From: an uncultured virus (IMG/VR IMGVR_UViG_3300046168_000051)
Lineage: Duplodnaviria > Heunggongvirae > Uroviricota > Caudoviricetes
Virus record (IMG/VR): IMGVR_UViG_3300046168_000051
Reading direction: 5' to 3' (one strand)
Length of the DNA stretch: 64,000 nucleotides
The notes below the pieces were generated by a model, which saw nothing but the letters and a program-made list of their open reading frames with translations, had not been told where the DNA came from and searched no databases. A program made the position numbers and the translations under genes. Numbering within the stretch: position 1 is the first letter of the stretch; each line of letters opens with the position of its first letter. Shown in pieces: positions 1-64,000 of this stretch.

Positions 1-1
1 T

Positions 2-619
2 GGTGTCGGCACTACTGTTGGTCTTGGTATTGGCGCCGGGGTAACGGGCCTAGTTGGAGGAACCATTTTAGGTGCTACCGCCGCTTCAGAATTAACACAA
101 ACTGGTATACAAAGCGCAGTCAATACCGGCCAAATTGCTAGAGAGGCCATGAACCAAAGTACTCGTACAGTGCTAGAGGGTATGCGCACCGCCGGAGTAC
201 TTACCCGTGAAAAACTAAGAGAAATGGCAAATGACGCTATCACTTCCGCAGACGAATTGGTCGCTCAATTCAAGGCGGACGCAAGAGCGTTCAAAGATTC
301 ACTTAAGGCAGGCGTCATTGGAAACGCCGTGGCTGCTAACGAGTGGAAGAAGCGAAGAATTATTGGTACAAAGGCAAAGACAGCCAAAGCACTAGCACGA
401 TATGAAGAAGGTACGACATTCGGAGCACTAGAGGCCGGAGCTGTCGCCTTTGCTACTGCTTACACTGCCATTGACTATGCGCGTTTCCGAAGTCAAACAC
501 GAAAGTCAGTTGAGCGGGGCTCGGCTGAAATTAGAAATCAACTTAAGGAAGTCGGGAACATGCTAAAGCTCCTTGAACAATTCCAAGAGACACTGTGGGA
601 GTCGAAGGCACCGCTCTAG
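2..619 (+). CDS. 5'-partial protein with glycine-zipper/hydrophobic segment, function unknown
   Basis: The frame of ORF 149..619 is open back to the window edge (GVGTTVGLGIGAGVTGLVGGTILGATAA...), so the true start lies outside the window. Confidence 0.7.
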   Translation, partial: GVGTTVGLGIGAGVTGLVGGTILGATAASELTQTGIQSAVNTGQIAREAMNQSTRTVLEGMRTAGVLTREKLREMANDAITSADELVAQFKADARAFKDSLKAGVIGNAVAANEWKKRRIIGTKAKTAKALARYEEGTTFGALEAGAVAFATAYTAIDYARFRSQTRKSVERGSAEIRNQLKEVGNMLKLLEQFQETLWESKAPL

Positions 620-1104
620 CCGACGCTCTCACTGCACAACTAGACGAGCTGCTTTACTTCTCCAACGCACAGCTATTCAAGATGGGTCAACTGCAAGCAG
701 ACCTGCCGAATAGCTTTGTGGATGATTTGGCTAACGGGATGCATGCACTCGGTAAGGGGGCAGAAGCAGTGGCCGGGAAGTTGGTTGAGTTAGTCAAGAC
801 AGGTTCAGCATATAGCAAAGCCTTTGCGGGCGAGGTTGCAGCTGGTTCACTAGCAGTAGCCACACTAGCTGTTGAAGATGTTCTCGTGCCTGCTGTAAAG
901 ACCGGGGCAAGCTTAACAGCTAGAGGAGGTCTAGCCGCCCTCTCCTTCGGTGCATCTGAAATCATACCAGCTATGGACCGAGCAGAAGAAGCAAACCGAT
1001 TACAAATGATTGGTGAGGCGATGAAGAAAGAAACCATGGGTAAGCCTTTATCACCGCTTGAACAACAAGCCTTAGACGGGTATCGAAGGAGGCAGGGGCA
1101 ATGA
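595..1104 (+). CDS. Hypothetical Ala/Gly-rich helical protein (possibly a frameshifted continuation of the upstream ORF)
   Basis: 169 aa ORF with GTG start; overlaps the upstream stop; ATGA overlap with the next gene. Confidence 0.6.
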   Translation: MGVEGTALADALTAQLDELLYFSNAQLFKMGQLQADLPNSFVDDLANGMHALGKGAEAVAGKLVELVKTGSAYSKAFAGEVAAGSLAVATLAVEDVLVPAVKTGASLTARGGLAALSFGASEIIPAMDRAEEANRLQMIGEAMKKETMGKPLSPLEQQALDGYRRRQGQ

Positions 1105-2954
1105 CTGAATGTCCTCACTGTAACAGCCACAACCCACCACAAGCAGTGACTTGCAGGGTATGTAACCTCAATGTCCCCCGTACTAACGCTCCCTCTCTTC
1201 TCCACACTACCAACCGCCCTAAGATGGCAGTCTTCGACCTAGACAAGACGCTATTCGACCTTTCACGAAGAGAAAGGGTAGCACGACGCCAAGGATTGAA
1301 AGAAGGAAGTGACAAGTGGTACGAGTTCCTAAACCAAAACAAGTACATCCTAATGGACACTCCAATTGCCGGAACTGTTAGCTTCGTCAAACAATTATCA
1401 GATAGTGGATTTACTATTGCCTATCTTTCAGGCCGCCCTCGCCATTCTTTAGCTGCTACTAAGCAATCTCTTCAAGAAAGTGGGTTCCCAATTGACGCTG
1501 CCGAGCAAGACTTGGTTTTCTTGCACAGTGGAAAAGGAAGCATCAAAAATATCACAAACCACAAACTAAGTGTTTTGACACATCTCAAAAACTCCTTCGA
1601 CATAGATTTCTTTTTTGATGACACTCCAGAATTCCGTCAAGCGGCTAAGTCATTGTTCATTCCTGGCGTTTATTCGTCGGTCGCGTCGTATACCGGAAAA
1701 GAAGAACGCGCTTCCGCCTCGAAGAAGACCAAATCGAAAAGGCCACGAAAAAACCCAACGCTCAATCCACCCCCAATGCCTCGCAAGAAGCGTGACAAAG
1801 GGGGCAATATGCGCAAGGAACCTATCAAGAAGTACACTGAGCGCTTCATGGGCGATAAGAAAATGAACGAAGAGTTCCCCGACAGGTCTCAACGCTTTGC
1901 AGTAGCTCTTTCCTATGCTCGTAAGTTTTACAGCGATGCAGCAGTGGACAAGGCCTACCCACCAAAGTCAAACCCTATTGGCCCATTCAAGAAAAAGGAG
2001 AAGCCATCTGCAGCGGTTCTCCAAGGAGTGAGTCTCTATCGTGAGCTGTGGGAATCAGAAGAGAAACAACGCAAAGAGGACGCTGAATATGATGGCGAGA
2101 AGTTCACACCCCGCACACTCACAGCATCAAGTTGGGACGATGACTATTCAGATATTGTCGGTAATGTTATTGCCCCACAGTCAATAAATGTAGACTGGTC
2201 GTATATGGAAGAACTATTCCCGCTGGCGAAATACCTTGAAGGAACATTAAGCATAAACTACTACGACATTCACAATATCAAACTCAAAGACTTCGACACA
2301 CTAAAAGAAGCCGTGGACTCAAAGGGTGATTACGACAATATCGATGAAGGATTCTCTAGAGGAGTGCCAAGCGACCAAGTCAACTACATGGTTATTTTCA
2401 CCAAGCGCAACTTGAAGAGGTTCCAAAAGTTGTTGGATGACCCACAAAGAATCCCACCAAAGCCCAAGCCAGTAAAGCCAACACCTGCAACTGGAAAGAA
2501 AATCGTTGCATGGTATAACGCATTCATTAAAGCGTTAGAGGAGTATGAATGGGACGATGAGTCAGAAATCACATATGTTATTCCAGGATTTATGAACTTT
2601 GACAAGTACATGAATAGCGGAGACCCCACAATCCTCAGACCATACGACTTCAACGCAATGAAGGGAATGTTCGCAGTCTTGAAGCAAGTAGGGTATGAGC
2701 CATACCGACAAGACGATGGGGAGGCCATCACATGGAAAGACTTCCTAAAGCAAGGAAGTCCTCGTGGCGAGCAATGGTTCTGGAATATGCGCAACGGAAG
2801 TTATCTGCTAGTGGACGAAGCAGGCTATGAGAAATTAACCGGCTACTTGCAGTATCTTGCCGATGAAGGCAAAATAAATGGTCGCATAGCCCACTACACC
2901 TACCAAGACGGAACAAGTGCCGGATGGCGATTCCAGTTCGTTTTAGCAAAGTAA
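1101..2954 (+). CDS. Multidomain protein: zinc ribbon + HAD-family (polynucleotide 3'-phosphatase-like) domain + NP-delimited unknown domains
   Basis: CPHC...CRVC; HAD motifs VFDLDKTL, YLSGRP, K, FFDD; then RKNPTLNPPP and KSNP linkers. Confidence 0.8.
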   Translation: MTECPHCNSHNPPQAVTCRVCNLNVPRTNAPSLLHTTNRPKMAVFDLDKTLFDLSRRERVARRQGLKEGSDKWYEFLNQNKYILMDTPIAGTVSFVKQLSDSGFTIAYLSGRPRHSLAATKQSLQESGFPIDAAEQDLVFLHSGKGSIKNITNHKLSVLTHLKNSFDIDFFFDDTPEFRQAAKSLFIPGVYSSVASYTGKEERASASKKTKSKRPRKNPTLNPPPMPRKKRDKGGNMRKEPIKKYTERFMGDKKMNEEFPDRSQRFAVALSYARKFYSDAAVDKAYPPKSNPIGPFKKKEKPSAAVLQGVSLYRELWESEEKQRKEDAEYDGEKFTPRTLTASSWDDDYSDIVGNVIAPQSINVDWSYMEELFPLAKYLEGTLSINYYDIHNIKLKDFDTLKEAVDSKGDYDNIDEGFSRGVPSDQVNYMVIFTKRNLKRFQKLLDDPQRIPPKPKPVKPTPATGKKIVAWYNAFIKALEEYEWDDESEITYVIPGFMNFDKYMNSGDPTILRPYDFNAMKGMFAVLKQVGYEPYRQDDGEAITWKDFLKQGSPRGEQWFWNMRNGSYLLVDEAGYEKLTGYLQYLADEGKINGRIAHYTYQDGTSAGWRFQFVLAK

Positions 2955-3310
2955 AGGATAACCCCCGCTCCAATCCTCACACCCCTGTTCACGAAGCCAA
3001 ATCATTTTACAAGCAGTTCCACCAAAAGCCTGCTAAGAATGTAAAGAAGACTAAAGTGGACATAGGCGACACTTGGGTAGGACTAGGTAAAGCTTGGTCG
3101 ATTGGCTATCGTTCAGGTAAGGAAACTGGCAACGAGGCACAGAAGTACATTCACAACTTTGGTATCGACGAAGAGTCAGGAAAGCAGTTCAAAGAACCTG
3201 AGCTGTATTATGTCAAGAACAACGATGGTTCTCAAATGATGGTCATTATGGGTGGTGACTGGTACATCGATACCGCAGAAGACGGTTCCATGTCTTGGAT
3301 TTACATTTGA
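2924..3310 (+). CDS. Hypothetical protein with N-terminal NP motifs, probably virion-associated
   Basis: 128 aa; KDNPRSNPH at the N-terminus; overlaps the upstream ORF by 31 nt. Confidence 0.7.
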   Translation: MAIPVRFSKVKDNPRSNPHTPVHEAKSFYKQFHQKPAKNVKKTKVDIGDTWVGLGKAWSIGYRSGKETGNEAQKYIHNFGIDEESGKQFKEPELYYVKNNDGSQMMVIMGGDWYIDTAEDGSMSWIYI

Positions 3311-3319
3311 GGTGCTACA

Positions 3320-3697
3320 ATGGCAAACCGTAACAGCACCATAGACAAGCAAATAGAGAAACGCCTCGGCATTTCCATCAAGACCTGGGATAAAATCGAA
3401 CTTACATCCCTTGGACTATTGGTACTCATCACTGCAAGAGAAACAATGGATGTAGTTGGTTCGAAGGGCTTATTTGGTTTCGGAAAGAGCAAGCGCCTAC
3501 AACGATACTCACGACTAGGATTCGAACGAGATACTTGGTCCAACCTCAATGTAATCAGCAGTCTGCTAGGTGCTAGCCTATTGCTCAAAGGCGCGATAGA
3601 TGCAGTTGAAACCAAAACTACACTACTCCAATCCGCTACCGAGAAAACCTTCAGCGGGGCAAACCTTCAAGGGTTTACACGCAACCGCATAATTTGA
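3320..3697 (+). CDS. Small membrane protein (two hydrophobic segments)
   Basis: GAGGTG SD-like motif; LTSLGLLVLITA and VISSLLGASLLL. Confidence 0.7.
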   Translation: MANRNSTIDKQIEKRLGISIKTWDKIELTSLGLLVLITARETMDVVGSKGLFGFGKSKRLQRYSRLGFERDTWSNLNVISSLLGASLLLKGAIDAVETKTTLLQSATEKTFSGANLQGFTRNRII

Positions 3698-3706
3698 GGA
3701 GATAGC

Positions 3707-4192
3707 ATGACCCGGATATACACACCCGCTACTCGCGGTTACATCAATGTAACAACCGGATTGGGCCGACTCTTACTAGTAATGACCGGGGCTTACCTAG
3801 TATTCAAGCCTAAAGAAGAAGTAAAGGAGATACCAAACCCATACTCAAACTTCGCAGAAAACCTGGAAGTTACTTACTTCTCGCCACTGAATACTGTCGG
3901 GGTCGAGACTAAAGAAATAAAAGATGACGATACCATACAGGGTGCTAGAGACCAAATTCAAGTTAGCTACCGAGTTACAGGAGTGGACTTTGGTAAAGCC
4001 ACGATTAAGTACGGCAACAAGGAAGAAGTAATAGAAAGCCCGCAAGGTTTTCCAATTAGTTTCACCATCTCAAAGTCGACCGTTATTGAAGAGTTGGACG
4101 CTAATGGCTACCTACAAGTTCAAATTTCAGTAACCCCTGCGTCTGCTCAGGCGGAAGTTCGTACAGTTACTTTCCGCTATGAGGGTGCATGA
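3707..4192 (+). CDS. Membrane-anchored beta-rich protein
   Basis: GAGGAG SD; N-terminal hydrophobic helix followed by a beta-strand-like pattern. Confidence 0.7.
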   Translation: MTRIYTPATRGYINVTTGLGRLLLVMTGAYLVFKPKEEVKEIPNPYSNFAENLEVTYFSPLNTVGVETKEIKDDDTIQGARDQIQVSYRVTGVDFGKATIKYGNKEEVIESPQGFPISFTISKSTVIEELDANGYLQVQISVTPASAQAEVRTVTFRYEGA

Positions 4193-4193
4193 G

Positions 4194-7067
4194 ATGAGTT
4201 TCAAAGTAAACGCCTCCCCCTTTGGGCTAGGTAGGTCAAGCGAAGCTCAAGCATTTGCAAACCGAGCTGCAAATAACCTTCTCCCTTGGATTAGAGAACA
4301 CTATCAAATTTACACACTTAACGAAGCAAACTTCACACCCGCTGGCCTTTACAACTACCACCTTAGAGGCGACTATTATCTAGGTCTGACCAAAGATAGC
4401 GCACTTTATGGTAACATGAACTTAAACAGCGGAGCTGCACAACCACGCCTAGCACACATAGCTGAGACACCAAGAGCATTCGATGCAACTATCGACGAGT
4501 CAATCAACTTAGTAACTCCAATAGGTGACATTCCAGATTTTCCTGGCGCACAAGAATATGGGCTATTATCTCAGACAAACGATGCTGCGGAACCTCTCGC
4601 CCCAGTCCGTCCAGCCCATTTCTTTGCAAGAGAAACAGCAAGCGGGTCAACCTTAACAGAATTTTTATTCGCTGAGCAAGCAACAATGGCTTACAGATTA
4701 CTACCCTACATGGATAATTTTCACCAAGGGGTAAGAAGTTTCCTAGTGAGCGAGGCCATGCACTTTATTGAGAACATAGGAAGGCTTCGCAATAGGTCTG
4801 GCATTAATTTCAACAATACTAACAATGTCCATCATGCGTTTTGGCTCGGAGGACTTGAAGCAGCGGCCTTTTTTGAATTAGGTACTGCGCTAGACAATGT
4901 AGGGTTGACCTTACCCGGCTTCACCCCAGCAGCAGTAGGTCTGATAAACATGTCAGGAGCAATTCCCAATGTTGACTTTACATTAGTTCCTACTTTCGTT
5001 ACTCAATTTGTTGCATTAGCAGACCCCAACCCTACTTTCGTTCTCCCTATTTACTATGCTCTTACTGCTTATGAAGAATACACTCGTCTAATTCGCCCGG
5101 ACTTGCAGCTAGACATGCAGGTCACTCTTGATGGTATTTTCACCAACTTATTCATCGAGGCAGTTAGGACTTCATATCGCCTAGGTGGGCACTACACAAT
5201 AGTCGGAGGAGTTGCTAACTTAGACAATACTCGCTTCTTTACTCGTCGAGTTTACAACGGGGTAGTATGCAGCGTACAGTCTGATGACTTCAACTTCAAT
5301 ACAGTAAGAGATGGCCTTAGAGACTTCTTCAATGTGTATTTTAATCTAGTCGATTCCGCTTTCCCAGCAGGTACTATTGTTCGACTAAACACTGGGCCAA
5401 TAAACGGGGTTACTCGTAATGCATACAACCATGCACAAAGTAACCAAACAACAGTCCCGGCCTTAGGGAACGCGGCCTTCCAGCTTCACATTGATGGCGG
5501 GGACTTGTTCAGGATTACTGGACAAAATACCCCCGTCAGACAAAGTAACAGACCGAATATTTCGCGATACCAAATGGAATCTGTTGATGACCTGGGTATT
5601 CCAAGGGGCGTATCTGTTGAAAATGTTCAGGAAGTTTACAGAACCGATGCAGGGGATGTTCCAGGTATTATTCTATACCGACCAGCCAACCAAGGTACAA
5701 ACAACCAAGCTGCACATACTCCATTAAGCATAGTAGGAAGGCTTCTTCTTTCTGCGTCTTATACTGTCTTTAATGCGGGTTCATACTACACTACGCAAAG
5801 AGATATGCGTAAGCTAACCAAAGATGATGCGCCAGGTCACTACCCTCCACTCAATGAAGCTATGAGGAGTCAACCTGCTAACCCTGCTAGGCCATTCAGT
5901 CACGGAAGAAGAGCTCATCAGCTAGGCGGTGAGGGTATTCTCGATATATATGCAGAACAGCGCGCAGACTTAATCGCTGATTACCTAGCTGCTATGTACG
6001 ACAGTCTAAAGGGCAAGTACCGAGATGACTTTGTCAACTTTTACACTGGGGATTTCCATACGAATGAACTAGCGTACTATACTAATGCGGTTTCCAACTA
6101 CATCTCTAACTTCACTGCGCCCGAAGATGCAGGGAGTGATGAGGTACTGGTTGGTCCGCGACTTACTACAAGAGCACCAGCGGGCCTTCAACGAGCGACA
6201 CCCGGACCCGGAGCCGAAGCAGAATTAGTACACTTCCGTACAGCAGACCCTGAGTTAATTTACTATCGAATCGACAGCCCACTTTTGAGAGAAGTGCTTC
6301 GTCAATTGACTAGGGGGTTCTATACTTGGTATGTTACTCTAGCCGAGCAACTAGACCGTGGTGAAAGAAACTTACTAAGAGCAGGTTTACTTGAAGAAGA
6401 TGACCCAGCACAACGAGCACTTTTGGCTGTGAGCGGGAGGAGGGGAGACCCCGCTCAAGACCGCCAAAGAATTAGACCCACTAAGTTAATTTTAGAGAGT
6501 ATGTGGCCGTTGCTTACAACAAGAGCCAAAACTGCAGTAGAGTCAGGAGAAGTACCAGCACACCAAATGATGAGGAGGCTAGCAGCGGCAGTAACAGCTC
6601 ATAGAGCAAACACCTCACAAGCCATACCAGCAGTTCCAATTACTTCTTCATTCATTAACTTTGGAGAACTACTTCGCTCACCAGGGCAGTACGCACTCCC
6701 ACCAAGCCTGTCTTCAACTGATGTTGAAGCATTCTTAGCCTATCTGCAAAGCACCTACTACAATGACTATGGGTTAATTGGCTTTATTGCGGCGGAGATA
6801 GAAGATGCTCGCACCGAACTCTATACACAAGACCAACTTATTGCTCAATTTCAGAAACAGTTCCGTTCATTTAGAAATCAGAAAGCACTCAACCGATTTA
6901 CCTTCCCAGCTACCGCTACTGTGGTTTCAGTCTTTAGGAACTTGATTGCTACTGACCCTGCCGCTAGAGCGGCGGCTGCAATTACTACAACCGAAACACC
7001 ACCGCCTCCTGTGGAAACACCAGCACAATCACCACCGTTAGCCGAGCCGTTCAGGAGGCCTTTCTAA
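4194..7067 (+). CDS. Large hypothetical protein (about 957 aa), possibly virion-associated
   Basis: Long ORF; start moved to ATG 4194 after GAGGGTG; no family recognised; almost Lys-free; Pro/Thr-rich tail. Confidence 0.75.
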   Translation: MSFKVNASPFGLGRSSEAQAFANRAANNLLPWIREHYQIYTLNEANFTPAGLYNYHLRGDYYLGLTKDSALYGNMNLNSGAAQPRLAHIAETPRAFDATIDESINLVTPIGDIPDFPGAQEYGLLSQTNDAAEPLAPVRPAHFFARETASGSTLTEFLFAEQATMAYRLLPYMDNFHQGVRSFLVSEAMHFIENIGRLRNRSGINFNNTNNVHHAFWLGGLEAAAFFELGTALDNVGLTLPGFTPAAVGLINMSGAIPNVDFTLVPTFVTQFVALADPNPTFVLPIYYALTAYEEYTRLIRPDLQLDMQVTLDGIFTNLFIEAVRTSYRLGGHYTIVGGVANLDNTRFFTRRVYNGVVCSVQSDDFNFNTVRDGLRDFFNVYFNLVDSAFPAGTIVRLNTGPINGVTRNAYNHAQSNQTTVPALGNAAFQLHIDGGDLFRITGQNTPVRQSNRPNISRYQMESVDDLGIPRGVSVENVQEVYRTDAGDVPGIILYRPANQGTNNQAAHTPLSIVGRLLLSASYTVFNAGSYYTTQRDMRKLTKDDAPGHYPPLNEAMRSQPANPARPFSHGRRAHQLGGEGILDIYAEQRADLIADYLAAMYDSLKGKYRDDFVNFYTGDFHTNELAYYTNAVSNYISNFTAPEDAGSDEVLVGPRLTTRAPAGLQRATPGPGAEAELVHFRTADPELIYYRIDSPLLREVLRQLTRGFYTWYVTLAEQLDRGERNLLRAGLLEEDDPAQRALLAVSGRRGDPAQDRQRIRPTKLILESMWPLLTTRAKTAVESGEVPAHQMMRRLAAAVTAHRANTSQAIPAVPITSSFINFGELLRSPGQYALPPSLSSTDVEAFLAYLQSTYYNDYGLIGFIAAEIEDARTELYTQDQLIAQFQKQFRSFRNQKALNRFTFPATATVVSVFRNLIATDPAARAAAAITTTETPPPPVETPAQSPPLAEPFRRPF

Positions 7068-7069
7068 CC

Positions 7070-10000
7070 ATGAACCTAGGAGGCCTTCTTGCCGAGTTTG
7101 ACCGATACGCGTTAACCTCGTACCGAGCTAATATCAAGCTTAGTGTACCTGAACTAAGGGACTTTCTCAAAGAGTTCTTCACCCGCCGTACCTTCTTCAT
7201 CACTGGCATAATGTACTTTGGTGCTACAAGTGTGGAAGACGGCGAACCCAGGTTTGTCTTTAGTGAACCCGACTTCACCACTGACGACTATATCGACGCT
7301 ATCTTACCTGAGTTGATTTCAGTTTACACTAAAGCCTACGGGGCACCTAGCGACCGACCATTTTCCAACGACTGGTCACCAAAACCATTCAAGGCTGAAA
7401 CTGATGTTGAGAAGCAACAGGCGGCCATCGTCAAAGAAAGGATTCAAGAATACAACCAAAAGACCTTACCTTTCAGGCTAAGCAAGACCATGTACCATCC
7501 ACTTCATACCCGGTCATTTAGCTTTACATCCGGTAAGGTTATTCCAGGGGGTACAAAGGGAGAGGTGATTATTACTAGTAACGAACAAATAGAAGAGTTC
7601 ATCGATTCAAAGACTTACTATTCACTTGATGGTGGTAAGCATCTAGGGCTTCGAGACTTATGGTTCGAAGTTCTAAACGAGGAAGCTAGCAACCCCAAGT
7701 TCGGATGGATTGATATTGACAACCCAGCCAAGTTACCTGAAAAGGAACACAAGAGGGTAGTGTCCGAGATAAGTCAGATGCTGACTAAAACTGGGCGTAA
7801 GCACATCATCATGTTTAGTGGGCGCAACTATCAGATTTGGTATGCCCCTATGAAAGGAGAGAGATTCAATTTCGGAGCAGACCTGAGTGCCATAGCCGAA
7901 ACCTACGGTGCTAAGGCAGGGGCTATTGTGGGCAAAGACACTTACCGCGCCAAAGCAATAGCCAATGGAAAGATTTGGGTGGACACTACGGTATACAGGA
8001 AGAACCAAAAGATGGCTTTCTTCTTTGGTATGCACTACAAGAAGGGAATAGAAGACTCGACCGGCTTAGTACGAGTACCTCTCAAAAGAAGCGAACTATC
8101 CAGCTTCGACCCACTAGTTGATGCCCACCCTGAGAATGTCTTAGAGAGGTTTGCAGAATTAAAAGCACGAGTGGACATGTTCTGTCAAGAAGCAAGCTTA
8201 GGAGAGGGTTTCCCCTATATTGACGCTGGCTACCCCTGCTACCGTACTGCTCGTGGTAAAAACGACACAAAGCACGAAATGGTGAAACTTCTATCTGATT
8301 GGAAGAAACCAAAGATACACGAGATTTCAAAGAAAGTAGCAGGTGAAGAAGTTCTACAAAACGATTCGATTACTGTCATGCCTAAGCTAGATGGCTGGCT
8401 GGCTTGCATGTCTTTCAACATCATGGGTAAGTTCAAGGTAAACGGACAAAACCTAGACAAGACTCAGAAGCGAGAGGGAATGGTTGGTTCTATTCAAAGC
8501 GAACGACAACGGGCTTTGATGTGTACTAAAGGAGGTTTGTTCGGATGGGATAACTACCTAACCCATGCATTTGAAGACGCTTGCAGAAGCATAGGAGTAA
8601 CAGAAGCTATCGTTACAGGAGAAATAGTCACTTACAACGATATAGGCCAAGTAGCCGGGCGCGAAGCAGTCACTAGTATACTCAACCGCCAAGAAGAAGA
8701 TAGTGAAGAGGATGGCATATCAGCTCACGATACTCACACTTTCAGAAAGGCTAAACTGGTAATACACGATGTATTATCTTTCGACGGTACACCAGTAAGT
8801 AGGGATATTCCTATTGCTCAACGACTAGCCTTACTTGCCGAAGTCAAGAATGACAGAATCTCAGTAGTCCCACATGAAACATTCACAGAAGACATATACA
8901 CCAACTTTGAAGCCTTTTGGAATGATAATGTAGTCAAGGCTAACAACGAAGGGGTAGTAGTTTACGGCGGTGGGAAGCGTTACAAAATAAAAACCAGTTA
9001 CACTCTTGACGCCGTCATAATCGGAGTCGATACTACTGCAAAGTATTGGCAAGACCAAAAAGAAATCATAGGCAAGGTTGTCGTAGCAGTCTCCAAGAAT
9101 ACTTCCAGGGGGCCCGCGTTCGTAGCATTTCAGAGAATTGGAAATTTCAGAATGAGCGAAGACAAAAAGGCCGACCTATTCCACAAAATCTTGGGTGAAA
9201 GAAACAACGATGGCTGGGAGCGGAATAGTTTTGCGAATGTATTGCCTACCACAATAATTCCTGAAAATGAAAATATCTTTTTAGTCGACCCGAAGGTAGT
9301 AGTCGAAGTCGAATATGAGTCCCTAGGTCGCGAAACCAAGGTAGCCTATGCCTTTGTAAAGGAACAACAGAAGAAAGGGGGGATAGGCTGGAGAGAAGAA
9401 AAAACCGGTTACTCTAGGATTCGAATTCTAGAGAAGCCATTAATGAGTCGAAAACTGAAAGGGCCACCAGTTGTCATTGCAGAACGACCGGATAAAAGTG
9501 CAGACAACCCAAATGACATTTCTCACGAGCAGGCAGACGGAGCTGGTGGATTACAAATCGGCCCAAGACCAGTAAAGATAGGCGCAGAAGAGTTAGAGAA
9601 CCCATCACGGGTCAAAGTGACACATGTCAGAACGAACCCAATGTACGGTTATGCTCGCGGACCCCGCTGGATAGCAGGCGGAGGAATGTCCGAACCTTCC
9701 CCGACAGAATATTTCCGCCACGGCAAACAAAAGAAAGCAGGGCACATTGCGTTCGGAGATGCAAAGAAAACAATGGAAAAAGAATTTACCGGAGAAAAGT
9801 GGCAGGGCAAAGGTGAATGGCAACCTAACTACCAACCTATTTGGGACAAAGCAAGACAACACCCGCAGACGGGAGTTAGCTTCTATCCAGAATTAACAGG
9901 AATGTCATTCAGTTCTGCTGACGCAATTTTCGATGAGCGCGGGCCTAATATCCCAGGTGGCCGTAAGGGAATGACCGAGTCACAGTCGGGCAAGTACAGC

Positions 10001-10567
10001 TTAAAGCGATTACTAAGTGACGAATATCATCATGGTGGTGAGCAGTCAATCGAAGATGCTAAGCAATTAGGACGGGCTCTAGGCAAGGAACTAAGCAGTA
10101 CAGCAAAAACTTCAGAAGATAGCAGGGAGACCATTGCACAACTAGTCAACAAAGATATCACAGAAGAAGATAAGCAGAAAGAAATCAATAGAAAGATGGG
10201 TAACAAAAACTTCAGAAAGAGCAACAAGTTTTCTGATTTAGAGCGAGGCATACGCAATAATCCAGCATCTGCCAACTCCATGTGGAATCGTCGAACTAGG
10301 GAGTACCGCAATGCCTACAATGAGTGGGAAAAGGAGCCGGAGCCAAAACCAAGTTGGAAGGCGATGGCGATTAAGCGGTACGAAGCATGGGAACTACCAC
10401 TGTTAGAGAAAGGTCGCCAATTCATGGATGCCGAAGACAATTTCATTTATACGCAGGCCGAAGAAGCCATTATCCATGGCCGCTTCCCCTCAACTAGCGG
10501 CGAAGAGGAAGACCACATTTTTGCGGTCATAACCCTGGGAGATGATGACGATGAGTTCGAGAGTTGA
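7070..10567 (+). CDS. AEP primase-polymerase-like domain fused to ATP-dependent DNA ligase (LigD-like architecture), with NP-delimited C-terminal extensions
   Basis: AEP-like WIDID and MFSGRNYQIW; ligase motifs KLDG, GEIV, HDVL, EGVVV, YKIK, OB-fold DAVIIG and VVEVEY; then ENP, RTNP, RNNP. Confidence 0.8.
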   Translation: MNLGGLLAEFDRYALTSYRANIKLSVPELRDFLKEFFTRRTFFITGIMYFGATSVEDGEPRFVFSEPDFTTDDYIDAILPELISVYTKAYGAPSDRPFSNDWSPKPFKAETDVEKQQAAIVKERIQEYNQKTLPFRLSKTMYHPLHTRSFSFTSGKVIPGGTKGEVIITSNEQIEEFIDSKTYYSLDGGKHLGLRDLWFEVLNEEASNPKFGWIDIDNPAKLPEKEHKRVVSEISQMLTKTGRKHIIMFSGRNYQIWYAPMKGERFNFGADLSAIAETYGAKAGAIVGKDTYRAKAIANGKIWVDTTVYRKNQKMAFFFGMHYKKGIEDSTGLVRVPLKRSELSSFDPLVDAHPENVLERFAELKARVDMFCQEASLGEGFPYIDAGYPCYRTARGKNDTKHEMVKLLSDWKKPKIHEISKKVAGEEVLQNDSITVMPKLDGWLACMSFNIMGKFKVNGQNLDKTQKREGMVGSIQSERQRALMCTKGGLFGWDNYLTHAFEDACRSIGVTEAIVTGEIVTYNDIGQVAGREAVTSILNRQEEDSEEDGISAHDTHTFRKAKLVIHDVLSFDGTPVSRDIPIAQRLALLAEVKNDRISVVPHETFTEDIYTNFEAFWNDNVVKANNEGVVVYGGGKRYKIKTSYTLDAVIIGVDTTAKYWQDQKEIIGKVVVAVSKNTSRGPAFVAFQRIGNFRMSEDKKADLFHKILGERNNDGWERNSFANVLPTTIIPENENIFLVDPKVVVEVEYESLGRETKVAYAFVKEQQKKGGIGWREEKTGYSRIRILEKPLMSRKLKGPPVVIAERPDKSADNPNDISHEQADGAGGLQIGPRPVKIGAEELENPSRVKVTHVRTNPMYGYARGPRWIAGGGMSEPSPTEYFRHGKQKKAGHIAFGDAKKTMEKEFTGEKWQGKGEWQPNYQPIWDKARQHPQTGVSFYPELTGMSFSSADAIFDERGPNIPGGRKGMTESQSGKYSLKRLLSDEYHHGGEQSIEDAKQLGRALGKELSSTAKTSEDSRETIAQLVNKDITEEDKQKEINRKMGNKNFRKSNKFSDLERGIRNNPASANSMWNRRTREYRNAYNEWEKEPEPKPSWKAMAIKRYEAWELPLLEKGRQFMDAEDNFIYTQAEEAIIHGRFPSTSGEEEDHIFAVITLGDDDDEFES

Positions 10568-13500
10568 AATAATTCTTGAGAACACCCCATTCCCAGGAGC
10601 TGGACAAGAAATCGGCGGACATAGGGTCATCGAATCAATGGTGGATGTTGAAGGCAAAAACTGGGCGGTTTACATCAAAGGAAAGCTATCACAGTCTCAA
10701 GTAAAGTCTGCCCTAGCATCCATGACCGCTACTCACTTTGCATTACCAGTACAAGAAGAGTTCAGTCTAATTTCATTCAAACCAAAAGGAATGACTCATG
10801 CACGAACTAACCCTCCAGGCGATGTAACAGTTGTCAGGGGACACATGTATTATGCTCGGCCTAACCCAATATCTAAGTCAGCATTTCATGAAGAAATGGA
10901 TGAAATGCTCATTGATAACCCCGAAAAGCACTTTACCAAATACACTGTAAAAAGTACGGATGCACTACACGAGCGCCTATGGAAAGGGGTAAGCTACGCT
11001 GGTGAATCATATGGCTGGAAGAAGGGCGACGAGCTATGGCATCGTAGGGCTTCATTCATTATGCCCAAAATTAAAATCAATAAGGCACTCAAGGGTGCCA
11101 CCATGTTCTATCACACTCACCCATCTAAAGACGAACCAAGTCTTACCTCCGCAGATGATATTCAGTTTTACTTAGACCTACACTTTGCTTGGGGCATCAA
11201 GAGCTTCTATACTGTAATGAAGCACAAGCTAGACCACTTTACTATCACTGGTAAACCAGGTGGTGCAGAAAAGTACCTAAGGATGGAAGAGGATGCATTC
11301 ATTGATACTGTTGACGGTATGATTGGTAAAGGCGAAGAAGTGGCTAAGAAGGAGGTGGGGGATGATAGGCCGGAAGTTGAATTTCAAAACAGAATTACTA
11401 GAGAAATGGTTGACCTGTTTAACAAGAAGTTCAAGTCAATAGCTAAAATTTCCTTTCGCCCCAAGGCAAAGAACACTGCCAGCAAACTTGCTCGAAAGCC
11501 AGCAAGCAATCCACTCACCGCCCTCGTTAACCCTGCACCAAATCCCCCCATTAAAGTCAAAGACCAATATGTGGCAAAGGCTCTAGAAGAACTGAAAGGC
11601 CTCGACTACGCCCATGAGCACTATGGCGCTGACGAGTACGGACATACAATGTATGTTTACTGGTGGCTAAAGCATCACTTAGCACCAACAGACAAACAAC
11701 CCAAAGGCAGGCTGTTCAAGCTAAATGAATACGGCCTGGATAGTGACACTCGTAAGAAACTCAGAAGCTATCTTTCTCAACCTATTATTGGAAACTACAA
11801 CTACATGGACGCAGTTTACCTCTTAGCACTATACCATGACATAGCCAAGCTTCGTGAAAAGGGTGTAAAGGAACCAGGTTGGGAAATAGGTGCGGAGATG
11901 TTTCGCAATGAAATCGGCCCTGAGCTAAACCTACCATCGAAGCTAACTGAAGACTTGGCATTCTTATTCGACACTGACTTGGGCCGTAAAGGAATAGCAG
12001 ACGAAGACTTCCTAACACAGTCAGGCGACTATTACGGTGCCAGTAAGCTCGTACAGATGGCAGACATGATTACACATCACCCTACAATGTACACTAAGAA
12101 AGGTGGGCAAGCGTACAAGCAAGAGGCTATGGTTAGTATGGTTAACCAACTAAGAGTCTTCCTTGACCACCACTATGTAATTCAAAACCCGCCTCCACAA
12201 GTAAACACACTACAATGGGTATCAGACTATGGCATTGAAGACATACCTTACGGAGCAGCCGAAGAACTTCTAGGGGAGTTCCACCAAAGTGTAATACCTG
12301 ATAATGACGGGAAGACCAAACAACCTAATGACAAAAGTTCAGGTGGCCACATCTATTACATGCGCTTTAACAATAGTGTAATTCCAGGGCTCAGTAGGAC
12401 TTACTCGGCCAACCTCGCGCTAAGCTCTAGCAAACTAACCATCTTTGTAGGGAGCCCAACTCCTGATGACTTAGGTAAGAAGGTAGCCAATGATATTTAC
12501 CAACTAGTAGGAAGCAAGCTCCAGGAGTCCTACTTCGAGATAGAGCTAGAAGTGCCTGCACCGGAAGTACTGGTCAACCCACGCCATGCAAATAAGATAC
12601 AGATTATTTCCATTAGCGGGCCATCAGGCGGTGGAAAGAGTACATTACTACGGTACCTAAGTAAGCACATTCCCAACTCAAGTACTCCACCAACTTACAC
12701 GACACGCCCACAGCGACGCAGCGATGGTCCTGACCGCAAGTTCGTTTCAAAGACACAATTCAAGAGTATGCTAAAGCGCGGAGAGTTTGTTGAATACACT
12801 GTAAGTGCAAATGGACATTACTATGGTCGTCGCTTCAAGGACTTCTTAGGTAATGTGGCTATTATCGAAGTTTCACTTCAAGGTAAGAAAGATTACGAGA
12901 AGCGATTTGCCAATATGTTCACTGTTTACTTAGACCCCGACCCAAAGGTCACTGAAGAACAAAGAGCCAAAGATATCTTCAAGCGCGGAGGCCTAACCAA
13001 AGAAGAAGCTAAGAGAAGGGCAAAGAAAGCTACCGAGTTAGTCGAGAAGTCAAAGAAGATGCAATTCGACCTACGCGTTACAATGATGAAGGGCAAGTAC
13101 AACGAGGGCGCTAAGAAAGTTCTATCAGAAGTACCACTAGTAAATTCAAGACATACTCTCGATGTAGGCATTACTCCCGAAGAGCAAGAAGCTGCAAATA
13201 GAGCTCGCGAACAAAGAAAGGCAGAAGCAGCAGCAGAAGCAGCGGAACTTGCTGAACAATTCCCGCAAGACGATATGGATGTAGGTATCACTCAAGAAGA
13301 GCAGGCGGAAGCAGACCGCCTCTTAGCTGAAAACAAGGAACGCATAGCAAGGGAAGCAGCGGAAGAAGCAGAACGAATCCGCGAATATGAAGAAAGCCTA
13401 ATACAAGACTCTCTCCCTATCACAACCGAAGAGCAAGAGCTAGAAGATGAGTTAGAAGAAGCATACCGCGATATGCACGATGATGCTCCATGGGCAAACC

Positions 13501-16500
13501 CAAAGAAAGACCTATTCGACTGGTTTGAAGACTGGGCTAAACTCATCAATATGAAGAACAAAGAGCTCAAGACATTCCTTGACTCCGACTGGGGCAAGGT
13601 AGCGGGTCTATCCCCACAAGAAGCAAAGAAGCTTGGTATCAACAGTGGCCGCACTAGTGGAAGGCGTATTCTAGCTATGCGTAAGAAACTAGGACTGGGC
13701 GGCCCTAAAGACTACATCAAAGGACCTCGCCACTTAGAAGACATGTATGCAAAGGCAATAGATAAGTGGACTGGACCTGCTACTAAGAAAGGAACAGACT
13801 GGTATTGGTGTACTCGCCAAGTAAGATTCAACAAGAGGTTCATGGGTGATAACTTCGGTGAGCGTAAAGGCCCACTAGTTAAGAAACAAAAGACTCAGAA
13901 TCAACCAAGCCGTAGGCTACTTTCACTATGGGTATGGGGACATGACCCTTGGAGGTACGCTCGTAAGAACGGAGTAAACCGTATGCCAAAGTGTCCTGAT
14001 GTACCTTGGGTTGGCCGTACTGAGAAAATCAAGTACGGTAAGATAGAGGTTATTCCAGGCCCAAGAAAGAACCCACCTCCCATGATATCAGCGCCCGACA
14101 TTGAGAAGTGGGAGTCTCGCTACGGTACAATAACAACGGCGACTATTGACGAACTAGCTGACATGGCAAACAAAAAACTTGAAGCACTGAAAGTCGACCA
14201 CGCTATGAACATTTTCACTCCTGAGTGGACCTTAGATGCACCGGAATTTATATCTCAAAAGATACGAGATAAAATTTTGAAATGGGCTAATGATGATGTA
14301 AAGCAGTATCGAGTACGACTTTTTGATGCTAAAAATCCAAATCAGACCATTACTCAGCGAAATGCTGTCTTTATTGAGTCACCAATGCCCGAAGAAATCC
14401 TCGACTACCTTTACGATAAAAAAACCACCAAAAGAGGTAGTGTGTATTTGGAGGGAGGAGGGCCGGTTTATCTTAGTTTAGGGAGGTTTAGTGGGCCGCC
14501 TGGAAAAGTTTCTTATGGCGTATCACAAGCAGTAGCAACTATGGCAAACCAAGCAAAGACAAGGTTTCCTTACACCTATGGTGGGTTTGGTGGGGGCATG
14601 AGACCAAACTTAGAGGGCAAGGGATATTACGGCCTGGTTAAGTTGATAGATGCCTTTTTCCATGAGCTAAATGGCTGGGAAGATTACAGCGAAGGTACTA
14701 CCCCAATGAGAACCGACCTGTATCAGTCATATGGATGGTTAAACGCTTACGCTTATCCTACTAACACACCTTATTTCACACAAGCCGCTGAAGATTACTT
14801 AGAGTCTAAAAGAAAGGGCCCCGGTAAAGATGCTAGATATGATGAAGTTTGGCGGCCCGTGTATAGTGCAAAGAAGAACCCACACTACTCTCCTCCTCCT
14901 GGTATCGCTATGTTCCCTGGAGAACTACACCAAGGCCCAGCGGCGCTCTATCAACAAACTATCTCTATCTCTCAACTCAACCCTCCTAGACCCATCACTG
15001 TAATGTTGAATCGAATAGATGTAGGCCTTCCTGAGTTAGAAGATAAAAGCGGCGGCGAGTTCATCGCTCTAAATTTCCACCCTGACTATATCCCCGCTAT
15101 GCACAAAGCAGTTGGAGTAAAAATGGCAAAAAAGAGCGAAGCAACTCCGGGTAGCGAAGGAACACATGAAGAATACCCCAGTGGCTACTTCAATGATTTC
15201 ATTACTGTAAACTTGGAAGGCCTTGGCCCAATTGATGTGGATTGGAAACTAGCAAGACTAGTTGAGGCCCTAAACAACAAGCACGGTATAGAAACAATGG
15301 GAGCAGACCAAGGTGGATTTGATTTGTATACTAAATTCCAAGGAGGTGAGTATATTCTTCACCCGGTCTTCTATGGTTTTATTTCCTGTAACAAAGACTC
15401 CATGGAGAAGCTCGTTAAATTGTTCGGGGACATACCAGGCTTTGAAGTAGGCCCGGACCAATACTCCCCTAACTTAGGCAAGACTATGCCATTACCAAAA
15501 CTCAACCCTCCTCGCTCTAAGCCCTTCCCTTGGAATAAGAACCGTGTAAAGAAGTCACCGTTCAAGACAATGAAGAAGGCACAAGCAACTTATGACCTAT
15601 GGAAGAAAGGAAAGGCAATTGGTTTTAGTGCCAACTCTTCTCTCAAGTCTATGGGTAAGATTCCTCGTGCTAGTGGTAAGTATGAAGTGGGCTATGTAGC
15701 GAAGAACCCACCTTTAATCACTATAAACAAAGGATGGCATGTTACTAAGACTGAGTTCGTTCCTTCGATTATGAAGAATGGTTTGTTAATGGGGCGACCA
15801 GGAATATCTCCGCTTGGATATAGTATGTCAAGCAATGTTGAAATGGCTAACTATATGCATAAGACTCTGACCCGTGCAATACTATTCGCGAAGAGGAGAG
15901 AAGAGAAACATGGACCACAGACAATAATTGAAGTGGACTTGAGGCCGTACTCAAATGCCGATTTGGGGTCAGAACCATATGGATATAGGGAGCATCCAGA
16001 CATAAATGAGCGATTTTTGAATGATACCCAAATTATGATAACACAAGATATCCCACCTAGTAACCTTTCAGTAGTACCTCAAAGGGTAATAGACGACTTT
16101 TGGAGAAGAGAAGAAGAAGCAAGAGGAAACCCTAAGGCAATGAACAACCCACCTGAAGAACATATTCACTGGGATGAGTACCATTCCCACCTGACTGATT
16201 ATCATGTTGATGAACGGCAGAACCCAGCCAAGAAAGCATGTCCAAAGCCGCCAAAGAAAGGCATTATCATTTACGGTGCAACTTGGTGCCACTGGTGTCA
16301 AGAAGCAAAGAAGTACCTTGATGAGAAGGGTAAGAAGTACAAGTATGTGGATATTGACGAAGTTAAGGACTACGGGAAGACAATTTACCCCCTTACTAAC
16401 GACTACAAGTATATCCCAGTAATATTCGTTGATGGGAAATTCATCGGAGGCTACTCGGAGTTAGTAGCAAAGAAGAACCCAGTATTTGTTATAGGAGAAG

Positions 16501-17438
16501 AGGGTGGCAATCTAGATTTAAGGATAGTAGCACCAAATAGAGACCCAATTATGTTAGAGGCATTAAGGGCAGCAACCGACAAGTCATTTAAGCATCACAA
16601 ATGGTATGTTAAGCATCACCTTGACTATGTAATGGCTATTGCTAAGGCGATTGTTAAGAGCGATGAAGAAGAAGACCAGCAGTTAATCCACGATATGGTA
16701 TGGATGCATGACTACCCTAAGATGATGGGAGACAAAGACAACTACGAACTTGTTAGAGAGTTTGTGTCCAAGCATCGAGATGAAAGGTACACCGACCGCT
16801 TGATGAATCAACTACGCTGGATGGAAGAAATCAAATCACCTGATTGGAGTGGAAGAACTACTACTATTGCGGCTGTAATGTCCACAGCAGATGCTCTCGC
16901 TCACTACTACGGGCCCTTCTTCCAAATCTTCCATGATGAAAACCCCGACACACCCATAGCTGAACTCAAGAAGATGAATAAAGAAAAGTTGGAAAGAGAT
17001 AAGCGTAAAGTAAGGGCAGGGCCAAGGCTAAAGGCACTTGACTCTATCAAATTCAAGTACAGGGGTCGTAAGGTAAGAGTAGTAGGTAACAAACACATAG
17101 CCGAGCTAATTGAAAGAAAGAACCCAATGGCGCCTGGCTACCAATCATACGGGTGGACTACTCAAGACTGGCGCTCTATCAAAGTAAACAGTAAGGGTGA
17201 CATTGATTACTCACAAAAGTGTGGGGCAGAAGGAACGCGCACCAAGAGTGGCAAGCCACGACTATGTTTACCAGCTCCAGTAATTAGGTCACTGATGAAA
17301 ACAGAATCAGGCAAAGAAGTACTAAGGACACAAGCACGAAAGAAGCTTAGAGCAAAGAAAGGAGAGAAAGTACCTTGGCACCCACGAATCAAAAAGCTAC
17401 ACAAGAAGCTTGAAGAAAACACACCGGAGGACCGATAA
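10542..17438 (+). CDS. 2298-aa polyprotein-like multi-enzyme protein (JAB/MPN, HD, guanylate-kinase-like, acidic repeats, DUF3140-like, GNAT-like, ART/KptA-like, glutaredoxin, second HD)
   Basis: YHTHPS...SADD; YHDIAK...MADM; GPSGGGKST/TTRPQR/HYYG; SLWVWGHDP; EGKGYY; WHVT...IMKNGL; WCHWC...IPVIFVDGKFIGG; HH...MHDYPK...TADA; domains separated by xxNP motifs. Confidence 0.85.
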   Translation: MMTMSSRVEIILENTPFPGAGQEIGGHRVIESMVDVEGKNWAVYIKGKLSQSQVKSALASMTATHFALPVQEEFSLISFKPKGMTHARTNPPGDVTVVRGHMYYARPNPISKSAFHEEMDEMLIDNPEKHFTKYTVKSTDALHERLWKGVSYAGESYGWKKGDELWHRRASFIMPKIKINKALKGATMFYHTHPSKDEPSLTSADDIQFYLDLHFAWGIKSFYTVMKHKLDHFTITGKPGGAEKYLRMEEDAFIDTVDGMIGKGEEVAKKEVGDDRPEVEFQNRITREMVDLFNKKFKSIAKISFRPKAKNTASKLARKPASNPLTALVNPAPNPPIKVKDQYVAKALEELKGLDYAHEHYGADEYGHTMYVYWWLKHHLAPTDKQPKGRLFKLNEYGLDSDTRKKLRSYLSQPIIGNYNYMDAVYLLALYHDIAKLREKGVKEPGWEIGAEMFRNEIGPELNLPSKLTEDLAFLFDTDLGRKGIADEDFLTQSGDYYGASKLVQMADMITHHPTMYTKKGGQAYKQEAMVSMVNQLRVFLDHHYVIQNPPPQVNTLQWVSDYGIEDIPYGAAEELLGEFHQSVIPDNDGKTKQPNDKSSGGHIYYMRFNNSVIPGLSRTYSANLALSSSKLTIFVGSPTPDDLGKKVANDIYQLVGSKLQESYFEIELEVPAPEVLVNPRHANKIQIISISGPSGGGKSTLLRYLSKHIPNSSTPPTYTTRPQRRSDGPDRKFVSKTQFKSMLKRGEFVEYTVSANGHYYGRRFKDFLGNVAIIEVSLQGKKDYEKRFANMFTVYLDPDPKVTEEQRAKDIFKRGGLTKEEAKRRAKKATELVEKSKKMQFDLRVTMMKGKYNEGAKKVLSEVPLVNSRHTLDVGITPEEQEAANRAREQRKAEAAAEAAELAEQFPQDDMDVGITQEEQAEADRLLAENKERIAREAAEEAERIREYEESLIQDSLPITTEEQELEDELEEAYRDMHDDAPWANPKKDLFDWFEDWAKLINMKNKELKTFLDSDWGKVAGLSPQEAKKLGINSGRTSGRRILAMRKKLGLGGPKDYIKGPRHLEDMYAKAIDKWTGPATKKGTDWYWCTRQVRFNKRFMGDNFGERKGPLVKKQKTQNQPSRRLLSLWVWGHDPWRYARKNGVNRMPKCPDVPWVGRTEKIKYGKIEVIPGPRKNPPPMISAPDIEKWESRYGTITTATIDELADMANKKLEALKVDHAMNIFTPEWTLDAPEFISQKIRDKILKWANDDVKQYRVRLFDAKNPNQTITQRNAVFIESPMPEEILDYLYDKKTTKRGSVYLEGGGPVYLSLGRFSGPPGKVSYGVSQAVATMANQAKTRFPYTYGGFGGGMRPNLEGKGYYGLVKLIDAFFHELNGWEDYSEGTTPMRTDLYQSYGWLNAYAYPTNTPYFTQAAEDYLESKRKGPGKDARYDEVWRPVYSAKKNPHYSPPPGIAMFPGELHQGPAALYQQTISISQLNPPRPITVMLNRIDVGLPELEDKSGGEFIALNFHPDYIPAMHKAVGVKMAKKSEATPGSEGTHEEYPSGYFNDFITVNLEGLGPIDVDWKLARLVEALNNKHGIETMGADQGGFDLYTKFQGGEYILHPVFYGFISCNKDSMEKLVKLFGDIPGFEVGPDQYSPNLGKTMPLPKLNPPRSKPFPWNKNRVKKSPFKTMKKAQATYDLWKKGKAIGFSANSSLKSMGKIPRASGKYEVGYVAKNPPLITINKGWHVTKTEFVPSIMKNGLLMGRPGISPLGYSMSSNVEMANYMHKTLTRAILFAKRREEKHGPQTIIEVDLRPYSNADLGSEPYGYREHPDINERFLNDTQIMITQDIPPSNLSVVPQRVIDDFWRREEEARGNPKAMNNPPEEHIHWDEYHSHLTDYHVDERQNPAKKACPKPPKKGIIIYGATWCHWCQEAKKYLDEKGKKYKYVDIDEVKDYGKTIYPLTNDYKYIPVIFVDGKFIGGYSELVAKKNPVFVIGEEGGNLDLRIVAPNRDPIMLEALRAATDKSFKHHKWYVKHHLDYVMAIAKAIVKSDEEEDQQLIHDMVWMHDYPKMMGDKDNYELVREFVSKHRDERYTDRLMNQLRWMEEIKSPDWSGRTTTIAAVMSTADALAHYYGPFFQIFHDENPDTPIAELKKMNKEKLERDKRKVRAGPRLKALDSIKFKYRGRKVRVVGNKHIAELIERKNPMAPGYQSYGWTTQDWRSIKVNSKGDIDYSQKCGAEGTRTKSGKPRLCLPAPVIRSLMKTESGKEVLRTQARKKLRAKKGEKVPWHPRIKKLHKKLEENTPEDR

Positions 17439-17920
17439 TGGACGCGAGAGAATATCCTAGCTACAAAGTCATAGGTGCTAGTGGTAACATAGCTATTGCC
17501 ACTCTAGCGCATAACGAGTGGGTTCCTTTCGTTAACACTCAGCTAAGTGAAGAAAACAAAGAGTGGTATTCGACACCAGGGATGCGCCAAGTACACAATT
17601 TTACGGGCAGGGGTTATTTCCCAAGAGGGATTACACTAGGTTCTGAAAACGGCGCTTTGATAGTAATAGATGATACTTACGCTAATGATGAAAAGCTAAT
17701 CGCTCACGAATATGGTCATGCCATAGGCTATGGGCATACAAGCTACCCTACGACAATGAACCCAGTAAGTAGCATGAGACTGTACGATTCTGAAGGTTTG
17801 ATTCCTAGGTTTAGAGAGAAGTTCCCTGAGTTGGCTAAGACAATAAGGGAGAACAAACCAATTCAAATCCCTACTGTATTCCTTACAGGGGCATTTCTCT
17901 TGTTCTTCCTTAGGGGCTAA
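17438..17920 (+). CDS. Matrixin-like (metzincin) zinc metallopeptidase with C-terminal membrane anchor
   Basis: HEYGHAIGYGH zinc motif followed by a Met-turn (TTMNP); hydrophobic C-terminus; TAATG coupling to the polyprotein. Confidence 0.85.
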   Translation: MDAREYPSYKVIGASGNIAIATLAHNEWVPFVNTQLSEENKEWYSTPGMRQVHNFTGRGYFPRGITLGSENGALIVIDDTYANDEKLIAHEYGHAIGYGHTSYPTTMNPVSSMRLYDSEGLIPRFREKFPELAKTIRENKPIQIPTVFLTGAFLLFFLRG

Positions 17921-17950
17921 CCTTTTGTTCGTCGCGTACCTACGAGTAGC

Positions 17951-18679
17951 ATGGTTGCTAAGCGATTGCTCGATAATATCGGTCGCCGCCATACTGCAAT
18001 CATAGGTCAGACCCGCTCAGGCAAGACATACGCTACTAGGTTTATCCTTAAGAAGCTCCAACAGGAAGGAATCCATACAATCTTCTTCGACCCTAAGCAC
18101 GATGATGACTATGCCGACCTAGGAATAATCTGCTACTCCCCCATGCAGGTCTATGCAAAGTTACTCTCCAAGACTCCGAAGATTATCTATCGGCCTAACC
18201 CTGAGAAAAATAAGAGACAAGAAGAACTGACGCGTGTCATAAATCTCGCCTTCGAGGTATCGAAGACTAGAGGTTACAAGAGAATAAAGCGGGTATTCGC
18301 TATTGATGAAGTACAACTGATGGTAAAGAAGGGGGGTAACGATGGAATCGAAAGGCTTTGGACTGTTGGAGCTGGACAAGGGATATTGGGATTAGCAATT
18401 ACTCAGCGCATTCAGCTACTCAACGAAACAATTTGGTCGCAGTCAGAAAATAAAATTCTCTTCAAGGTCGAAGACCGACCGGAATACCTTCGTTCTCGTA
18501 ACCTAGACCATTATGCAGAACTACTCCCCTACTTTCAAGCTCCTGAAAACCGGTACTGGTTTTACGCCACCGTAGGAGATGGCGTGTGGAAAAAGCACCC
18601 CCCAGTGGGAGAAAAGAAAGAAAAGACCGGCAATCCCAATAACATGAGGCGACTACGCTTGTCTCGATGGCAGTCTTAA
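17951..18679 (+). CDS. FtsK/HerA-superfamily ATPase, probable A32-like genome-packaging ATPase
   Basis: Walker A GQTRSGKT, FFDPK, Walker B FAIDEVQ, AITQR motif; compact 242 aa as in packaging ATPases of tailless icosahedral viruses. Confidence 0.8.
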   Translation: MVAKRLLDNIGRRHTAIIGQTRSGKTYATRFILKKLQQEGIHTIFFDPKHDDDYADLGIICYSPMQVYAKLLSKTPKIIYRPNPEKNKRQEELTRVINLAFEVSKTRGYKRIKRVFAIDEVQLMVKKGGNDGIERLWTVGAGQGILGLAITQRIQLLNETIWSQSENKILFKVEDRPEYLRSRNLDHYAELLPYFQAPENRYWFYATVGDGVWKKHPPVGEKKEKTGNPNNMRRLRLSRWQS

Positions 18680-19293
18680 TCACCATACCGCACGGAGCCA
18701 CCCCTAGCGGTGATGGTACTCACAATAGTGATACGGGAGCGTTGAAAATGCTCCCCTACTTAGAAGAAGCATTAGAAGAGTTAGATATTCCCTTTGTGTC
18801 TATGGTAGGTACCGTAAATAGGGACATTTTAGACTTGAACCGACTTAGGGCATTCTCTCACCCTTGGGTGCAAGAGGCAAGAAAGGAGTTACTATCAGCA
18901 GAAGTACACATAGACTTGCATTCATATCCATATGTCGAAGAAGCGATAAGAAGTAGTAAAGGGTATGATTTAGCTGTGTGGTCCCAGCATACAGTAGTAT
19001 TGTTCAACACTCCTGAAATAACTGACCAAGACTTCTTACAAGGCATAGAAAGTGAGTTAGAAAACATGAGCATAAGAACCGCAGAAGAACAAGGTGGCTT
19101 TGAAAACTACATTAGCAATATGGCTAGTGTACTATTCGATGTTCCGTCACTACTTGTGGAAGTTAACGAGGGGGATTCCCGAAACTATCCCCAGGTGGCA
19201 TCTGCCCTGGCGGTGGGAATACTGAACCACCTTGAACTCCTTTCCGAGCCGCTTCCTCTAGACGGCGAGACTCTTCCTGCTGAAGACGCATGA
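18667..19293 (+). CDS. N-formylglutamate amidohydrolase-like (Zn-carboxypeptidase fold) protein
   Basis: ITIPHG, D, DLNR, IDLHS and LLVEVN motifs in family order. Confidence 0.65.
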   Translation: MAVLITIPHGATPSGDGTHNSDTGALKMLPYLEEALEELDIPFVSMVGTVNRDILDLNRLRAFSHPWVQEARKELLSAEVHIDLHSYPYVEEAIRSSKGYDLAVWSQHTVVLFNTPEITDQDFLQGIESELENMSIRTAEEQGGFENYISNMASVLFDVPSLLVEVNEGDSRNYPQVASALAVGILNHLELLSEPLPLDGETLPAEDA

Positions 19294-19477
19294 TATGAGC
19301 TACATGTTGTCGCAGTAGCTGTAAAGACCAAGCTATCGCATGGCTACGACTTTGAAACATTCTATGCTGAATACCTTGGTCAATGAAGTTAATATCGTTC
19401 ATATCAAGAGTAATAGAAATGGCTTGCTTCCTCAGCTTATCACGCTCAGGGTGCCGGGCCATCAGTTCCCCCAGCAT
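19163..19477 (-). CDS. Ribbon-helix-helix (CopG/Arc-like) regulator
   Basis: ISITLD...FID...FQSRSHAI pattern; divergent from the core-protein gene. Confidence 0.7.
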   Translation of the reverse strand: MLGELMARHPERDKLRKQAISITLDMNDINFIDQGIQHRMFQSRSHAIAWSLQLLRQHVAHIMRLQQEESRRLEEAARKGVQGGSVFPPPGQMPPGDSFGNPPR

Positions 19478-19527
19478 CTCTATGGTAATTAGGGTTGGGG
19501 ATATTTACACTTGTACTAAGTAAACTA

Positions 19528-19548
19528 TGATACTATCACATAGTATCA
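19528..19548. promoter_or_regulatory. Perfect inverted repeat, candidate operator
   Basis: TGATACTAT-cac-ATAGTATCA, 7 nt upstream of CTTTATA (19556-19562) in a divergent intergenic region. Confidence 0.65.
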
Positions 19549-19597
19549 CAGCCTCCTTTATACCCTCAGCCCTAATGGCCTAACCACAGGTGGTGAA

Positions 19598-20596
19598 ATG
19601 GCTCTCCAAGAATTGGTTATTGTAAACCCAGGAAAGAAGAGCCGTCGAACTACATCAAAAACCAGGAAAGTGAAAAATATGGCTACTCGTCGTCGAACAA
19701 CCCGAAGAAAAACTGCACCAAAGCGTCGCGCTACAACTCGTCGACGCAAAACAACCAAGCGCCGCGCAGCTCCAAAGCGCCGCAAGACGACCAAGCGTCG
19801 CAAGACGACCAAGCGTCGCAAGAGCCCAGCTCGCCGTCGCACAACTCGCCGTCGCGCAGCTCCAAAGCGCCGTCGCACAACTCGCCGCCGCCGCACAACC
19901 AAGCGCCGCTCAGCACCAAAGCGCCGTCGCACAACCCGCCGCCGTCGCTCGACCAAGCGCCGCTCAGCACCAAAGCGCCGCCGCACAACCCGCCGCCGCC
20001 GCACAACCAAGCGCCGCGCAGCTCCAAAGCGCCGCCGCTCGACCTCCCGCCGCCGCCGTGTCTCACGCCGCAAAACTACTCGCAGCCGCAAGATGAGCGC
20101 TAAAGGTATGTACAACTTCATCATGAACAACATGACTGCATTCGAAGCAATCGCTTCTCTTGGTGTCGGTCTCGTTGCTGGTATCAAGCTCCCAGCTCTT
20201 GCTGAGAAAGCTGTTGCCAAGATGATGAACAAGTCTGTTGACTTGACCTCCGGATGGAAAGGACCTCTCGTTGGTGCTGCTCTAACTGGTGCTCTCGGCT
20301 ACGCACTCTATGGAATGAAACTTGTTAACTTCAATGTTGCAAGCACAATCGCTCTTGCTGGTGCTACCGTTGGTATGTTGAACCTTGCTAACTCTTACTT
20401 GAACCTCCCTCTCCCTGGTGTTGCCCTTCAGGCTCCATCCGGTAGCGCTGGTTTCGGATTCTTGAGTGGCTCCAACACACTTGACAATGTCAGTGCTTTC
20501 GGCTACCTAGGCGAAGCTCCTTTCGAACCATTCGGTATGGGCCATGAAGGCGCAGCCGGATATCACGACATGGGCCGCGTCGTCAATGTATTCTGA
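19598..20596 (+). CDS. Protamine-like Arg-rich core protein with C-terminal membrane segments
   Basis: GGTGGTGA SD; about 140 aa of R/K/T repeats (APKRRRTTRRRR); three hydrophobic segments; N-terminal IVNP. Confidence 0.85.
   Translation: MALQELVIVNPGKKSRRTTSKTRKVKNMATRRRTTRRKTAPKRRATTRRRKTTKRRAAPKRRKTTKRRKTTKRRKSPARRRTTRRRAAPKRRRTTRRRRTTKRRSAPKRRRTTRRRRSTKRRSAPKRRRTTRRRRTTKRRAAPKRRRSTSRRRRVSRRKTTRSRKMSAKGMYNFIMNNMTAFEAIASLGVGLVAGIKLPALAEKAVAKMMNKSVDLTSGWKGPLVGAALTGALGYALYGMKLVNFNVASTIALAGATVGMLNLANSYLNLPLPGVALQAPSGSAGFGFLSGSNTLDNVSAFGYLGEAPFEPFGMGHEGAAGYHDMGRVVNVF
19681..20090 (+). repeat. Degenerate coding tandem repeats (Arg/Thr/Lys units)
   Basis: Recurring ccaaagcgccg / cgcacaac units, built mostly from CGC/CGT codons. 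Confidence 0.85.
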
Positions 20597-20605
20597 GGTG
20601 AAACT

Positions 20606-20791
20606 TTGAACGCATACCGAAGTAGCTTTGGCGCAGCACATGACCCATACATGGATGGCTCCGGTGGAGTCCTCGATGGCGACAACAAAGTAATGAACAG
20701 TCTAAACAAAGGAGTCTTCGCGGGCTTCGATGTTGGACACCTTACTCTTGCCGCTGTGGGCCTTGTGGTCTTCATGAAGCTCCGTAAGTGA
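20606..20791 (+). CDS. Small protein with C-terminal membrane anchor
   Basis: GAGGTGA SD + TTG start; LTLAAVGLVVFM-KLRK end. Confidence 0.7.
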   Translation: MNAYRSSFGAAHDPYMDGSGGVLDGDNKVMNSLNKGVFAGFDVGHLTLAAVGLVVFMKLRK

Positions 20792-20792
20792 T

Positions 20793-20860
20793 TAGGGCAT
20801 CAGCCCTGAACATCGCTCTAACCCCTAGGTTGGCTTAATGCTGGCCTAGGGGCTAGAACG
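20793..20860 (+). other. Two hairpins after the core-protein operon (3' UTR structure or terminator)
   Basis: AGGGC-atca-GCCCT; CCCCTAGGTTGGC-ttaat-GCTGGCCTAGGGG, a 13-bp stem with G-U pairs. Confidence 0.55.
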
Positions 20861-20909
20861 GACTTGCCGATTGCTTTATCATCGAATACCTGTTGGGTCA
20901 AGTGATACC

Positions 20910-21641
20910 ATGCCAGACTATACGCCACCTTCAGGCGGAACATCAAGCGCAACCGCGATTGAAGATAATAGTGGAACCCCTGCTCTTGCTAGTGGTATCA
21001 CAGAAGCCGAAATACGGGCCTTGCTTAACCTTGAGTCTTCGGATATTATCTCCGCAGTTGAAGCGGCTTCAGACTCCAATGTGTTTACAGATGCCGACCA
21101 CAGTAAGTTAAACGGTATAGAAGCAAGTGCAACCGCAGACCAAACAAATGCAGAAATCCGAGCGGCTGTCGAAGCGGCTTCAGACTCCAATGTATTCACT
21201 GACGCAGACCACAGTAAGTTAAACGGTATTGCCTCAAGTGCTACTGCTTATGCTGATTCGGATGCAATATCAGCAGTTGAAGGAGAAGCAACTTTAGCAT
21301 TATCCGGTAGTGTAACAGTAGCAACAGGTAAAACTTTTGTTTCAAGAAGACTACCTGTTGTTGCTTTAACCGCTTCGACTACTTTATCCGAAGCCACTCA
21401 CGCAGGTAATTATGTTTTTGTTACAGGAAGTAGCATTGTTATTACAATCCCCGACAATCAAGGTGCAGGTGTTCATTTCACTATTATCAATAATGACGGT
21501 AATGGTTTCACTCTAAGAACTGGCGCAGGTAGTAGTGCGGGTGATAATATGAATGGCGCACAAACCGATATCACTGTTGCGGCTAGAAAGGGAGTAACCT
21601 GTATCTCAACGGGAACTGATTATGTCGTCATAGGTGCATGA
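20910..21641 (+). CDS. Fibre/spike-like structural protein
   Basis: ATG 20910 preceded by CTTTATC; duplicated AVEAASDSNVFTDADHSKLNGI; beta-rich C-terminal head; G/A/S/T-rich. Confidence 0.7.
   Translation: MPDYTPPSGGTSSATAIEDNSGTPALASGITEAEIRALLNLESSDIISAVEAASDSNVFTDADHSKLNGIEASATADQTNAEIRAAVEAASDSNVFTDADHSKLNGIASSATAYADSDAISAVEGEATLALSGSVTVATGKTFVSRRLPVVALTASTTLSEATHAGNYVFVTGSSIVITIPDNQGAGVHFTIINNDGNGFTLRTGAGSSAGDNMNGAQTDITVAARKGVTCISTGTDYVVIGA
21060..21229 (+). repeat. Intragenic direct repeat (59 bp, 111-nt period)
   Basis: gaagcggcttcagactccaatgt...cacagtaagttaaacggtat at 21060-21118 and 21171-21229. Confidence 0.85.
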
Positions 21642-22090
21642 GCATGTATATAGCCTTAGTAGGAACTTTCCAACAAGGTGCTGGTCCTGCGGCGTTGTCT
21701 ATTATTTTAGTTGATGGTGGTGGCAATCAACTTGATGAACTAGAAAACATGGACCTGGCGGGGCCAAATTTCGCACATCCAATCGACAGTGGTGCGGGAC
21801 AAATTGATGTAACTGGTTCCGCTGCGGGTGGGGATGGCTCATACTCATACGCATGGACAGTTTCCGAAACGGGAGATGATGATAATACAGGAACCGGTGT
21901 GATTCGGATTTTATCCGCAGGGACGACAAATGCAGCACAATACAATACATTGACTCTTCGGAGTACCGCTTCCGCTGGGTCACCACCAACAGACGCGAAT
22001 TACACTCTTACCTGCACGGTAACAGATGGAACTGGCGCTACTGCTTCTGTGCAAATCGTTCAAAGAGTTATGGGTCTAAACCTCGGTTGA
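21638..22090 (+). CDS. Ig/PKD-like domain structural protein
   Basis: GGDGSYSYAW...YTLTCTVTDGTG pattern. Confidence 0.65.
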   Translation: MSMYIALVGTFQQGAGPAALSIILVDGGGNQLDELENMDLAGPNFAHPIDSGAGQIDVTGSAAGGDGSYSYAWTVSETGDDDNTGTGVIRILSAGTTNAAQYNTLTLRSTASAGSPPTDANYTLTCTVTDGTGATASVQIVQRVMGLNLG

Positions 22091-22130
22091 TGAGTAACTT
22101 TTGAATACAAGCTACCTCTTATCACAGCTT

Positions 22131-22300
22131 GCCTGAAGAATCGGGGGTAGCAGGACTTCAGGTGGGCTCTCTTCTTTCTCCCCTTCACCCCTGCCCCCAC
22201 CTTTATATCCAATACCGCTAACCCAGGTTTACCTAGGGACTCCTGGGTTATCAGGCCCCTAGGTGGGTAAGGGGTTACCCTGTTTATTCCTGATAGCCCA
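22131..22300. ncRNA. Candidate structured, possibly pseudoknotted RNA or DNA element
   Basis: GC-rich intergenic segment with several complementary blocks: CCTGAAG/CTTCAGG, TAACCCAGG/CCTGGGTTA, ACCTAGGG/CCCTAGGT, TATCAGG/CCTGATA, GGGTAA/TTACCC. Confidence 0.4.
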
Positions 22301-22301
22301 C

Positions 22302-22308
22302 CTTTATA
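22302..22308 (+). promoter_or_regulatory. Archaeal TATA-box-like element
   Basis: CTTTATA whose first T is 31 nt before ATG 22334; the same spacing recurs at other genes. Confidence 0.6.
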
Positions 22309-22333
22309 GTCAGACCGAAGCTGATTGGTTTAC

Positions 22334-22513
22334 ATGGCAACCGTTACGGACCTACTAAACGAAATCAAAGAACAACTGAACGCACTTGACGCAGATGCTG
22401 CAAAAGTCGACAAAGGACAGAAAGCTGCTGGTACTCGCGTTCGAAACGGACTACAAGCAGTGAAGAAGTCTTGCGACTCCCTTCGTAAGCACATCCTTTC
22501 TCTTCGAGAGTGA
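22334..22513 (+). CDS. Hc1-like (histone H1-like) small protein
   Basis: DAAKVDKGQKAAGTRVRNGLQAVK matches the Hc1-family GNKAAGTRAR pattern as I recall it. Confidence 0.75.
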   Translation: MATVTDLLNEIKEQLNALDADAAKVDKGQKAAGTRVRNGLQAVKKSCDSLRKHILSLRE

Positions 22514-22698
22514 AGTCATTGGACACAGACCTCTATCGAGTGGTTCTAGGCGATAGCCTTAGAGATTTGACTTTCAAAGTCAATCACTTGATGGAAGAAG
22601 GATGGCAGCCACAAGGTGGCATTTACAAAGAAGGAAACCGCGACTATTACCAGGCCATGATTAGGCCACTAATAGTAAACCATGCCCTTGTAGTGTAG
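22510..22698 (+). CDS. DUF1737-like small protein
   Basis: Y-VV...VN-LMEEGWQPQGG...YYQAM. Confidence 0.7.
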   Translation: MKSLDTDLYRVVLGDSLRDLTFKVNHLMEEGWQPQGGIYKEGNRDYYQAMIRPLIVNHALVV

Positions 22699-22760
22699 TT
22701 TGGATATCACTTTGGCTTGCGGAGCCAATAACCCAGGTTCAAATCCTGGCAGGGGCGCCA
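22684..22760 (+). tRNA. tRNA-Arg (anticodon GCG) with encoded CCA
   Basis: Acceptor GCCCTTG/CAGGGGC; anticodon arm TTGGC-TTGCGGA-GCCAA; T arm CCAGG-TTCAAAT-CCTGG; discriminator G then CCA; no intron. Confidence 0.93.
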
Positions 22761-22979
22761 CTACAACAGTACTGCTAGTAGGTTTCCTAAGAGACCAATT
22801 CCAATTAGTATCTGAGTTACTTTCCAGCGGTAGTCTATCTTCTCTACTGCTTTATCGCTTATCTCTTTGACTTCTGCACGAATAATGTCTATCTTCTCAT
22901 CGAGCTTATCGCTTAGCTCCACTTCCATCTTAACAGGAACTCCACTGGCTACTATACCAGCAATGTCAGCAATATTCAT
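22761..22979 (-). CDS. Small coiled-coil protein with C-terminal TM helix
   Basis: 72 aa; ILIGIGLLGNLLAVLL end; ATGA overlap with the protease gene. Confidence 0.7.
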   Translation of the reverse strand: MNIADIAGIVASGVPVKMEVELSDKLDEKIDIIRAEVKEISDKAVEKIDYRWKVTQILIGIGLLGNLLAVLL

Positions 22980-23305
22980 TCAGGCTCACCTAAGTAATCT
23001 CTTCCAAGGATAACTGGATAGCCCATGTGTTCCCTGTTAGTAATAGATACCTCTAGCTCAAGCTCTTCGTCGTCATCTATTACAACAAGAATAACAGTAT
23101 CTCTTCTTTGAGTACCATTAGCACTCTTTACTTTGATAGCATCTTCGTTAACCAATTCCTCTAACCGAAGAAGGGAAACAAAGCCTTCATCAATAGAAGA
23201 GCGAGTAGCACCCGTATCAAGACGCGCTTCAACATTGACCAACCAACTTGGTTCATTATGTGGGTTAGTAAGGCCGATTAGTTTAGTACCTGTGGTTTTG
23301 TGCAT
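22976..23305 (-). CDS. Retropepsin-like aspartic protease (RimK-associated putative protease family)
   Basis: ARLDTGATRSSID, VKSANG, R-HMGYPVILGRDYL. Confidence 0.85.
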   Translation of the reverse strand: MHKTTGTKLIGLTNPHNEPSWLVNVEARLDTGATRSSIDEGFVSLLRLEELVNEDAIKVKSANGTQRRDTVILVVIDDDEELELEVSITNREHMGYPVILGRDYLGEPE

Positions 23306-23526
23306 TAGAAGGTCACATCCGGTCGAGAGCTTCCCAATGTGTTCAGCGTAGCAACCACTTCCTCTTCTAATGGAGTTAGTTTCCCCTTAGTATACTGTAT
23401 GAGGAGGGAACGGATGTAAGTAGCCAAAGCTAAACCATTCTCATCTGCAAGCGCCTTTAGCTTGATGAAAACCTCTTCATCCATGCGTATCTGCACTTGG
23501 TGAGTCTTGCTCATGTAGAGAACCAT
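23305..23526 (-). CDS. Ribbon-helix-helix regulator
   Basis: QVQIRMDEE...LKALADENGLALATYIRSLL. Confidence 0.75.
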   Translation of the reverse strand: MVLYMSKTHQVQIRMDEEVFIKLKALADENGLALATYIRSLLIQYTKGKLTPLEEEVVATLNTLGSSRPDVTF

Positions 23527-23729
23527 CCTTTCACGACGGACTTAATGGTTTCTAGTGGTAGGCATTTGCAAAGGAAAGAAAACCAAAGTAAGACAAAGTA
23601 AAGAAATGAAGTGATAGTGCTATTTCTTGCTACTCAATGAAATCCCGTCTTTCATAAGGGGTACCCGCATAGCCCTGGATAACCGCAACCAAACAAACGC
23701 GGGGACCAAAAAATAATGGAGATGAAAAA

Positions 23730-24341
23730 ATGGAACTACGACCATACTATGACCGACCAATCAGCACAATTGATGCATATGTTACCGAAATCCTCGGTGC
23801 AGTTGCTGCGAACTTCCGCCACTGGGGCGACTACAAGTATGTGTGGCCTAAGCAAGGCTACGGTAAGGGTGTTCTGCGCTCAGACCAATTTTCAATCCTG
23901 GGCACATTTGGGCAATGGCTGGTGCCATCTTCCGGTTCCTCCGGCAACCCAAACCAAGTGACTGTTGACTCCTACGGATGGGCTCAGCGTGTTCTCGACT
24001 TCAAAACTCTTGAGGAATTCTATTACCTCATCATGGGAATTCAGTACCCTGTTTCTCCTCTTTTGATTACCGAACACCAATGGCGAATTTCCGGTGTGGA
24101 AACACCCGTCATTGACCAGCAGCTCTTCGAAGTTTTGGAAGAACCATTTGTGTGGTATGAAATGCCCGTAATCGTGGAACCTGAGAAAACCATCGTCTGC
24201 GCTCACCGCGTCGTCGGCGGACTTGCAAACTACGGAAACTCCACCATTGCTGGTGCAGAAAAGTGGCGTGTCATCGGTTCAGTCATTGGACAACACCACG
24301 AGCTCATTCAACAACGCCAATCAATCGGAGAGTTGAGCTGA
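23730..24341 (+). CDS. Candidate single-jelly-roll major capsid protein
   Basis: 203 aa, beta-rich (YYLIMGIQY, PVIVEPEKTI, WRVIGSVI); strong codon bias suggesting high expression; first gene of a structural operon. The fold is inferred only. Confidence 0.5.
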   Translation: MELRPYYDRPISTIDAYVTEILGAVAANFRHWGDYKYVWPKQGYGKGVLRSDQFSILGTFGQWLVPSSGSSGNPNQVTVDSYGWAQRVLDFKTLEEFYYLIMGIQYPVSPLLITEHQWRISGVETPVIDQQLFEVLEEPFVWYEMPVIVEPEKTIVCAHRVVGGLANYGNSTIAGAEKWRVIGSVIGQHHELIQQRQSIGELS

Positions 24342-24385
24342 AACCCCACGGGGACAGACTCAATAAATTATGGAGGTGAAAAGAT

Positions 24386-25090
24386 ATGACAATTATTGCA
24401 GGAATGGACCTAGGATATGGTTCACAAGTCAAAATCGTTCGTACAAACTACCTTGTCGTCAAAGATTCAGCCCAAGCTTCTGTTCAGCAGTGCGCTAACT
24501 TCCTGGACCTTTACAACCATGTTGTTACTGCAAATGCTCGTGGGACAGAGACCCTCTTGACAGCTGATTACATCGTGTGCGGTGCAAACGCACCATCCGG
24601 TGTAGCTGCCGGGAAAGGCGCTAATGTGCTTCCTCTAGTTGCTACTTCGGGTGCAAATGTCGCTTTCGGCGGCAACCATGCTAACCCAGTTGCAAAGAGT
24701 GCAAACACTCAGCTCCAATGCTTAGCAGTACTAAACATGTCAGCTATCGAGTTTACTGATGCTACCTTTACAGCAGGTGCTATTATTGTTCCAGTCTTGG
24801 CTGGGCCAATTACCGACAACCTTGCCGGAGAGTTACTACTTGACAACCTCGGCGCTGTCGCTGACGACACTGCTACTACCGGATTGATGCCAACCACTCT
24901 CAACTTGGATGACATGTTTGACGATATGGTAGCTGCTCTCGGTACTGGTACTGTGAACCTTGTTGGAATCGCTGATGCTGACTTCGTGCGAAGTGGTAAC
25001 GCAGCAGGTACAACACCAACCGCATTGAGTGACTACACCATTGGTGCTAACTCGGTCGGCCTTGTCAGTGTTGTTACACTCGCTAAGTGA
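24386..25090 (+). CDS. Putative structural protein (Ala/Gly/Thr/Val-rich)
   Basis: GGAGGTGA SD; 234 aa; biased codon usage. Confidence 0.7.
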   Translation: MTIIAGMDLGYGSQVKIVRTNYLVVKDSAQASVQQCANFLDLYNHVVTANARGTETLLTADYIVCGANAPSGVAAGKGANVLPLVATSGANVAFGGNHANPVAKSANTQLQCLAVLNMSAIEFTDATFTAGAIIVPVLAGPITDNLAGELLLDNLGAVADDTATTGLMPTTLNLDDMFDDMVAALGTGTVNLVGIADADFVRSGNAAGTTPTALSDYTIGANSVGLVSVVTLAK

Positions 25091-25164
25091 GACCAACAAC
25101 GGTTTGAAGGTAACTTGCTTACCCCCATGAGCGAAAGCTCTAGGGATAATGCGGAGGACTCTCG

Positions 25165-25326
25165 ATGGCAATGACTTGGTCGCAACGGTTGACACTTGGT
25201 GTTACAGTAGCATATGTCGCAACGGCACTCATCCACCTCAAAGGTGGTCGAAAGCCGATGGGATTGATGTTTGCTGGGTACTCAGTAGCTAACTTCGGCG
25301 CTTACTTGTTAGAAGCAAATCAGTGA
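25165..25326 (+). CDS. 53-aa two-TM membrane microprotein (not in the ORF track)
   Basis: GGAGG SD; MAMTWSQRLTLGVTVAYVATALIHLKGGRKPMGLMFAGYSVANFGAYLLEANQ. Confidence 0.7.
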   Translation: MAMTWSQRLTLGVTVAYVATALIHLKGGRKPMGLMFAGYSVANFGAYLLEANQ

Positions 25327-25474
25327 CTAGTGGGTTTAACTCTCTAGTAGCGAAAGCTCTAGCCGATAGGCACTAGAACCGTTTGACTCCAAGCATGCCA
25401 AAGGGATTATATCCTCAGCAGACTTGGGGGTAACTGGGTCCGACCCACACCATACACAAACAAAGGTGAAAATC

Positions 25475-26416
25475 ATGACGAACATAAATCAGACAGCAAG
25501 AGTAGGCAATGTATTCGGTACGCCATTTGGCGCCGGATTCGGGAACAATGGAATTGAACACGCACTGAAGCCAGGCTTCATTGTCAAAGCACGAAACAAC
25601 TTCTATGTTATTGAAGCTCGTGAAGCATTGACAGTGGACTTGTTCTTTAGCGACACCCACACAGTTACAGTGACCAGCGGCGCAGTTACTAACACCGACC
25701 TTATTGTTTACGGACCAAAGTCAATTTCTGCTATCCTCTCCCCAGGAGCCACCATTACGGCAAGCACCTATACTGCAAGTCTTCTTTCGCCTTCTTACGA
25801 CTCAGGCTACATCAAGTTTGACGACTTGGAACCATCTTTCGGACACTTGTACCATTTGTGCCCAACGCTACCAACTCAACCAAAGTACATCGACACCGCT
25901 ACTGGAGAATTCCTAGTGAATGATAACAATGGAACCGGGTCTTACCTGCTACCATCCAGTGGGGGAATTCCTATGGGCTTTGACGCTGACGCAGCTGGAT
26001 TTTCTCCAGTAGGTACAGTTTCTTCAAAATTGTACATCAAGCATCCTGTCGGTTCACCAATCAATGTGCTAGACCAAGCACCTGAAGGAGATTCAGGTTC
26101 CGCAGCTGTTGGTTCTCTTCTCGGTCTCAGTGGTTTCCTTGACGGAAGCATGAGCCCAATTGAGAACCCTAACTGGAACTACTCTCTCTTTATCGAACAC
26201 GGCGAGAACAACCTACCAGCGTTCCGAATGTGCAACGATTCTGAGGAGTACATCGTCGATGGCCGCCTCCGCCTCACAGGTTGGAAGTACTCCATCGCTG
26301 AGCTCAGCATGAGCCAGCTATCGGAGTTGCAGTCGAAAGGCAAGGTAACTTACGCTATCATTAACCCACAAGGTATTCCAACCTCTAGCAGCTTGAGCGG
26401 ACCTTTCCTAAAGTGA
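25475..26416 (+). CDS. Putative second capsid/structural protein (beta-rich)
   Basis: AAGGTGA SD + ATG 25475; beta-rich with LRLTGWKY near the C-terminus. Confidence 0.6.
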   Translation: MTNINQTARVGNVFGTPFGAGFGNNGIEHALKPGFIVKARNNFYVIEAREALTVDLFFSDTHTVTVTSGAVTNTDLIVYGPKSISAILSPGATITASTYTASLLSPSYDSGYIKFDDLEPSFGHLYHLCPTLPTQPKYIDTATGEFLVNDNNGTGSYLLPSSGGIPMGFDADAAGFSPVGTVSSKLYIKHPVGSPINVLDQAPEGDSGSAAVGSLLGLSGFLDGSMSPIENPNWNYSLFIEHGENNLPAFRMCNDSEEYIVDGRLRLTGWKYSIAELSMSQLSELQSKGKVTYAIINPQGIPTSSSLSGPFLK

Positions 26417-26426
26417 GGGGTTCTAA

Positions 26427-27809
26427 ATGAGTGACGAGCAGTACATTTACCTGGGTCAAGCACCCACTCGTGAAGTATCTCGTAAATCATCTATGGTTCG
26501 TGAAGATAAGCGCACTGTGACTATCCGTCAAGCTGGATTGCTTCTTACCTCCCAAGGTGATGCAAGTACACTTAGGTTAGTCGACCAGCGCGGTAAAGGA
26601 ACACTTCTTAGCGTGAAGGTTGTTACAGATAACCCATACATTCAGCTTCTAATGGAAATTGATGATTGGCGTAATGATGGGGAAACCCCAGCCGAGCTAC
26701 TCTATGGTGGAACCGGCAAACAAGACTACGGACTTTACGCTATGGATGGCGGCGACCCAGCAAAGGGCTACACAATGATGTACACCCCTATGGGTGGAGA
26801 AGCTTTCAATTCAAGGCTCCGTATTATTTTGCGTAACCGCTTACCAAAGACCAAGATTTACGGAAACAATGGTAACCAAACTATGCCGGGTGGACTACCG
26901 TTCCCAGTGAACAACGGACATTCCGGCGGCGCTAGTTTCTCAGCACCGCTTCTATCAGGTGCTACCAACGCACAACTGCTTGATGCTATGTCTCAACCAC
27001 ACTATGGAGATTTTTACGCCGCCCCGCGACTTAACCTATCTCTCTTAGGCAATATGAATGCAAAGCCAGGTATCGACCACCCATTTGTAGGACAAGCAGG
27101 TAAACCAATTCTATCAGGCGCTAGTACATCATTTCCTGGCGGTAATGCTGCTGATGAAAATACTTTCATATTCGGCCCACAAACAGTTGATGCAAATGGG
27201 GTAGCCTCGCAAATCATCTATGTTGCAAATAGAGGGTCTGATGCAGCTACTGAAAGCACGACTACTTTTGCGGCTGGAAAGTCGCTTTTCGTTCGCGATG
27301 GTGGAACTCTTCACTTCCCTGGAGAAATCAGCGAAGTTGCACTAAACACTGTTACTGTCGGTGGGGGTGCTTACAACAATGACCCTACTATTACGGTAAC
27401 CTCGACAGCTAAACTAACTGTCGGAATGTCTGTTTCCGGAAGTGGAATCCCAGCTTCTGCTACGGTAGCTTCTATAACAAACGCAACTACTTTCGAACTC
27501 AGTGCATCAACAACAGGCGGTAGCCAGACTGGCCAAACACTTACCTTCACCACACCAATACCAACTTCTGTTGGTGGTGCGTTTACACACGGCAATACAA
27601 GCACCAATCAACACAACGCGGTCTCCTTAACGGTTAGCCCAGGTATTTCTAACCCACCTACTATGGTGAATGTCCCAGCTACATCAATAGGAACCTCAGG
27701 GGCAATGACCAATGCAGGCTTTGTAACATCAGTTGCAGAAACAGACCCTAAGATTCTAATTAAGTCAATTGAAATCAAATACCGACTAGAGGTGAGCTAC
27801 GATGGCTAA
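26427..27809 (+). CDS. Putative penton/spike protein with inserted beta-repeat domain
   Basis: 460 aa, Thr/Ser/Gly-rich; LTVGMSVSGSGIPASATVASIT segment typical of virion surface proteins. Confidence 0.6.
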   Translation: MSDEQYIYLGQAPTREVSRKSSMVREDKRTVTIRQAGLLLTSQGDASTLRLVDQRGKGTLLSVKVVTDNPYIQLLMEIDDWRNDGETPAELLYGGTGKQDYGLYAMDGGDPAKGYTMMYTPMGGEAFNSRLRIILRNRLPKTKIYGNNGNQTMPGGLPFPVNNGHSGGASFSAPLLSGATNAQLLDAMSQPHYGDFYAAPRLNLSLLGNMNAKPGIDHPFVGQAGKPILSGASTSFPGGNAADENTFIFGPQTVDANGVASQIIYVANRGSDAATESTTTFAAGKSLFVRDGGTLHFPGEISEVALNTVTVGGGAYNNDPTITVTSTAKLTVGMSVSGSGIPASATVASITNATTFELSASTTGGSQTGQTLTFTTPIPTSVGGAFTHGNTSTNQHNAVSLTVSPGISNPPTMVNVPATSIGTSGAMTNAGFVTSVAETDPKILIKSIEIKYRLEVSYDG

Positions 27810-28470
27810 GTTCAAGCATCCAGTAGTGCAGTGGGCACACGAACACCCTATTCTCTTCGCTCTCTTTGGTACAACCATTTTCTTCTATCTTCCAGCTAGA
27901 GTAATTGGGAAAACAATTCGCACAGTTAAACATGGAGACCCTAGCTTAGGTAGTGTTCCTGGTCTAATGTCTGAAGCAGAAAGAAGCCGCTTTACAGGAA
28001 GTGGGCAACTAAACATGAACCAACTCGGAGCTATACCTGCCCCTAGCAACGGTCCTATTACTGGTGGCGCTCTTTTCCGTTCTATCCATGAAGAAATGCT
28101 AGATAGTGCAGAACGAGGAGAAATCCCTAAAGAGCATGTACAGTATTATACTACGGCCAAGTACAACAAGCTCATGAACGATGGCCAATACAATATTGTC
28201 ATTAAGACTGCACCTGGACCTGACCAAGGAAAGAATCCTGGGGACTTCTATCGAGACTCTCGACACAACCAATTCATCTCCTCACATTCGTATAAGCATG
28301 CAAACCCATACGACCCTAGTAAGGCCTTACCTAATCAAGTACCAGTAGGAAAGTCATACAGTGAAATGTCATCTTCTCCTGGTTCTTTCTCAGTTAACCC
28401 ATCTGTCAAAGCCCTACTAGGCGAGAACAGTGTATTTGCGGGACTAGGCGCAGTGCAAAAACTCAGGTGA
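27802..28470 (+). CDS. Membrane protein with (L/F)G motifs
   Basis: GAGGTGA SD; N-terminal TM; SLGS, QLGA, FAGLGA. Confidence 0.7.
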   Translation: MAKFKHPVVQWAHEHPILFALFGTTIFFYLPARVIGKTIRTVKHGDPSLGSVPGLMSEAERSRFTGSGQLNMNQLGAIPAPSNGPITGGALFRSIHEEMLDSAERGEIPKEHVQYYTTAKYNKLMNDGQYNIVIKTAPGPDQGKNPGDFYRDSRHNQFISSHSYKHANPYDPSKALPNQVPVGKSYSEMSSSPGSFSVNPSVKALLGENSVFAGLGAVQKLR

Positions 28471-28474
28471 TTAG

Positions 28475-29437
28475 ATGAAGATGCACAGCGACTTAGGAAA
28501 GATGTACCGCCGCAACTACATGGTGAAGTCTCAACTTAGGTCTTTAGAAGACAAGTCTCGTGCTCTTAACTCCAAAATCGATGGAGAAACAAAGATAGAC
28601 GAATGGGCTGAATCTTACATTACTCGTGCCGATGCTCAGATAGATGATGTTAGCGATTACATGCAATACCGCAATCTTGGAGGACTAGCAAAAGCAACAG
28701 GCCATGTAAGGGGCCCAGCTCCGCAGACAAGAGCATTACCAGCTCCTAGCCTACCTCACTATGGACAACAGCGCCAACCAGCGCCACAACCTTCGCAACC
28801 AACGCCACAACCTTCGCAACCAACTACTGGTTATAGCACAGCTAAGAGCTTCATTGATAGCATGCCTATGGAGCTTCAGGTCCCCTTTAGAAAAATTCAT
28901 CGACAAACCGATTTTGCCAATGTAGACAACGCAATCGGAAATTATACTGCTACAACTTTAATCAAAGATAACTTTGCTCGGAACAAGGGCAATGTCCACG
29001 AGCTAGTCGATGGCAATGACAAGTGGTCTAGGGAGTCTAAGAAATATGCTGATGATAACAAAGTTTCACATTCAAAATTAATTTCCTTAATGGAGGCATG
29101 GAAAAATTCAACTGTGAAATCAGTAGTGGAATCTTCACCAAGTCCTGACGAGGTGGAAGAAGCAATACGACTATCCAAAGGCAGCAACCTAGGATTTAGT
29201 ACCATGGACCTTCCTCTTGTAGGAGCTGGAAATACTCTCGGAAGCTCACTAGGACTAGGAGCTATGGCCGCGGTCTTAGGGGCAGTTACTTACAACGAAT
29301 ACAGAAGCAAGGGCACTGTGCGCGCTATATTGATGCCTCGACTTAAACAGGCAGGTGTCTATGGTGTTGCTGGTATTGGGCTGGCATTACTTTACCAATC
29401 AATAGTAGGCACCGGTCAGAAAACGGGGTGGTACTAA
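28475..29437 (+). CDS. Membrane protein with helical N-domain, Pro/Gln linker and two C-terminal TMs
   Basis: 320 aa; PQPSQPT repeat (21-bp tandem at 28782-28823); NLGG and NLGF motifs. Confidence 0.7.
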   Translation: MKMHSDLGKMYRRNYMVKSQLRSLEDKSRALNSKIDGETKIDEWAESYITRADAQIDDVSDYMQYRNLGGLAKATGHVRGPAPQTRALPAPSLPHYGQQRQPAPQPSQPTPQPSQPTTGYSTAKSFIDSMPMELQVPFRKIHRQTDFANVDNAIGNYTATTLIKDNFARNKGNVHELVDGNDKWSRESKKYADDNKVSHSKLISLMEAWKNSTVKSVVESSPSPDEVEEAIRLSKGSNLGFSTMDLPLVGAGNTLGSSLGLGAMAAVLGAVTYNEYRSKGTVRAILMPRLKQAGVYGVAGIGLALLYQSIVGTGQKTGWY

Positions 29438-30045
29438 TGATTCCTAGCAGAAAAGAAATGATGGCTTATTGGTTTGAACATCCTATCGCTGGTACATTCA
29501 TTGCATTCGGTATGGTCGAAGGAATCAAAACCGTTTGGGAATCGTTTGTCAATCCCAAAGGAAGAAGCCCATTTAGCACCTACACGGATGTAAGAAGCGG
29601 AGATGTTCTTGATACCTTAGGAGAAGCACCTACTGTGGCAGACCTTCAAGACCATCACGATAGGTTCCACTATGAAAATCATAAGAACATAAAAGATGAA
29701 ACAGAAGGAGACTTCGCGGGCTTTGGTTCCACTTCAACTACTACTTCGACTTCATCTGCTCACGGTGGAACTACGCGTACTAACGCCGGTTCAACCTGGG
29801 ACAAGCAGAAGATGCCAGGAGAAAGAGCCGAGATGTTCGGAGGAAAGAAGAAAGGTTCTGTACTAATGGGCCCACCTTCTATGCGCCGTCGTATTTCTCT
29901 TAACTCTATTACTCTTGGTGGCCTCCACAACGCTCCACAGAAACTAGGGCAAGTGGAAGAGTCCCTCCCTACTTCTGAGCACTTCGGTATGATTAACATG
30001 ATGCCTGAACAATCAGATGACGCAACAGACAACCCATGGGTGTGA
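29437..30045 (+). CDS. Membrane-associated protein with many (L/F/M)G motifs
   Basis: TAATG coupling; N-terminus resembles that of 27802 (W--EHPI); TLGE, FAGFG, TLGG, KLGQ, HFGM. Confidence 0.7.
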   Translation: MIPSRKEMMAYWFEHPIAGTFIAFGMVEGIKTVWESFVNPKGRSPFSTYTDVRSGDVLDTLGEAPTVADLQDHHDRFHYENHKNIKDETEGDFAGFGSTSTTTSTSSAHGGTTRTNAGSTWDKQKMPGERAEMFGGKKKGSVLMGPPSMRRRISLNSITLGGLHNAPQKLGQVEESLPTSEHFGMINMMPEQSDDATDNPWV

Positions 30046-30049
30046 TATT

Positions 30050-30517
30050 ATGAACCCGCACAATAGCCTAACACACTTTGAATTTTCCGAAATAAACAAC
30101 CATGTTCTAAAGAACCGCGGTACAGTAGCAGCTCCTCGTAGCAAGCGTAATGTTCGCTATGTTGCACCTAGAGATTTGCCTAACAGTACATTTGGAGGCT
30201 TTGGAGGTACTTCACTACACAATGGTACAGCTACACTAGACTTACCTGACAGTATGTTTGGTGAACTTACCAAAGGCGAAGGACTCTTTCTAGGAGCTTC
30301 GGCACCGTTTATCATCGGAGGCACTGCGTTGTTCTATGCAGGAGCCGGTATGCTTTCAGCTTGGAGCCAGGAGTTCTTCATTGGTAACAAGAGAAGTCTA
30401 GCTTGGAAGACTATCGCTAAGAGAAACGCTGCGCTTGGGGCTGTATTCGGAGTTCTTGCAGTAGGAGGCTTAACAGCTACTCTTGCAGCACCGAAAGACT
30501 CACAACAACAATTCTGA
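30050..30517 (+). CDS. Membrane protein (two C-terminal TMs)
   Basis: ATG 30050 after GGGTGTGA; FGGFGG and MFGE motifs. Confidence 0.7.
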   Translation: MNPHNSLTHFEFSEINNHVLKNRGTVAAPRSKRNVRYVAPRDLPNSTFGGFGGTSLHNGTATLDLPDSMFGELTKGEGLFLGASAPFIIGGTALFYAGAGMLSAWSQEFFIGNKRSLAWKTIAKRNAALGAVFGVLAVGGLTATLAAPKDSQQQF

Positions 30518-30562
30518 CTTAGCTTACGCTAAGAGAGTTGTTTCAGTAAGAGTAAGTTAACT

Positions 30563-30736
30563 TCACTCAGGCTTGGCTAGTCCGCCGGAAGAGATTCCAA
30601 GGAGGTCGACTTGCTTCTTCATGCTTGCGATTCCTTCTTCAATTCCAACATTTGCGATAACGCGTGTCAAAGTTGTCTTGACGCCATCGTACACTAGTTC
30701 CATGCTTACAGTTGTTTCATTCATTTCTTTTGCCAT
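30563..30736 (-). CDS. 57-aa hypothetical protein (not in the ORF track)
   Basis: AGGTGA SD and TAATG coupling; MAKEMNETTVSMELVYDGV... Confidence 0.55.
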   Translation of the reverse strand: MAKEMNETTVSMELVYDGVKTTLTRVIANVGIEEGIASMKKQVDLLGISSGGLAKPE

Positions 30737-31347
30737 TATTCATCACCTTTGGTTTTTTTGGGTTTTTTGCGGAACCTTGGCATCTTCTGTTCATCCTTGT
30801 TGGGTTTCCATGTTATTGTACTTGGGTCCGACTTGGCTATGCCATTTTCCGCTATGTTACTACGCACTGTCTTCTTGGCTTTATATGTTTTGGCGCGGAG
30901 CTTAGCATTAGGGTCATATTTCTCTTGTCCCTTTCTTAGGCCAACAGCGTGTTCATTCGACCAACCAATAGCATGTTGAAGTTCTTTAGAACGATGTTCA
31001 GGGCGGTCTAGGCCATCCCCCATCATTTCGTCCCAAGGTCGACCCAAGCATGGTACCGAACCTGCGGTTTTCTTCCAATCACAAGACACACACTCAACAG
31101 TTCCTTGGTGAGTCCATAGCTGAGTTTGTCCAGTAGTGGAAGTACGAGCCGACTCAACAGCACCTACTCTCCAAAAGAACCTAATCTCCATATGGCCACA
31201 CTTAGGACAGAAGAATGGCTTCTTAGTCCCAGGAATCATTACCTGTTCGCCTTCATCTGTAATCTTACCCGCTTTGATATCTTCACAGACAGGGCAACGC
31301 TTGTTTAAGTCCCATTCTTTACCCTTTACTCTCTCGTCGTGTGCCAT
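30736..31347 (-). CDS. Zinc-finger protein with basic tail
   Basis: CPVC, CPKC and CVSC pairs. Confidence 0.7.
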   Translation of the reverse strand: MAHDERVKGKEWDLNKRCPVCEDIKAGKITDEGEQVMIPGTKKPFFCPKCGHMEIRFFWRVGAVESARTSTTGQTQLWTHQGTVECVSCDWKKTAGSVPCLGRPWDEMMGDGLDRPEHRSKELQHAIGWSNEHAVGLRKGQEKYDPNAKLRAKTYKAKKTVRSNIAENGIAKSDPSTITWKPNKDEQKMPRFRKKPKKTKGDE

Positions 31348-31586
31348 TATTCCTTCCCCTCCAAGGTAAAGCCGAACCCGGTATCTATTGGGTTATTGGC
31401 CATTGAATTTAGCATTATCTCCATCCATGCTGCCATAGAAAGATAGGCAAGAGACTTACTAGCACCCTTGAAACTAAATGCGGTTCCATTACCAGCTCCT
31501 ACTGCAATTAGTACATCCTCGACTCCGACTTCTGCCAGTCGAGACCTGCATTCGTCAATAATAGCCATAGCTGCTTCGTTTGTCAT
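31347..31586 (-). CDS. Hypothetical protein
   Basis: Translationally coupled on both sides; GAGGAGG SD. Confidence 0.6.
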   Translation of the reverse strand: MTNEAAMAIIDECRSRLAEVGVEDVLIAVGAGNGTAFSFKGASKSLAYLSMAAWMEIMLNSMANNPIDTGFGFTLEGKE

Positions 31587-32041
31587 TCCTCCTCACCTAT
31601 CCCTGCGCTGTTTTTCAGTGCGCTGCGAACACCCTTAATATCTGCTTGATGTGCTACTTCTAACTCATCGTCAAAGCCGTAGTAGTTCCATGACTTTAGG
31701 AAACTCTTGATACGAGAAATGTAAGAAGGAGCGTCACTTATCCACGGCTCTTTATTACGAGTTAGAAAAGAGATAGCCTTCTTTCTTTTAGGTAGCCAGC
31801 ACTTATGGCACATACATACTTGAGCGTTATGGAGTCGATAGCGAATAACAACATCTTCCTCTTCTTCATCTTCTTCCTCAGCTTTTTTACGACCTTGATA
31901 TTCCTGCAAGTCTTCATCTTCCCAAACTTCTTCGTACTCTTCGTACTCCGCAGTTTCGAGAACATGGCTTCTCGTTCCCGCCCCGCATTCGATGCATGGA
32001 ACAAAACTACCCTTGACTTCCGGTCGTTCAATTATTCGCAT
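31583..32041 (-). CDS. Zinc-finger protein with acidic insert
   Basis: CIEC ... acidic tract ... CHKC. Confidence 0.65.
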   Translation of the reverse strand: MRIIERPEVKGSFVPCIECGAGTRSHVLETAEYEEYEEVWEDEDLQEYQGRKKAEEEDEEEEDVVIRYRLHNAQVCMCHKCWLPKRKKAISFLTRNKEPWISDAPSYISRIKSFLKSWNYYGFDDELEVAHQADIKGVRSALKNSAGIGEEE

Positions 32042-32049
32042 AGTGACTA

Positions 32050-32601
32050 ATGAGATTCGCTATGACCATAAACGAGAGGTCTATGGTAATGGTAAGGCCT
32101 ATTAGCACGAACGACATGAGCCGTAACATGGCCGATAAGACCACTATTACTGCACCAAGCTCCGCCCGACAGGGAAATGTACCTATTGGCGCAGAAGTTA
32201 CTGCTGGGTCTAACACCGGCAAGCTTCGTGTATTTGATACTGGTGTGGATTCATTTCCTGACTTGAGCGGAGCCGGAGGCGACCTAGCATCCGGCTTCCA
32301 CGCACTCTTAGTTGACAAAGACCTTGGTGCTCAAAGTCTAGATGTTCTTTACGCCGGTCGTGCTGGCCAACCTCTTGTCCCTATCAAGGCGAAGCGAAGT
32401 ATTACCCTATTGGCAGATACTGCAAACACGCAGTTAGTAATGGTCGGAGATTCAGCCACAGCCGCCAACGCAACAGCCGCTGACCGAATTGGTTTCCCAC
32501 TTTCTGCTGGGGCATCAATTACCCTCGAAATTATTCACGGGTCTCAAATCTTCCTTGACTGTATTACCGCTGACTGTGTAGTTTATTGGATTGCTGTTTG
32601 A
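32050..32601 (+). CDS. Putative structural protein with beta-sandwich C-terminus (start may be 32116 or 32128)
   Basis: SITLLAD-AN---VMVG...GFPLSAGASITL pattern typical of small jelly-roll virion proteins. Confidence 0.6.
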   Translation: MRFAMTINERSMVMVRPISTNDMSRNMADKTTITAPSSARQGNVPIGAEVTAGSNTGKLRVFDTGVDSFPDLSGAGGDLASGFHALLVDKDLGAQSLDVLYAGRAGQPLVPIKAKRSITLLADTANTQLVMVGDSATAANATAADRIGFPLSAGASITLEIIHGSQIFLDCITADCVVYWIAV

Positions 32602-32611
32602 GGTGGTCTAA

Positions 32612-34318
32612 TTGCCATCAGTCGGAACCCCAGCCGGAGTCAACTACACAACTCTTGCTAACATAAGTGGAACTGCTCAAAGTGGGGCGACAGCTGTAAC
32701 AGCTACTACGACTCTTAACCACGGTTTGGTAATAGGACAACTAATTACGATTTCTGGGAGTAGTGTGTCCGGCCACAACGGGGACTTCGAAGTTGCAGAC
32801 CAAAATGGAAGCACTCAGTTCATCTATCTCGCTGGTTCGGCTGCTAGCGCTAATGGTGGTGCTGCAACTGTACTGAGTCGTGATAATGAGTTCTCAAGTG
32901 GCTTAGTCGCGGGAGATAATATTCAATTCACAAAGAAAGGCAATCGATTACAGATTACTGGGGCTAGTGGCGGTGGCGGTAGTGGAAACACCTTAGACGG
33001 AGCCTACGACCAAGGTGGTTCAGGTAGTGGAAGGACTATTGCCGCTAACAATGGAGCTGTTGCTATTACCGTAGCAGATAGCTCTAACAATAACGCCCTG
33101 GAAATTACTCAAAGTGATGACACCAATAACAAAGATGGAATTAAGGTAACCACAGAAGGAACCGGAGCCGGAGTTAGAATAAAGGCAGGGGCAAGTGATA
33201 CTGCGAAATTCGTCATCGAAGACGACGGTGCGGACGCTAGCCTAACTACAACAGTTGCGGACAATGCAGGCGCTACGATTTCAGCGACCAACACATTGGA
33301 ACTAAATGCGGGTGATGCGATTACAATTCAACCAACCGGTGCTGCAAGCATAAATCTCGTCACAAATGGAAGTATTGCTATTGCACAGAGTGCTAAAGGT
33401 ATACACATGGGAGGGGATGAACCAAGCGGGGGCTTTTCTGACGGTAGTCTTTCGGTTGGCCCCAATACTGAGGTAGACAATTTTGGCGTCGCAATTGGCG
33501 AAGGTAACATAGTCACCTCAGGACTTGGTAGCCTAGCAGTGGGTAGGAACCATATTTTGGGTGGACTACGGTCTATGTGTTTGGGGGACGCTGCTGAAAG
33601 CGGCAATTATACCTCTTCCCCTATTCTCGCCATGTCTGATGGTACTGCACAGGGTGGTACATTTTCTAAGAATACTTTGGTATTAGATAGCGGGGCCCAA
33701 TATGGTTCGGGTTCACCTCCAAGTGGAAGTGGCCCAATCGGTGGGGGTGGTAGTGCTGGAGCAAGCGTAATCGCCGGAAGTGCCGGAAAGGGCAACATCT
33801 ATCTAGAAAGTGGTACGGTATTCAGTGGTTCTGCTGACTATGCAGAACTGTTTGAATGGGATGATGGCAATAGTAATGCCGCAGACCGTCGTGGGTTTTT
33901 CGTATCTCTTGTCAATGGAAATAAAATAGAAATTGGCAACACCAACATTGTAGGGATTGTATCTGCTCGCCCAGTAGTTTTAGGCGACGCAGCTATGCTA
34001 GGTTGGCAGGGGCGATATATACTCGACGACTTTGGCGCCCAGGAACAAGAACTCAGGGATGGAGTGATGGTCCCTAAAGTAAATCCAAACTACAACCCGC
34101 AAACCGTGTATACTCCTCGTGTCCAACGCAAAGAGTGGTCCCCGGTGGGGCTATTAGGTAAGCTATTTGTACGCTCGGCTCAAACCTTGACCGCTGGTTC
34201 TAAATGCACTAGCAACTCTTCGGGCTATGCCGTTAGTGGAAATGACTACCACATACTGCGGGTCATGCGTCAGCCAACTAACACGCTATATGGAATAGTC
34301 GAAATTTTAATGAAGTGA
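32612..34318 (+). CDS. Spike/fibre protein with C-terminal intramolecular-chaperone (peptidase G2-like) autocleavage domain
   Basis: Gly/Ser/Thr-rich beta repeats; SADYAELFEW...GIVS...RKEWSPVGLLGK. Confidence 0.8.
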   Translation: MPSVGTPAGVNYTTLANISGTAQSGATAVTATTTLNHGLVIGQLITISGSSVSGHNGDFEVADQNGSTQFIYLAGSAASANGGAATVLSRDNEFSSGLVAGDNIQFTKKGNRLQITGASGGGGSGNTLDGAYDQGGSGSGRTIAANNGAVAITVADSSNNNALEITQSDDTNNKDGIKVTTEGTGAGVRIKAGASDTAKFVIEDDGADASLTTTVADNAGATISATNTLELNAGDAITIQPTGAASINLVTNGSIAIAQSAKGIHMGGDEPSGGFSDGSLSVGPNTEVDNFGVAIGEGNIVTSGLGSLAVGRNHILGGLRSMCLGDAAESGNYTSSPILAMSDGTAQGGTFSKNTLVLDSGAQYGSGSPPSGSGPIGGGGSAGASVIAGSAGKGNIYLESGTVFSGSADYAELFEWDDGNSNAADRRGFFVSLVNGNKIEIGNTNIVGIVSARPVVLGDAAMLGWQGRYILDDFGAQEQELRDGVMVPKVNPNYNPQTVYTPRVQRKEWSPVGLLGKLFVRSAQTLTAGSKCTSNSSGYAVSGNDYHILRVMRQPTNTLYGIVEILMK

Positions 34319-34322
34319 TACA

Positions 34323-34619
34323 ATGGCCTTACAAATGCAAATTTCTTTCCCAAAATACGGCTTTAGTGCTCCTACTGCTTACCTACAAGTCAGTACTATA
34401 CAGGTGATTGAGACTGATAATGATTGGATTGCTACTTTCAAGCTTAAGGTGTATTTTAGCGCAGCAGCTAAAACAAGCGGCAAAGCCCCAATAGAAGAAA
34501 CTTACCACACCTATACTTACTCTATTTCTAGCGCAGGTCAAGACCAATACAACGCGGTAAAGCAGGCTTACGAATATCTCAAAACACTTTCACAGTTTTC
34601 TAGCGCTACGGATGTTTAA
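34323..34619 (+). CDS. Small fibre-associated protein
   Basis: MAL...AY...QAYEYLKTL-FS-ATDV pattern that I recall downstream of viral fibre genes. Confidence 0.65.
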   Translation: MALQMQISFPKYGFSAPTAYLQVSTIQVIETDNDWIATFKLKVYFSAAAKTSGKAPIEETYHTYTYSISSAGQDQYNAVKQAYEYLKTLSQFSSATDV

Positions 34620-34629
34620 CGCCCGTTTC

Positions 34630-34636
34630 CTTTATC
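34630..34636 (+). promoter_or_regulatory. Archaeal TATA-box-like element
   Basis: CTTTATC whose first T is 31 nt before the thermosome ATG. Confidence 0.55.
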
Positions 34637-34661
34637 GTCACCCCCAAGCTGAACAGTAACT

Positions 34662-36212
34662 ATGACAGTCACGGACGCGACGCAACAAACCTCTCAAACT
34701 GCACTCTCAATGAACATTGAACACGCACAGGTCGTAGCAAATACGGTGCGTAGTACGCTTGGCCCAAAGGGTCTTGACAAGATGCTTACTGACGCTGGCG
34801 GGCGAGTTACCATTACTAACGATGGGGCTACTATCCTCCGCAATGTAAACTGGGTTTCGCCAATCGCAAAGAAAATTGTCGAAGTAGCCAGGACACAGGA
34901 AGAACAGTGCTATGACGGGACTACAACTGCTATTATTCTAACCGCCGAGCTTCTAAAGAAAGCACAGCTATTGCTCGAAAGCGGGGTTCACCCGACCACT
35001 ATTGTTGAGGGCTATCGCAACGCATCTTTGAAAGGTAAGGAGTTACTTACCAAAATGACAGTCGACCCAAATGAAGAGAGGCTACTTTCGATTGCAAAGA
35101 CGGCTATGACTGGTAAAAGTGCTGAAGGAGAGCGAGACCATCTAGCTCGATTGTGCCTCGAAGTCATCGAAGCATCGCGTCCTGAAGCAGTCCATATCAT
35201 GACCCGAACCGGTTCTCCAATCTCCGAATCCTTTTCACCGAATGGAATTGTCGTAGGCCGACAGAAAATCCATTCCGCTATGGACACTGAATTGACACAT
35301 GTCAAAGTTGCACTCATTGACGGTGGTCTCGAACTGGAAGGATTTGGCCAGGGAGTTAACCTCAACCTTCAATCCTATGGGGAGTCTGTTGAGTACCAAA
35401 AGGGTCGCAAAGAAGCCTTGAAGACTATGGCAGACCACTTAATCAGCCTAGGTGCAAACCTAGTACTCGTCACTAAGAACATCGACCCATGGATTGCAGA
35501 ATACCTAGCTCGTAACAATGTCGTTGCTTCCCGACGCTGTGCCGCTTCGAATTTAGAAGCAGTGGCTCAGGCTACTAACGGTCTTATTGTCTCCGGGCAC
35601 GAAGACCTTGAAGAGAACGACTTGGGAGTAGCAGGGCGAATGGAAGAAATCCTCCAAGAAGGCCAACCTCCATTCATGCTCTTGCACGATACACCTAACG
35701 ATGATGCTTCTTCCCTGGTTATCTGTGCCCCTACCGAGGAAGTCGCAAATGAGATTCGTCGGGCAATGGACGACGCTATGGGAGTAGTATGGGTTGCTAA
35801 GAATAGTAAGAAGATTGTTCCTGGTGGTGGAGCTCCTCAAGTAGCTATGGCCAACTCCCTGCGCGCACACGCCGCTTCAGTGGGAGGCCGTGAATCTCTA
35901 GCAGTCTCCGCATTCGCAGAAGCCCTAGAAATTGTTCCCCGTACTCTAGCTGAAAATGCTGGACTATCACCTATTGACACCCTGATGGACCTTCGTAAGG
36001 CCCATAGTAGCTCGGATGGAAAGACTTCTAGTATGAGTTATGGGCTCAATGTATATAGCGGAGAAGTTGTTGATATGCTATCTGAGGGCGTAATCGAGCC
36101 CGAAAAGGTTGTTAGGCAAGCTATGGAGTCTGCTACGGAAACAGCAGTAATGGTTTTGCGTATTGACGATATTATTAGTGCCAAAGAACCTGAAATCGAA
36201 GACATGATGTGA
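34662..36212 (+). CDS. ths: Group II chaperonin (thermosome subunit)
   Basis: RSTLGPKGLDKML, TNDGATIL, DGTTTA, VPGGGA, PRTLAENAG, VLRIDDII. Confidence 0.95.
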   Translation: MTVTDATQQTSQTALSMNIEHAQVVANTVRSTLGPKGLDKMLTDAGGRVTITNDGATILRNVNWVSPIAKKIVEVARTQEEQCYDGTTTAIILTAELLKKAQLLLESGVHPTTIVEGYRNASLKGKELLTKMTVDPNEERLLSIAKTAMTGKSAEGERDHLARLCLEVIEASRPEAVHIMTRTGSPISESFSPNGIVVGRQKIHSAMDTELTHVKVALIDGGLELEGFGQGVNLNLQSYGESVEYQKGRKEALKTMADHLISLGANLVLVTKNIDPWIAEYLARNNVVASRRCAASNLEAVAQATNGLIVSGHEDLEENDLGVAGRMEEILQEGQPPFMLLHDTPNDDASSLVICAPTEEVANEIRRAMDDAMGVVWVAKNSKKIVPGGGAPQVAMANSLRAHAASVGGRESLAVSAFAEALEIVPRTLAENAGLSPIDTLMDLRKAHSSSDGKTSSMSYGLNVYSGEVVDMLSEGVIEPEKVVRQAMESATETAVMVLRIDDIISAKEPEIEDMM

Positions 36213-36216
36213 TACA

Positions 36217-37020
36217 ATGCAAGGAATGCCAATAGGAACAAACCCCCTACTCGAAACAATGATGTTCGGAAACGGGGCTCAAGAAATGACCGATGAAATG
36301 CAAGAATACAGGGAGAAGATGAAGGAGTCGGAATTGCGCCTACTAGGTACGATGCTCTTTCAGTCGGTCTTACTAGCATTCTGTATTCTTCTCTATGTCA
36401 ATTGGAGCTGGAGTCACTTCGACAATTCCTATGAATCTGCTATCTTTTACGGCTTTGCTGGTTTTTCTGTACAGGCAGCGTTTTACTTTGTTTATCGCGC
36501 AGTCTTTGAAGATTCCAGTGACCACCGACGACAGTTAAAACGCATGCGTAACAAAAACCGTCAGCGTATGGCACACCTCAAGTTTGAGCAAGAGAAAGCT
36601 CAGCTCGAAACGGTTCTTGGCCAACAGATGGGCATTTACCAGCGCAATCTCGGAGCTGCCATGGCAGACAATGTAATTACTCCTCAAGAATCCGAGGTGT
36701 TAGCGGGAAACTTAGGGGAAATCCAACAACTAATGGGTCAGATTCAACAGCTATCCGCTATGCAAGGACAGCCTATGCCACAAGCCCAACCAATGCAGCA
36801 AAGGTACCAACAACAGGCCCAATTAACTCCGGAATCTTTGGGAATAGACCGACACCGCATAATGGGAATACCAGTTGGACCGAAACTAACCTTGGACCCA
36901 TCCTTGCCGAAATCCTCTCCCGACTCGACAGTATTGAATCTATCTCCACAGGGCACACAAGACCAAATAGCGACACAAAAAGCGGCACAGCTAGAACAAG
37001 CCGCCGAGAATCTGCAATGA
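36217..37020 (+). CDS. Two-TM + coiled-coil protein with Gln-rich tail
   Basis: Two hydrophobic helices, heptad region, Q/P/M-rich C-terminus. Confidence 0.75.
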   Translation: MQGMPIGTNPLLETMMFGNGAQEMTDEMQEYREKMKESELRLLGTMLFQSVLLAFCILLYVNWSWSHFDNSYESAIFYGFAGFSVQAAFYFVYRAVFEDSSDHRRQLKRMRNKNRQRMAHLKFEQEKAQLETVLGQQMGIYQRNLGAAMADNVITPQESEVLAGNLGEIQQLMGQIQQLSAMQGQPMPQAQPMQQRYQQQAQLTPESLGIDRHRIMGIPVGPKLTLDPSLPKSSPDSTVLNLSPQGTQDQIATQKAAQLEQAAENLQ

Positions 37021-37104
37021 GCTGTAATGCCCTAACCCTTGAAGGGGAGGGCTGTACTAGGAGAGTCAAAGGCGGCGGTAACTGCTGGCAACACAGGTGA
37101 TGAC

Positions 37105-37323
37105 ATGGGCGTAATTTTTCGTGATGAATACGATGACCAACAAGAATCATTGATGAAGAGTATAGCAATTGGTAACACCTGGCAATTCCGCATTTTCAAA
37201 GTCAAGGCGTTAGTATGGGGAAGTATAGCCAGTCTAGCAACTGGAGGCACAGCTTTACTTATCGACTATGCAGTATACAAGTTTACAGACTCCCCTAACA
37301 TAATTGTGTGGCTCCTGGGGTGA
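37105..37323 (+). CDS. Small membrane protein
   Basis: AGGTGA SD + ATG 37105; hydrophobic C-terminal half. Confidence 0.65.
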   Translation: MGVIFRDEYDDQQESLMKSIAIGNTWQFRIFKVKALVWGSIASLATGGTALLIDYAVYKFTDSPNIIVWLLG

Positions 37324-37327
37324 ATAA

Positions 37328-38062
37328 ATGGTCGACCCAGTAAGTGCAGGCGTAATCGTAGCTGCGCATGGCTTTTGGAAAGTCCTTGACTGGGCTGGTA
37401 AGTTTGTAACTCACAATGTTGGTGTCTATGGTGCTAGCGAAGCTGGCAAGACTACTATGGACCAACAGCTAATGACAGAAGGTTATGTAGCTCCCTTGGG
37501 AGAGAACGAAAGAACTCACCATAAGAAGAAGTGGCTTTCTAAGCATTATCAAATGCCTCCTACCGAACCTAAGAGAATAAAGTCTGAAGGAATATCCAAG
37601 ACCCTAGTATCAAATGACATAGGCGGCCATACACAATACATGCCTATGTGGATTCAAGACATGTACAAAAGAAGGGTTCAGACATTAGTCATTATCATAG
37701 ACCACCGTCACCTAGTTGACCGAAACAACACCGATAACCAGCTAGCAGTAGGTTACATAGTTGAGTACCTAATTAACCGGAACAAACCTAAGGGAATTGG
37801 GCTATTTGCCCGATTTAGGTCCCGCAACTGGCAACCGAAGAGAATATTAATTCTGGCCAACAAGGCCGACTTATGGCTAGACGAGGATGGCTACTCTCAA
37901 TGGGAGCGCGGCTTAATCTCCGAGCATCAAATTTTCGAGCCATTCAAAGAAAGTCTTCACCAGCTACACAAACTCCACATACCCGTAAAGGTCGATGCTA
38001 TGTCAGCATCGGTTGGCTGGAATGTAGATGATGCACTAATGAGGGGGTTTAACGACTTATGA
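37328..38062 (+). CDS. Ras/Arf-like small GTPase
   Basis: G1 GASEAGKT, G3 DIGG, G4 NKAD, G5 SAS; N-terminal amphipathic/hydrophobic helix. Confidence 0.85.
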   Translation: MVDPVSAGVIVAAHGFWKVLDWAGKFVTHNVGVYGASEAGKTTMDQQLMTEGYVAPLGENERTHHKKKWLSKHYQMPPTEPKRIKSEGISKTLVSNDIGGHTQYMPMWIQDMYKRRVQTLVIIIDHRHLVDRNNTDNQLAVGYIVEYLINRNKPKGIGLFARFRSRNWQPKRILILANKADLWLDEDGYSQWERGLISEHQIFEPFKESLHQLHKLHIPVKVDAMSASVGWNVDDALMRGFNDL

Positions 38063-38823
38063 CGAATGAAAATAGAGAACAACGAATGACAGACTTGATG
38101 AGTGGACTCCCACAAAATCGGGGAGTGGACTGGGATGCAGTTATGCCCGTTATTGAATTTACATTTAGCGCACATGCGGACCCAGTAAAGGCTCGAAAGC
38201 AAAACATCAAGAAAGCGCTGAAAACTCTAAGGCCAGTAAAACGGCTAACTGGATTCTTCGGCTACAAGTTTGCTAGCGAGCCCTTCCGATGCGTAGTTAC
38301 TGGAGTTGATTGTAGGAACATGGACTATGGCGACCTATTCAACCAGTACTTCCGCGACCCAAGCACCATGCAACCAAGGCCTTTCCGCCCATGGACCGGA
38401 GTCGTAGAGGGAAAGGGAAGGCAGCTTAATGGAACATATTGCCCTCAAGCCATGCAGCTATTCCACCTTCTCAAAGAGTGGAGAGAGCAAGAAGAACAAG
38501 AAGATGAACGAGGTTTCTTCAAGGCGATGAAAAAGAAAGGAGTCAAGTTCGTACCGATTAAGAAAGGCCCTAAGAAGGAGGAATCACCTCTTATCGTTAA
38601 GTGGACTCCCGCATTTATAGAGGCTCAAAGAGATGGACTCCCCATTATTCACTACAAGAACCCAATTACAGGGGAGAATGATATCACCATGATAGTATTC
38701 GACAATAGGATGTTAGCAAATACAATGCCACAAAACAGTACTTTAGGCAGTAACATGTCAGTTAGCAAATACTATGAAATGGTTGAAAAAGCTGCACAAG
38801 AAGAATCTAGCCCCCCACAATAG
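38059..38823 (+). CDS. Hypothetical protein in the GTPase operon
   Basis: 254 aa; ATGA overlap with the GTPase. Confidence 0.75.
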   Translation: MTNENREQRMTDLMSGLPQNRGVDWDAVMPVIEFTFSAHADPVKARKQNIKKALKTLRPVKRLTGFFGYKFASEPFRCVVTGVDCRNMDYGDLFNQYFRDPSTMQPRPFRPWTGVVEGKGRQLNGTYCPQAMQLFHLLKEWREQEEQEDERGFFKAMKKKGVKFVPIKKGPKKEESPLIVKWTPAFIEAQRDGLPIIHYKNPITGENDITMIVFDNRMLANTMPQNSTLGSNMSVSKYYEMVEKAAQEESSPPQ

Positions 38824-38863
38824 GACTGAAACATTCAAGTGCGATTACTACTTGCGTTAGTCC

Positions 38864-39595
38864 ATGGGGCTATTCAACAACTCTAATACTGGTGGTTCCC
38901 TTACACCTAATGGAATTGGTGGGGGACCTACTGACGCACAACGACAGCTATTCGCAAATGCGGCACAAGACTCCGGCCTTAGTGCCATGGGTATGGGTAT
39001 GGTTGACCAAATGACAGGTGGCCAAAACATGCAGAACGAAGACCAAGTGAAACTACTTTACCAGCTCATGGCAGCTCACCCCAACCAAGTAGCACTCTTC
39101 TTCCACGACCACCCTTCGTTCCTACCTGAACTAGTCAACATGATTGGTCTAGTAGTTCGCAAAGAATTGTTTGCCATGTTTAACTCAGACATGATTCCAG
39201 CGGTCAAAGTCAACAAAGAACACGCAGACTACAATGGCTTTGCTACAATTACTCAAGAAAATATCGACACTCAGTTAGCCAAGGTTCTTCCTCCACAAGA
39301 GATACAAATGGCAATTCAACAAGGTGACATGCAAGCTATGCAGCTAATGAATGGCCACAACCAACAAATGATGATGGGGCAGCAGCAGCAGCAGCAACAA
39401 ATGATGCAGCAGCAATATCAACAGCAAATGTACCAACAACAGCAAATGCCTCAGCGAGGGATTGGAACGGCTATGGCTGGATTTGGTTCTTCACTAATCC
39501 GAGGCTCTCTAGGTCTGCCTCCAGCACAACAACCAATGGGTCAGCAACCAATGATGGGACAGCAACCCATGCAAGGCTACCCTCGACAGTATTGA
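38864..39595 (+). CDS. Gln/Met/Gly-rich low-complexity protein
   Basis: Poly-Q tract and QQPM repeats. Confidence 0.75.
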   Translation: MGLFNNSNTGGSLTPNGIGGGPTDAQRQLFANAAQDSGLSAMGMGMVDQMTGGQNMQNEDQVKLLYQLMAAHPNQVALFFHDHPSFLPELVNMIGLVVRKELFAMFNSDMIPAVKVNKEHADYNGFATITQENIDTQLAKVLPPQEIQMAIQQGDMQAMQLMNGHNQQMMMGQQQQQQQMMQQQYQQQMYQQQQMPQRGIGTAMAGFGSSLIRGSLGLPPAQQPMGQQPMMGQQPMQGYPRQY

Positions 39596-39606
39596 GGGTG
39601 GGCTGA

Positions 39607-42600
39607 ATGCAGAAGGACTATACAAGAATGCCAAAGCGGGTTTCATCCATCGCTGATGAAATAGAGTCAAAAAGACTTCTGCAAAGCGAGGAAATCAAAA
39701 ATGCCAACATGGCAAGTGCATACTTGCTTTACTACCTTAGCGGTGGTAATGAAAGCGTAGTTGCAAGCCCAAAGGATAAGGTCAGACCTGAAGACCAGGA
39801 CTTAAGAGGCTGGTTTGCCGAGAAGTATGGAGACAAGTACCTTCAAATTCTTACTAGTGACATAGAATGTTCTAAAACCAACCCCAAAAGAGTCAAACAA
39901 ATTATAGGCGACTTCACTGATACGCCGTTTGGGTTTGTTCTTAGAACAGGAGCAGTCAATGAATACCACATAGGAAGAATTGTTACTTATGCTAAAAATG
40001 TAAACCTCGCAAGAGCAGAAGCCAAAAAGTACTCCAAAGAATTGGCAATGCTATGCGCTAAGCTACTCCTAAGTGGCGAGCCACCTAACAACAACATCTT
40101 CTCTATTATGCATTCCTCAATTCGTACTTGGTATCAGGTGCAAGGAATTGAAATCAAACTGACCTTTGAAGAACACATATCAAAAGCATTGGTCACGGGG
40201 ATTAACGAAAGATACAACCATGCTACTTATCTCATTCAAGTCATTACCTCTATCTTCGATATGCTTGCATTTTCCAAACCAGCCGAAAGCTGGGTTACTG
40301 GGCATATCAAAACAGCAATCGAAGAGCTAGATGGAGTAACAGCTAGTAGCTTAGAACAGTACAGCACCAACGCTAGAGAAGCAGACAAGAAGGCCGGGGA
40401 GTTAAACCAACTGATTAACGAAGCAGAAGAAAACGGCTGGAATGTAAAGCCAACTTACACTCAAGAAATCAGGACAATTTGGACTGGGTTGAGTTATCAC
40501 GCCGCGGTGGAAAAGATGCTATGGAAAGCATTTGAAGAAGAGAAAGGTCTTAAAATCGGAGATGAATTACCTAGAAAATTACCGCTCTCCACCAGTGGTT
40601 ATGCGGTATTCAATAGACAGCCGGGAGTAACCACAGATAGCTATTGGGTTGACTACGACCAATGGCAGTCACTAAAAGACCAACGAACTGAGCAGGAAGT
40701 AATAATGCAAGAGAATGCCATGTCCTTACAAAACAGTGAAGCTAATACCAAAACTCTTGCTCAGTGGCATAAGACCCCTGCCATCGTGCTTTACAAGGAA
40801 CTAGGTTCCACTTTCTCCGCAAGAGAAGACGGTTCACACATCAAAGCTGACTGGATTATCTTTGTTTACGAGTCGGTAAAGCAGGGATTGGGTTTAGGCT
40901 ATGTCACCTCCTCCCTCAAACTCAAAAATGTAAATGGAGTTGCTCAATATAGCCCCTATCCTGAGGTACATATTAAGGCCGACCCATATGTGGAATTAGA
41001 CCTAACAGAAGATAAGCCCAAGAAAATACTTGATGGCTTCAACATCTCCCGTAGTATACTGCATTACGCCAAAGCCCTGTCTGGTGTTTCTCCAGCTGCC
41101 TATTGGAGTGCATCTCTTTCTCATCGCATAGTCTTCAGGCCCCGTCAGCCTATGGATGGCCTTCCAGCTCGTACAGAAGTATACCTCTATTCTGCAAATA
41201 TGAAAACCGGAGGCATCGGTAGTGATAATGCTCTAATTAGCATACTCAAAGGAACTACTGAAACTGCTGCTGGCATCATTAGTGGATTACTCCCTGATAT
41301 TCCGGAATACAAACCTGGAACCAATGTACAGCTTTCAGCAGTACTTAACAACTCCTTTTCACTTAAAGTGAGCGAAGACCCCTCACTTCAACAATGGCTT
41401 CGTGCTTCAATGAAAGATAGGTTTCAGTATGCCTATGTCATAAAGAGTGGGTGGGACCCAGTTTACTATGTAGACGGTAGTCCTACTTACAAGCCACCAA
41501 GTCCGTACCTTGGGAATAGTATCGTCACTCATATCGATTGGCTAAACGCTACTGACTATGCAAATCAAAATTTTAAAGGCGTAAAGACTTTGTCGCCCAA
41601 CCTAAACACCCTGAAGTTTTCCACTAATGCAATGCAGCGCCCTGAGTCCTGGCCAACATATTTTGAAGCCAAAGGTGCGCTAAGTGCTACTACAATGACA
41701 TGCGTAGCATACCCTAAGTCTGCAATCAGTAAGATAACAGCTTTCATGGAGGGAGTGCCTGCAAAGATTCAAGAGTTGCTGAACCGGGTAAACAAAAAGG
41801 CGAACAGCCCTAACAGCGACCTATCAGTTTTGTACCAAGATAAAGACTCTAGGTTCTATGGAAAAAAGAGTGAAATAAAAGCCGCCTTCCCCGAATACTG
41901 GACTGCACGACACAAAGGTGACATGGTCGGGGTTTGGAATGAAGACGGCTTCTATTCCGACATGGACTATTTGCGCACCTTCCTACTAAATAGAACAGAA
42001 AGCCTGTTTATTGATGACATTGCTACTGCTACTAGGAAAGCATATTCCGAGCTAAGTAAAAATAAGCCAGACCACAAAAAGAAAGCAGAAGATACAGGAG
42101 TACCTTACGGATATGCTACCCAGCGTCACATTCACTACTTTACCAAAAACTTCGACCCAGCTACTTTTGGAGACACATATGCCGAGTACATGGGACTTCT
42201 AGGCGCTATTGCATACTTCAACTCTTATGAAATGCTCATGGACACCCCCTCACATAGAACTTACGCCGAATGGGTAAAGCCATTCAAAGGAGAGGTTGAC
42301 CGAGTAGTTAGCTCGGTTATTGGAGGTAAGACACCGATAGTAATTTATCAAGACAGCATCAACGATACTGAAGATGTATCAATATTGCACCAAACCCTCA
42401 GCGCGCTAGGTACTTTTGAGGGCATGACCGAAATGCCAGTCTTCGATGTAGTTGACTTCAATATCGTGTGGACACCTCTAGGAAGTCAAGCTAGTTCACC
42501 CACGAGCAAACCCTTCGATAGTAGGGGAATGCTATTGGTGGGAAGCGACGGCTTACAGGCGTCTGCATATAGGGGCTTAAAAAATGGCTATGGGGATGTA

Positions 42601-42972
42601 TTCCACAATACGATAATGAATGCATGTGTGATGCGACCCCGCGTATTCTTCCACACTCCCCCAAGTATGACTTCATCTAGGAACGAACAACCTGGTTACA
42701 TGTATTCCACTCTTAGAGTACCTGTAAATACAAGGGGAATGAGCTCTAAGGTCTACGGTATGCGACCAGGTAGTGCTGCGGCCTTCAATACCGGGGTCAA
42801 TTCTATTCCTGGTCAAATGCGCCTTACTGGCTCAGGTGGATTAACTTACACAGGTCTCGCTGGTATGGCCGGGGTTGTCTTTGCAGGCGCTTTGGGTGTA
42901 GCCATGTTCAAAAATATTGCAAGCGAGACCGCCTTTAGTGATAAGCGCTTCAGGATAGACGACATTGAGTGA
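39607..42972 (+). CDS. Large hypothetical protein with C-terminal membrane anchor
   Basis: 1121 aa; GLAGMAGVVFAGALGVAMF near the C-terminus. Confidence 0.8.
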   Translation: MQKDYTRMPKRVSSIADEIESKRLLQSEEIKNANMASAYLLYYLSGGNESVVASPKDKVRPEDQDLRGWFAEKYGDKYLQILTSDIECSKTNPKRVKQIIGDFTDTPFGFVLRTGAVNEYHIGRIVTYAKNVNLARAEAKKYSKELAMLCAKLLLSGEPPNNNIFSIMHSSIRTWYQVQGIEIKLTFEEHISKALVTGINERYNHATYLIQVITSIFDMLAFSKPAESWVTGHIKTAIEELDGVTASSLEQYSTNAREADKKAGELNQLINEAEENGWNVKPTYTQEIRTIWTGLSYHAAVEKMLWKAFEEEKGLKIGDELPRKLPLSTSGYAVFNRQPGVTTDSYWVDYDQWQSLKDQRTEQEVIMQENAMSLQNSEANTKTLAQWHKTPAIVLYKELGSTFSAREDGSHIKADWIIFVYESVKQGLGLGYVTSSLKLKNVNGVAQYSPYPEVHIKADPYVELDLTEDKPKKILDGFNISRSILHYAKALSGVSPAAYWSASLSHRIVFRPRQPMDGLPARTEVYLYSANMKTGGIGSDNALISILKGTTETAAGIISGLLPDIPEYKPGTNVQLSAVLNNSFSLKVSEDPSLQQWLRASMKDRFQYAYVIKSGWDPVYYVDGSPTYKPPSPYLGNSIVTHIDWLNATDYANQNFKGVKTLSPNLNTLKFSTNAMQRPESWPTYFEAKGALSATTMTCVAYPKSAISKITAFMEGVPAKIQELLNRVNKKANSPNSDLSVLYQDKDSRFYGKKSEIKAAFPEYWTARHKGDMVGVWNEDGFYSDMDYLRTFLLNRTESLFIDDIATATRKAYSELSKNKPDHKKKAEDTGVPYGYATQRHIHYFTKNFDPATFGDTYAEYMGLLGAIAYFNSYEMLMDTPSHRTYAEWVKPFKGEVDRVVSSVIGGKTPIVIYQDSINDTEDVSILHQTLSALGTFEGMTEMPVFDVVDFNIVWTPLGSQASSPTSKPFDSRGMLLVGSDGLQASAYRGLKNGYGDVFHNTIMNACVMRPRVFFHTPPSMTSSRNEQPGYMYSTLRVPVNTRGMSSKVYGMRPGSAAAFNTGVNSIPGQMRLTGSGGLTYTGLAGMAGVVFAGALGVAMFKNIASETAFSDKRFRIDDIE

Positions 42973-43013
42973 AAAAGAAACTACTAAGATGAGTGACCGT
43001 TTGGAGTGATACA

Positions 43014-43253
43014 ATGCTGAATGACAAACACCTGCGAAACAACCCTACCGCGGGTTCAGGCTATATCCTTCCTACCAAGGGTAAGACTACTATGTGGTGG
43101 GTAGGAGCTGGATTAATCTATGCTGGTTTAGGTGCTCCTGGCGGCAAAAGAGTAGTTCGAGAAATTTCGGCAATTATTGACAAACCTCAGTACTTCGCAA
43201 AAATGGCTAGTATCGGAGTTGGCGGATTCTTAGTATTAAGTTCCGCGAGTTGA
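43014..43253 (+). CDS. Small two-TM protein with NP motif
   Basis: GGAGTGA SD + ATG 43014; LRNNPT. Confidence 0.65.
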   Translation: MLNDKHLRNNPTAGSGYILPTKGKTTMWWVGAGLIYAGLGAPGGKRVVREISAIIDKPQYFAKMASIGVGGFLVLSSAS

Positions 43254-43257
43254 TTCA

Positions 43258-43779
43258 ATGAGAAGGGCAAAAGAAGTTAAGGTAATCAACCGATGGAGAG
43301 CAGACGATTTCAATGGAGAAATACCAATAGGCGGAGATGATGAGGAAATGTTAGGGACAGCAATGAAAATGGCAAATGGCGTAGGCCAGCTCCAAGGAAT
43401 TGTTGCAGACTCTATGCCAGTTGTCAAGCCTATGACTTGGTTCGCTTTCTATGGAGTCGGCGGGGCTGTTTTAGGCAACACCGTAGGCGCATATGTCTTA
43501 GATGGCTCAAGCGCCGATGCCGATACAGACTTGAAGAGAATGGCTTTTAGAGGCGGATATCTTCTTGTTAGCGGTGTTGGTAACCTGATTACCAATGGTA
43601 TTCCATCCGGTCTTGGTGAATTAAGCCGTGCGGGTGGCGTAGGAGTTGGTAGTGCTTTACTGGCTGCTCGCAGAACTGCTGGTGGAGATAAGATGCGTAG
43701 CTATATGCTAAGAGGTGCTCTAACAAGCTATGGGATTGCAACAATCTCCTACACAGTAAAGAAAGTTCAGGAGCGATAA
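43258..43779 (+). CDS. Gly-rich multi-TM protein
   Basis: Several GxxxG hydrophobic segments. Confidence 0.7.
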   Translation: MRRAKEVKVINRWRADDFNGEIPIGGDDEEMLGTAMKMANGVGQLQGIVADSMPVVKPMTWFAFYGVGGAVLGNTVGAYVLDGSSADADTDLKRMAFRGGYLLVSGVGNLITNGIPSGLGELSRAGGVGVGSALLAARRTAGGDKMRSYMLRGALTSYGIATISYTVKKVQER

Positions 43780-43781
43780 AC

Positions 43782-44606
43782 ATGGGTGGACACACATATC
43801 TAATGGAAGATTATCGCCCAGCTATTGGTGATACACTTACCTACCCTGTTAGCAGTAATATGCCTAATGTGGAAAGCTGGAACCGAACTTCGTCTGACGA
43901 AGTTGAACCAACAGATAAACTTCTGTGGGCCAATAGCGGCGGGGACTATCAGGCGTATATGAAAGCATTCACCAAAAAGCATGGCAACTTCAAAAGGCCA
44001 TTCAAACAAGCTACCATGATGGTTTCTCCAGTACAGTGGAATACCGGCTATAATGCTGAAGCCGAAGCGGCTCTCAATACTCTTGCGCTAAAGCGAGGCG
44101 AGGCACTCAAGATAACCGATGCGATTGGCATTCTCAACAATACTATCAAGAGGCTTGAAGGCCTACTATATGATGCACAAAACACTCTAGCGACTAAGAG
44201 GAGGCTCCGCAAGAACCGAGCTTACGCTGATTTAGCAAATAGAGAGGCTCCCGAAGAACTGGCTACGCTTGACAGCGATATTCTAGCACTTGAAGGTCTA
44301 GAGCTTGGCTATGGAAGTCAACTAGCAGAACTGAGAAATGATGGTAGGATTTTGAACCAAGAGCTAGATGCATTACTCACTGCTTACAAGACCACGGCAA
44401 ACACCCTAAACATCAATGACAATTTCGAGAAAGAAATGAGAAAGGTACAGGGCGCGGCAGGGTCAAGAGGGCTAATTACTGGCGGAATTACTGGATTCAT
44501 GGGTGCAGCTGCGCTAGTCTTCTTAATTTCACAAGCTCGTCGCTCTCCACAACGAACCCGAAGCACTACTAGAGGCGTTAATGGTTTATTCTTCAGAGCG
44601 CCTTGA
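43782..44606 (+). CDS. Coiled-coil protein with C-terminal TM
   Basis: Heptad-rich middle; GLITGGITGFMGAAALVFLI. Confidence 0.7.
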   Translation: MGGHTYLMEDYRPAIGDTLTYPVSSNMPNVESWNRTSSDEVEPTDKLLWANSGGDYQAYMKAFTKKHGNFKRPFKQATMMVSPVQWNTGYNAEAEAALNTLALKRGEALKITDAIGILNNTIKRLEGLLYDAQNTLATKRRLRKNRAYADLANREAPEELATLDSDILALEGLELGYGSQLAELRNDGRILNQELDALLTAYKTTANTLNINDNFEKEMRKVQGAAGSRGLITGGITGFMGAAALVFLISQARRSPQRTRSTTRGVNGLFFRAP

Positions 44607-45195
44607 AGCGGCTCTCGTGAGTCCTGATGATATTGCGTACCTTTTGGTTTGATAGCCCTACTTTAGTAGCTATCAATGAGATAGGTAGGTCGTTACGAGT
44701 CATAGTGAAAATCTGTTCAACGACTGGCCACTGGTCATTAAAGACTAGGTTTCGGTTATCGTCGTAAGTCATACCAAAGGGCGGGCGTCCACCTTTCTTC
44801 TGCTTCATCCCTACTCTAATAGACTTAGAGCGAAGGCGAGAATGATACTTCGACGAGTCAGCAATTACCTTCAAAGTAGCAACATTAACTTGTTCATAAT
44901 CCATCAGTGCTACCGATATGGGAATTTTCAAAGTATCTAGAATTGACAACTGGTCTGCTAAAACTGCGCCTTTGCCGTGCCACTTCGCTATGTCATGCAA
45001 TATGACACCTGTCAAAGTGTTTGAATGAGCTAAAGCCATCAAATCATCCCAGGATTTCCCTGAACCATATCCTTCGCTAAACAATTTCAACTCTTCAGTC
45101 CAACCAATACTTCGCGCTTTCTCGATGCACATGGGTAGCATTTCCTGAACATCACCAGGGGCATCAAAGGGCTTCCACAAAAATACTGCTTTCAT
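44593..45195 (-). CDS. Degenerate serine-recombinase-like protein
   Basis: FSE-YGSGK, IRVGM---KGGRPPFG, C-terminal HTH; lacks the YxRVS catalytic motif. Confidence 0.6.
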   Translation of the reverse strand: MKAVFLWKPFDAPGDVQEMLPMCIEKARSIGWTEELKLFSEGYGSGKSWDDLMALAHSNTLTGVILHDIAKWHGKGAVLADQLSILDTLKIPISVALMDYEQVNVATLKVIADSSKYHSRLRSKSIRVGMKQKKGGRPPFGMTYDDNRNLVFNDQWPVVEQIFTMTRNDLPISLIATKVGLSNQKVRNIIRTHESRFKAL

Positions 45196-45464
45196 TACAT
45201 ATCACCTATCTGTACTTTCCAAAAGTAAAACCCACCAATGAGGGCGAAAATAATAGCAATAAGCACACCTTCTGTGTGGTCACCCAGCCAAGAATAAAGC
45301 GTGATGTAAGGATAGTCCCAGCCCAACCCCTCAGTCGAACAAACAAATGATGCCAGCCCGCACAAGATAAGAAGACCGAACGAACATGAACGAATCATGT
45401 GTGTGTCCCAGCCAAAGTACGGGTCCCAAAACATTCCTACTTTCCTCCGAAGTGAGCCTGACAT
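45195..45464 (-). CDS. Small two-TM protein
   Basis: Two hydrophobic helices; TAATG coupling downstream. Confidence 0.6.
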   Translation of the reverse strand: MSGSLRRKVGMFWDPYFGWDTHMIRSCSFGLLILCGLASFVCSTEGLGWDYPYITLYSWLGDHTEGVLIAIIFALIGGFYFWKVQIGDM

Positions 45465-46372
45465 TCATCCTTGTAATCGCATAGGTTATCGCACCAACCG
45501 TAGTTGGTTGCCTTTTGGTTTGGCCAAGGCCTGAAGTTCTTGTAATCATTGTGAAGGTCAGTATCACGCACGAAGGCACGAAGGCGATTGATGAAGGCAT
45601 CGTAGTGGAGCTTAGTCCTTACAGTCTTTGCTCGGTAAGGAATCACTGTCTTAACCTCGCGCTTGTCAGCACCGCCAGCAGTGTATAGCTCTTGCTTAGG
45701 AATAATGATGTAGTCAAACTCCGTTGGCTTACCAGTCATATAGCCGTAAGCCGTTGCTTGGAGTTGTGCATTTGCCTTGTGGTCTGACCAGCCCCAACGA
45801 GGGTTAGGGTTAGAGGTTTTGAGGTCTGCTAGCTTAGCCACTGGGCCAGTAACATCAACAACCCAGTCTATGTAGCCACGAACAAATGTTTCGGGTCCGC
45901 CTTCAGGCCCCCAATCAACTTGACGAATAGCATCGACTTCTGTTTCTGTAACAGTACGAGGGTCAAAGCCATCAATAGTACCACCGTCTTTCAAAGAGTC
46001 ATAAAAACCATTGAACCAGTACTTGGCTTCGTTAATGGCTTGTGTCTTTTGACTTTCAGTCATTTCAAAGCCTTTCTTGCTGTACACAATGCCCTTTGCC
46101 TTTTCGACTTGTTCTTCCCATGCCATCTCCGCCATGAGCTCGTAGTATTCCTTGTCGCGCTCGACACCAGCAGATAGGTCATTCAATAGATGCTCGACAC
46201 CAGCGTGTACCGCTGTTCCTTGGGGTAGCCAGACTCTTCCGGGCTTCCTAATCCCCATGACATAGCGAAACCAAAATGCCGCTGTACACTTAGACCAAAG
46301 GTCTAGTTTTGAGGGGCTAATATGATTTTTTTGCCAGCTTTGTCCGTTTGCTCTCTTGAACAAGTCAGACAT
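45437..46372 (-). CDS. PD-(D/E)XK RecB/Cas4-like exonuclease
   Basis: ISPSKL-WSKC, GTAVH, RGYID, DLKT, Q---Y, C-terminal CDNLCDYKDEC. Confidence 0.85.
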   Translation of the reverse strand: MSDLFKRANGQSWQKNHISPSKLDLWSKCTAAFWFRYVMGIRKPGRVWLPQGTAVHAGVEHLLNDLSAGVERDKEYYELMAEMAWEEQVEKAKGIVYSKKGFEMTESQKTQAINEAKYWFNGFYDSLKDGGTIDGFDPRTVTETEVDAIRQVDWGPEGGPETFVRGYIDWVVDVTGPVAKLADLKTSNPNPRWGWSDHKANAQLQATAYGYMTGKPTEFDYIIIPKQELYTAGGADKREVKTVIPYRAKTVRTKLHYDAFINRLRAFVRDTDLHNDYKNFRPWPNQKATNYGWCDNLCDYKDECQAHFGGK

Positions 46373-46583
46373 TTAGCTCACTCACCGCTAGTCGATATCC
46401 AAGTCCGCTCAGGCTTTTGATTTCCTTTGCAAACAAAGCAAGGTCTTTCTTAGTGTTGAATGAAATCGTTGAAATGATTTCATCCTTTGCATCAATGATG
46501 TGTAGTAGCTTCTTCGCCATAATTCTCAACCTTTCCAGGTTCAGGCAGACTATAAAGGTACCCTTTTTATTGGTTTTTCGCAA
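46365..46583 (-). CDS. Hypothetical protein (start uncertain)
   Basis: Fills the gap in a coupled minus-strand operon. Confidence 0.45.
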   Translation of the reverse strand: MRKTNKKGTFIVCLNLERLRIMAKKLLHIIDAKDEIISTISFNTKKDLALFAKEIKSLSGLGYRLAVSELNV

Positions 46584-47040
46584 TCCTATCGACTAAAACG
46601 GTCTTAGTACCTTCCGAGTCAAGGCCCATCATATCGCACAAATCAATTAGCTCGTCTTTCTTCATTCTTCGGAGCTGGTTAACAGTAGTGTAACCTATTT
46701 GAGTTTCAACAGTAGCTTCTTCTTCAAGGGCAATCTCTTTCTCGACTTCTTCGATATGGTCAAGGTCATGGCCATGGTTAGGGTCAATGTTTTTTGGCTC
46801 TTCGGCGTATTCAAATTCCTCAGCTTCTTCGAGAGTTTCCTCAACAGGTGTTTCCTCTTCTGCATAGTCAAAGACAGGCTCTTTCAGCGAGGAAGTCATG
46901 ATAGGGTCGTCAGATGGGAATGCCATCTCCTCAAGGATATCCAGGAGCTTCACATCGAACCACATTTCCCTAATAATGAAAAGGGTAAAGAGCACAACAA
47001 GAGCGAGGTAAAATTCTCCTTGTTCAAGCAAGTTTCTCAC
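46567..47040 (-). CDS. TM + acidic linker + C-terminal SAP/HeH-like domain protein
   Basis: LRRMKKDELIDLCDMMGLDSEGTKTVLVDRI. Confidence 0.7.
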   Translation of the reverse strand: MRNLLEQGEFYLALVVLFTLFIIREMWFDVKLLDILEEMAFPSDDPIMTSSLKEPVFDYAEEETPVEETLEEAEEFEYAEEPKNIDPNHGHDLDHIEEVEKEIALEEEATVETQIGYTTVNQLRRMKKDELIDLCDMMGLDSEGTKTVLVDRIAKNQ

Positions 47041-47209
47041 GCCCCTTTACTTCGTTTTCAATAGCATCCACGAATGTTTCAAGAACACCCCGTTGGATTT
47101 CTCCATTTAGATACTGACGAGTGCGAGTGGCTAAATCTGTCAAGCTGGTTCGGTAGTAGTTGCACCACCAGTCAAGTTGGTTGTTTTCAAATTGCTTCAT
47201 TTTTGTCAT
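47024..47209 (-). CDS. Hypothetical protein
   Basis: TAATG coupling. Confidence 0.55.
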   Translation of the reverse strand: MTKMKQFENNQLDWWCNYYRTSLTDLATRTRQYLNGEIQRGVLETFVDAIENEVKGREKLA

Positions 47210-47418
47210 TAATATCCCTCTATTTCTTTTATTTCTTCTCGTAGCTGTTTGTGTTCCGCTTTCAAGTCTGCAATGATTTCTCGCAAGTCTTCTAGCTTGT
47301 CCCGCTCAGCCAGCAAAGCGGCCTTCCGTCGCCGGTATTCTTCTGTCTTCGCCCCAATTTTAGTTGAGAGACTCCACTCCTTAGTACGGAGTGACGACGC
47401 TGATACCTTCTTTGCCAC
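47209..47418 (-). CDS. Small coiled-coil protein
   Basis: Heptad pattern; GTG start. Confidence 0.55.
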   Translation of the reverse strand: MAKKVSASSLRTKEWSLSTKIGAKTEEYRRRKAALLAERDKLEDLREIIADLKAEHKQLREEIKEIEGY

Positions 47419-48029
47419 AGTTATTCTAGGGTTTCACCCTGAATATTAAGGAAGCGGACATACACAAGGGACTTCTCTTACAACCATATCGCTGTAATCA
47501 GCTTCTTCAAGGTTGCATCCACAGTCTTTGCATTGCTTTAGTTTCTTAGCCATATTACTCACCCGTGTAGTCGGTTAGCTTGGATTGTACTGTAACTACC
47601 TTAAGAGGTGGAAACGCAGGAATGAAGTCATTCAATGTGGTCTGAATAGATTGGGTGTTGGGGCGATTAGATTGCATGGAGTTTGTGCTATCTGCAAACG
47701 GCTTATGAACATTTCCTATTTGCTGCGGTTCTCCCAATCGAACCTTCTCCTCAAGCTCAAACGACTACGGCGCTGCCGTCCCTTTAGTCGCCTTTTAAGT
47801 AACTTCAATCCTTCGTTGCGACACTTTGAGCAGCTAACATATACGCCGTAAGTGTCAGCCTCTCCACCGCAAAATTCGCATGGTTTTCTTCCCATGCTTA
47901 TCCTTAGGCTTCGGGCCGACCTTAATACATCGGTGACATAATCCCCTATTGGGATGAAGGAGAGAGACTTGGGTGGAGCATAGTGGACAAAGGACCATGC
48001 CTTCCGCACGAAGTTTGTCTTAAGAACCA

Positions 48030-48270
48030 ATCGGTCAGCTTATATCCTAATCGCATATCGTTCGGTGTTTCGAAATATAGAATTCGCTCAATAAAAAAAA
48101 GGACGAACCGAAGCAGCATATATTATGACACATGTCAAAGCAATTGAATATGCATCCATTTTTTACTGTGGGCGTTTTTAATTCTAAAAAAAATAAAATG
48201 AAAGTAAAGCAGTAAAGCGTTTAGGGAATTAAAATGGGGGTGGTGCGAGCCCCGGTACTTCACCCGCCCC
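48030..48270. other. AT-rich non-coding region (regulatory or origin candidate)
   Basis: A/T homopolymer runs of 6-9 nt, otherwise rare in the window; no credible ORF. Confidence 0.45.
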
Positions 48271-48335
48271 TTAGGGCGAGCTCAGTAAAATGAGAATAAA
48301 TGGGTTTGATAAAAACGCAGTACACGGGTTTGTGC

Positions 48336-48635
48336 TTATTCTTCTTCCCATAAAGTGCCCACGGCCCTGTAAGTGGATGAAGGATAGCGCTTGTTTATGC
48401 CCTTTACACTCTCTTGAGACACCTTTTCGACATATCCTTCGCGTACAAGACGCTTCAAAGCTCCTGCAATAGTTTGAGTCGAAACCTTCCATCGCTCGTA
48501 AGACCAATGAGCCTTTCTTACTCGTGGAATAAGAGACCTAGCGGTAAAGGTCTCAGTTCCTAACTTACTAACTACTCCCTTTACTACTCTATACCGCCTA
48601 GCTCGGCGCTCGATAAGCCATTGGGGGTCAGGCAT
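48336..48635 (-). CDS. Winged-helix-like DNA-binding protein
   Basis: STQTIAGALKRLVREGYVEK...STYR. Confidence 0.6.
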   Translation of the reverse strand: MPDPQWLIERRARRYRVVKGVVSKLGTETFTARSLIPRVRKAHWSYERWKVSTQTIAGALKRLVREGYVEKVSQESVKGINKRYPSSTYRAVGTLWEEE

Positions 48636-49015
48636 TACAATTCACCTGAGTCTTTTAGAAATTGAAGGAGACTTAGTCCCCCATCTATGTCTTTCTTCTT
48701 TAGTGAAGCCCTATCGGCATTCTTTTTCCCAGGCATTGGTCGATAGTAGTCGCTATCATTCTGCCTCCAAGCCTTAATCCCACAGGCATTACACAAGTGA
48801 AACTTTTTCCATCGTCGCCATTGGGGAGATTCACTCGTGGCGCAGAAGTTACAGTTAGTCTTTGGCATGCGTTGTGCGCAATTATCGCATATCGTTTTTG
48901 AACTCCCTCCATGCTTACCTGTTGGGTACATACTACAAGGCTCCCCACAACGATTACAGAATACGGCCTTACGCGGAGTGGAATACATATTCCCATTCTT
49001 TCCTTTGCGTGGCAT
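48635..49015 (-). CDS. Double zinc-finger protein with GATA-type finger
   Basis: CNRC...CDNC, then CNFCATSESPQWRRWKKFHLCNACG. Confidence 0.75.
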   Translation of the reverse strand: MPRKGKNGNMYSTPRKAVFCNRCGEPCSMYPTGKHGGSSKTICDNCAQRMPKTNCNFCATSESPQWRRWKKFHLCNACGIKAWRQNDSDYYRPMPGKKNADRASLKKKDIDGGLSLLQFLKDSGEL

Positions 49016-49019
49016 AGAA

Positions 49020-49223
49020 TCATTCCTTATCCCAGTCTTCCCAGTCGTTAACAGCCCTTTGTAAGTCCTCTTCAGGATAATCCTCAGCAGTGTACTGCCT
49101 GCTTACTTGAGTAAGGATAAGAGCTCCTAATTGGCCAAGCAAATCTATCTTCTTATTGGTCCTAATTACTACCCATAGGGTATAGGTGGAAAGGAGAGTG
49201 GAGAAAATGATAAGCTCTATCAT
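49020..49223 (-). CDS. Small membrane protein
   Basis: GGAGG SD, TAATG coupling, N-terminal TM. Confidence 0.6.
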   Translation of the reverse strand: MIELIIFSTLLSTYTLWVVIRTNKKIDLLGQLGALILTQVSRQYTAEDYPEEDLQRAVNDWEDWDKE

Positions 49224-49675
49224 TACTCAACCTCCAAATAACAGGTGCTACACTTGACTCCTATAACTACAACTTCTTTGAGTCGTTGTTCTTTACGATG
49301 AAAGTAAGAAAGAGTCCAGTGTTCTCTAAGGTCTCTAAATGGAGTAGCAAATCTCGCTGGTCGTGGTTGGTCTTTACCTAAGTCGCAGTCAATCCATACA
49401 GTGCGTTCAGCGTTGTTACACTGACAGCCGCGTTCAACAATACATTCTTTGCAGATAATGTAAGAGTCTTCGTCATTCTCGACAGGCTCTCCGCAGTTAC
49501 TACATTGTAAGAGCGCACAGTTATCACTATCGCAATGCCCTACTAAGTGGGGATTTCCCGAACCATGTTCGCACCAACAGTCACAAGAGTCGCTTGAGCG
49601 ATGGCCGCATTGTAGCTTAGGGTCATGGTAGTCGTCGTAAGAGCCCCAGTCCATTCCGTCAGGGTAATTGCTCAT
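49223..49675 (-). CDS. Cys-rich metal-binding protein
   Basis: AGGTGAGG SD + ATG 49675 (MSNYPDG); many CxxC/CxC motifs. Confidence 0.65.
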   Translation of the reverse strand: MSNYPDGMDWGSYDDYHDPKLQCGHRSSDSCDCWCEHGSGNPHLVGHCDSDNCALLQCSNCGEPVENDEDSYIICKECIVERGCQCNNAERTVWIDCDLGKDQPRPARFATPFRDLREHWTLSYFHRKEQRLKEVVVIGVKCSTCYLEVE

Positions 49676-49824
49676 CGCCTCACCTTCTTGCCACAGAATG
49701 GACAAAACCGCCACCTACGCATATTGTAGTAGTCGTTAGGCTCAGCCTTAATCAAAACCACAGTCCCCATAGTGGGGTGGCGCATTTCGACATTACAGCA
49801 CTTCGTTTTGTTTGTTGGTATCAT
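49672..49824 (-). CDS. 50-aa zinc-finger microprotein
   Basis: MIPTNKTKCC...FCPFCGKKVRR; ATGA overlaps at both ends. Confidence 0.6.
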   Translation of the reverse strand: MIPTNKTKCCNVEMRHPTMGTVVLIKAEPNDYYNMRRWRFCPFCGKKVRR

Positions 49825-49922
49825 TCAAACACATCCCAATGAAGAAACTCGTGGCAGTTAGGACACTCAAGTAAGTCGGCTTTGACGAAGTTATGGCAGT
49901 GGGGGCATAGCATTTCACTCAT
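49821..49922 (-). CDS. 33-aa zinc-ribbon microprotein
   Basis: MSEMLCPHCHNFVKADLLECPNCHEFLHWDVFE; GGAGG SD; ATGA overlaps. Confidence 0.65.
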   Translation of the reverse strand: MSEMLCPHCHNFVKADLLECPNCHEFLHWDVFE

Positions 49923-50098
49923 TGTGAAGCCTCCTTGCAACCACAGTTGTAAATACCACATTCAGCACACCCGTTAGGGTCGCACTCAGCGCATAGCACC
50001 CTTTCACCATTGTAAGTAAATTGACACTTAAATTCGCCTTGAGGTGATATCAGATATCGGCTGCATTCGCCACAAAGGAAGTATTCGTAAGCGTTCAT
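49919..50098 (-). CDS. Cys-rich microprotein
   Basis: MNAYEYFLCGEC...CAEC...CAEC...CGCKEASQ. Confidence 0.65.
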   Translation of the reverse strand: MNAYEYFLCGECSRYLISPQGEFKCQFTYNGERVLCAECDPNGCAECGIYNCGCKEASQ

Positions 50099-50190
50099 TG
50101 TGAAGCCTCCTCTAAGGTACACTTACATGGAGCGGTAGATAATACAATCCAGCCACAACAGTCGCACTCGACAAGAAAGTCTTCTATCAT
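50095..50190 (-). CDS. 31-aa Cys-rich microprotein
   Basis: MIEDFLVECDCCGWIVLSTAPCKCTLEEASQ. Confidence 0.55.
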   Translation of the reverse strand: MIEDFLVECDCCGWIVLSTAPCKCTLEEASQ

Positions 50191-50348
50191 TGTGAAGCCT
50201 CCCTTATCATTGCTTGATGAAAGTGTGCATGGCCGTAGCCGGGGGTGACAGAAACGCCACCGATAGGAACCCATCCTTCCCGGATATTCACCCTAACTTT
50301 CCTCGCTAGTCCCTTCATTTCTCCATCTCGTAAAATCACATACTCCAT
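50187..50348 (-). CDS. Second DUF1737-like protein (53 aa)
   Basis: MEYVIL...EGWVPIGGVS...FHQAMIREASQ; same pattern as 22510..22698. Confidence 0.65.
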   Translation of the reverse strand: MEYVILRDGEMKGLARKVRVNIREGWVPIGGVSVTPGYGHAHFHQAMIREASQ

Positions 50349-50494
50349 TTATTCTTCCTCCTTCTTTAGGTAGCGGCGCTCAGCCCTACCATACCAGCTT
50401 TCTTCGGTTTTGACAACCTCGGACTCGCTATGATTTGATACCATCCAGGAAAACAGAATAAGGATGAGGACAACTATTACTATGAAATCTCCGT

Positions 50495-50785
50495 TCATTT
50501 TATCCTCCTCCATATTGCAACTTTTGAGGACAAGACCCTTTCATATTTGTCTGATACTCGCAAGAGATAGCTAAGCCCAGCGGCGTTAGGAAGGTGCTTT
50601 AGGTTTCGGTATGTACCCTTTGAAGGCTCGAAGCTGGCGCGTCGAGTTGGGGCATTAGCGTCTGTTAAGCGCCCGATAATCTCATGAGCCGACAATTCTT
50701 CACCAACCTTGACGACCTCGTTAATCCATGGAATCATTAGAGATGCTTTACGCTCGGACTTGGTTGGCCTTCTCTTTTCTCCCAT
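50495..50785 (-). CDS. Winged-helix-like protein
   Basis: ATG 50785; LSAHEII...PNAAGLSYLLR...AIWR. Confidence 0.55.
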   Translation of the reverse strand: MGEKRRPTKSERKASLMIPWINEVVKVGEELSAHEIIGRLTDANAPTRRASFEPSKGTYRNLKHLPNAAGLSYLLRVSDKYERVLSSKVAIWRRIK

Positions 50786-50975
50786 ATTGAAAGATAAATG
50801 CAAATGGGTTATAATCATTCCTTTCAGTAAGGGTAGGTTTCTAAAACCACCCCCTTCAAGTAACGGGGTACTTGGGTACTGGATAACCACCAATAGTAGG
50901 GTGTATCGTCAGTGTTCTGCATATCGGGGGGCCTCGACGATACACTTATGACCACCGCGAAACTACCAATACATC

Positions 50976-51899
50976 ATGGAAACCCCCCATTACAGGGAGA
51001 AAATCGCCATTATTGGGCGCACAAGCACTCTCAAGCAGGAGAAGGGGCTTGAATCACAGCTTCTTTCGCTCGACTATGCCCTTGATGCCGGGCTTTACTC
51101 GGAATACGACCTAATCGCCCCTCCACCACTCGGAAAGGATGGAGAACGAGAAGGTACCTTTTGGGAAAGGTACCCTTCCATTGAGGATAAGGATTTGAAA
51201 ACCATGTTTGGTCATGGGGGCAAGGCTTGGTGTGTCGAGGATGTTTCAGGTTCAGTATTTCACAAGCACCCAATGTACCTCGCATGTTTAGACTTCTGTC
51301 GAGAAGAAGGAATCCCTAACATTCTCTTTGAACACTCCGACCGTCATTCTCGTGATACAGAAATGCTACTGTCAGAAATCCGCCAACGAAAAGCTGAGGG
51401 TATTTACTTTCACTACCTTAACTTCGGCGGTATGGATTTGTCCACCCCTGCGGGGAGGATGATGCTTACTATGGGAGCCGCCTTTGCGGAGTACTATCGT
51501 AATGACTTGAAATCAAAGACTATCCGTGGTATGAAGAACCTTGAAGATAAGGGTATTTGGGCTGGCTCTCCACCTTACGGTATGCGTGTTATCACTCAAA
51601 AGGAAGACAAAGAAAACTACGGTAAGCTACTTTACAACCCAGCAGAAATGCGATTCATCCTCGCTCTCTATGACCGTATTCTTCAGCGACCAGGAGTCTC
51701 ATATCGACAGCTTGCTAAGTGGGCTAATGAAGATGGTTGGCATACAAGGCGAGGAAAAAACTGGACTGCTATGGGTGTTCGTCGCATAATGACTTTCATG
51801 CTACCATGGAAGGGAGCCAATGATGATGATGAGAACTGCGGCAAGTACTTCCTAAAAGAAATGAAAGAGAATCCGAACCTAGACGGAGATAACTCTTAA
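50976..51899 (+). CDS. Serine recombinase (resolvase catalytic domain + recombinase DNA-binding domain)
   Basis: IIGRTST--Q, EDVSG, DRHSR, DLSTPAGR, AFAEY, G-PPYG, TRRGKNW. Confidence 0.85.
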   Translation: METPHYREKIAIIGRTSTLKQEKGLESQLLSLDYALDAGLYSEYDLIAPPPLGKDGEREGTFWERYPSIEDKDLKTMFGHGGKAWCVEDVSGSVFHKHPMYLACLDFCREEGIPNILFEHSDRHSRDTEMLLSEIRQRKAEGIYFHYLNFGGMDLSTPAGRMMLTMGAAFAEYYRNDLKSKTIRGMKNLEDKGIWAGSPPYGMRVITQKEDKENYGKLLYNPAEMRFILALYDRILQRPGVSYRQLAKWANEDGWHTRRGKNWTAMGVRRIMTFMLPWKGANDDDENCGKYFLKEMKENPNLDGDNS

Positions 51900-51905
51900 G
51901 GTGAT

Positions 51906-52262
51906 ATGGGAGGTACAGTGACTATGTGGATTCATGCTGATGGCGTACAGAAAGATGTGCAGTCAGAAATAAAAGAGGCTATATTCATAGGCGCCTCGTG
52001 CCTCATTCGTACTATCTTTGAAGAGTACGAAGACTTTGAGACCTTTACCCAATATTCGGTTGACATAGTAAATGAAGCCAATTTAGTTCAGCGTACTATT
52101 TTTGCAGGGGAAACATTCCTTATGATTTTTGACCCTTCATACAGTGTCCCTAAGAAAGCAATGCATGAGGCATTTGTTGTTGAGTACCTAGCTCATACTG
52201 CCAGTCACATTGCTAATGAAATAGAAAACGGGGAAATTTACCATAAGAACGGCAATGTCTAG
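51906..52262 (+). CDS. Hypothetical protein
   Basis: 118 aa ORF in a coupled operon. Confidence 0.6.
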   Translation: MGGTVTMWIHADGVQKDVQSEIKEAIFIGASCLIRTIFEEYEDFETFTQYSVDIVNEANLVQRTIFAGETFLMIFDPSYSVPKKAMHEAFVVEYLAHTASHIANEIENGEIYHKNGNV

Positions 52263-52605
52263 GATTTTAGATGCGGTCGGAATTGACCTGGGAGATGGTG
52301 ATGCTGACGACCCCATGGAAGAAGATTTAGACTATTGGCAATACGGAATCGGGTTCTTGGCTGGCGACCTGGTAGGTGACCATGACTTTGAATATGCTAC
52401 AATGCTAAGTCGCTTAGACGACCTAGGAGCTTCTGTTGTTGGGAAACTATTTGCTGGTATGAACATGAAAGACCCGAAGTACTTTGACGGGTATGATTCG
52501 ACCTATATTGAGGAAAATATGAACCTAATAGTGAGCAGGTGCGCTAGAATCGTCGAATTTATTGAGAAGTATCAAAAAACCGGAAATTTCCGCGCCCACC
52601 CCTAG
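52255..52605 (+). CDS. Acidic hypothetical protein
   Basis: 116 aa ORF overlapping the upstream stop. Confidence 0.6.
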   Translation: MSRILDAVGIDLGDGDADDPMEEDLDYWQYGIGFLAGDLVGDHDFEYATMLSRLDDLGASVVGKLFAGMNMKDPKYFDGYDSTYIEENMNLIVSRCARIVEFIEKYQKTGNFRAHP

Positions 52606-52643
52606 GTTGAAGGGGTAAAAACCAAAAAAGTTGAGGACCTAAA

Positions 52644-53018
52644 ATGAAACTAGACGCAAAAACGCAAAAGAGGATAAATGATTGGTGGAGAGAACATGGG
52701 GACAAGATGCACAAGCCACTTTGGGGAGCCATTCGATTATCGGCGGCCAACACTCGCGAGCATAACATCCGGGTGTGCGAAATTTGTTGTACGCTCATGG
52801 AACATGGTATTCCGTTCGCAACGGAAGTCCGATTGAACACAGGAGTTCGACCTGACATAGTAGCTCCAACCCATGTGCTACCAATTATCGAAGTTCTATG
52901 GTCGGAGTCAAAGCAAGACTTCATTGATAAGAAGTCTGACAAGTACCCAAGCTCCTTGCAGAAGAAGTGGATTCTGCATGATGCAAAGACAGAATATTTT
53001 GAAAAGAGTGTCTTCTAG
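52644..53018 (+). CDS. PD-(D/E)XK-like nuclease-fold protein
   Basis: FATE...RPDI...IIEVLWSE...K. Confidence 0.55.
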   Translation: MKLDAKTQKRINDWWREHGDKMHKPLWGAIRLSAANTREHNIRVCEICCTLMEHGIPFATEVRLNTGVRPDIVAPTHVLPIIEVLWSESKQDFIDKKSDKYPSSLQKKWILHDAKTEYFEKSVF

Positions 53019-53026
53019 GTGATAGT

Positions 53027-53359
53027 ATGAGTGCCCTCAATAACAAGCAAACGCGTAACTCAAGGTCCGACTATTACGATGCTTCGCGGGGCGGGGCGGT
53101 AAGAAATGATTATAACGATGATTTCGATAATCGTTGGGGACTCCGCCATGCCGGTAGCTGGCCTTCTGACTGGGCTCCGCGTCGTACCTGCCAATTGTGT
53201 AAGAAGCAATTTCGGACAGATAATGAAGAAGGGTTCAGCTCGTTTTTAGTCGATATTTGTGCGCCTTGCATACACCGTTTAGTCAAGAAAGAGAAGAATA
53301 CAGTAACTACAAAAGATGTTGAATTCACGCCTAGAATCGACGAAATACGCACCCAATAG
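53027..53359 (+). CDS. Zinc-finger protein
   Basis: AGGTGA SD; CQLC...CAPC. Confidence 0.6.
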   Translation: MSALNNKQTRNSRSDYYDASRGGAVRNDYNDDFDNRWGLRHAGSWPSDWAPRRTCQLCKKQFRTDNEEGFSSFLVDICAPCIHRLVKKEKNTVTTKDVEFTPRIDEIRTQ

Positions 53360-53390
53360 CTTTATGTTCACTACTAAGTGTCGTTAGTAC

Positions 53391-53819
53391 ATGGCCAATG
53401 AAGTGCGCTACACATACAATGGAAAAGAAGTCGGAACGCTACGCAAGCTAGTAAGCGATGTTGTAATCGTTGAAGAGCAATGGATTAACGCGGCGAACAA
53501 GTATTTCGCCAAAGGTTATGGCCCCATGTTGAAATTCCCAAAAGCCCTGATTCGTCAGGAGTGCGGTGAAGAATTGACCGACGCTCAAGCGTGGGTACTC
53601 CTACACCACCTCACCAACTCCGGCGTTCCTCTTGCTCTTCGCGATACCGAAGAAGACGAGAAGTCTCGCCCCGCTAAAGTCGCTGGTGCTGTCGCTGGCG
53701 CAGCTCTTGGAACCCTTGATAGTGCTGTCAGTACTGTAACTGCTCCGGCAGTCAAAGTAAAGGGTGTTTTCTCCAAAAAGGCAGATGAGAGTGCAGAAAC
53801 GCCAGATTCTGACGAGTAA
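53391..53819 (+). CDS. Hypothetical protein
   Basis: CTTTATG about 30 nt upstream; biased codons; 142 aa. Confidence 0.7.
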   Translation: MANEVRYTYNGKEVGTLRKLVSDVVIVEEQWINAANKYFAKGYGPMLKFPKALIRQECGEELTDAQAWVLLHHLTNSGVPLALRDTEEDEKSRPAKVAGAVAGAALGTLDSAVSTVTAPAVKVKGVFSKKADESAETPDSDE

Positions 53820-53852
53820 TGTTCATAAGGTGTTTGCACCGGTCTATGGATT

Positions 53853-54095
53853 ATGAGTGAATGCTGGAAGGTTCCGTGGGCAGATTACCTGCGAATGTCA
53901 AGTGGCCTTAGCGATAGCTGCTATTCGCCGCATTCCTTCAACTTTGAAAACGGGATGGTAATTTTCAAGACAAAGAGAGAGCGAAAGCTACTCGAAGATG
54001 TAATTTCCTGGGCCAATGACAAAGTCATTCCTGAGCGTGAGCCAACTGCGGGTGAGCCTCGTAAAAAGAAGGCTAAGGTTTCCGAAAGAGAATGA
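53853..54095 (+). CDS. Small protein weakly resembling part of the archaeal primase large subunit
   Basis: VPWADYLR...ENGMVIF...LLEDVI pattern; resemblance from memory only. Confidence 0.4.
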   Translation: MSECWKVPWADYLRMSSGLSDSCYSPHSFNFENGMVIFKTKRERKLLEDVISWANDKVIPEREPTAGEPRKKKAKVSERE

Positions 54096-54345
54096 TGGCC
54101 CGAGTATCGGTCAACTAATTCTCCAACACCCGACGATTATCACTAACCTTCGTAGCAAAAACGCCGATTACCTGCAAGGTCTATGTCCTTCATGTGCTAC
54201 TATCGGGAAAGACTCCGATGAAAACCACTTTTGGATTCATGAAGAATCCGGTGGCTACGGCTGTGTCGCAGACTGTATGACTGATGGCAGTTTGACACGC
54301 GTCCTGGTGTATAAGCCTTTCAAATATAGGTGTCCTTCAATCTGA
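54016..54345 (+). CDS. Zinc-binding domain protein (primase-associated Zn-finger-like)
   Basis: CPSC---GKD---HFWI...YGCVADC; overlaps the upstream ORF by 80 nt. Confidence 0.5.
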   Translation: MTKSFLSVSQLRVSLVKRRLRFPKENDGPSIGQLILQHPTIITNLRSKNADYLQGLCPSCATIGKDSDENHFWIHEESGGYGCVADCMTDGSLTRVLVYKPFKYRCPSI

Positions 54346-54496
54346 CACACCTCAAATTGAACCAAAGGCCGAGGAGAAGCCCGACGAGACTTTAGAAGAA
54401 GCCCTTGAGCTAATTCATGCCGAGCATAGGGAAGAAGTTTCCAAGAGAACAAACAGTCGTCTTGTCAAGACCACTGACCATCATACTGTTGAGCAT

Positions 54497-54838
54497 GTGC
54501 TTCATGAGACTTATGACCTGGCTTTGCGAAAAGGTGATGTTCATGTTTACTACCGCATTGAAACTTCTAAGACAACAGGTAGGGAAACCATTACCGAAGT
54601 CGAAGTTCCCAACATAGAGGTGTGGGCTCTTTGGCAAGCTATTGTCCGTCATATCGTTCCTTCTCCGGTTCTCGGAGGAAAGTTTGAGGTCTCCGATTTG
54701 TGGGACACAATGAACATCGACCGGACAAAGCAGGGAGAGAAATACCGCCGCTGGAATTTCCCTTCCGACATTCTCATTCTTTTGGGCGTTCTTGAAAAGG
54801 ACGGAAACAGCTATACAGTAAGGAGGGCGTTTCGATGA
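54497..54838 (+). CDS. Hypothetical, possibly winged-helix, protein
   Basis: GTG start; ILLGVLEKDGNSYTV wing-like end. Confidence 0.5.
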   Translation: MLHETYDLALRKGDVHVYYRIETSKTTGRETITEVEVPNIEVWALWQAIVRHIVPSPVLGGKFEVSDLWDTMNIDRTKQGEKYRRWNFPSDILILLGVLEKDGNSYTVRRAFR

Positions 54839-54914
54839 GTATGCCGACTGATGATTGCGAGTGCGAAGCACCGTGCCCTCGTCATTCGGGATGCCACCCG
54901 ACTAGCTGTGCTAA

Positions 54915-55346
54915 GTGCGGGGGCGTCATCGAATGACCTTGGACCGATTAGATTCTGTTGTTATTGGCAACAGGTGCGAAGTTGATGGGTGCGAGTGCGT
55001 AGCTGTTGCTAAGCAAAACCGTTGCTACGACCATAGTGTTGACCGCTTAATTGAAGCACTCTTTGTCAATGAAGAGTGCAAGTTTGGTGGCGTAAACTGT
55101 GAAGGAAACGCTAGCCGCGTTAACGAACATGATGTTCTAATGTGTGAAAATTGCCACAATGCTTACCAACGCATTCAGCGAGGGCGAGGGGCCTTTGCAA
55201 GGTTCTTACCGACCATGTTCATGGAACCTCAAGTAGTGAGACAAAACCCCCCAGGGACCACCTATGACGGTGGCTCTTACCACAGGAATATCAATTGGGA
55301 AGCGCTGATTGAAAGTGCGCGAGAAGAAGGAGAGGAAACAGAATGA
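54915..55346 (+). CDS. Cys-rich protein
   Basis: CEVDGC...C--H, C----C...CENCH; ATGA overlap with polB. Confidence 0.6.
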   Translation: MRGRHRMTLDRLDSVVIGNRCEVDGCECVAVAKQNRCYDHSVDRLIEALFVNEECKFGGVNCEGNASRVNEHDVLMCENCHNAYQRIQRGRGAFARFLPTMFMEPQVVRQNPPGTTYDGGSYHRNINWEALIESAREEGEETE

Positions 55347-58084
55347 CGAACATAGCAATTTGTGAGCAAACCCCTGGATATCAGGGGCGAATGAGAGATG
55401 GAAGCCGAGTAGCGGTTAGGACAAGAGACAAAGACGGCAACCGTAAGGTCGACTTCTATGATGTTCCCGCTGAATGTTATGTTGACTTGAACAACTTCGC
55501 TGAGCGTTATACATGGGATGGGCAGAAGAGAGTTAAGTGCAATCCTGCAAAGGTTGTCTTTGACCCTGTTGATTTCCTTACTCAAGACTGGCGAAAAGAC
55601 AGGTCAGGTATAATTTCTGTCGAACCTAAGTCTGCGAAGACCATTGACAAGAGGCCACTTGCCCGTGTTACTTTCAATTCCCGTTCTGACTTGCGTAGCT
55701 TCCTTCGGGACTTCACTCCTGTTTATGGTGCTGACTTGGCGCAAGAGGATATTTGCGCTATCAGGTATGAAACAGGAAATGAAGACTTCGAGTCTCACAA
55801 GTGCTACTTCGATATTGAAGCCGTTCAATTCAAGAGAGATGACCCACTAAAGGCTGAGTGGTTAGTCGATTGGAAGAAAGAGATTTGGCATGACCAGCAG
55901 ATGGTTAACTCCATTGTTGCTTACGATAACTGGCTAGACACTTACTTTGTCTTTGCTTGCCACCCCACCTGGGATGAAGAAGTAACCAGTGCTCAAGACG
56001 GTGATAGGACTATCATCGAAAAGAAGCACAAGACTGAGAAGGCTATGCTTACTTCTTTTGCTGAGTGGTTTTACAAGTCCGACTTCGATGTAGTCACTGG
56101 CTGGAACAGTGCTGGATATGATATGTCTGTTCTTTACCACCGTATGGAGTCTCATCGTGTGCCTCACTGCATGAACGGTGTTCACTTTGAGAACGGAATC
56201 ATGCCTCGTGAAGTCTATGGTGGCGGGGCTATGTCCCCTTACGGTATCATGGATGAACCATTTCACAAGGGTGGCCGTGAGTACCTATGGCAACAACAAC
56301 CACTACGAGGAGTCGACCATTTGGATATGATGGTGGCGTTCAAGCGTCTTTACAAAGACTCCACTAACAACGAATTGGTTTCTGCTCGCTTAGGTCGTGT
56401 TGCTCAATTCCTTGGGCTACGCGACGGTAAGTTAGAGTCACCTGACTTTTACTCAAAGGACTACCACATCGGGTGGGAACAGTTCCGAAACTACAACATT
56501 CGGGATGTTGAATTGCTAGTGCAGATTGACGATGCATGGAATGTAATTGGGTCGTATAAGACTGTTCAACAGCTAATCGGTTGCCAGCTTCGCTCGACTT
56601 TCTATGCTACTGGGCTTGCGAAGGTTATGTTCAATGAAGAGGCAGACTGGAAGCAACGCACTTACCCATACGAACATGAGTTTGCAAACGACGACGACGA
56701 CCTTGAAGGTGCTATTGTTCTTGACCCAGTTGAATTGGATTCAGTCGGGCTACATGACTGGACTGTCATTCTTGATTTCGCTGGGTTGTACCCTTCTATT
56801 ATGTGCGCTTACAATACATGCCACTCTTCTAAGGTGCGACCAGGAATGCCTCACCTAGATGATGATATGATTGGGCATAAGGGTGTTCGTTTCCGTAAGA
56901 ATCCTGTTGGTGTCCTTCCTAAAATGGTCCTTCGCCTTGACGAACAACGCGACGAATACAAAGCAAAGCTGAAAGAAGCAGAAGCCGCTGGTGATAAGAA
57001 CGCCGCTCGTAAGTGGAACGCTATGCAGCTTTCAGTCAAAAGAATGCGCGCCAGTTTCTATGGGATTATGGCTTTTCCTAAGTTCTCATGGTATGACCCG
57101 GACATTGCTAAGACAATTACTATGGGTGGTCGCAATGCACTACTCTCTATCAAGGCTAAAGCCGAAGAAGCAGGGTTCAAGGTAGTATTCGGACACACTG
57201 ATTCTATCTTCGTTACTATGCCTAAGGAATGGACTCAAGAGAAAGTTTACGATGAATCCATCGCTCTTGCTAAAGTCCTCACTGACCATGTTCAAGCCGA
57301 CCTTCGTACTGACAAAGTAGTAGTCGAGTTAGAGGCTATCATGGACAAGTATTTCATTGCTAAGAAGAACCGCTACGCTGGTCGTAAGGCATGGGACGAC
57401 AAGAAGGGGTTCCTTAACCTCGACTTCTCCGAAGATGGTTGGCCGGAGGTTTCAAGGAAAATGTCCGGTATGGAAGCTAAGCAAACAAACACTGCCCCTA
57501 TTGGTCGTAACATTCAGTTGCAAACGCTTGGTCGTATCTTCAATGATGAATCACCACGACAAATCCAAGAGAGTATCAAAACGCTAGTAAGCGAAGTCCG
57601 TAATGGTGATGTTGAAGACTCTCAGTTAGTCGCTAATGCTAAGCTCAACAAGTGGCTCCCTCACCATCAAGACTGGCACTGGGGCTATCCTAAGCACTGT
57701 GACTGTGGCGAATGCCCTGCACCAAAGGTCGGAGCCGAAAGGGATGATGACGATGCTTGCTATGCAAAGAAGTTTTGGTCTGCTACGGCAGCACTGTTCC
57801 ACAATGATGTTCTTGCTGACGAGTCGAAGGGCTTTTTGCTACTCGATAAAGGAGACTCTTTCAGTTGGACTCATGTGTGTGATGGTCCGACTTCAATACC
57901 AAAGGATGGCTGGGTTGGTTTCTATGAGTTGGAGCAAATTGCTGACTACACCCTTGATTACGCCCTCTTAGCGGAGAAGCATGTAATCAAGAAGGTTGAG
58001 AACATTTACTACGGTATGGGCTGGGATATTGACGCACTATACGAAAAGAAGAGTTACTCGTTGGATGCTTTCTTGTCCACATAA
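55343..58084 (+). CDS. polB: Family B DNA polymerase
   Basis: Exonuclease FDIE, GWNSAGYD, YNIRD; polymerase DFAGLYPS, K----SFYG, FGHTDS, KKNRY. Confidence 0.95.
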   Translation: MTNIAICEQTPGYQGRMRDGSRVAVRTRDKDGNRKVDFYDVPAECYVDLNNFAERYTWDGQKRVKCNPAKVVFDPVDFLTQDWRKDRSGIISVEPKSAKTIDKRPLARVTFNSRSDLRSFLRDFTPVYGADLAQEDICAIRYETGNEDFESHKCYFDIEAVQFKRDDPLKAEWLVDWKKEIWHDQQMVNSIVAYDNWLDTYFVFACHPTWDEEVTSAQDGDRTIIEKKHKTEKAMLTSFAEWFYKSDFDVVTGWNSAGYDMSVLYHRMESHRVPHCMNGVHFENGIMPREVYGGGAMSPYGIMDEPFHKGGREYLWQQQPLRGVDHLDMMVAFKRLYKDSTNNELVSARLGRVAQFLGLRDGKLESPDFYSKDYHIGWEQFRNYNIRDVELLVQIDDAWNVIGSYKTVQQLIGCQLRSTFYATGLAKVMFNEEADWKQRTYPYEHEFANDDDDLEGAIVLDPVELDSVGLHDWTVILDFAGLYPSIMCAYNTCHSSKVRPGMPHLDDDMIGHKGVRFRKNPVGVLPKMVLRLDEQRDEYKAKLKEAEAAGDKNAARKWNAMQLSVKRMRASFYGIMAFPKFSWYDPDIAKTITMGGRNALLSIKAKAEEAGFKVVFGHTDSIFVTMPKEWTQEKVYDESIALAKVLTDHVQADLRTDKVVVELEAIMDKYFIAKKNRYAGRKAWDDKKGFLNLDFSEDGWPEVSRKMSGMEAKQTNTAPIGRNIQLQTLGRIFNDESPRQIQESIKTLVSEVRNGDVEDSQLVANAKLNKWLPHHQDWHWGYPKHCDCGECPAPKVGAERDDDDACYAKKFWSATAALFHNDVLADESKGFLLLDKGDSFSWTHVCDGPTSIPKDGWVGFYELEQIADYTLDYALLAEKHVIKKVENIYYGMGWDIDALYEKKSYSLDAFLST

Positions 58085-61000
58085 CGCTTCCCTATTTCTA
58101 GGTCAATCCCGACAGTAATGGCTTCAACCATCCCGTCAAGCAGGTCCACTGTACCCATGATTGGGTGCGCTCGTAGTGACTTTCCTGGGTCTTCCCCACC
58201 GATTCCTCCTAAGAGAGAAATTGAGTTAGCGACCATGTGCCCGCTTTTACCTAATCCCGACAGGTAGCCTGTGCTTCCCATGTTGTCGATTAGCGCATCA
58301 ATGTACCGCAAGTCCAGCTCTCCTAAGCCGTTATCACTGTTCATCTGATTGTTGAATATCTCTTTGATACAAGAAAGTGCAGCTTCCAAACCATACTCGT
58401 GTGCAACCCAAAATGGGTCATTACAAACAGTGAGGTATTCATCATAGTACTCACCTATTAGGTCGTAAGCATTTTCCATCATTGGGTTGGTTCTTCCTGG
58501 GGCTGGTTTAGCTGGGCCTTTGACAAATACGCACCAACGCTTATCTCCACCGTTAGGGTGAGTAGTAAAGTCTGAGAAAGCACGACCTCCGTTAATCAAT
58601 CCGTTTACCTGATACTTACCTAGTGACTCCTTCAGTACTAAGAGGTAGGAGTCTATGTCTAAGCTCTCCGGTACTCCTTCAGTCCTTACTCTCAATCCAC
58701 CCTCTATTTCATTGACATAAAACTTAGGCCTTTCGTTCCCGCCTTTGAAATCTAGGTACTTGTAAATGAAGCCCAAGTCTAGGTCAAAGGTTTCGACTAC
58801 CTTGGAGTCATAGATAATATCGATTCCTCTTTCCTCAGGGAGGTATCTGAAAACCTTGACAATGTCGTCAAGCAAAAGAGTTGAGCAGAAATTAGCTAAC
58901 TTCTTTGCGGTCTCTTCATTGTTGTATTCATCTTTCAAGAAAAACCTGGTAGCTGGTTGCTTAATTTCCGAGCGGGACAAATCCAGTACCTGTACGATTC
59001 TATCCGTAGTAGGAGTAGTACCCTTTCCCCCACCGTGGAATGCGCGCAAACCAGCTTGCGTAACCGGTTCTCCGACATTCGCGGCACCAGTTGAACCAAT
59101 CATCTCTCCTGGTCGCGCCTTATTCTCAATGTAATAGTCGTAAGCGCGACCAAAGTAAGCTACTGGGTCTTCGATTTCTCTCGCTTCCTTTTCGAGGTCA
59201 ATTTTTTCTGTCAATTTTGACAGAATATTTTTCGGTAATCGTCCCGCCTTTCCTCTCAAAGTGTATGTTGTACCTCTTTGACATGTGTCACAAGGGTCAA
59301 GTAGCGGAATACCATGTTTACACAGCTGTGAAATGAAGTGAGACTGAAGTGAAAGTGAAAGTCCATTTGGATTATCAGGACCTCGCGCATGGAATGGTTG
59401 AAGCCCATCTTCACCAACTTGTAATGACAAAACCTTGCCCAATCGCATGTTAACTAAGTAACCTCTATCGTCTATCATTAGATTTTCCGATGCGCGCTTT
59501 AGCCGGTGTGAAAGATAACCGGACTTTTGAATCGCGCCCATAGATGATTCCATAGTTGACCGGCGGCCAGCGGCGGAAGCCAGAAAATAATTTTCAGGAG
59601 ACAAACCTTCGGAATAGGCCTGCTTTGCGAAACCAAAGGCGTTCCCCGAATAGTCGGGCGGGTTATCGGTGTATATTGGCTCAAACTCAGGGTCGGCTTG
59701 TTGTTCATAGGAACCACTAACAGACCGACCTCCTGAGAAGTGTGACAATAGTCTGCCCACTTTTATTCCACTCATCAATCTGCTACCACCTATGGTTACC
59801 TGCCCATAAGCTCCTGACATTTGCTGAATATTCAAATTACCAGCACGAGCTCCTGAAACCACTGCTATGTTCATTTGGTTAGCAGTTCCTTGTAGCTCTT
59901 TAGTTAGTGAGATAATTTTCTTGTCGAAATCCCTAGTAATTTTTGCTACCGTTAATTCCATCCACCCTTGGGGGTCGTAAGTGAGCCAGTGACGAGAGTT
60001 TTCTTTGAAGTAATCATCAGGAAGCTCCTCTAGCGTTTTAGTGAAGAACGCCTCGGTTACAACTCGGATTTTCTCATTGGCTATGTCGTAAAGCTCCTGG
60101 ATTTTCTTTTTGCTTTCGTTGTACCGTTCAAAGCCTGCGGCCTTACCTTCTCTAACTAAGGCCTCGTGGGCTCCTGCGCTGATTACTTCTCCAGTTTCCT
60201 TGTGACGATAAGCGAAATTGGACTCAAATGAAATATCTTCAATACCAATAGTATACCCTACATACAAGTGTGCGGCAAAGAATAGACGGTTAATGTGGTC
60301 AATAAATTCCGCTAGCTTTCTAATTCCTAACTCATAGTTGAAGTGATAGACAAATGCTGCCCCTAAAACCATTGAACCGTTTTTTACTCCCCTTGCATCC
60401 AGTGTACCATGGAGTAGTTTACCATCACGAATAGAAACTGGTTGCCCTGTTGAGTCTTCCCAATCGCAGTTGATTCCTTCAGGGATAAAGTGAGAAACTA
60501 CTGCTTTACCAGTGTAATATATACTCTTGAAGTCAGGTTCGGGTAATGTGTCCATGTACTTGAGATTCCCTTCATCATCCCTAGTGTAAACAAGACTCAT
60601 CATCTGAATGAGTGCTTTCTTAGTGAAGTAGACATGACCGTCTTTATCGTAGCCTATTCGTCCATCGAATGTACCATGCGGTCCTTTGAATTTCTTTCTC
60701 TTATCTTCGTCTAACTTTTGATAGGCGTTGTAAGTAATGGTAATGTCGTTACCATCTTCGTCCTTTCCTTTGTAGGTTAGTTTAGACTTATTCGGGAATG
60801 TAAGCAAGTAAGCACCTGATGTTTCATCTTGGTCAGAAGCAATAGTAGGTCTGCCGTAGCGAGAGTGAATAATTTGCTTGTTAACATCTAGAATGTCTTT
60901 AGCTTCTTGAATTGCTTCTTCTGATTGAGGTACGAAGCAGCGCATAGCGTCACCGTCATAATCAGCGTTGAATGGGACACAAATAGTCGGGTTAAAGGAA

Positions 61001-63279
61001 AATGCCTTCTGCTTCATTGGTATGACTTTGCCTGCCATGACATTTTGACGATGGAGGGCTGGGGCACGGGTAAAGAGGATGGTGTCATTCTTTCTTAGAG
61101 AGCGATGAACTATGTCTCCAGGAACCAAGCGTTCTGCCTGTTCGCGGCGAATGTTAGAGGCAAATTCGTAGCGGTACTCTCTTCGTGCCCGCTTTATCTC
61201 TTCTTCCATGCCGTCTTTGTCTTCCTGGTCGTAATACTTCGCAGTTATCCCTCTTAGAATCTCTCGATACCAAACAGTCTGAGCATCCGGAAACTTTTGC
61301 TTACCCATATCATCAAGAGCAAACGGGTCTTGTGGGCCGTTAAGTTCTCCTTCCAAATTAACGCGAGACTTACTATTTGGCCTAAGCTTCTGAATGTACT
61401 TGGCCCCGCCAATATGGTTTCCTTCGTCATCTTTTGGATAATAGGTATCTATGTCCCATTGGTCTAGTGCGCCTATTCCCTTCTTTTCAGGAGGATAACC
61501 CCTGATTACTGCTTCTCTTAGGTCCTCGATATTTTCCTTAGTCACTCTTACAGCTACTGTCATGCGAATACAAGCACCGATAGGTACTCCTACTTCATCT
61601 AACCTTAATGCCGGATTAGGAGTGATTACCGAATACATGGTATGTTCTGTTACCTTAGACTGGTTAATTGCCCTAATGTGATTCTTCTTTTTGCCAGGTG
61701 GCTTGATTCTATCATACACTCCCTCTAATGACGCGTTTACGGCACCATCTCCTCCAAACTTCTGACTCATAGCTGGAGTGCCAAACGGAGTCTGTGTGCT
61801 AAGAGCCTGAGTGCATGCTTTGAACAACATAGACTCGCTTCTGTCAAACTGGCTTCTGTCATTTTGCATATCGAATAGCTTTTGGTTTGCCTTTACTACA
61901 TTGATGTATAGCTTGTTGAGGTCATTCATTTCCAACGCACCTGATGGGGTCTCCTGTGGTGGTCGGATATTGTTTGGTGCAATGGGGAACCTTCTCCAAA
62001 AAAGATAGCCGGGGTGAGAGCGTGGCTCGCCTGTGCTTGGGTTTAGTTCCGTGTTGAACCCCATTGCGAGTGCTTGGTCATTTGGAACTTGGTCAAGCGA
62101 GTCGGCTACAACACCATAGCGTACAGGTGGGTTTCTTGGGAATTCATCTTTAGGTCGGTCACCAGGTCTAGGGAAGAATTCGGCTGTTCTTCCCATACCA
62201 AACTTCATTCTAAACATGAGGATAGGCGATTTTTCATTGCAACGAGGGCAGTGGTTGACCTTAGTGCTAAGCGGAGTTGGTACTGGCCCGCCCTGTGAAA
62301 GCTGATAGGGGCCCAAGTTTTTCTTCCCCTCCTTGTAGTAAGCATTGTAAGAATCATTGAGCGCCTTCCAAATAAGAGCAAAGCCATCAGGGCTGGTAAA
62401 CTTGTTTTCGTACATTATCTTCTTTGCATTTGCGATTAGTGGGTCTAGGTACTCATCGGGGAGAACAATTTCATGACAACTACGGCAGGTGTACTTTAGT
62501 GTCTTTACTAGCGGCGAAGAGTCAATATTGCCACTAAGATACAGGTAGTTAGGAACTGGTACTACTAAGTTGATTCTGCCGAAGTGGCCAGGACAGGAAT
62601 CGGCCTTGAATCTATTCTCGTTACCAGTATGTCCGCAGGTAAAGCAGGCATCGTTGTTGTAAGTGCCTAGCCGAAGGTCAGCAACCCCGCCGTGAATAGG
62701 CCGAGGAACTGCGGCAATAGCAGTCTTGCTTTGTCTTGGCGTTTCGTAAACTTCCGCGTGTCGTATTACTCGGTCACCACTTAGTAGTTCTATTTCCCTC
62801 GGTCCCATCATCCCGTGGTAAATAGCTCCTACTTGCTTTGTGATTTCGTGGAGTGTATGGTCAACTTTTGGTACAAGATTGAACTCGGCAGACACTGGCC
62901 CCTCTAAGACATATCCGTCGTAATCAGTTTCTATTTCTATCCGGGCGGAGGCATCGAATAGTTCGGTGTAAAGCCAATCATCGGGCTTTGGCTCTTCGTT
63001 TAGGTACCGCCGAGTATTCTCATACGGGGTGTTTGTAACTTTGCATATTGTAATTAGCCCACTTTTAGCTCTCACCGCAGCTGCGTTTGGAGAATACATG
63101 TACCAGCGATAGGCTTCTGCTAAGGTTGCGGGCACCCATCTGATTGTGTCGATTTCTATGAGTCCCTTTGTTTTGCCATTAGCATCTACTAGTATCTCTT
63201 CTTCGGTAAAGAACCAATAGAACCCGCTATCTAGTGGGTTTTCTATTTCGAGTTCTGGCTGTGGCCCCTGAATTACCAT
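58054..63279 (-). CDS. rpo1: Multisubunit RNA polymerase largest subunit (Rpo1/Rpb1-like, A' and A'' fused)
   Basis: DLRLG, C--C...CPGHFG, SVITP, RAPALHR, NADYDGD, QD--SGAYLLT, bridge helix SGYLSHRL, GEMIG...GEPVTQ---AFH trigger loop. Confidence 0.95.
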   Translation of the reverse strand: MVIQGPQPELEIENPLDSGFYWFFTEEEILVDANGKTKGLIEIDTIRWVPATLAEAYRWYMYSPNAAAVRAKSGLITICKVTNTPYENTRRYLNEEPKPDDWLYTELFDASARIEIETDYDGYVLEGPVSAEFNLVPKVDHTLHEITKQVGAIYHGMMGPREIELLSGDRVIRHAEVYETPRQSKTAIAAVPRPIHGGVADLRLGTYNNDACFTCGHTGNENRFKADSCPGHFGRINLVVPVPNYLYLSGNIDSSPLVKTLKYTCRSCHEIVLPDEYLDPLIANAKKIMYENKFTSPDGFALIWKALNDSYNAYYKEGKKNLGPYQLSQGGPVPTPLSTKVNHCPRCNEKSPILMFRMKFGMGRTAEFFPRPGDRPKDEFPRNPPVRYGVVADSLDQVPNDQALAMGFNTELNPSTGEPRSHPGYLFWRRFPIAPNNIRPPQETPSGALEMNDLNKLYINVVKANQKLFDMQNDRSQFDRSESMLFKACTQALSTQTPFGTPAMSQKFGGDGAVNASLEGVYDRIKPPGKKKNHIRAINQSKVTEHTMYSVITPNPALRLDEVGVPIGACIRMTVAVRVTKENIEDLREAVIRGYPPEKKGIGALDQWDIDTYYPKDDEGNHIGGAKYIQKLRPNSKSRVNLEGELNGPQDPFALDDMGKQKFPDAQTVWYREILRGITAKYYDQEDKDGMEEEIKRARREYRYEFASNIRREQAERLVPGDIVHRSLRKNDTILFTRAPALHRQNVMAGKVIPMKQKAFSFNPTICVPFNADYDGDAMRCFVPQSEEAIQEAKDILDVNKQIIHSRYGRPTIASDQDETSGAYLLTFPNKSKLTYKGKDEDGNDITITYNAYQKLDEDKRKKFKGPHGTFDGRIGYDKDGHVYFTKKALIQMMSLVYTRDDEGNLKYMDTLPEPDFKSIYYTGKAVVSHFIPEGINCDWEDSTGQPVSIRDGKLLHGTLDARGVKNGSMVLGAAFVYHFNYELGIRKLAEFIDHINRLFFAAHLYVGYTIGIEDISFESNFAYRHKETGEVISAGAHEALVREGKAAGFERYNESKKKIQELYDIANEKIRVVTEAFFTKTLEELPDDYFKENSRHWLTYDPQGWMELTVAKITRDFDKKIISLTKELQGTANQMNIAVVSGARAGNLNIQQMSGAYGQVTIGGSRLMSGIKVGRLLSHFSGGRSVSGSYEQQADPEFEPIYTDNPPDYSGNAFGFAKQAYSEGLSPENYFLASAAGRRSTMESSMGAIQKSGYLSHRLKRASENLMIDDRGYLVNMRLGKVLSLQVGEDGLQPFHARGPDNPNGLSLSLQSHFISQLCKHGIPLLDPCDTCQRGTTYTLRGKAGRLPKNILSKLTEKIDLEKEAREIEDPVAYFGRAYDYYIENKARPGEMIGSTGAANVGEPVTQAGLRAFHGGGKGTTPTTDRIVQVLDLSRSEIKQPATRFFLKDEYNNEETAKKLANFCSTLLLDDIVKVFRYLPEERGIDIIYDSKVVETFDLDLGFIYKYLDFKGGNERPKFYVNEIEGGLRVRTEGVPESLDIDSYLLVLKESLGKYQVNGLINGGRAFSDFTTHPNGGDKRWCVFVKGPAKPAPGRTNPMMENAYDLIGEYYDEYLTVCNDPFWVAHEYGLEAALSCIKEIFNNQMNSDNGLGELDLRYIDALIDNMGSTGYLSGLGKSGHMVANSISLLGGIGGEDPGKSLRAHPIMGTVDLLDGMVEAITVGIDLEIGKRYVDKKASNE

Positions 63280-63280
63280 G

Positions 63281-63718
63281 TCATCCTCTCGCTGCGGTAT
63301 ATGCTAGCCAATCGGCCATCTCGTTAAGTTCTGTACCCATGTGCGCTTTGACCCATTGATACTGGTGGACTCCCCGTAATGAATCTTCTAGCTTCCTTAT
63401 GCGCTTAATGATTTTGACCAGGTCGGGTTGTCTGATATTGTAGTTGTCGGAAAGACCCTCAACTACCATTTTAGAGTCGCTGATAATTGTAATGTGAATA
63501 CTTGGCCCTAATTTTCGAGCGATTAAATCCTCTAAAGCAAGTTCAACTGCTACAAATTCGGCCATGTTGTTGGTAGTAACCCCGATATATTCACCATGTA
63601 GGTGAATTATCTTCCCGGTGTCCTTGTCAAGTATGACATAGCCTGAACCGCATTCACCTTTACTATCGGTGTCGCGGTCTTTGATACAGCTACCGTCAGT
63701 CCACACTTCGTATTCCAT
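63281..63718 (-). CDS. rnhA: Ribonuclease HI
   Basis: WTDGSC, TNNMAE, SDSKMV, WVKAH, NEMAD; ATG 63718. Confidence 0.9.
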   Translation of the reverse strand: MEYEVWTDGSCIKDRDTDSKGECGSGYVILDKDTGKIIHLHGEYIGVTTNNMAEFVAVELALEDLIARKLGPSIHITIISDSKMVVEGLSDNYNIRQPDLVKIIKRIRKLEDSLRGVHQYQWVKAHMGTELNEMADWLAYTAARG

Positions 63719-63719
63719 A

Positions 63720-63983
63720 TCAAACACCCTTGACAACACGATACTTTACCTTAGTGCGGGTAGCGGGGTCGTCGCCATCACCATCGTTGAAGCGGCTTCT
63801 AACGACTTCTATCTTTATTACGGAATTAATGGGAGTTTCTTCTCCTTTCATTCTTAAGTGCTTAAGAGCAGCGTCTTCATACATTAGGGAGGGGAGCTCC
63901 TCTATCTTGATGGAGAGAGACTTTAGAACCGCTTCTGCATCAAGCGGAGAAAGAACTGTGTGTTCCGGCATTAAGTAGTGCAT
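63720..63983 (-). CDS. rpoH: RNA polymerase subunit RpoH/Rpo5 (may extend beyond the window)
   Basis: HYLMPEH-VL, ELPSL--ED, VIKI--R, YRVV; frame is open to the window edge. Confidence 0.85.
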   Translation of the reverse strand: MHYLMPEHTVLSPLDAEAVLKSLSIKIEELPSLMYEDAALKHLRMKGEETPINSVIKIEVVRSRFNDGDGDDPATRTKVKYRVVKGV

Positions 63984-64000
63984 TATTCTGATGCAAGTAC

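Follow-up and report, generated by a model that had tools for sequence, protein, structure and literature searches.

A fused archaeal-type largest RNA polymerase subunit and a subunit H homologue in a marine virus-like family linked to Poseidoniales: possible replacement of host core subunits

Does a virus-like genome that encodes the largest subunit of a multisubunit RNA polymerase transcribe its own genes, or does it rebuild the enzyme of its host? The question is raised by a 64,000-nucleotide stretch of uncultured viral DNA (IMG/VR IMGVR_UViG_3300046168_000051; here called the window), which an earlier note, made from the sequence alone, had read as part of an archaeal-type virus that carries its own multisubunit RNA polymerase and is transcriptionally autonomous. 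The features on which the answer turns are collected in Table 1.

Table 1. Features of the window, with positions counted from its first nucleotide.
Feature	Position	Strand	Evidence
FtsK/HerA-type ATPase, candidate genome-packaging enzyme	17951..18679	+	Pfam DUF87, AAA_22
tRNA-Arg(GCG)	22684..22760	+	ARAGORN and Rfam
Candidate jelly-roll capsid protein, 460 aa	26427..27809	+	AF2 all-beta, pLDDT 75.7
Thermosome-type chaperonin, 516 aa	34662..36212	+	Pfam Cpn60_TCP1, E 2e-135
Serine recombinase ('resolvase')	50976..51899	+	Pfam Resolvase, E 2e-16
Family B DNA polymerase (PolB), 913 aa	55343..58084	+	Pfam DNA_pol_B, E 3e-34; PHROG 262, E 8e-95
rpo1, fused A'+A'' largest RNA polymerase subunit, 1741 aa	58054..63279	-	Pfam Rpb1 domains 1-5
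Trigger-loop-like motif GEPVTQAGLRAFH, Rpo1 residues 1403-1415	59035..59073	-	Translation checked
Metal-binding motif NADYDGD, Rpo1 residues 771-777	60949..60969	-	Translation checked
Family-specific N-terminal domain of Rpo1, residues 1-145	62845..63279	-	Kept in 24/24 aligned members
RNase H, 152 aa, between rpoH and rpo1	63281..63739	-	Pfam RNase_H, E 2e-17; PHROG 531, E 1e-26
rpoH, Rpb5 C-domain/archaeal subunit H homologue, 87 aa	63720..63983	-	Pfam Rpb5_C

A marine virus-like family and its probable host

The window belonged to a widespread marine family, with 315 loci in metagenomes and about 50 clusters of proteins; runs from 14 studies contained near-identical DNA. The best reading is that it covers about half of a genome of some 134 kb, from a virus-like marine element that is associated with Marine Group II archaea (Poseidoniales). 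The nearest archaeon-labelled homologues of its thermosome were from Poseidoniaceae, Thermoplasmata or Thermoplasmatota (42-45% identity), and one related thermosome was labelled Halieaceae. Family contigs were present in two metagenome-assembled genomes (MAGs), a 36-kb contig in an archaeal one and another contig in one labelled Flavobacteriales. Among 151 genomes of the order to which the archaeal MAG belongs, 141 had a match to the tRNA-Arg (77-85% identity among the matches listed); in the order of the Flavobacteriales-labelled MAG the count was two of 41, one of the two being the family's own contig (91%). A viral-type gene was found in just one of the 151 genomes of the archaeal order. 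Similarity of the thermosome and the tRNA-Arg, the latter among the host checks that had been proposed for this locus, points to Poseidoniales as the host, though the link is indirect. RNA libraries from one study also contained fragments of at least 99% identity, and a second study had relatives at 90-95%; contigs in RNA libraries are no proof of transcription, and two of the libraries were oligo-dT primed.

For the 460-aa candidate capsid protein, the best structural match was 6oj0_Z, a chain of the Sulfolobus polyhedral virus 1 (SPV1) reconstruction (Z 10.0, rmsd 3.4 over 138 aa; Foldseek probability 1.0, E 2.6e-3), which for this one protein and one model was the only viral row with Z of at least 8. 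Weaker matches were to HHIV-2 (6.3), PRD1 (5.4) and also STIV, and the neighbouring 330-aa ORF had no profile similarity to the 460-aa protein. The candidate packaging ATPase, encoded near the candidate capsid gene, matched PHROG 2666 (E 1e-17), annotated as 'terminase large subunit', and had a syntenic copy in a relative, G002; its PDB sequence matches were weak. An initial description of it as 'A32-like' stands for the superfamily, that of FtsK/HerA P-loop ATPases, and falls for the specific assignment since no Pox_A32 match was listed. Together with the terminal redundancy of a 140-kb relative, the jelly-roll capsid-like protein and the FtsK/HerA ATPase suggest a large non-tailed virus, a reading that is at odds both with a tailed magrovirus and with a plasmid.

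The window combines PolB, a thermosome, a resolvase and RNA polymerase A, without an HK97-type morphogenetic block, and in this agrees with the gene content published for magrovirus group D, which is likewise marine, linked to Marine Group II and without head-tail morphogenetic genes; the element is set with group D by this gene-set description, not by sequence identity. In the published passages on group D, a plasmid-like element is suggested, structural genes are lacking and the group is enriched in the cellular fraction. We regard it as improbable that the element is a plasmid or megaplasmid of Poseidoniales and no virus, a possibility that concerns the carrier and not the polymerase mechanism. 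The published traits of group D would fit such a plasmid, as would our Pfam and PHROG searches of the window and G002, which found no HK97 capsid, portal or terminase. Against it stand the match of the all-beta model to an SPV1 virion chain and to the jelly-roll capsid proteins of HHIV-2 and PRD1, the packaging-kind ATPase, the tail-fibre-like and pre-neck-appendage-like proteins that are encoded, and the direct terminal repeats in the relative's genome. The initial view of a viral-looking element linked to archaea was retained.

The largest subunit and its gene neighbourhood

Rpo1 contained Rpb1 domains 1-5 in canonical order (Pfam E 6e-20, 5e-32, 3e-14, 2e-7 and 8e-21), each with a score above the Pfam gathering score. 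Matches to the NCBIfam models of A' (E 3e-103, 346.5 bits) and A'' (E 3e-21, 75.9 bits) were below the equivalog cut-offs of 819 and 420.65, respectively, and judged by its sequence Rpo1 is a divergent homologue of archaeal A'/A'' and no equivalog. Its closest PDB sequence matches were archaeal Rpo1N chains (4qiw_A, E 1e-58, compared with 5.5e-46 for Pol II), and the top NCBIfam matches were likewise archaeal A'/Rpo1N. The metal-binding motif read NADYDGD in 83 family ORFs and NADFDGD in seven, and the N, A, D, D, G and D of NADxDGD were invariant in an alignment of 23 family sequences. In the trigger-loop-like motif, GEPVTQAGLRAFH of Rpo1 was aligned with GEPGTQMTMRTFH in A'' of a Poseidoniales-type MAG, and E1404, P1405, Q1408, L1411, R1412, F1414 and H1415 were invariant in the same 23 proteins. 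At residue 540, QSKV replaced the GKRV of cellular enzymes. Further motifs were those of the clamp zinc sites, with CxxC...CxxH at 212-232 and CxxC at 265 and 344, and a bridge-helix-like GRRSTMES...SGY with GRRSTMES at 1238. As NADxDGD, two zinc motifs, the bridge-helix-like segment and the trigger-loop His did not vary among 23 members with 27-89% identity, purifying selection for catalysis is indicated, and Rpo1 can be described as a very divergent, catalytically complete-looking largest subunit of archaeal type. It also carried many inserts and an invariant CxH...CxxC at 1320-1333. Since homology to archaeal A' begins only at about residue 145-150, the N-terminal extension is real; its AF2 model (pLDDT 82.4) had no clear structural match (best Z 5.1).

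The 87-aa RpoH matched Pfam Rpb5_C (E 1e-9, 38.5 bits, cut-off 23.5), and its match to the NCBIfam subunit H model (E 2e-9, 37 bits) was below the cut-off of 83. In G002 and a further relative, G001, rpoH also adjoined rpo1 (Rpb5_C E about 5e-13, 46 bits), and 73 of the 74 family sources with at least 1.2 kb upstream of rpo1, a few of which are one record held twice, had an rpoH-like ORF upstream on the same strand within 2.5 kb. Subunit H is the direct neighbour of the largest subunit in cellular enzymes. The gene order rpoH - RNase H - rpo1 formed a conserved cassette. Its RNase H gene, which had not been mentioned before for this locus, held the same position in a third relative (L019) and was near rpo1 in G002. 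PolB was convergent with rpo1 and overlapped it by 31 nt. This junction recurred in L019, L005, G001 and G002 and was spanned by contigs of two other data sets, so that the assembly is sound across position 58054. What the earlier note had described here was thus confirmed: the fused 1741-aa chain by its ORF and five domains, the extension of about 150 aa by its retention throughout the aligned family, the altered motifs by the checked translations, the RpoH/Rpb5 C-domain protein by its score above the Pfam cut-off and its linkage to rpo1, and the adjacent PolB.

In the free tree, the family sat on a long stem and branched outside the grouping formed by the archaea, eukaryotes and nucleocytoplasmic large DNA viruses (NCLDV) that were sampled, which was well supported (SH-aLRT 97). 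Joining the family to archaea, or to the host order, was not rejected by the AU test. A joint clade with NCLDV (giant-virus) Rpb1 was rejected (40 rows, LG+G4; delta lnL 69, AU p 0.00013). The specific link to NCLDV polymerases that had been raised for this locus is consequently rejected; an archaeal placement is compatible with the tree, and the archaeal type of Rpo1 holds by its best PDB and NCBIfam matches and by the short archaeal form of RpoH. An alternative host would be a eukaryote, with the element a small relative of giant viruses or another protist virus that carries polymerase subunits of the NCLDV kind. Rpo1 is fused, as in eukaryotes, the window encodes proteins with a GATA-type zinc finger and a SAP domain and G002 a SWIB protein, fragments of at least 99% identity occur in oligo-dT RNA libraries, and enrichment in the cellular size fraction has been published. 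We nevertheless consider this very improbable: besides the AU result, the N-terminal domain found in eukaryotic Rpb5 is missing from the 87-aa RpoH, 27 of the 56 same-strand neighbour pairs overlap, which is a prokaryote-style packing, the genes for RusA (in G002), the serine recombinase, a Chlamydia-type Hc1 protein and a ribbon-helix-helix protein are of prokaryote type, and the thermosome and tRNA favour Poseidoniales.

Missing partners and a possible chimeric polymerase

The second-largest subunit supplies the other half of the RNA polymerase active site. A six-frame search with PF00562, which matched 14 of 14 control genomes, found no Rpo2 in G001 or in G002, whose 140,336 bp carry direct terminal repeats and are rated 100% complete by CheckV. 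No Rpo2 was found in this complete relative, in a 79%-complete relative or in any of the other family loci, nor was an Rpb2 domain found in 53 window ORFs or in the 111 of 117 G002 ORFs that were scanned. With HMMs built in this analysis, the 12,850 ORFs of 1.5 Mb of family DNA gave 114 matches to A' (up to 1e-143) and 82 to A'' (up to 6e-37) as a positive control, and a best E of 0.84-1.3 for archaeal B'' and B'. The most conserved Rpo2 motif, GDK...GQKG, occurred in none of these ORFs and in 14 of 14 archaeal B' sequences, and hhalign of the B' profile with the four largest window ORFs gave a probability of at most 0.5%. For the approximately 70 kb of this genome that lie outside the window, absence of Rpo2 is judged from synteny with distant complete relatives (Rpo1 identity 29-34%). 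TBP, TFIIB (TFB) and Rpb6 were not found in G001 or G002, none of the three appeared among 29 small window ORFs, and of the further subunits and factors sought, Rpb5_C was the only one found beside Rpo1. As no Rpo2 was recovered in the window or the family, and no basal factors in the two relatives, the initial claim of a complete and autonomous viral polymerase is unsupported.

A complete viral enzyme could still be encoded if Rpo2 and other subunits had diverged past recognition or lay in the unseen part of the genome, which we think rather unlikely. Rpo1 is itself highly divergent, with less than half of the NCBIfam cut-off score and a long stem; jumbo-phage polymerases are barely recognisable by sequence; and many large ORFs of the window and G002 belong to no known family, of which the conserved ones, of 800-2300 aa, leave room for a hidden partner. 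However, the same searches that recovered A' so strongly left B' and B'' at E of about 1, the Rpo2 motif was missing throughout, the four largest window ORFs were profile-negative, and H was the sole companion of Rpo1 even in a complete genome with terminal repeats.

As the family encodes a largest subunit and H with no second catalytic subunit, the element probably rebuilds the host polymerase. During infection, viral Rpo1 and RpoH would occupy the places of host A'/A'' and H, with host Rpo2 and the small subunits completing a chimeric polymerase, whose altered clamp, jaw and N-terminal surfaces might redirect transcription to the element's genes or evade host control. From the gene content, we put the chances that the viral proteins replace host subunits in this way at about even. 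In the archaeal MAG, the operon reads Rpo2 - A' - A'', with a 208-aa ORF ahead that has a weak local match to viral RpoH, and the viral cassette resembles the archaeal operon minus rpoB. Rpo1 was collinear with A' and A'' of the Poseidoniales-type MAG at 24-26% identity, rising to 45% at the catalytic core, and its score with the archaeal A' model was about half that of giant-virus Rpb1; owing to this low identity and score, the compatibility of its interfaces with host subunits is uncertain. Alternatively, the two proteins might act outside general transcription, as a decoy that ties up host subunits and so turns host transcription off or, jointly with the adjacent RNase H and PolB, in making and processing RNA primers or R-loops with which DNA replication starts. 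The RNase H gene between rpoH and rpo1 and the convergent PolB, seen in the window and in relatives, would suit such a role, as would the lack of detected viral initiation factors. Even so we find it unlikely, because invariant catalytic, bridge-helix and trigger-loop residues would be superfluous in a pure decoy, priming would likewise depend on a second catalytic subunit, and G002, with its MCM helicase and its two primase-like genes, already has a conventional route to priming. The broader proposal, that an abundant marine family of archaeal viruses swaps a catalytic core subunit by displacing the host's with Rpo1 and RpoH in a chimera with host Rpo2, we hold at slightly short of even.

Comparison with known systems

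RNA polymerase A in group D is already on record, in one sentence that names 'DNA-dependent RNA polymerase A' as a gene of this group (Philosof et al. 2017, Curr Biol, PMC5434244). No genome is reported as closed in the published passages, which do not settle what the element is, a question on which the present results bear. The present analysis adds the A'/A'' fusion, the RpoH partner and the lack of Rpo2; further additions are the candidate jelly-roll capsid protein, the FtsK/HerA ATPase and a relative whose 140-kb genome is complete and has terminal repeats. Reviews describe archaeal viruses as having no RNA polymerase of their own (PMC5569661); a whole marine family carries polymerase genes, yet these are the largest subunit and H alone.

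Viral Rpo1 and RpoH resemble archaeal Rpo1 and Rpo5 (H) in domain order, catalytic and zinc motifs, bridge helix, trigger loop and the short H, and their gene order is similar to that of the archaeal rpoH-rpoB-rpoA operon with rpoB missing. They differ in that the Poseidoniales-type MAG has a split A' (1034 aa) and A'' (526 aa) whereas viral Rpo1 is one chain, and in the N-terminal domain of 145 aa, the inserts and the additional CxH...CxxC. Nucleocytoviricota and mirusviruses also have a one-chain largest subunit and an Rpb5 homologue. Those viruses carry both large subunits, whereas the element described here is without Rpb2 and its host is probably an archaeon. With the non-tailed icosahedral archaeal viruses SPV1, HHIV-2 and STIV it has in common an ATPase of FtsK/HerA type and perhaps a jelly-roll capsid protein, for which the 460-aa protein is a candidate by its structural matches. 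Their genomes are several times smaller than its approximately 134-140 kb, and one capsid-like protein was modelled here.

Phages take over host RNA polymerase by replacing or modifying its parts, as with phage sigma factors, T4 Alt/ModA and AsiA, and the theme common to these and to the proposed chimera is that the host enzyme is re-tooled and no full viral enzyme is made. The known phage cases swap initiation factors or modify subunits. To our knowledge, no virus has been described that replaces a catalytic core subunit, and we found no case in the literature on archaeal viruses and RNA polymerase. If Rpo1 and RpoH do work with host subunits, this would be a new way of viral transcription capture, the swap of a core subunit being a take-over strategy described for no virus, and would offer a handle on the assembly of archaeal polymerases and on the stepwise build-up of complete viral polymerases such as those of giant viruses. 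The family would then represent a natural intermediate between full dependence on the host enzyme and a complete polymerase encoded by the virus.

The viral rpo1 gene and its neighbours

The translated rpo1 contained Rpb1 domains 1 to 5 in order, each above its Pfam gathering score. The best NCBIfam models both matched below their cut-offs, archaeal A' at 346 bits (cut-off 819; E 3e-103) and A'' at 76 bits (cut-off 421; E 3e-21); taken with the Pfam domains, this marks the protein as a fused, very divergent homologue. The motifs highlighted in an earlier sequence-only note were present in the translation: NADYDGD (residues 771-777), GEPVTQAGLRAFH (residues 1403-1415) and, where GKRV is missing, QSKV. 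Zinc motifs were located at residues 212-232 (CxxC...CxxH), 265 and 344 (both CxxC), and GRRSTMES at residue 1238. Catalytic, zinc, bridge-helix and trigger-loop residues were invariant across 23 aligned members of the family, the marine virus-like elements with a related fused Rpo1. Also family-invariant was a CxH(x7)CxxC motif, CKHGIPLLDPCDTC (residues 1320-1333), in the linker that joins the A'-like portion to the A''-like one; in BLAST alignments it had no counterpart in the subunits of G003, a Poseidoniales-type archaeal MAG carrying one family contig. Long insertions occupied the same site, between clamp core and active-site domain, in viral Rpo1 (residues about 595-720) and in the Poseidoniales-type A' (L279, G003:C1 9877-12981), which had 1034 aa compared with the usual ~880, with no detectable sequence similarity between the insertions.

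Homology to A' started at about residue 145-150. The preceding 145-aa domain was conserved in 24 of 24 aligned family members and had a confident predicted fold (pLDDT 82). It had no clear structural relative (best VIA-align Z 5.1); Foldseek returned nothing at E 0.001 or better, ESM Atlas scores for the N-terminus were all 0.80 or lower, and no catalytic motif was identified in residues 1-145. Most of its 50 weak VIA-align rows (Z 2.2-4.6) were of the ADP-ribosyltransferase fold, including Arr, DarT, ParT, RES and Tpt1-like enzymes, a likeness of the predicted model that may be taken as a lead only.

The Rpb5_C/RpoH protein described in the earlier note was likewise confirmed. Of 74 sources with at least 1.2 kb of upstream sequence (a few being the same record twice), 73 had an rpoH-like ORF on the rpo1 strand no more than 2.5 kb upstream of the gene, the sole exception being family locus L056. 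Pfam Rpb5_C matched at the same place (E about 5e-13) in G001 and G002, whole relatives from IMG/VR. The PolB/rpo1 arrangement recurred in family loci L019 and L005, G001 and G002, and contigs from two other data sets bridged the junction, ruling out a chimeric assembly; continuity across 58054 is sound.

Features of the window discussed in the text
Feature	Coordinates	Strand	Basis or remark
1165-aa ORF	7070-10567	+	
Giant ORF, 2298 aa	10542-17438	+	
Phage tail-fibre family match	20871-21641	+	
Hc1-like ORF, 62 aa, Chlamydia-type histone H1-like	22325-22513	+	Pfam PF07432, E 5e-15
tRNA-Arg(GCG)	22684-22760	+	Matches in genomes of G003's order
Candidate capsid protein, 460 aa	26427-27809	+	
Peptidase_G2 intramolecular-chaperone domain protein, pre-neck-appendage-like	32612-34318	+	
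Thermosome	34662-36212		
SAP domain	46567-47040	-	
GATA-type zinc finger	48635-49015	-	
Family B DNA polymerase (PolB), 913 aa	55343-58084	+	Pfam; convergent with rpo1, 31-nt overlap
rpo1, fused largest RNA polymerase subunit, 1741 aa	58054-63279	-	ORF and Pfam Rpb1 domains 1-5
CxH(x7)CxxC motif of Rpo1	59281-59322	-	
Rpo1 N-terminal domain	62845-63279	-	
RNase H	63281-63739	-	Pfam; directly upstream of rpo1
Rpb5_C/RpoH protein, 87 aa	63720-63983	-	Pfam; upstream of rpo1, same strand

DNA nearly identical to 55343-63983 was found in runs of 14 studies. In one study, two oligo-dT RNA libraries contained 21 and 7 short contigs that fall on PolB, rpo1 and RNase H/rpoH; 18 and 6 of them were at least 99% identical. 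Relatives at 90-95% occurred in two metatranscriptomes of another study. Since RNA-library contigs can come from carried-over DNA, they give a weak hint that this region is transcribed. TATA-like hexamers showed no positional peak in 119 upstream regions. A post-hoc motif, CCTTTAT[AC], preceded 5 window genes (0.9 expected) at a distance of 24-56 nt. Another, YCCTT[TA]AT[AC], lay 24-43 nt upstream of four genes (window 19555, 22301, 34629 (+) and 47451 (-)), including the thermosome and Hc1-like genes. Neither motif was enriched in G001 or G002.

The second-largest subunit and the role of Rpo1

A multisubunit RNA polymerase requires two double-psi beta-barrels, one per large subunit. In this element, the catalytic features of one barrel were under strong constraint, and the gene for the other was undetected. 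A six-frame PF00562 search for Rpo2 was negative in G001 and G002 and positive in 14 of 14 control genomes. Pfam found no Rpb2 domain in 111 of the 117 G002 ORFs of at least 110 aa; as to the six slice-border ORFs outside this set, four were left out, the fifth was rpo1 and the sixth (1439 aa) matched no Pfam family. HMMs of archaeal B'', B', A' and A'' were all made alike, the B models from 14 archaeal loci, and run against 12,850 stop-to-stop ORFs from 1.5 Mb (window, G001, G002 and 87 family loci). A' and A'' gave 114 and 82 matches, down to 1e-143 and 6e-37; B'' and B' gave none (best E 1.3 and 0.84). The GDK...GQKG signature, present in 14 of 14 archaeal B', was absent from all 12,850 ORFs. 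When a B' alignment was compared at profile level with the largest four ORFs of the window (1121, 1165, 962 and 2298 aa), no probability exceeded 0.5%. Searches of G001 and G002 for TBP, TFIIB and Rpb6 were negative, and no polymerase subunit or basal factor was detected among 29 small window ORFs scanned, or in the 10 kb past the window end as represented by the 70%-identical L019 and L005.

The earlier note had proposed a transcriptionally autonomous virus with its own polymerase, and had pointed beyond the window for Rpo2 and TBP/TFB. The Rpo1 and RpoH genes are real, but autonomy is unsupported, with Rpo2 absent from the window, G001, G002 and the family loci searched, and neither it nor TBP/TFB turning up in G001, G002 or the 10-kb extension. 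The search of the window's own genome covered the window, about 70 kb of that genome lying outside it; a cryptic complete viral polymerase appears unlikely. The simplest reading, to which we give roughly even credence, is that viral Rpo1 and RpoH work with the host: Rpo1 and its structural neighbour RpoH would join host Rpo2 and small subunits. A non-transcriptional or decoy role, perhaps coupled to the adjoining RNase H and PolB, seems improbable.

Family, origin of rpo1 and host

Among 5.8 billion protein clusters searched, about 50 consisted of fused Rpo1 proteins (1560-1731 aa; 27-89% identity to that of the window), many on 110-138-kb contigs; the next matches were eukaryotic Rpb1/RPA1 (E about 1e-33). 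Pattern scanning of JGI/ENA metagenome contigs yielded 315 relatives. Relatives at 70% or more were confined to metagenome loci with 10 kb of sequence on either side. Five IMG/VR contigs belonged to the family, all distant (29-34% Rpo1 identity), and the other IMG/VR matches were giant-virus bins (about 24%); scanning viral contigs with a single protein came up empty. G002 (140,336 bp, direct terminal repeats, CheckV 100%) and G001 (110,123 bp, CheckV 79%) encoded Rpo1 29% and 34% identical to that of the window. G002 and the window shared the gene order HAD phosphatase, three giant ORFs, ATPase, capsid-like pair, thermosome, nuclease, recombinase, PolB and rpo1. The contig that bears the window thermosome measures 133,848 bp.

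Among solved proteins, Rpo1 scored best by sequence against archaeal Rpo1N/A' chains (4qiw_A, 1e-58), ahead of Pol II (5.5e-46), Pol III, Pol I (6e-28) and bacterial beta' (about 1e-22). Its identity to A'/A'' of the Poseidoniales-type MAG was 24-26%, rising to 45% near the active site. In a tree of the A' region (91 rows, 842 columns, LG+C20 PMSF, quick search), the family formed a single clade (SH-aLRT 100) on a long stem (0.8), outside the clade (SH-aLRT 97) of all sampled archaea, eukaryotes and giant viruses; its place beside the bacterial outgroup may reflect long-branch attraction. On a smaller set of 40 rows (LG+G4), AU tests rejected a grouping with giant viruses (delta lnL 69, p 0.00013), so rpo1 is not of the NCLDV kind. 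Groupings with all archaea (p 0.10) and with the putative host order (p 0.094) were not rejected. The data are compatible with an archaeal origin of rpo1, possibly through recent capture from the host.

A 36-kb family contig (73% identity) lay in the archaeal MAG G003 and a 101-kb one (31%; L175, 100,964 bp) in a Flavobacteriales-labelled MAG. The nearest archaeon-labelled relatives of the window thermosome were Poseidoniaceae, Thermoplasmata or Thermoplasmatota (42-45% identity), and a closer cluster, at 54%, was labelled Halieaceae bacterium and probably comes from another viral contig binned wrongly. The bacterial labels on L175 and a related thermosome, P0144 (Flavobacteriales, Halieaceae), are probably binning errors in public MAGs. 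Thermosomes in genomes of G003's order were 77-90% identical to a Poseidoniaceae-labelled protein, so this order is very likely Poseidoniales. A second thermosome gene in G003 (G003:C12:4056-5588), just 45% identical to the Poseidoniaceae type, probably belongs to another contig of this viral family.

Viral-type Rpo1 was found in 1 of 151 genomes of G003's order. Host linkage by tRNA pointed the same way as the archaeal MAG: the window tRNA-Arg matched 141 of these 151 genomes (77-85% identity among the matches listed) versus 2 of 41 in the order of the Flavobacteriales-labelled MAG, one being the family's own contig (91%). The tRNA was also 91% identical in family member G004:C22, whose Rpo1 was 31% identical, and is thus far more conserved than the proteins. 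The gene packing is prokaryote-like, with overlaps in 27 of 56 same-strand neighbours; we regard a eukaryotic host as very unlikely.

Nature of the element and comparison with magrovirus group D

The 460-aa protein had about 330 relatives in a library of 1.8 billion proteins and an all-beta predicted structure (pLDDT 75.7). The best structural match of this model was a Sulfolobus polyhedral virus 1 chain (Z 10.0, rmsd 3.4 over 138 residues), followed by GH172 enzymes (Z 8.1 and 7.1) and several non-viral beta-sandwich proteins (6.3-6.4); other viral matches were HHIV-2 (Z 6.3) and PRD1 (Z 5.4). ESM Atlas scores did not exceed 0.80. A 330-aa neighbour, considered as a second capsid protein, did not resemble the 460-aa family at profile level (hhalign probability 0.7%). 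By sequence, the ATPase had only weak HerA/DUF87 matches in the PDB. From the 460-aa model, the FtsK/HerA ATPase, the tail-fibre-like and pre-neck-appendage-like proteins (possibly host-recognition fibres or spikes) and the terminal repeats of G002, we read the element as a putative non-tailed virus, a reading that hinges on one structure model. That the carrier is a plasmid-like element, a question apart from the polymerase mechanism, seems doubtful.

The Hc1-like protein may condense DNA. The 1165-aa ORF looks like a LigD-style primase-polymerase/ligase fusion and not like a capping enzyme. Its nucleotidyltransferase region, with a KxDG motif, matched the NHEJ DNA ligase domain (NCBIfam E 3.5e-8), another stretch was weakly PriS-like, and the ORF had no PDB match by sequence. 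The 2298-aa ORF contained guanylate kinase and glutaredoxin domains, and its syntenic 2208-aa ORF in G002 (131318-137944) guanylate kinase, Ham1 and DUF5824. The GATA-type zinc finger and SAP of the window and a SWIB domain in G002 (66290-66667) are typical of eukaryotic chromatin proteins, here in what is probably an archaeal virus.

The gene set matches magrovirus group D, for which the accessible text of Philosof et al. 2017 (PMC5434244) reports neither a closed genome nor a morphogenetic block and leaves the nature undecided, while that of Xu et al. 2023 (PMC10160649) describes a lack of structural genes and enrichment in the cellular fraction and suggests a plasmid-like nature. The accessible part of Prabhu et al. 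2025 (PMC11706807) refers to 'MCP-lacking group D' with no mention of RNA polymerase, and that of a DJR-virus survey (PMC5894146) does not mention this group. A literature search outside subscription journals and bioRxiv supplements found no polymerase subunit described as encoded by an archaeal virus. Within the accessible magrovirus texts, an RNA polymerase gene was stated only in Philosof et al. 2017, so its presence in group D is already in print (PMC5434244). Even with the gene known, an archaeal virus-like family that is widespread and encodes half of a polymerase core is unusual.
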